A stretch of DNA of 18,973 bases from Candidatus Poribacteria bacterium (GCA_036339735.1 JAYZAL010000076.1:1-18973); one strand, 5' to 3'. Shown: positions 1-18,973, counted from the stretch's first letter. Notes: generated by a model not told the origin, from the sequence alone. Program-made: numbers and translations.

Positions 1-387
1 GGTGGTAATAATGTTGGGGACTTGATGAATGAGAAGGGACTTAACTTTAAGGCGGGTGATATTAACAACCACGATGCTTGGGCCTATGTTGAGTTCGAAG
101 CCAAAGCTGCCAAAGGTGTTGACCTTCACACCGGTAGCGACGATGCTATCAAAGTCTGGTTGAATGGTGAAGTCGTACAGGCTGTTGCTAAAGACCGCGG
201 CGCAGGTGACTTCCAAGAATCTATTCCGGTTGATTTAGTTGATGGTGTTAACCGCCTACTGGTTAAAGTCGGCGAAAGAGGTGGTGGTTGGAGTATGTTT
301 GTCGGGATCGATGCCGTATATACTGTCGTTGCCGTCGAACCAGCTGACAAACTAGCAACTACTTGGGCTACAATTCGAAATCAGTAA
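1..387 (+). CDS. 5'-truncated PA14/galactose-binding-like jelly-roll protein with C-terminal AVEP-x2-KL-x-TTW motif; paralog of 474..1172
   Basis: Frame +1 is open from base 1 (GGNNVGDLMNEKG...), so the true start is upstream of the window. Contains GSDDAIKVWLNG, aligns with the C-terminal half of the next ORF, and is followed by a terminator hairpin. Confidence 0.85.
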   Translation, partial: GGNNVGDLMNEKGLNFKAGDINNHDAWAYVEFEAKAAKGVDLHTGSDDAIKVWLNGEVVQAVAKDRGAGDFQESIPVDLVDGVNRLLVKVGERGGGWSMFVGIDAVYTVVAVEPADKLATTWATIRNQ

Positions 388-420
388 TTTATTGGATAAT
401 TTTTAGACAAGATTCCCAAG

Positions 421-452
421 AGGGGTAGGGCTAAAGTCCTACCCCTTTTTTT
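421..452 (+). terminator. Rho-independent terminator
   Basis: AGGGGTAGGGC-taaa-GTCCTACCCCT stem-loop (one G-U pair) followed by a T-run, 33 nt after the stop at 387. Confidence 0.88.
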
Positions 453-473
453 AATTAAGGAGATTGAATATAG

Positions 474-1172
474 ATGAGAAATTGGAATATTTTCTGTTCT
501 GTTTTGTTAGTTTTTTTTATTTGCAGTTCAAATTTCAGCTTAATTGAAGCTCAAGATAAGATAGAAGGCCCTTGGTATTGGTTAATTGTAGATACCAGTA
601 AAAAAGGTGGTGGTGCTGCAGTTACTAAAGATGATTGGATTAAGGAAGTAACAGGCGGTAAGCTGACGGAAGACAAATTAGCCAAACAGGGAATTACTAA
701 GGAAATCCTTAAGATAAAAAACAAGAACAAGCTGAAATGGACGTCAGGAAAAATTGCTCCGGCAGGTGGTAATAATGTAAACGACACAATAAACAAGATC
801 AAACTTGGTAATGGTGATATAAACAATCATGCTTCTTATGCTATTATCAATTGTGTTTCGAAAGTAGCAAAGAAAGGTGCTTCTGCTAGAGTTGGTAGTG
901 ATGACGGTGTAAAAGTTTGGTTTAACGGGAAAGATGTACACACAAACGCTGTTGATAGAGGTGCTGGTGATTTTCAAGATAACTTTGAGGTCGATATTAA
1001 GAAAGGGGACAATGTCTTGATGGTCAAAGTAACCGAGAAAGGTGGAGGTTGGAGTATGTTTGTTGGCATTGATGCTAAACTAACTTACAACCTAAAATTT
1101 GCAGGCTTAGCCGTTGAGCCAGAATCCAAGTTAACAACTAGCTGGGGAAGTGTAAAAAGACAAAGAAACTAG
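474..1172 (+). CDS. Secreted PA14/galactose-binding-like jelly-roll protein with C-terminal AVEP-x2-KL-x-TSW motif
   Basis: AAGGAG RBS at 457-462; N-terminal signal peptide (MRNWNIFCSVLLVFFICS...IEA|QD); GPWYWL and GSDDGVKVWFNG motifs; ends AVEPESKLTTSWGSVKRQRN. Confidence 0.88.
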   Translation: MRNWNIFCSVLLVFFICSSNFSLIEAQDKIEGPWYWLIVDTSKKGGGAAVTKDDWIKEVTGGKLTEDKLAKQGITKEILKIKNKNKLKWTSGKIAPAGGNNVNDTINKIKLGNGDINNHASYAIINCVSKVAKKGASARVGSDDGVKVWFNGKDVHTNAVDRGAGDFQDNFEVDIKKGDNVLMVKVTEKGGGWSMFVGIDAKLTYNLKFAGLAVEPESKLTTSWGSVKRQRN

Positions 1173-1213
1173 TTGCATAGGTACATAAATCTTACATTTT
1201 ATGAAGGTCAAGT

Positions 1214-1246
1214 AAGGGGTAAAGTTTCAAGCTTTACCCTTTTTTT
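1214..1246 (+). terminator. Rho-independent terminator
   Basis: GGGTAAAGTT-tca-AGCTTTACCC hairpin (one G-U pair) followed by a T-run, downstream of the stop at 1172. Confidence 0.85.
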
Positions 1247-1293
1247 ATTGATTATACTAATTTCAGATTAATTAAACTTTTGAGGAGTCAAGA

Positions 1294-2346
1294 ATGGCCA
1301 ATCAACCTATTCGGTATGGTATAGCTGGTCTAGGCCGGTCTGGTTGGAATATTCACGCCAATCAGATTAGATCTCGGTCAGAATCTAAGCTAGTAGCAGT
1401 TGTTGATCCAATCAAAGAACGACGACAGGAGGCGATAGACGAATTTAGCTGTCGAGCTTATGAGAACTTTGAATCAATGTTGGAACACGACGAGTTGGAT
1501 GTAGTCGTGGTAGCCACACCATCAGTGGATCATGCACCTAACTCAATCGCAGCTTTGGAAGCGGGCAAGCATGTCATTTGTGAAAAACCGATGGCAATGA
1601 ATTTGGTCGAAGCTGACTTGATGATTCAGACAGCAGAGAGTTATAACCAGCACTTATTCATTCACCAGAACTACCGATTTCAGGCCATCTTCACTCACCT
1701 GCAAGAAGTTGTCAATTCTGGAGTGCTTGGTGATCTGTACCATATTCGAAACTATAATAGTAACTTTGCTCGTAGGGATGATTGGCAAACCTTGGCCAAA
1801 AATGGTGGAGGAGTGTTGAACAATAAATGTACCCACAATCTGGATATGATCATGCAGCTCATGGGTGGGAAAGTTGAAATGGTTATGGGAGATCTACAAC
1901 AAATTGCTTCCGGTGGCGATGTTGAAGACCATGTTAAAGCTTTTCTGAAAGCTGACAACGGTTGTACGGCTGATATGGAAGTTACCAGTGCTCAAAATAT
2001 TGCGACTCAGTTACCAGCTTGGATTTTGTGTGGAACCACAGGTACATTAACCAATGATGGGAAACAATCAACCATCCGCTGGTTTGACCCATCTGAAGCT
2101 GGTGAAGTCGTGGTAGTTGAAGGCGCTGCAAAAGATCGGGCCTATGGTTCTAGTACTAAGCCTATCGATTGGCAAGAGAAAATAGTTCCCGCCCAAGGTC
2201 CAAATATCGGTAATTTCTACGACAATGTAACTGCTGTTTTACAAGAAGATGCTAAGGTATATGTTACTCCTCAATCTGTTAGGGAAGTTCTAAGGGTGAT
2301 GACGGAAATTAGGCGCGGGACTAATTTTGAAGTGCCTGAAGGTTAA
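1294..2346 (+). CDS. Gfo/Idh/MocA family NAD(P)-dependent oxidoreductase
   Basis: GAGGAG RBS; Rossmann GIAGLGRSG; VVVATPSVDH; GKHVICEKPMA; GGGVLNNKCTHNLD. Confidence 0.93.
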   Translation: MANQPIRYGIAGLGRSGWNIHANQIRSRSESKLVAVVDPIKERRQEAIDEFSCRAYENFESMLEHDELDVVVVATPSVDHAPNSIAALEAGKHVICEKPMAMNLVEADLMIQTAESYNQHLFIHQNYRFQAIFTHLQEVVNSGVLGDLYHIRNYNSNFARRDDWQTLAKNGGGVLNNKCTHNLDMIMQLMGGKVEMVMGDLQQIASGGDVEDHVKAFLKADNGCTADMEVTSAQNIATQLPAWILCGTTGTLTNDGKQSTIRWFDPSEAGEVVVVEGAAKDRAYGSSTKPIDWQEKIVPAQGPNIGNFYDNVTAVLQEDAKVYVTPQSVREVLRVMTEIRRGTNFEVPEG

Positions 2347-2355
2347 TGTTATAAT
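2327..2355 (+). promoter_or_regulatory. Putative sigma70 promoter with extended -10, for 2389..2895
   Basis: TTGAAG (2327-2332), 17 nt spacer, TATAAT (2350-2355) with TG at 2347-2348 (TGnTATAAT). Overlaps the 3' end of the upstream gene. Confidence 0.65.
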
Positions 2356-2388
2356 TTTTCTCGCTTCGTAAACCGTAGGTGACAAATA

Positions 2389-2895
2389 ATGCGGCAAGAT
2401 GAGGGTTGGCTAAAGTCCATTTCTCGAATCAGTAATATAGTAGTACAAATTAACGAGGAACTTCTGAAAAGAGTTTCCTTTGGGAAAATAGACGATGACA
2501 ATGGTGAATCACAAGCTGAAATCATCTGGGAGAAGACGCGAAAATGGCAAAAAAAACAGCTAAAATTGAACGACGGCCATAGCTTTGTCACCCTAGAGTC
2601 CAGTGGCGTTTATGCTCCCAGACTTGCTTATAAACAGAATAAGGATCAACATAAAATCACACTCACTTGCCCAGACCAAATTAGCATTGAACTTGGTCAA
2701 CAAACACTGGAAAAAGTAGCTACACCGAGGGGGCTAGGTATAGCTGTATCATTTGGAGCACTTGCTGGATTAGTAGGTTGGCTCTTAGCCTTCTGCTTAA
2801 ATCGATTTGATTTGTTTTCAAGAGGTCAGAAAGCTGAACCGTCTCTGCCCCAAATCTCCACAAAAGCCATAATACAAGACAAAAAAGTAGAATAA
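2389..2895 (+). CDS. Hypothetical protein with one C-terminal transmembrane helix
   Basis: 168-aa ORF filling the gap between co-directional genes; AGGTGA RBS at 2377-2382; upstream promoter; hydrophobic LGIAVSFGALAGLVGWLLAFCL. No family recognised. Confidence 0.65.
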   Translation: MRQDEGWLKSISRISNIVVQINEELLKRVSFGKIDDDNGESQAEIIWEKTRKWQKKQLKLNDGHSFVTLESSGVYAPRLAYKQNKDQHKITLTCPDQISIELGQQTLEKVATPRGLGIAVSFGALAGLVGWLLAFCLNRFDLFSRGQKAEPSLPQISTKAIIQDKKVE

Positions 2896-2969
2896 AATAA
2901 TCCAAAATTTTTGAACGACATTTGAATTCGAATTAAAAGAAAAAAGATTAGGGCGATCGAAGTAAGCTT

Positions 2970-4247
2970 ATGAAGTTTGGTCTTTTTTATGAGCATCAGA
3001 TTCCTCGACCTTGGGTTAAAGAATCTGAGCACCAGCTGTTTCAAAATGCGCTTAAGCAAGTAGAATTAGCCGATCGGCTCGGCTTCGACTACGTCTGGGA
3101 AGTAGAGCACCATTTTTTAGAGGAATATTCGCACTCATCAGCGCCGGAAGTTTTTTTGGGTGCATGTAGTCAACGTACGAAACAAATCCGAATGGGCCAC
3201 GGGATTATTCTGCATCCACCTGCTTATAACCATCCAGCTCGTATCGCAGAACGGCTGGCTACGTTAGATCTGGTCTCAAATGGTCGAGTGGACTGGGGGA
3301 CAGGTGAATCAGCGTCCCGAATCGAACTTGAAGCTTTCGGTTTGGATCCAGCCAAAAAACGGGACATGTGGACCGAATCTGTTAGAGAAACAGCTAAAAT
3401 GATGACTCAAGATCCTTATCAGGGTTATCAAGGTACTTACTTTTCTATGCCACCGCGAAATGTAGTTCCCAAGCCATTACAGAAGCCACACCCACCCATT
3501 TGGATTGCTTGTTCTAGTCGAGAAACCATTAAGTTCGCTGCTAAAAATGGCATTGGAGCTTTGACTTTTGCCTTCGTCGATCCTGAAGAAGCTAAGAACT
3601 GGGTTGATGACTACTATCACGTTTTCGAGACTGAATGTGAACCAATAGGTCAAACAGTTAACCCAAATGTTGCTATGGTAACAGGTTTTTCATGTCACGA
3701 AGATGAACAAACTGCTTTAAAAAGAGGATTGGAGGGGTTTCGTTTTTTTCAATTTGCCTTAGCTCACTACTACATTAATGGATCTCATGTTCCAGGCCAA
3801 ACCGACATCTGGCAGAACTTTCAAAAACAAGAATCTTCGGGTCAGAAAAACAGCCGGGGCGGTTTAGGTACACCAGCCCAATTGAGAGAGCATCTAGAAA
3901 AGTTTGAAATCGCTGGAGTTGACCAAGTTATTTTTCTACAGCAAGCGGGTAATAACCAACACTCAGATATTTGTGACTCTTTAAAATTATTTGCAGACTC
4001 GGTAATGCCAGACTTTAAAAAACGTGAAAAAATATTAGCAGAGCAGAAAGCCTTGCGATTAGCTCCCGCCATTCGAAAGGCTTTAGAACGTGTTATTCCT
4101 AATAGTCAATTTGATCCGCCATCAGTCGATTCTTACCCAATCTTAAAGCAAAAAGTACAACAGAATAGTAACAATGAGATGAATACTGAACAACCAGCCT
4201 TAGATCCGAAATGGAAATCGGCTATCGAAGGTGGAGATCGCAGGTGA
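2970..4247 (+). CDS. LLM-class (luciferase-like) flavin-dependent monooxygenase
   Basis: MKFGLFYE; ADRLGFDYVWEVEHHF; HPARIAERLATLDLVSNGRVDWGTG; PKPLQKPHPPIWIA. Confidence 0.93.
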   Translation: MKFGLFYEHQIPRPWVKESEHQLFQNALKQVELADRLGFDYVWEVEHHFLEEYSHSSAPEVFLGACSQRTKQIRMGHGIILHPPAYNHPARIAERLATLDLVSNGRVDWGTGESASRIELEAFGLDPAKKRDMWTESVRETAKMMTQDPYQGYQGTYFSMPPRNVVPKPLQKPHPPIWIACSSRETIKFAAKNGIGALTFAFVDPEEAKNWVDDYYHVFETECEPIGQTVNPNVAMVTGFSCHEDEQTALKRGLEGFRFFQFALAHYYINGSHVPGQTDIWQNFQKQESSGQKNSRGGLGTPAQLREHLEKFEIAGVDQVIFLQQAGNNQHSDICDSLKLFADSVMPDFKKREKILAEQKALRLAPAIRKALERVIPNSQFDPPSVDSYPILKQKVQQNSNNEMNTEQPALDPKWKSAIEGGDRR

Positions 4248-5110
4248 GCCGAATCAAACTGGTGGCTATCGACATAGATGGTACGTTACTTGATCCAAAC
4301 GGGGAAATTACACCTCGAACTAAGACGGCAATGGAAGCAGTTGCCAATTTAGACATTCAAATAATAATCTCAACTGGTCGACGATTTTGGACAGCCAGAG
4401 AAAAAGTTATACCTCTTGGTTTACAAGATCTCATTCTTTCTTGTCACAATGGCATCCTGTTAAAACGTTTCAATGGTGAATTGCTGTATCATTGTTTATT
4501 AGATTTAGAAATTGCCAAATCGGTGGTAGATTTCGCGAAGTCAAGAGGTTTATATCCGATCGTATTTGAAAGTGTTGCTGATAATTGTCGAGTTTTAGTA
4601 GAACCTTTTGAATCTATGAAAACAGATTATTTACATGATCAGGAAACCATAGCTTATTTAGAGGAAAGTCAGACGAACACCTGCTTTTTTGATGATCTTA
4701 GCCGACAGATCACGGGACAAATCATCGAGGTCGTATGTGTAATCCCAGCCAAAGAGACAAAAGAGACCTCTCAGGTTTTTGAGCAGTGTTTTGGATCAAC
4801 AATCAAAACGATTGTGGCGACTGTGCCCAACCCCAACCGATCTTTTTTTAGCATCGCAAATTCACAGGCTGGAAAAAGTGGACCACTCAAGTTTTGGGCG
4901 GACCAAAGTGGTATTGACCACCGATCGGTATTGGCCATTGGTGATAATTATAATGACTTAGACATGTTGCAATATGCTGGTATAGGAGTCCTAATGGGAA
5001 ATGCTGATCCTGAATTACAACAGATTGGGTCCAAACTTGGCTTCGAACTGACCGCTCGAAATGACCAAGACGGATTAGCCAAGACCTTAGAAAAGCACCT
5101 ATTATCATAA
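4244..5110 (+). CDS. Cof-type HAD-IIB family hydrolase (phosphatase)
   Basis: Motif I DIDGTLL, motif II STGR, HNG, motif IV GDNYNDLDML, MGNA. Start reassigned from 4211 to GTG 4244 because of the GTGA overlap with the LLM stop and a GGAG RBS at 4233-4236. Confidence 0.92.
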   Translation: MSRIKLVAIDIDGTLLDPNGEITPRTKTAMEAVANLDIQIIISTGRRFWTAREKVIPLGLQDLILSCHNGILLKRFNGELLYHCLLDLEIAKSVVDFAKSRGLYPIVFESVADNCRVLVEPFESMKTDYLHDQETIAYLEESQTNTCFFDDLSRQITGQIIEVVCVIPAKETKETSQVFEQCFGSTIKTIVATVPNPNRSFFSIANSQAGKSGPLKFWADQSGIDHRSVLAIGDNYNDLDMLQYAGIGVLMGNADPELQQIGSKLGFELTARNDQDGLAKTLEKHLLS

Positions 5111-5116
5111 CAGCAG

Positions 5117-8100
5117 ATGTGCCCCAAGATACCGATTACCAAACAACATTTTAGTTCTCGGTTCCACCTTCTCTCCCAATTTATCAGGATAATAGCTTAC
5201 CTTTCGGTTTGTTTATCATTACTAGCCGACGAAGTATACTCAAAGACGATTCAAGTTCCACAACAGCAACTAACGATACAAGCAGCTATAGATCTGAGCG
5301 CAAACGGAGATACAGTTCTAGTAGCCGACGGAATTTATACAGGGTTAGGTAATGTTAATCTAGATTTCAAAGGTAAGTCCATCACAGTTAAGTCTGCTAA
5401 CGGCGCTCAATATTGTATTATCGACTGCCAAAAGATTAGTTCCAGCCGAGGTTTCTTATTCCAGAACCAGGAGAGTCAGAGTTCTGTATTAAATGGTTTT
5501 ACTATCCGGAACGGTAATGTCGTAAACGACAACGGTGGAGGCATTTATTGTATCTCCGCTTCCCCAACGATTATCAGTTGCATTCTAACCCAAAATGTGG
5601 CCGCAGCAGGAGGAGGAATCTTCTGCCAAGATTCAGATGCCATGATTAGTAACTGTTTGATTTTGGAAAATCATGCTAAAGGTGGTGGCGGGATCCAAGC
5701 ACATCAGGGAACACCAACTATCACTGGTTGCCAAATTACTAATAATAAGGCTGAGACTGGTGGTGGAGTTTTTTCAACGCAGGCCTCAGTTGTAGTAACT
5801 AATACTGTTATTTCCAGTAATCAGGCTGATTATGGAGGAGGTGTACTTTGCTGGTCAGATTCACTGATGTTTCTAAATTGTAATACGATAACCGATAATC
5901 AAGCGATGTTTGGTGGTGGAATTTTTTGTAGTAATTCTGATCTACTCTTAGTTAATTCAATTCTGTACAAAAACATAGAAAGCATTGATAATCAAGCCCA
6001 ACAAATGCATTTTGGTAAATCAGGACAACCAATCGTAGTTGACATTTCATATAGTCTGATTCAAGGTGGAAAAACTTCCGTCATCACAGATGAGACAGTC
6101 ACCTTGAAATGGGGAACTGGCAATATTAATGCAGATCCCAAATTTGTGAATCCTACCACTGGTGACTACCGCTTACAAGATGAATCGCCAGCTATAGGTA
6201 GTGGGATCAAAGATGAAAGTATGCCAACAGTAGATATTGAGGGACAAGATAGGCCATTTCCGAGCCAAACTCAACCTGATCTTGGAGCTTATGAACATGG
6301 TCGAGGCCAAAGGCTTGAGACTCAGCCGATTGAAACCGAAACTTTTCCGGATGTATTGATTGATACTAGCAAAGGAAAAATTCGACTCACTGTTTATCCT
6401 GAGTCCGCACCATTGACAGTCCAAAATTTCTATAAGCTTATCCGGCAACAATTTTATGACGGACTAACCTTCCACCGTTATGTACCATTGTTTGTGATTC
6501 AAGGTGGCTGTCCACTAGGTAATGGGACCGGAGGACCAGGCTGGACAATCAAAGGTGAATTTCAGAATCCTAAGTTGAAAGCTAAAATGCCCGAACATAC
6601 CCGAGGTGTTTTAGCTATGGCTAGATCAACACACCCAGATTCAGCTGGGAGTCAGTTTTATATTTGTTTAGCTGATGCTCCACACTTAGACGGTAGCTAC
6701 ACGGCTTTTGGTAGGGTCGTAGGTGAGGGAATGACAGTAGTAGATGAATTGCGTCAAGGGGATAAAATGCTATCAGTCCGACTCATGGAAGAGGTTACTG
6801 AGGTTCTGTTACCAACAAAAATGACGATTACTCCGCAAAAGAATAGTTTGCCAGCGGACGGCAAATCAGTTACTCCTATTGATATTACGATTTTGGATCA
6901 GAATGGTAATGGATTAGCTAACCAAAAAATCGAGCTGGAAACTAGTTTGGGTTATGTTTCGTTGGTGGAAGATCATGAGGATGGCACCTACACGATAAAA
7001 TATACAGCCGGAACTGAAAAAGGGCAGGAAAACCTGATTGTCAAAACCGATGGCCCAATAGGTATGAGCCTAATCAGATTGACCGAACCGATGCGACCAA
7101 TGAAAATGAAAGTAGTCGTTACTGATAGGTCATTACCTGCAGATGGGAAATCAACGACAAAAGTTGAGATATCTATATTCGATCAAATGGACAAAGGGCT
7201 AGCAGGTCAACAAATTGAAATGTTAGCTACTACAGGAACCTTGACGGATTTAGTAGATAATGGGAATGGGACCTATACTGCTACCTACATTAGCGGAACC
7301 GAAATTGGGTCAGCCCAACTGAGCTTAAAAACCGATAATGAACAACTCAGTCAAGTTACTGTTCGACTCTTTGAACCTATTGTCTTGTCAAAAGGTGAGT
7401 TTAAAGTGGAAATTGAGAATCCAGTACAGTCTGTCCAAATTGGCGATCAACCCCAGACGGAAATTACGGTTTTGGCCAAGGATGGGTTTTCCGACACGGT
7501 TTTCTTATTCTTAGCTGGTCTCCCAAAGGGTATTTCCGCTCAAATCCAACCTCTTTCGGTTGTTATCAACGAAGAAAACAAACAAGCCAGCGCCATGCTC
7601 CAGCTCACTATTAGCCCGGATGCAGAAACAACGGGGCGAGCTTTTATTCTTTTAGCTACGGGTTCAGATACTGGCCAAACAAGACGGAAACAAATGACCG
7701 TAATTGTGTCCCCATCAACGAAGCCCTTTACTCTTATGGACCTCAAGATAACTCCTACTGATCCAACCGTTGGTCAGTCAGTTTTGATTTCGGCACATCT
7801 TACTATACAGCCAATTAAAACGATTGTATCTCCTCTACCAAAAGTAGATCAACTATCACTGAAATTGTTATTGGCTGATCCACACGAGAAATCCATTCAA
7901 CATCGGGCCCAAACGAATGCAGAAGGAAAAATCGAGTTTTGGCAATTGGTAGAGAATTCAGGACGCTGGAAGGTTAGTGCACATTTTGATGGAACGGACT
8001 TAATCAAACCCATCGTAAAGGAAACAACATTTTTGACTGAATCAGCGGAGACAAATCTAAAATGGGGGACTCCTGCAAAAATAACTTTGGGGCAAGAAGT

Positions 8101-8986
8101 TAAGATCAGTGGATATCTTCGTCTGAAAAATTCACCTCATACAGGAATAGTCAATCAATTTGTTGACTTAACTGCATTTCTACCGGAAACTTCGGAAACA
8201 ATTACCTTTCGAGTTCAAACTAATATGGATGGTTATTTTGAGCAACCAGTCCTAGCTGACCAAGCAGGTATTTGGGAATTGACCGTGAACTGGCCAGGTA
8301 ATAGGAACTACCAAAAATCCAATAACCATCGTCAATTATCAGTCATTTTACCCTCTAAAAAACCTGAGTTAGTCGGGGATGCCAATGGAGATGGGATGAC
8401 CAATATTTTCGATTTAGTTATGGTAGCTGGCCAATTTGGATTGACTGGACCGAATTTAGCTGGAGATATTAATAAAGACAATCTGATAAATATCTTTGAT
8501 TTAGTCTTGGTTGCTAATAATTTTGGCCAAGCGTTATCTGGTGCACCGAATCAGATAAACCTAACGTTGACTAGCCAACAAACAAATCGGTTAGCAAAAG
8601 TAATAAAGCAGTTACAGAACAAAATCGATTTATCAGTAATTGAAGCTGGAATTTTAGAATTGCTAATACACTTTGTTCAACAACAGACTCCCGATGTAAC
8701 AAAATTACTGACGAATTACCCTAACCCATTTAACCCAGAAACTTGGATTCCCTTTCAGTTAAGTAACAATTCGATTGTGACGATCACAATTTATAGCATC
8801 GAGGGATATTTGGTTCGGCAGTTCAACCTAGGACAAAAATTGGCTGGTCGTTATTTAAGCCAAAAACAAGCTGTTTACTGGAATGGAAAATCACAAACAG
8901 GTGAGTCTATGGGCAGCGGAACCTACTTTTACCAATTGCAGGCAGGCGACTACATAGAAGTACGAAAAATGTTAATTTTAAAATAA
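5117..8986 (+). CDS. Large secreted multidomain protein: right-handed beta-helix + cyclophilin PPIase + 2 invasin-type Ig + further Ig-like domains + dockerin-like + FlgD/T9SS-type-A-like C-terminal domain
   Basis: Hydrophobic signal region (IIAYLSVCLSLLA); TIQAAID/GDTVLVADGIY and repeated GGGI-x-C beta-helix motifs; FHRYVPLFVIQGG...SQFYI...FGRV cyclophilin (~6350-6787); LPADGKS...DGTYT twice; paired GDxNxD-xx-NIFDLV motifs (8375-8527); NYPNPFNPETWIPFQL...YWNGK...GTYFYQL...RKMLILK (8705-8983). Confidence 0.9.
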   Translation: MCPKIPITKQHFSSRFHLLSQFIRIIAYLSVCLSLLADEVYSKTIQVPQQQLTIQAAIDLSANGDTVLVADGIYTGLGNVNLDFKGKSITVKSANGAQYCIIDCQKISSSRGFLFQNQESQSSVLNGFTIRNGNVVNDNGGGIYCISASPTIISCILTQNVAAAGGGIFCQDSDAMISNCLILENHAKGGGGIQAHQGTPTITGCQITNNKAETGGGVFSTQASVVVTNTVISSNQADYGGGVLCWSDSLMFLNCNTITDNQAMFGGGIFCSNSDLLLVNSILYKNIESIDNQAQQMHFGKSGQPIVVDISYSLIQGGKTSVITDETVTLKWGTGNINADPKFVNPTTGDYRLQDESPAIGSGIKDESMPTVDIEGQDRPFPSQTQPDLGAYEHGRGQRLETQPIETETFPDVLIDTSKGKIRLTVYPESAPLTVQNFYKLIRQQFYDGLTFHRYVPLFVIQGGCPLGNGTGGPGWTIKGEFQNPKLKAKMPEHTRGVLAMARSTHPDSAGSQFYICLADAPHLDGSYTAFGRVVGEGMTVVDELRQGDKMLSVRLMEEVTEVLLPTKMTITPQKNSLPADGKSVTPIDITILDQNGNGLANQKIELETSLGYVSLVEDHEDGTYTIKYTAGTEKGQENLIVKTDGPIGMSLIRLTEPMRPMKMKVVVTDRSLPADGKSTTKVEISIFDQMDKGLAGQQIEMLATTGTLTDLVDNGNGTYTATYISGTEIGSAQLSLKTDNEQLSQVTVRLFEPIVLSKGEFKVEIENPVQSVQIGDQPQTEITVLAKDGFSDTVFLFLAGLPKGISAQIQPLSVVINEENKQASAMLQLTISPDAETTGRAFILLATGSDTGQTRRKQMTVIVSPSTKPFTLMDLKITPTDPTVGQSVLISAHLTIQPIKTIVSPLPKVDQLSLKLLLADPHEKSIQHRAQTNAEGKIEFWQLVENSGRWKVSAHFDGTDLIKPIVKETTFLTESAETNLKWGTPAKITLGQEVKISGYLRLKNSPHTGIVNQFVDLTAFLPETSETITFRVQTNMDGYFEQPVLADQAGIWELTVNWPGNRNYQKSNNHRQLSVILPSKKPELVGDANGDGMTNIFDLVMVAGQFGLTGPNLAGDINKDNLINIFDLVLVANNFGQALSGAPNQINLTLTSQQTNRLAKVIKQLQNKIDLSVIEAGILELLIHFVQQQTPDVTKLLTNYPNPFNPETWIPFQLSNNSIVTITIYSIEGYLVRQFNLGQKLAGRYLSQKQAVYWNGKSQTGESMGSGTYFYQLQAGDYIEVRKMLILK
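6815..7336 (+). repeat. Tandem intragenic duplication of an invasin/Big_1-type Ig domain (6815-7051 and 7100-7336)
   Basis: Both copies read K-M-x7-SLPADGKS-x-T...D-Q-x3-GLA-x-Q-x-IE...D-x3-GTYT-x2-Y-x2-GTE-x-G...KTD, with a period of 285 nt (95 aa). Confidence 0.85.
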
Positions 8987-9091
8987 ACATCTAACTTCAA
9001 GCTTAGGTAGTCGAATTCCCATATAGCCTAATTCCAAATCGTTTGCCAAACATCGAACTTAGTCAAAATATTGATTTAAATTGGTGATCAT

Positions 9092-10150
9092 ATGAGTACA
9101 TGTAGAGGGGCCGTATTTTTTGAAGGTAAGAAAGTATTGGCAATAAAAAAATTTCCAATACCTGAACCAAAACACGGTGAGTTACTTGTCAAAATTGAAG
9201 CCTGTACGATTTGTGGAAGTGATATCCATACCATTCAAGGTAAACGCAGTGAAAAATCACCAACCATTTTGGGACATGAAGTTGTTGGTACGATCATTGA
9301 TTTATCTAGCCCGGTCCGTGATTTTAACGGTTTACAGCTAGAAGTTGGTCACCGAATTACTTGGTCAGTTTGTTTCAGTTGCCGGGATTGTGATCGATGC
9401 CGAAACGATATGCCTCAAAAATGTCGACAATTGAAGAAATTCGGACATGAGTATGTACATGGAGATGGACCTTTACTTGGTGGTTTCTCGGACATGGTTT
9501 TATTGCCTGCACAAGCTACTGTATTCCAGATTCCCCCTGAAATAAAATCAACCGTAATTTGTCCTGTAAATTGTGCAACAGCGACCGTAATCGCATCTAT
9601 GGAACTAGCTGGAAAAGTAAAGAACAAAAGAATTCTAATTATTGGTGCCGGGATGTTGGGTTTAACCGCTGGAGCATACTGTAGTTCTAGAAAAGCTAAG
9701 GAAATCGTATTCCTTGATCAGAATAAGAAACGAATTGAGTTGTCTAAGTCGTTTGGTGCAAGCAAAATTGGAAATTCGTTTATGGATTGTATGGATGATA
9801 ATGCTGGTGCTTTTGATCTCATTTTTGATTTTGCAGGTTCAACCCAATTAATTCAGCGGTCATTAGATTTTCTTACTATTGGTGGTAAATTAATCTTGGT
9901 TGGAACAGTAATGCCTGTACCTGAATTAACTCTCAAACCGGAGTCATTAGTTAGAAAATTGATCTCAATATATGGAGTCCACAATTATCGTCCAGAACAC
10001 CTAAATAAAGCCATTGAATTTCTTTTGGAACAAGCTGATAATTATCCATTTGCTGAACTTGTTGAGAGATCTTTTCCTCTAGAAAAGATCAACGAGGCTA
10101 TCAAATTTGCGACTAATTTCAAGCCTCTTCGAGTGATGATAGAACCATAA
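9092..10150 (+). CDS. Zn-dependent (MDR) alcohol dehydrogenase, phosphonate-catabolism-associated (HpnZ/TIGR03366-like)
   Basis: Catalytic Zn CGSD and GHE; structural Zn CRDCDRC-x7-C; NCATAT; GAGMLG; C-terminal GVHNYRPEHL, which I recall as typical of the HpnZ-like subfamily; neighbours phnX. Confidence 0.85.
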   Translation: MSTCRGAVFFEGKKVLAIKKFPIPEPKHGELLVKIEACTICGSDIHTIQGKRSEKSPTILGHEVVGTIIDLSSPVRDFNGLQLEVGHRITWSVCFSCRDCDRCRNDMPQKCRQLKKFGHEYVHGDGPLLGGFSDMVLLPAQATVFQIPPEIKSTVICPVNCATATVIASMELAGKVKNKRILIIGAGMLGLTAGAYCSSRKAKEIVFLDQNKKRIELSKSFGASKIGNSFMDCMDDNAGAFDLIFDFAGSTQLIQRSLDFLTIGGKLILVGTVMPVPELTLKPESLVRKLISIYGVHNYRPEHLNKAIEFLLEQADNYPFAELVERSFPLEKINEAIKFATNFKPLRVMIEP

Positions 10151-10639
10151 GTGAACTTCATAGCGTCGATTGATTATCACTTCCGCAATCCTTAGTCTAG
10201 AATCGTGAGATAATGGAAAGTTAGCCCAAGGAGAACCTATTTGATTGTGCTTTATGGCATTTAGATTAATGACGGTCAGATTATTATAGTTATAATTCAT
10301 ATCTCAAACTTAGACATACACTCGAAAAGTGTCAGCAGGTCGATAGAAGTATGTTTTCATATTCTAAGGATAGTCAGTTCAGTCCGTGTAGAAAGCTAAA
10401 ATAACTTTTTCTCTAAGAACTACTAATCTACAAACTTGAGCTAACAATCTTTCTTTTGATAAAATGACTTCGTCGTTAGTAATCAGAATGAATAGCATAG
10501 ATAATAGCATTCGAGAATGTGAAGAAAAGTGGATTAACCTAAACAAAATAAAAAATATAATTTTGTAACTGCAAACAGTGTAACCATCATATTTTAAAAT
10601 GAATAGCTATCTATTAGCCAAAGTAACAGAGTAAAAAAA

Positions 10640-11770
10640 TTGAAAAAATATGACGTAGCCATAGTAGGCGCTGGAATTGTAGGGCTTGCTCATGCTTTTC
10701 AAGCTGCAAAACGAGGACTCAAAGCTATCATCTTCGAAAGAACTGAGCAGGCTGAAGGTGCATCGGTTCGGAATTTCGGTATGGTTTGGCCAATCGGCCA
10801 GAATGCAGGTGATCTATATGATATCGCACTTTTGTCACGACAGATTTGGTTAGAGCTAAATGACGAAAAAGTTGTCGAAGTGGAAGAATGCGGATCTATC
10901 CACCTAGCCCACCATTCTGATGAAATGATCTTATTGGAAGAATTTGTAAGTCAAAAGACTCACCAGTCTGAAATTATTGATGCTACGGAAGTTATTAATC
11001 GATCAGTGCTCGCCAACGAATCTGGGCTGCTGGGTGGGATGTATTCCCCAACTGAATTGCGAATTAATCCTCGGACAGCTCCTCACAAAATCGCGCACTG
11101 GCTATTAAAAAAACCTAATGTTGAAATTCGGTTTAATACTTCGATTATCAAAATTGAGAGTAATCGAATGATTTCCTCCGACGGCAGGTCTTGGGAAGCC
11201 AATAAAATCATGATATGTAGTGGTAGCGATTTAAAAACCTTATACCCAGATGAATTCATAAAATCGGATTTAGTACTGTGTAAACTACAAATGCTTAAAT
11301 CTGTATCTCAAAAAAAACTGCTGAATACCCAGACACCACATCTTGCTAGTGGACTGACTCTGCGCCACTACAGTTGTTTTGAGAATTGTCTCTCTCTGGA
11401 AAAACTGAAACAAAGAATTCAATCAGAAACACCAGAATTGGATTTGTTTGGTATTCACGTGTTAGCATCTCAGTTTCCCAATGGTGAGGTTATTCTGGGG
11501 GATTCCCACGAATATGGGGATCAAATTACACCATTCAATAAAACAGAAATTGACGAATTAATGATTCGCGAGCTCAAGAAAGTCATTAAATTGGATGACT
11601 GGACAATAAGAGAACGATGGTATGGTGTCTATGCGAAGCATCCAGAATTACCCGTATTTGATCATCGTGTTGACGACTGTGTTTCCTTATTCGTCGGTAC
11701 AAGTGGTGCGGGAATGACAATGGCTTTTGGGTTAGCAGATCGATATTGGAATAACTTAAGTAGGAATTGA
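10640..11770 (+). CDS. FAD-dependent amine oxidoreductase, DAO/glycine-oxidase fold (TIGR03364 HpnW-like; PbfC/PbfD-type aminophosphonate oxidase candidate)
   Basis: TTG start; DVAIVGAGIVGLAHA; GASVRNFGMVWPIGQ; LCKLQML; GLTLRHY; ILGDSHEY; RWYGVY; SGAGMTMAFGLA. Stop lies 1 nt before phnX. Confidence 0.88.
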   Translation: MKKYDVAIVGAGIVGLAHAFQAAKRGLKAIIFERTEQAEGASVRNFGMVWPIGQNAGDLYDIALLSRQIWLELNDEKVVEVEECGSIHLAHHSDEMILLEEFVSQKTHQSEIIDATEVINRSVLANESGLLGGMYSPTELRINPRTAPHKIAHWLLKKPNVEIRFNTSIIKIESNRMISSDGRSWEANKIMICSGSDLKTLYPDEFIKSDLVLCKLQMLKSVSQKKLLNTQTPHLASGLTLRHYSCFENCLSLEKLKQRIQSETPELDLFGIHVLASQFPNGEVILGDSHEYGDQITPFNKTEIDELMIRELKKVIKLDDWTIRERWYGVYAKHPELPVFDHRVDDCVSLFVGTSGAGMTMAFGLADRYWNNLSRN

Positions 11771-11771
11771 A

Positions 11772-12638
11772 ATGCCATCATTAAAACACCTCAAGGCTAT
11801 TGTATTTGATTGGGCTGGAACAATGATTGATCATGGAAGCCGGGCTCCAGCAATTGTTTTTCAAGAAATCTTTCGACAACGAGGAATAGAAATAACTATT
11901 GACCAAGCGCGAGAACCAATGGGAATGGCCAAACGGGAACATATTTTAGCTATTACTCAAATGCCAGAGGTTCAGAAAAAGTGGGTTGAGAGATTTGGTA
12001 GATCGTCTGCCGATCCAGATGTTGACGAAATGTATAAACAGTTCTTACCGTTACAAAAAACAACGTTAAAAGATCATAGTCAAATGATCCGAGGGGCAAC
12101 GAAAGCCGCAGAATTATGCCGTAACCTCGGATTGAAAATTGGATCAAGTACAGGGTACACGAAAGAGTTGATGACCGATGTTTCGGCTATTGCGAAAGAA
12201 CAAGGATATGAGCCTGACCTAATTCTTTGTGCTGAAGATGCACCACGTGGTCGACCTGCACCTTACTTACTATATGAAGCATCAAAACGATTGGATGTTT
12301 ATCCGATGTCTACAATTGTGAAAGTTGACGATACAATACTCGGAGTTAAAGCCGGAGTAAATGCAGGCTGTTGGAACGTCGGAGTTACACGGACTGGGAA
12401 CTTGTTGGGGCTTTCCTCAGAAGAGGTAGAGGAGTTGACGGAAAATCAACTGGATCATATGATATCTTCAGTAGGTCAACAAATGTTGGATGCAGGCGCA
12501 CATTTTATAGTTGAGTCTGTGGAAGATATTGAGATTGCTTTAACTTATTTTGATGAGTTGCTAGATCAAGGAGCTTCTCCAAACGATTTTACTTTTTGTT
12601 CACAACTTATAACTTGGTCTAATACAATGAGCGGCTAA
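11772..12638 (+). CDS. phnX: Phosphonoacetaldehyde hydrolase (phosphonatase)
   Basis: Nucleophile motif FDWAGT; cap-domain Schiff-base lysine motif REPMGMAKREHI; IGSSTGY; GRPAP; VKVDDT; AGAHF. Confidence 0.93.
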   Translation: MPSLKHLKAIVFDWAGTMIDHGSRAPAIVFQEIFRQRGIEITIDQAREPMGMAKREHILAITQMPEVQKKWVERFGRSSADPDVDEMYKQFLPLQKTTLKDHSQMIRGATKAAELCRNLGLKIGSSTGYTKELMTDVSAIAKEQGYEPDLILCAEDAPRGRPAPYLLYEASKRLDVYPMSTIVKVDDTILGVKAGVNAGCWNVGVTRTGNLLGLSSEEVEELTENQLDHMISSVGQQMLDAGAHFIVESVEDIEIALTYFDELLDQGASPNDFTFCSQLITWSNTMSG

Positions 12639-12932
12639 AGTGTCAGTTTTTCTCATGATCGAAGTATGCCGCCTGTTTTGATCAATTTTTTTCAGTTGAT
12701 ATTTCCTAAAGTTTCAACATAAATAGAACTTGAAAGAAAGCTGTAATGTTATTTATTAAACTCAGCGATGCGACTTCATCTAAAGTCAATCAGACATTTT
12801 CCTTCAGCCCATTGAATAATATTTTATAGTCGACAAAAAGGAAGAAAAAGTACTCTGTGCGTGCATTGTTTCTGGAATTGAATCAATCTAAAAATAGCCT
12901 AACATTATTTAGCTAGTATAATAGGAGAGATT

Positions 12933-13946
12933 ATGACATTTCGAGCAGCAGTTATTGGATGTGGCCGAATAGGTAGTACAATAGACGATGAACAAGCTAA
13001 TCGTCCTCAATTTCGTTATCCTTGGGCTCATGCACCAGCCGTTATCGAAGCTCAGGGGATTGAATTAATCGCTGGATCTGACGTCCGTCCAGAACAGTTG
13101 GATGACTTTAAAAATCGTTGGGGAGTCACCGCTCTTTATACCGATTATCTCGAAATGATCAAACAAGAGCAACCAGACTTAGTTTGTGTAACCACAAAAA
13201 CAGTAGAACGGGCTGAGGTAGTTATCAGATCGGCAGAAGCCGGTGTAAAGGCTATTTATGCAACTAAACCTATGTGTCGGAGTTTAGCTGAAGCTGATGA
13301 AATGATCGAAGTCTGCCAGAAGAACAATACTATTTTAGCCATTGCTTGTCATAAGAACTGGAGCCCTTGGTTCCAAGTTTGTTTGAAAACCATCCGGGAA
13401 GGTCAAATTGGCTCTTTTATGTCGATGGTATGTAATTACAGTTGGAACCTAGCCAACGGACATAGCCATACACTATCGCTTTTTCGCCAATTTGCTGATT
13501 CTCCTGCTAAGTGGGTTTTTGGTCGTATGAATAGCGATGAAGCAGCCAAAACTGATAAAGATCTTAGTGGTAATGGTATGATCTATTACGAAAATGGAGT
13601 CCAAGGTTTTTTAAATTCTGGCGGTTGGCTAAATATTGATTTCATTGGAAAGGATGGTTGGATCAGCGCTCGTAATGAGCATGCTGATTTCGAGTTTTGG
13701 GGTCGGCACCCGTCGACTAGAGAACCGATTCGTCGGCAATTTCCTAATCCCAAACGCCCTAAAAGTTCTCAGCAAGCCGCAATCGAAGGGTTAGTTGGAA
13801 ATCTACGAGAAGGTACCACTCCACTTTGTCCTGGTGAGTACGGACGGGAAGCTTTGGAAATTGCTATTGGCTTACGTGAGTCTCATCGACAAGGTGGACA
13901 AAAAATAGATTTACCTTTAGCTGATCGTAGCTTGTCTCTGGGTTGA
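12933..13946 (+). CDS. Gfo/Idh/MocA family oxidoreductase (divergent)
   Basis: AGGAG RBS; AAVIGCGRIG; YTDYLEMIKQEQPDLVCV; AIYATKPM (variant of CEKP); REALEIAIGLRES. Confidence 0.9.
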   Translation: MTFRAAVIGCGRIGSTIDDEQANRPQFRYPWAHAPAVIEAQGIELIAGSDVRPEQLDDFKNRWGVTALYTDYLEMIKQEQPDLVCVTTKTVERAEVVIRSAEAGVKAIYATKPMCRSLAEADEMIEVCQKNNTILAIACHKNWSPWFQVCLKTIREGQIGSFMSMVCNYSWNLANGHSHTLSLFRQFADSPAKWVFGRMNSDEAAKTDKDLSGNGMIYYENGVQGFLNSGGWLNIDFIGKDGWISARNEHADFEFWGRHPSTREPIRRQFPNPKRPKSSQQAAIEGLVGNLREGTTPLCPGEYGREALEIAIGLRESHRQGGQKIDLPLADRSLSLG

Positions 13947-13973
13947 TTACCATACAGAATTCTGGAAAGAATC

Positions 13974-14795
13974 ATGATGGAAATTACAGCTAGACAATGG
14001 GAAGAGTTCGATCGGGAAGGATTTCTGTTTTTAGGTCAGGTGGCAACTGATAAAGAACTAGCCGATATGCAACAACGAATTGATGATATCATGTTGGGCC
14101 TAGCTCGAGTTAACTATGACCAAATTATGATGCAGTTAGACCGAGAGCCTGATACTGGCCGACCAGGTCCACAAACGAGGGGACACAAAGGGTCAACACT
14201 CCTGTATCGTAAAATTCAACAACTAGAGTTTGACCCCTTTTTTCTGTCTTACATGAGACATCCAATTTTTGAGGCTATCTGCCAGCGGACTTACGGTCAG
14301 CAAGCACCAATCAGTTGTTACCGAGCTATGTTCATGAATAAACCTGCAGAAGAGGGTACTGACCTTGCTTGGCATCAAGACCGATGGGACGATCTTGATC
14401 AAGATCCCGAAATAACTATTTATACAGCGCTTGACTCAGCCTGTCGTGAAAACGGTTGTGTCCACGTAATTCCAAGGTCTCACCGAAACGAGTTCAACTC
14501 ATACCAAAAGGCTGGGCAACTTAACCCCCAGCAATTGGAGGAAATCACTAACCAAGCACAAACGAAGCCATTGGAGCTATCAGCTGGTGAAGTTGTGCTG
14601 CTACATAATTGGACACTGCACAAATCGGGTACTAATCGAACCCAAACTCCACGTCGAGCGTTTAGTGTTTGCTATATGCGTGCGGACACTAAAATTCAGC
14701 CTCCACAAAGTGGAGAATTTCCAATCATATTTGGTGAAGGCGCACTGACAGAGGAAAATTTACCCAACTATCAACCATCAATTATCTATGTTTGA
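13974..14795 (+). CDS. Phytanoyl-CoA dioxygenase (PhyH) family Fe(II)/2-oxoglutarate dioxygenase
   Basis: FDREGFL; MNKP; WHQD (HxD); ALD-x4-ENGCVHVIPRSH; LHKSGTN-x4-PRR. Confidence 0.92.
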   Translation: MMEITARQWEEFDREGFLFLGQVATDKELADMQQRIDDIMLGLARVNYDQIMMQLDREPDTGRPGPQTRGHKGSTLLYRKIQQLEFDPFFLSYMRHPIFEAICQRTYGQQAPISCYRAMFMNKPAEEGTDLAWHQDRWDDLDQDPEITIYTALDSACRENGCVHVIPRSHRNEFNSYQKAGQLNPQQLEEITNQAQTKPLELSAGEVVLLHNWTLHKSGTNRTQTPRRAFSVCYMRADTKIQPPQSGEFPIIFGEGALTEENLPNYQPSIIYV

Positions 14796-14837
14796 AAATA
14801 AAGGTACCGCTTAGTAAATAGTACCAAGAAACAAACG

Positions 14838-14873
14838 GACTAAGAAACAGTGGATCTCCACTGTTTCTTAGTC
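14838..14873. terminator. Perfect 17-bp inverted repeat between convergent genes (probable bidirectional terminator)
   Basis: GACTAAGAAACAGTGGA-tc-TCCACTGTTTCTTAGTC, between the stops at 14795 (+) and 14905 (-). Confidence 0.8.
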
Positions 14874-14904
14874 TAAAGATAATCAGATTCTGGTTATTTT
14901 TCTT

Positions 14905-15732
14905 TTACTGTTCGTTAGGAGTTAACCTGATCTGACTCCAAGTGATAGCTAGCTTGTCTCTGGCCTCAACAGCAGTTGAAAACTCTTTAGCCCCGATTTG
15001 CATGCTCATTTTAATCTCGGCGTCACTTAGAGCGCGATTCCATAACCGAACTTCGTCAACAGAGCCAGGAAAAGCTTCTCCGGCCCAAGTACCGATTTGT
15101 ACAGCATCCTTGTTGGCTGCGGGCAAAACAGGATTCTTCGACTTTTCCTCGTGTGTAGCTATGCCATCAACAAAGATCCGGACTAGTCCATCATCCGCAG
15201 TCGTATGGGTATAGGCAAGATAATACCATTGCCCAACCTTGAGTTTAGTTTTGTTGTCGTTGATATCCTTGAATCCACCTTTGGCTCCGTTAGTCCAGAC
15301 TTTGATTCCATTTGATGGGTTCATTCCATAGCCAAAGCTGATGTGGCGTCCACCAGTGGCAGGTGGGTTTTTTCTGATGCCAAAAACTACAGCATGAGCG
15401 CTAGGTAGTTTGTCTAGTTTGACCCAAGCTGCTTGAGTAATTGCTCCTTCAATATGAAAGACTTTATTATCGTCAACTAAAACACGATCGGATGATGCAG
15501 AAAATTGAAGAGCTTTGCCAAATTTACCCGCGACCCACTTAGCATTCCCTTCAACGGAACCTTTTAGCTCATTACTGGAAACGTCTGCGACAGACTTTCC
15601 TGTTCCTTCATCAAAGGACATATACATAACCAAGCCCTTTTTCAAATCAACGTCCTTGATACCGGCTTGAACCGTCAAACATGATAAGGCTACTAATACT
15701 ACAATAGCAATAGAACTAATTTTACGAAACAT
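14905..15732 (-). CDS. Secreted LamG-like jelly-roll (ConA-like lectin/glucanase) protein with C-terminal AVE-x3-KL-x2-TW motif
   Basis: Signal peptide MFRKISSIAIVVLVALSCLTVQA; YMSFDEGTG...D-x-S; GKFGKALQF; WYYLAYT; IFVDG; F-x-GSVDEVRLWNRALS-x2-EI; ends AVEARDKLAITWSQIR; GGAG RBS. Confidence 0.92.
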   Translation of the reverse strand: MFRKISSIAIVVLVALSCLTVQAGIKDVDLKKGLVMYMSFDEGTGKSVADVSSNELKGSVEGNAKWVAGKFGKALQFSASSDRVLVDDNKVFHIEGAITQAAWVKLDKLPSAHAVVFGIRKNPPATGGRHISFGYGMNPSNGIKVWTNGAKGGFKDINDNKTKLKVGQWYYLAYTHTTADDGLVRIFVDGIATHEEKSKNPVLPAANKDAVQIGTWAGEAFPGSVDEVRLWNRALSDAEIKMSMQIGAKEFSTAVEARDKLAITWSQIRLTPNEQ

Positions 15733-15802
15733 GTTACAACTATCTCCAAATTTTGGTTGGTAAAAAATTAGTGAAGATTTATAATCCTCAATTTCTCAGG
15801 CT

Positions 15803-15830
15803 ATCATACCAAGGAAATATACAAAGTCAA
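15803..15830 (-). promoter_or_regulatory. Putative sigma70 promoter for the LamG gene
   Basis: Minus strand TTGACT (15830-15825), 16 nt spacer, TATGAT (15808-15803), preceded by TGG (extended -10). Confidence 0.55.
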
Positions 15831-16086
15831 GATTTAGTATTAATAGAAGTGAAAAGTAATATTTCGACCTTATCGAATTTAAAAAATATCTAACAAATTA
15901 TGCCACACGTGAGATCAATCGAAATTTATGCGTACTTACTGGTAATTATTTCCGATTTTCCCTCAAAATTTATTATTACAAGTCCACCAAAATCTTCTTC
16001 CGCCAAATGACTAATAATCTGTTAATAAAATTAAAACAAAAAAATTAGAAAACATATGATTTCTTTAATCGATTTCACTGAAAATC

Positions 16087-16116
16087 TTGCCAGTAGCGTG
16101 AATCTCGTGTTAAGTT
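16087..16116 (+). promoter_or_regulatory. Possible sigma70 promoter for 16141..16977
   Basis: TTGCCA (16087-16092), 18 nt spacer, TGn-TAAGTT (16111-16116); GGAG RBS downstream. Confidence 0.35.
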
Positions 16117-16140
16117 AATGCATTTAATGGAGTGAAATAA

Positions 16141-16977
16141 ATGAGAATTGAGGTTAGTTCTAACGAGTTAGAGCAGGGAGAGCTATCGAATGATCACCTT
16201 GAACAGGCTATTAACAATATTCGGGTAGAAGGGTACACGATTCTTGGCAATATTGTCTCAACCGATCATTTAGATTTCTTGCATCAGAAAATGACAGATG
16301 ATTCCCATTCTATCATCAGTGCAAACGCTGAAAGGTGGTCTGGTCGTCTTCAAATTGGTCAATTGCAGCAAGGACCACCACCTTTTGCCCCGTATTTATT
16401 TACTGATATTGTTTCCAATCCCATTGTTGAGCACCTTAGTATCACACTATTAGGGAAGGGAGCCTTTAATGGATTTTATAATGGTAATACCAATGCACCA
16501 GGTAGTACTCAACAAGGTTTGCATATGGATGCTGGACATCTGTGGCCAAATCTGAACCCTTCTCACCCTACTGTTTCAGTAGTAGTAAATATTCCAACAA
16601 TAGAAGTAACGGAGGCAGAGGGAGCAATCGAACTCTGGCCAGGAACACATTTGATTGGAGATGTTTCCCGAGGCTTAGATACTGAAACAGAAGAAAATAG
16701 ACGCAAAGTACGGCCTCCGGTTCGAGGTGAAACACAAAAGGGTGATGTGCTCATCCGAGACATGCGCCTGTGGCACCGAGGTACATCTAACAGATCTGAT
16801 CAGTACCGACACATGATTGCTTTAGTCCATAACGTTGGTTGGTTGCGTAGGGGTCAAAGACTTCGTTATGTCAAAGGATGTGAGTCAATTTTTCAAAATT
16901 GTCGTGTGGATCCACACACAGTCTTCCTAGACGAATCCCACGACTATTTATTTGATTATCGTGGGCCTAATGTGTAA
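16141..16977 (+). CDS. PhyH family Fe(II)/2OG dioxygenase (KanJ-like subgroup possible)
   Basis: VEGYTIL; NTNAPGSTQQGLHMD (HxD); GAIELWPGTH; GDVLIRDMRLWHRGTSN-x-S-x3-R. Confidence 0.9.
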   Translation: MRIEVSSNELEQGELSNDHLEQAINNIRVEGYTILGNIVSTDHLDFLHQKMTDDSHSIISANAERWSGRLQIGQLQQGPPPFAPYLFTDIVSNPIVEHLSITLLGKGAFNGFYNGNTNAPGSTQQGLHMDAGHLWPNLNPSHPTVSVVVNIPTIEVTEAEGAIELWPGTHLIGDVSRGLDTETEENRRKVRPPVRGETQKGDVLIRDMRLWHRGTSNRSDQYRHMIALVHNVGWLRRGQRLRYVKGCESIFQNCRVDPHTVFLDESHDYLFDYRGPNV

Positions 16978-16996
16978 CCCGTAAAGTTGGTCTGCG

Positions 16997-17947
16997 TCAC
17001 TTTTTAATCAGTTTTTGCATCGACCGAAGTTCTTTTGGAGGGTCAAGTAGGCGACCGAATTCTGCGAATGAGACCTCGGCAACATAGATATTTCCGACGG
17101 AATCCGTTGCAACAGCATGTGGAGCATAGAATCTTCCTGGTTGATCTCCAAAGGCTTCATTGCCAAGCCGAACAATAACTTCACCTTTCCCATCCAAAAT
17201 AGAAATCCTTGGACCTAGCTGACCTGCAACTTTGTAAGCTTCTTCACCACCAGCATAATATTCACCTACATAAATTAATCCATCGCTGACGTGGACAGCT
17301 GCTGTTCTGGATAGATCTCCCCATCTTGCTTCTAACTGCCCTTCTGGGTTGAAAACCTGTATGCGTCGATTTTCACGGTCGCCAATATATATGTAGCCAT
17401 CAGGGTCAATATCAATATCATGAACTATATTAAAACTGCCCAATTCTGTTCCTGCTTGCCCCCAAGAATTCAGTAAGTGCTTGCCATCAGGCGAAAAACG
17501 GTGCACTTTGGCATTACCATATCCGTCAGCTACCAAAATATCTCCATTTCTCGGATCGATAGCTACGCGAGTCGGACTACAAAACGGCTTACCACTCATA
17601 GCGGGTGAGTGTTGATATGGCTCATTAAGCGTCATTATGAGTTTACCTTCTGGTGTAAATTGTCGAATAGAATGATCTACATTATCAACACACCAGACAG
17701 TATCGTCTGGGGCAATTGTCACTGCATGAGGATTGGTGAAAATGCTCCCATGACCCCAACTCCGTACTACGTTGCCTTCGGTATCAAACACAATCATCGG
17801 ATGATTGCCTCGATTAAAAACATATACATTATCTTTAGAATCAATGTCTACCGAAGTTGCCTCTTTATAGAACCAACCTTCGGGTAAGTTACCCCAGTTT
17901 TCACCTGAAACCTGATACGTATAATCACCACTACCGAGTATTGTCAT
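16997..17947 (-). CDS. NHL-repeat beta-propeller, peptidyl-alpha-hydroxyglycine alpha-amidating lyase (PAL)-like
   Basis: GGAGGT RBS; VYVFNRG; FTNPHAV; ADGYGNAKV; FNIVHDI; GDRENRRIQVF; FYAPHAVATDSVGNIYVAEV; no signal peptide. Confidence 0.9.
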   Translation of the reverse strand: MTILGSGDYTYQVSGENWGNLPEGWFYKEATSVDIDSKDNVYVFNRGNHPMIVFDTEGNVVRSWGHGSIFTNPHAVTIAPDDTVWCVDNVDHSIRQFTPEGKLIMTLNEPYQHSPAMSGKPFCSPTRVAIDPRNGDILVADGYGNAKVHRFSPDGKHLLNSWGQAGTELGSFNIVHDIDIDPDGYIYIGDRENRRIQVFNPEGQLEARWGDLSRTAAVHVSDGLIYVGEYYAGGEEAYKVAGQLGPRISILDGKGEVIVRLGNEAFGDQPGRFYAPHAVATDSVGNIYVAEVSFAEFGRLLDPPKELRSMQKLIKK

Positions 17948-18034
17948 ATTACCTCCATCTAAAAGTTGTGGTTAAGACGAGTCATTCAATTTATAGATTG
18001 CCTTATATTTTTTGAGCTATGTCTCCTCAAAGTT

Positions 18035-18064
18035 AATATAAATTTGCGTTTTCTCCATAGTCAA
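18035..18064 (-). promoter_or_regulatory. Possible sigma70 promoter for the NHL gene
   Basis: Minus strand TTGACT (18064-18059), 18 nt spacer, TATATT (18040-18035). Confidence 0.4.
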
Positions 18065-18283
18065 CACCATTGAGTTTTTGCGTTTCAAAAGTCGATATTT
18101 TACGAGTACAGACTTGACCAATTTTACGCTCTCTGAATTGTTGTTTAACTTTTTAAGTTTCATATAGCACCCGAGATACAGGTCTCTATAAACCCAGATG
18201 TTTCATAATCAAATTACATTCGGAATATTCCTAATTTTCAACTAATCAGCATATGAAATCGGGTGGTTCTATTAACATAGGTT

Positions 18284-18973
18284 TTACAATACCGGTTTGA
18301 AGGGGTCGGTAACTGATCGCATATTGAATATACCAGTAACAAGATGATACAAAGCATAAATCTCAAAAGAAAAGGGAATATAGCCACCATAACCAAGTAA
18401 TGGCATTTCAAAAACTTTCAAAAAACCGACAAAAGGTACCCGATAAATCCATTTCGGGTAGGAATAAAAGTTCCACATCTCCCAAAAAAAACCACATATC
18501 AGGCATCCAACAGCTAATGAAAAGGCAGGCCTCCAGTCGCCACGATTTGTATGACTTAGTAGCGAATTGTGGCCAAGCCAAGCGTTGATGGGATCTAAAA
18601 TAAAGTGAACCGACATCCATACAAAGGGGAAGAAATAGCGGGGACGGTATATTAGTAAGCCTAACATTGACCAACCCAATATAAACATCAATATTGTATT
18701 CCGTGGCCGTATAGTAAACCGGATACCCCTCAAAGGTCGCCGGGTCCAGTCAAAAGTCGAAACCCATTCTGCAGTACCAAATACTGCTGGTATTACCGTT
18801 GAAAAACTGATTGAGGCGAAAATAGCATACTGAAGGCTGGTAACACTAGAGCGCCCTTCATAAAACCAGTTTTGAGTTCGCCAATTTATGAACTCAAATA
18901 GCCACCAACTGGGTGAAGAAATGACAAACAAAAGGCAGTAAGCAAAAAAGTTCCGGGTAAGTATAGAATTTCC
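18284..18973 (-). CDS. 5'-truncated polytopic membrane protein of unknown function
   Basis: Frame is open to the window edge (GNSILTRNFFAYCLLFVISS...). Several aromatic-rich TM helices; WWLFEFINWRTQNWFY and FFWEMWNFYSYPKWIY motifs; FEMPLLGYGGYIPF. Confidence 0.85.
   Translation of the reverse strand, partial: GNSILTRNFFAYCLLFVISSPSWWLFEFINWRTQNWFYEGRSSVTSLQYAIFASISFSTVIPAVFGTAEWVSTFDWTRRPLRGIRFTIRPRNTILMFILGWSMLGLLIYRPRYFFPFVWMSVHFILDPINAWLGHNSLLSHTNRGDWRPAFSLAVGCLICGFFWEMWNFYSYPKWIYRVPFVGFLKVFEMPLLGYGGYIPFSFEIYALYHLVTGIFNMRSVTDPFKPVL

Follow-up and report, generated by a model that had tools for sequence, protein, structure and literature searches.

A predicted hydrolytic phosphonate-breakdown cassette, probably of planctomycete origin, in one genus of Candidatus Poribacteria

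Three neighbouring genes on a contig of Candidatus Poribacteria probably constitute a hydrolytic cassette for phosphonate breakdown, in which two entry reactions lead to a single exit. It would have been transferred from Planctomycetota, with an FAD-dependent oxidase of the PbfD type widening the pathway; the substrates are predicted from those of characterised homologues. The DNA analysed, referred to as the window, has a length of 18,973 nucleotides and represents an entire contig (C76) of the genome. The cluster (9092-12638) is organised as follows.

9092-10150, plus strand: pbfG-type Zn-dependent alcohol dehydrogenase, predicted 2-hydroxyethylphosphonate dehydrogenase (352 aa; TIGR03366, ADH_N and ADH_zinc_N)
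10151-10639, no strand: non-coding spacer of 489 bases, the site of a gene for a 185-aa phnZ-like HD-domain oxygenase in planctomycete relatives
10640-11770, plus strand: pbfD-type FAD-dependent amine oxidase, predicted to convert 2-aminoethylphosphonate (AEP) or N-methyl-AEP to phosphonoacetaldehyde (376 aa; TTG start; TIGR03364, DAO)
11772-12638, plus strand: phnX, phosphonoacetaldehyde hydrolase (288 aa; TIGR01422, HAD)

Families were assigned to the 15 ORFs of the window with NCBIfam profiles at their curated cut-offs and with Pfam; three ORFs have no match in either collection. The original prediction had described a Zn alcohol dehydrogenase upstream of an FAD oxidoreductase and a canonical phnX, and this arrangement is borne out. 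The three genes are on the same strand and each exceeds the curated cut-off of its NCBIfam model (TIGR03366, TIGR03364 and TIGR01422), the ORF at 9092-10150 also matching the two Pfam domains of Zn alcohol dehydrogenases. As the TGA of pbfD ends at 11770 and the ATG of phnX begins at 11772, a single base lies between these genes, in agreement with what had been noted. It also holds that none of the 15 scanned ORFs of the window matches phnW, phnY, phnA, an HD-domain protein, a transporter or a regulator.

PhnX scores 322.2 bits against TIGR01422 (cut-off 220) and only 76.7 bits against the PhnX-like model TIGR03351; it is the sole TIGR01422 match above the cut-off in the genome. It aligns to the solved phosphonoacetaldehyde hydrolase 2iof_A with an E-value of 1.5e-65. 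The canonical motifs on which the original prediction relied were confirmed as FDWAGT, which contains D13, and PMGMAK, which contains K54. Residues D13, M50, G51, K54, H57, T127, R161 and D187 are invariant in all 59 aligned PhnX sequences and Y129 is found in 57 of them. D13, K54, H57, T127, Y129, R161 and D187 align with Asp12, Lys53, His56, Thr126, Tyr128, Arg160 and Asp186 of 2iof_A. We take the roles of the B. cereus residues to be those of the Asp nucleophile, the Schiff-base Lys and other active-site residues. The position of B. cereus Cys22 is occupied by Ser in the window PhnX, as in 51 of the 59 rows, and that of Asp190 by Gly, with an extra Asp at 186. The motif reads DDTxxG in 50 rows as opposed to GDTxxD in the remaining 9.

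The FAD enzyme directly before phnX belongs to TIGR03364 and is thus of the PbfD type. It covers all 365 positions of this model (1-365) with 414.1 bits (cut-off 285.1), followed by ThiO as the next best family with 83.7 bits, and is the only TIGR03364 match above the cut-off in the genome. Residues 5-367 match PF01266 (DAO) with 134.1 bits, and a GxGxxG motif is found at residues 10-15, its G10, G12 and G15 being invariant in the homologue alignment. The nearest named homologues are from Planctomycetota and have at most 64% sequence identity. TIGR03364 enzymes are known as PbfD and convert AEP and N-methyl-AEP (M1AEP) to phosphonoacetaldehyde with O2, as described for PbfD1 and PbfD2; PbfD1 from A. 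baumannii is annotated with this model (PMC10590968). PbfD1 usually occurs with phnW and phnX, while other PbfD, including PbfD2, usually occur with phnX alone (PMC10590968).

The Zn alcohol dehydrogenase had been left without a role, and enzymes of this context-defined kind are already characterised as PbfG. It scores 353.8 bits against TIGR03366 in NCBIfam (cut-off 328.1); L-idonate 5-dehydrogenase, the family that comes second, gives 129 bits (cut-off 469). The genome has 28 matches to TIGR03366, of which this one alone exceeds the cut-off; the other 27 score at most 128 bits. A catalytic Zn site (C41, H62, C161) and a four-Cys structural Zn site (C97/C100/C103/C111) are both present. The structural Cys residues, as well as C41, S43, R52, H62, E63, H119, C161 and N298, are invariant in all 41 aligned homologues, and the CGSD and GHE motifs align with those of the solved Zn alcohol dehydrogenase 1vj0_A. 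According to the description of PbfG (Piazza et al. 2026, PMC13576164), this NAD(P)+-dependent enzyme oxidises 2-hydroxyethylphosphonate (HEP) to phosphonoacetaldehyde with a kcat/KM of 88,500 M-1 s-1, phosphate being released when PhnX is present, and is nearly inactive on ethanol, threonine and AEP. The same paper gives Cys45, His66 and Cys166 as Zn ligands and Ser47, Arg56, His124 and Asn298 as predicted HEP-binding residues (C. protaetiae numbering); C41, H62 and C161 as well as S43, R52, H119 and N298 of the window enzyme fit these by residue type and offset. The model name TIGR03366 does not occur in the paper. We infer that TIGR03366 corresponds to PbfG; the phosphonate-linked Zn alcohol dehydrogenase fits PbfG and is a predicted HEP dehydrogenase.

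In the proposed pathway, PbfG would form phosphonoacetaldehyde (PAA) from HEP, with NAD(P)+ as the oxidant, and PbfD would produce PAA from N-methyl-2-aminoethylphosphonate, and probably from plain AEP too, consuming O2 and yielding methylamine or ammonia together with H2O2. PhnX would then cleave PAA to acetaldehyde and phosphate, with a Lys that forms a Schiff base and an Asp that acts as the nucleophile. A PhnW encoded on contig C41 could also route AEP into the window PhnX. The two entries may not run at once, because co-expression of PbfG with an AEP route results in what Piazza et al. argue is a tug-of-war over PAA, and because, according to the same authors, AEP inhibits PbfG and HEP inhibits PbfD (PMC13576164).

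Gene linkage was analysed in 80 loci holding PbfD homologues. These had been chosen by likeness to the window PbfD and the sample is thus tilted to Planctomycetota. Downstream sequence of 1 kb or more is available for 73 of the loci, and in 50 of these phnX directly follows pbfD; phnW is found within 8 kb in none of the 80 loci. The linkage of pbfD and phnX is thus conserved in relatives. A gene with TIGR03366 as best match occurs in 41 of the 80 loci, and pbfG, pbfD and phnX occur together in 34. PhnD homologues were found in none of them. The lack of linked phnW and the planctomycete relatives point away from PbfD1. Two genes downstream of phnX were considered as cluster members and rejected. 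A GFO/IDH/MocA gene (12933-13946) and a PhyH gene (13974-14795) each have a clear homologue, among the 80 loci, only in the locus of a close relative from Candidatus Poribacteria (L022), with weak homologues in L069 for the former and in L026 and L061 for the latter. The PhyH protein scores 42 bits against the PhnY* model (cut-off 500).

Of the 75 loci that extend 700 bases or more upstream of pbfD, 40 have an HD-domain gene as its direct upstream neighbour. Five of the upstream HD proteins were scanned, and TIGR03276 is the best match for all five, above its cut-off for four. In the window, the corresponding spacer has no plus-strand ORF of at least 60 aa. That it represents an RNA was rejected, as the Rfam scan of the entire window gave no match. 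A repeat or mobile element was also rejected, since blastn against the genome returned only the spacer itself, as was a recognisable phnZ remnant (best tblastn E-value about 0.8; E = 4 in hmmsearch with the HD profile). The spacer has 21 promoter-like sites versus 12.6 +/- 3.4 expected and no terminator-like sites, which fits one transcription unit as well as two. The interval between pbfG and pbfD is about 80 bases in one sister genome (G002) and about 520 bases, including a run of N, in the other (G001). In G001, it contains an HD pseudogene remnant that covers profile positions 107-177 of 185 with 33 bits and three in-frame stops; among the genomes of the genus, such a remnant is found only there. 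Thus, this genus appears to have lost the phnZ-like gene by which pbfG and pbfD are separated in planctomycete loci.

The original prediction had gone further and proposed that the FAD enzyme replaces PhnW. The absence of phnW is correct for the window but does not extend to the genome: contig C41 carries a full-length phnW (554.9 bits, cut-off 400.8), with thyX and unnamed genes as neighbours, so that replacement of PhnW by PbfD is not borne out. phnW is present in 6 of 7 genomes of the family and, in every family genome in which both were found, is on a different contig than phnX. The idea that a PbfD enzyme can take over from PhnW has already been published (PMC10590968). Since the unlinked PhnW can also supply the AEP route into PhnX here, PbfD may complement PhnW instead of substituting for it. 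One step beyond this, and in our opinion plausible but somewhat doubtful, PbfD could have only an accessory function, acting on N-methyl-AEP and perhaps on N,N-dimethyl-AEP, with plain AEP being left to the unlinked PhnW; the cassette would then add substrates to a dispersed PhnW-PhnX pathway without replacing anything. The phnW gene in this genome and in most of the family is in line with such a division of labour, and a biosynthetic role of the C41 PhnW is unlikely because PEP mutase was not found. PEP mutase, PhnA and PhnJ all lack a match in the genome, which is 92% complete, so that a second phnX or pbfD could also be unassembled. Furthermore, Table 2 of PMC10590968 reports that PbfC and PbfD1 favour M1AEP over AEP about 400-fold and 18-fold, respectively. 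However, lack of phnW within 8 kb in all 80 loci is the context tied to the PbfD group that takes AEP well, PbfD2 being only 4-fold slower with AEP than with M1AEP (PMC10590968), and the nearest relatives of the window PbfD are from Planctomycetota, to which the host of the characterised PbfD2 belongs.

Two further explanations were weighed. The Zn alcohol dehydrogenase might not be a HEP dehydrogenase, but might reduce the acetaldehyde made by PhnX or act on another hydroxy compound, for instance a threonine-like one, as part of a separate transcription unit that happens to be nearby. The 489-base spacer with its promoter-like matches could be read in this way, and the nearest solved relatives of the enzyme are generic Zn alcohol dehydrogenases and threonine dehydrogenases (E-values of 3.5e-28 and weaker). 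We nevertheless consider this unlikely, given the score above the cut-off of the phosphonate-associated TIGR03366, which sets the enzyme apart from L-idonate 5-dehydrogenase and from the other 27 matches in the genome, and given the TIGR03366-best gene that accompanies pbfD in about half of the loci. In addition, its homologues show no variation at the residues that fit the proposed phosphonate-binding set, and ethanol, 1-propanol and L-threonine are not appreciably converted by the characterised PbfG (PMC13576164). The loss of the phnZ-like gene, with its pseudogene remnant in G001, and the lack of a linked transporter or regulator in the window might even suggest that the cassette is a decaying and no longer working remnant of a transferred cluster. 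This is very improbable: three genomes of the genus have intact copies of all three ORFs, all checked catalytic residues are retained, and the window phnX is the only phnX found in the genome. Relative to the two sister genomes, the three genes have dN/dS values of 0.09-0.12 (0.106 and 0.121 for the Zn alcohol dehydrogenase, 0.097 and 0.108 for pbfD, 0.089 and 0.093 for phnX) at dS values of up to 1.18, and the order pbfD-phnX is the same in both sisters. The three genes are under purifying selection, with their catalytic residues intact and their linkage conserved.

The genome contains additional phosphonate-related genes. A search for transporters identified PhnD on contig C77 (TIGR03431, 289.9 bits, cut-off 261.1) and a phnCDE-like set on contig C1, the binding protein of which best fits a selenate-type model. 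A PhnY*-like and PhnZ-like pair is found with an MFS transporter on contig C104.

The distribution of the cassette points to its origin. Among 41 related genomes, pbfD is present in three, which all belong to one genus. In three separate trees, computed by a quick method under LG+G4, this genus groups with three loci from Planctomycetaceae (L023-L025), with SH-aLRT values of 100 for PhnX, 98 for PbfD and 99 for PbfG. In the other genomes of the family and of the order, PhnX shares 40-45% identity with the window PhnX and forms a separate clade, and the corresponding loci have no pbfG, pbfD, HD gene or phnW within 8 kb. A single clade for all these PhnX is rejected by the AU test (p = 0.0195), the tested group having been named after the tree was seen. 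The cassette thus probably reached the genus from Planctomycetota as pbfG-phnZ-pbfD-phnX; it would take the place of the PhnX lineage carried by the other members of the family, and the phnZ-like gene would have been lost after the transfer. A more specific scenario, which we put forward tentatively, is that the genus swapped its own family PhnX for the planctomycete cluster and then shed phnZ as redundant, because a PhnY*/PhnZ-like oxygenase pair was already encoded on C104. What remains would be a pruned two-entry funnel alongside the unlinked PhnW.

The closest characterised system is PbfD2-PhnX from the planctomycete Mariniblastus fucicola (PMC10590968), where a TIGR03364-type oxidase likewise directly precedes phnX in a cluster without phnW. 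That oxidase converts M1AEP and AEP to phosphonoacetaldehyde with O2, an activity that is predicted for the window enzyme from a Poribacteria-type host; M. fucicola apparently lacks phnW genome-wide (PMC10590968), while our genome carries it on another contig. Loci from Mariniblastus sp. in the 80-locus set have 44-50% identity to the window PbfD.

The HEP clusters with PbfG, reported in Planctomycetota and other phyla, show a recurrent linkage of a pf00107 Zn alcohol dehydrogenase to phnX, as in the window. That paper (PMC13576164) stresses that HEP and AEP clusters are often separate, while pbfG, pbfD and phnX are together here and in the 34 loci mentioned above. Its Figure 2b legend names phnZ, the other genes being coloured according to panel a, with colours that include pbfD; the phnZ-like gene is missing in the window. 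Poribacteria do not occur in its main text.

With the classical PhnW-PhnX (phosphonatase) pathway, the cassette shares the intermediate phosphonoacetaldehyde, the final enzyme and its catalytic residues; in the classical operon phnW adjoins phnX, whereas the window phnX has no adjacent phnW. For Poribacteria, the PhnY-PhnZ oxidative pathway has been described in single-cell genomes (Kamke et al. 2014, PMC3909097). The phylum and an AEP-type phosphonate nutrient are in common with our cassette, but that route employs two oxygenases to form glycine and phosphate without PhnX, while the window cassette is predicted to be hydrolytic; the terms phnX and phosphonoacetaldehyde do not occur in the main text of that paper, where the oxidative route is the only one described for Poribacteria. 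In the literature searched, no paper joining Poribacteria and phnX was found.

What is new is the occurrence of the cassette in one genus of Candidatus Poribacteria, its grouping with Planctomycetaceae, its position in place of the family PhnX lineage, and the loss of the phnZ-like gene. Since the enzymes have already been characterised, the finding represents a new host for a known pathway, and its value lies in annotation and evolution rather than in mechanism.

Phosphonates account for much of the dissolved organic phosphorus in the sea, and which organisms can use which of them is relevant. With the cassette, a Poribacteria-type genus is predicted to degrade HEP, AEP and N-methyl-AEP by a hydrolytic route. 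It would be an example of a cluster transfer between phyla, with displacement of the resident phnX and loss of one gene, for which three sister genomes represent three stages. If the tentative scenario is true, it illustrates, for an uncultured marine phylum, how a pathway is displaced and the newcomer then pruned because of redundancy.

The cassette genes all lie on contig C76 of genome G000, which is the window in its entirety; the genome comprises 4.32 Mb on 107 contigs (92% complete, 2.4% contamination, G+C content 40.6%). All three pass the curated NCBIfam cut-offs, and the Pfam assignments are concordant.

9092-10150, + strand: pbfG-type Zn-dependent alcohol dehydrogenase (Zn-ADH), 352 aa; TIGR03366 ([quoted passage not shown]), 353.8 bits (cut-off 328.1)
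10640-11770, + strand: pbfD-type FAD-dependent oxidoreductase, 376 aa, TTG start; TIGR03364, 414.1 bits (cut-off 285.1)
11772-12638, + strand: phnX, phosphonoacetaldehyde hydrolase, 288 aa; TIGR01422, 322.2 bits (cut-off 220)

The TGA stop codon of pbfD ends at 11770 and the ATG of phnX starts from 11772. Among the 15 window ORFs scanned against NCBIfam and Pfam, no transaminase (PhnW), PhnY, PhnA, HD protein, transporter or regulator was found. Given the family scores, the agreement with Pfam and the absence of these gene kinds from the window, the original prediction of a three-gene cluster at 9092-12638 which lacks them therefore stands. Upstream, 5117-8986 encodes a 1289-aa protein in which a cyclophilin-type peptidyl-prolyl isomerase domain occurs together with Big_1/invasin D3 repeats, a choice-of-anchor Q domain and, C-terminally, a T9SS sorting domain.

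The window PhnX aligns with a solved phosphonoacetaldehyde hydrolase (2iof_A, E 1.5e-65). Residues D13, M50, G51, K54, H57, T127, Y129, R161 and D187 fall on Asp12, Met49, Gly50, Lys53, His56, Thr126, Tyr128, Arg160 and Asp186 in the alignment, which we take to be positions with catalytic roles, and these nine positions are conserved in 57 to 59 of the 59 aligned PhnX. The window protein differs from 2iof_A at two sites: Cys22 is replaced by Ser, as in the majority of PhnX (51 of 59), and HAD motif IV (residues 186-191) reads DDTxxG instead of GDTxxD. The two motif forms are mutually exclusive, DDTxxG being the majority (50 versus 9 of 59), as if an acidic residue had been relocated. PhnX of the genus also has a C-terminal tail of ~34 residues (255-288) past the family model. 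The window PbfD carries a GxGxxG motif at its N-terminus. Compared to the two sister genomes (G001 and G002), dN/dS is 0.106 and 0.121 for pbfG, 0.097 and 0.108 for pbfD, and 0.089 and 0.093 for phnX, and these low values indicate purifying selection on all three genes.

Zangelmi et al. (iScience 2023; PMC10590968) describe three groups of FAD enzymes from clusters for 2-aminoethylphosphonate (AEP), namely PbfB, PbfC and PbfD. According to that paper, Acinetobacter baumannii PbfD1 carries the TIGR03364 annotation, PbfD1 and PbfD2, both oxidases, turn N-methyl-AEP (M1AEP) and AEP into phosphonoacetaldehyde (PAA), and PbfD2 from Mariniblastus fucicola acts on AEP just 4-fold more slowly than on M1AEP. 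Genes for PbfD other than PbfD1 occur mostly with phnX alone, such enzymes have already been proposed as stand-ins for PhnW, and horizontal transfer of these clusters has been called frequent (PMC10590968). PbfG was described by Piazza et al. (Protein Sci 2026; PMC13576164) as a pf00107 Zn-ADH which recurrently clusters with phnX or phnY-phnA, in phyla that include Planctomycetota among others. The enzyme oxidises 2-hydroxyethylphosphonate (HEP), giving PAA, with a kcat/KM of 88,500 M-1 s-1 and has almost no activity on ethanol, 1-propanol, threonine or AEP.

In the pbfG product, C41, S43, R52, H62, E63, H119, C161 and N298 are invariant in all 41 aligned rows, as are C97, C100, C103 and C111. 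Judged by residue type and offset, C41, H62, C161 and the latter four cysteines fit the Zn ligands Cys45, His66 and Cys166 and the four-Cys structural site published for PbfG, while S43, R52, H119 and N298 fit, by residue type and offset only, its modelled HEP contacts Ser47, Arg56, His124 and Asn298 (PMC13576164). That paper does not name TIGR03366; we infer that TIGR03366 corresponds to PbfG from the shared context definition and from the residues listed above.

Across 41 related genomes, a set that includes G000, TIGR03364 occurs in 3 members of a single genus, phnW in 6, all within the family, and phnX in 14. A collection of named genomes was scanned with a PbfD alignment, and the best 80 loci, hence chosen by likeness to the window PbfD, were evaluated by tblastn and family checks, with loci clipped by contig ends staying in the denominators. 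Most are from Planctomycetota; locus L022, from a close Candidatus Poribacteria relative, shows 94% identity and the gene order of the window. The linkage of pbfD and phnX is conserved in relatives: phnX directly adjoins pbfD on its 3' side in 50 of the 73 best-80 loci whose sequence runs on for 1 kb or more past pbfD, and both sister genomes have all 15 window genes in identical order. Anywhere in the locus, phnX occurs in 56 of the 80, and each of the 56 PhnX is over the TIGR01422 cut-off. Another six candidates were left out, their best match being the PhnX-like model TIGR03351. A gene with TIGR03366 as best match is present in 41 of the 80 loci (31 of the 53 with at least 5 kb on each side); 37 of these genes exceed the cut-off, two others reach ~307 bits and the remaining two are truncated. 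They are located upstream of pbfD on the same strand (17), divergently upstream (19) or downstream (5). All three cassette genes co-occur in 34 of the 80 loci, and neither phnW nor a PhnD homologue was found in any of the 80. The genes 3' of the cassette (12933-16977) code for a GFO/IDH/MocA oxidoreductase, PhyH-family dioxygenases at 13974-14795 and 16141-16977, and a Laminin_G_3 protein; their synteny is kept within the genus, and no clear homologues were found in the 79 loci other than L022.

Planctomycete loci have a gene of ~185 aa between pbfG and pbfD. When five of these proteins were scanned, TIGR03276 ("phosphonate degradation HD-domain oxygenase", of the PhnZ kind) was the best match for all five and its cut-off was passed by four. 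Among the best 80 loci, 75 extend for at least 700 bases on the 5' side of pbfD, and 40 of these have an HD homologue within 200 bases of pbfD on that side. Where all three cassette genes are present, the HD gene is found in 28 of 34 loci and is absent from six, L022 among them. The pbfG-pbfD intervals of the three sister genomes represent three stages in the loss of this phnZ-like gene.

G001, ~9050-9570 of its locus L020, ~520 bases: likeness to HD profile positions 107-177 of 185 (33 bits), with 3 in-frame stops
G000, 10151-10639 of the window, 489 bases: no likeness to the HD profile, no + strand ORF of at least 60 aa
G002, ~9355-9434 of its locus L021, ~80 bases: nothing recognisable

The remnant in G001 is at the expected distance 5' of pbfD, and the interval also contains a run of N. 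The 411 bases by which the window exceeds G002 have no match elsewhere in the G000 genome and none in G001.

The origin of the cassette was addressed with quick maximum likelihood trees (IQ-TREE, LG+G4; root not inferred) for the loci chosen by likeness to the window PbfD. In each tree, the proteins of the genus form a six-row group with those of three Planctomycetaceae loci (L023-L025), with SH-aLRT values of 100 (PhnX), 98 (PbfD) and 99 (PbfG). In the PhnX tree this group is several nodes inside a 48-row clade that is otherwise from Planctomycetota. PhnX from four further genomes that belong to this family or order, with 40-45% identity to the window PhnX, form a separate clade (SH-aLRT 100), and none of pbfG, pbfD, an HD gene or phnW occurs within 8 kb of phnX in these four genomes. 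Constraining the seven PhnX of the poribacterial lineage to one clade, a group named post hoc from the tree, costs 67.9 log-likelihood units (AU p = 0.0195). The trees are best explained by a probable transfer of the entire cluster from Planctomycetota to the ancestor of the genus, in which it is now the source of the sole phnX. As the G+C content of the cassette is 36-40%, compared to 40.6% for the genome, any transfer would be old.

For TIGR03366, TIGR03364 and TIGR01422, the window copies are the one over-cut-off match each in G000. Other phosphonate-related genes are found on further contigs.

C41:54952-56028 (9429-10568, - strand, of region L007): phnW (TIGR02326), 554.9 bits (cut-off 400.8), next to thyX and two ORFs without family match
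C77: PhnD (TIGR03431), 289.9 bits (cut-off 261.1)
C1: phnCDE-like set, binding protein best fitting a selenate-type model
C104, within 8379-11176 of region L102: PhnY*-like 2OG dioxygenase (NF052437), 231.5 bits (cut-off 500)
C104, within the same region: PhnZ1-like HD oxygenase (NF052439), 226.8 bits (cut-off 300)

The absence of phnW, as originally noted, thus holds for the cluster and the window but not for the organism, as the genome search located the gene on C41. Wherever both phnW and phnX were found in a genome of the family, they are on separate contigs. PEP mutase, PhnA and PhnJ had no match in G000. No ABC transporter partners were found near PhnD on C77; its neighbourhood (255-6565 of region L018), with PhyH dioxygenase, Zn-ADH-like, LamG/TafC-like and GFO/IDH/MocA genes, mirrors the gene kinds 3' of the window cassette. 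On C104, the two oxygenase genes, both below their equivalog cut-offs, and an MFS transporter gene are arranged in a row, which seems to be a second phosphonate locus, of the oxidative kind. The pair resembles the phnY/phnZ pair described for Poribacteria single-cell genomes (Kamke 2014, PMC3909097).

Every component of the cassette, and the idea that PbfD replaces PhnW, is already in print. New are the host, the evidence for a planctomycete cassette displacing the phnX of the family, and the staged loss of phnZ; the gene order or the genomes may already be included in the supplementary tables of PMC10590968 or PMC13576164. Our literature search retrieved no paper with both "Poribacteria" and "phnX", and the main text of Kamke 2014 contains neither "phnX" nor "phosphonoacetaldehyde".

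Membership of the families, the conserved residues, gene linkage and selection are observed here; for the most likely way in which the cassette works, the substrates are taken from the two characterised systems. PbfG would oxidise HEP to PAA, and PbfD would oxidise N-methyl-AEP to PAA with release of methylamine and H2O2, and probably also AEP, with release of ammonia and H2O2. PhnX would then cleave PAA to acetaldehyde and phosphate, and PhnW from C41 could be a further source of PAA from AEP. In the region 8800-13100, no terminator-like sites were found and there are 21 promoter-like matches (12.6 +/- 3.4 expected), which are at consensus level only. Piazza et al. point to mutual inhibition and competition for PAA when the HEP and AEP routes are run together (PMC13576164), and therefore the two entries may be used at different times.
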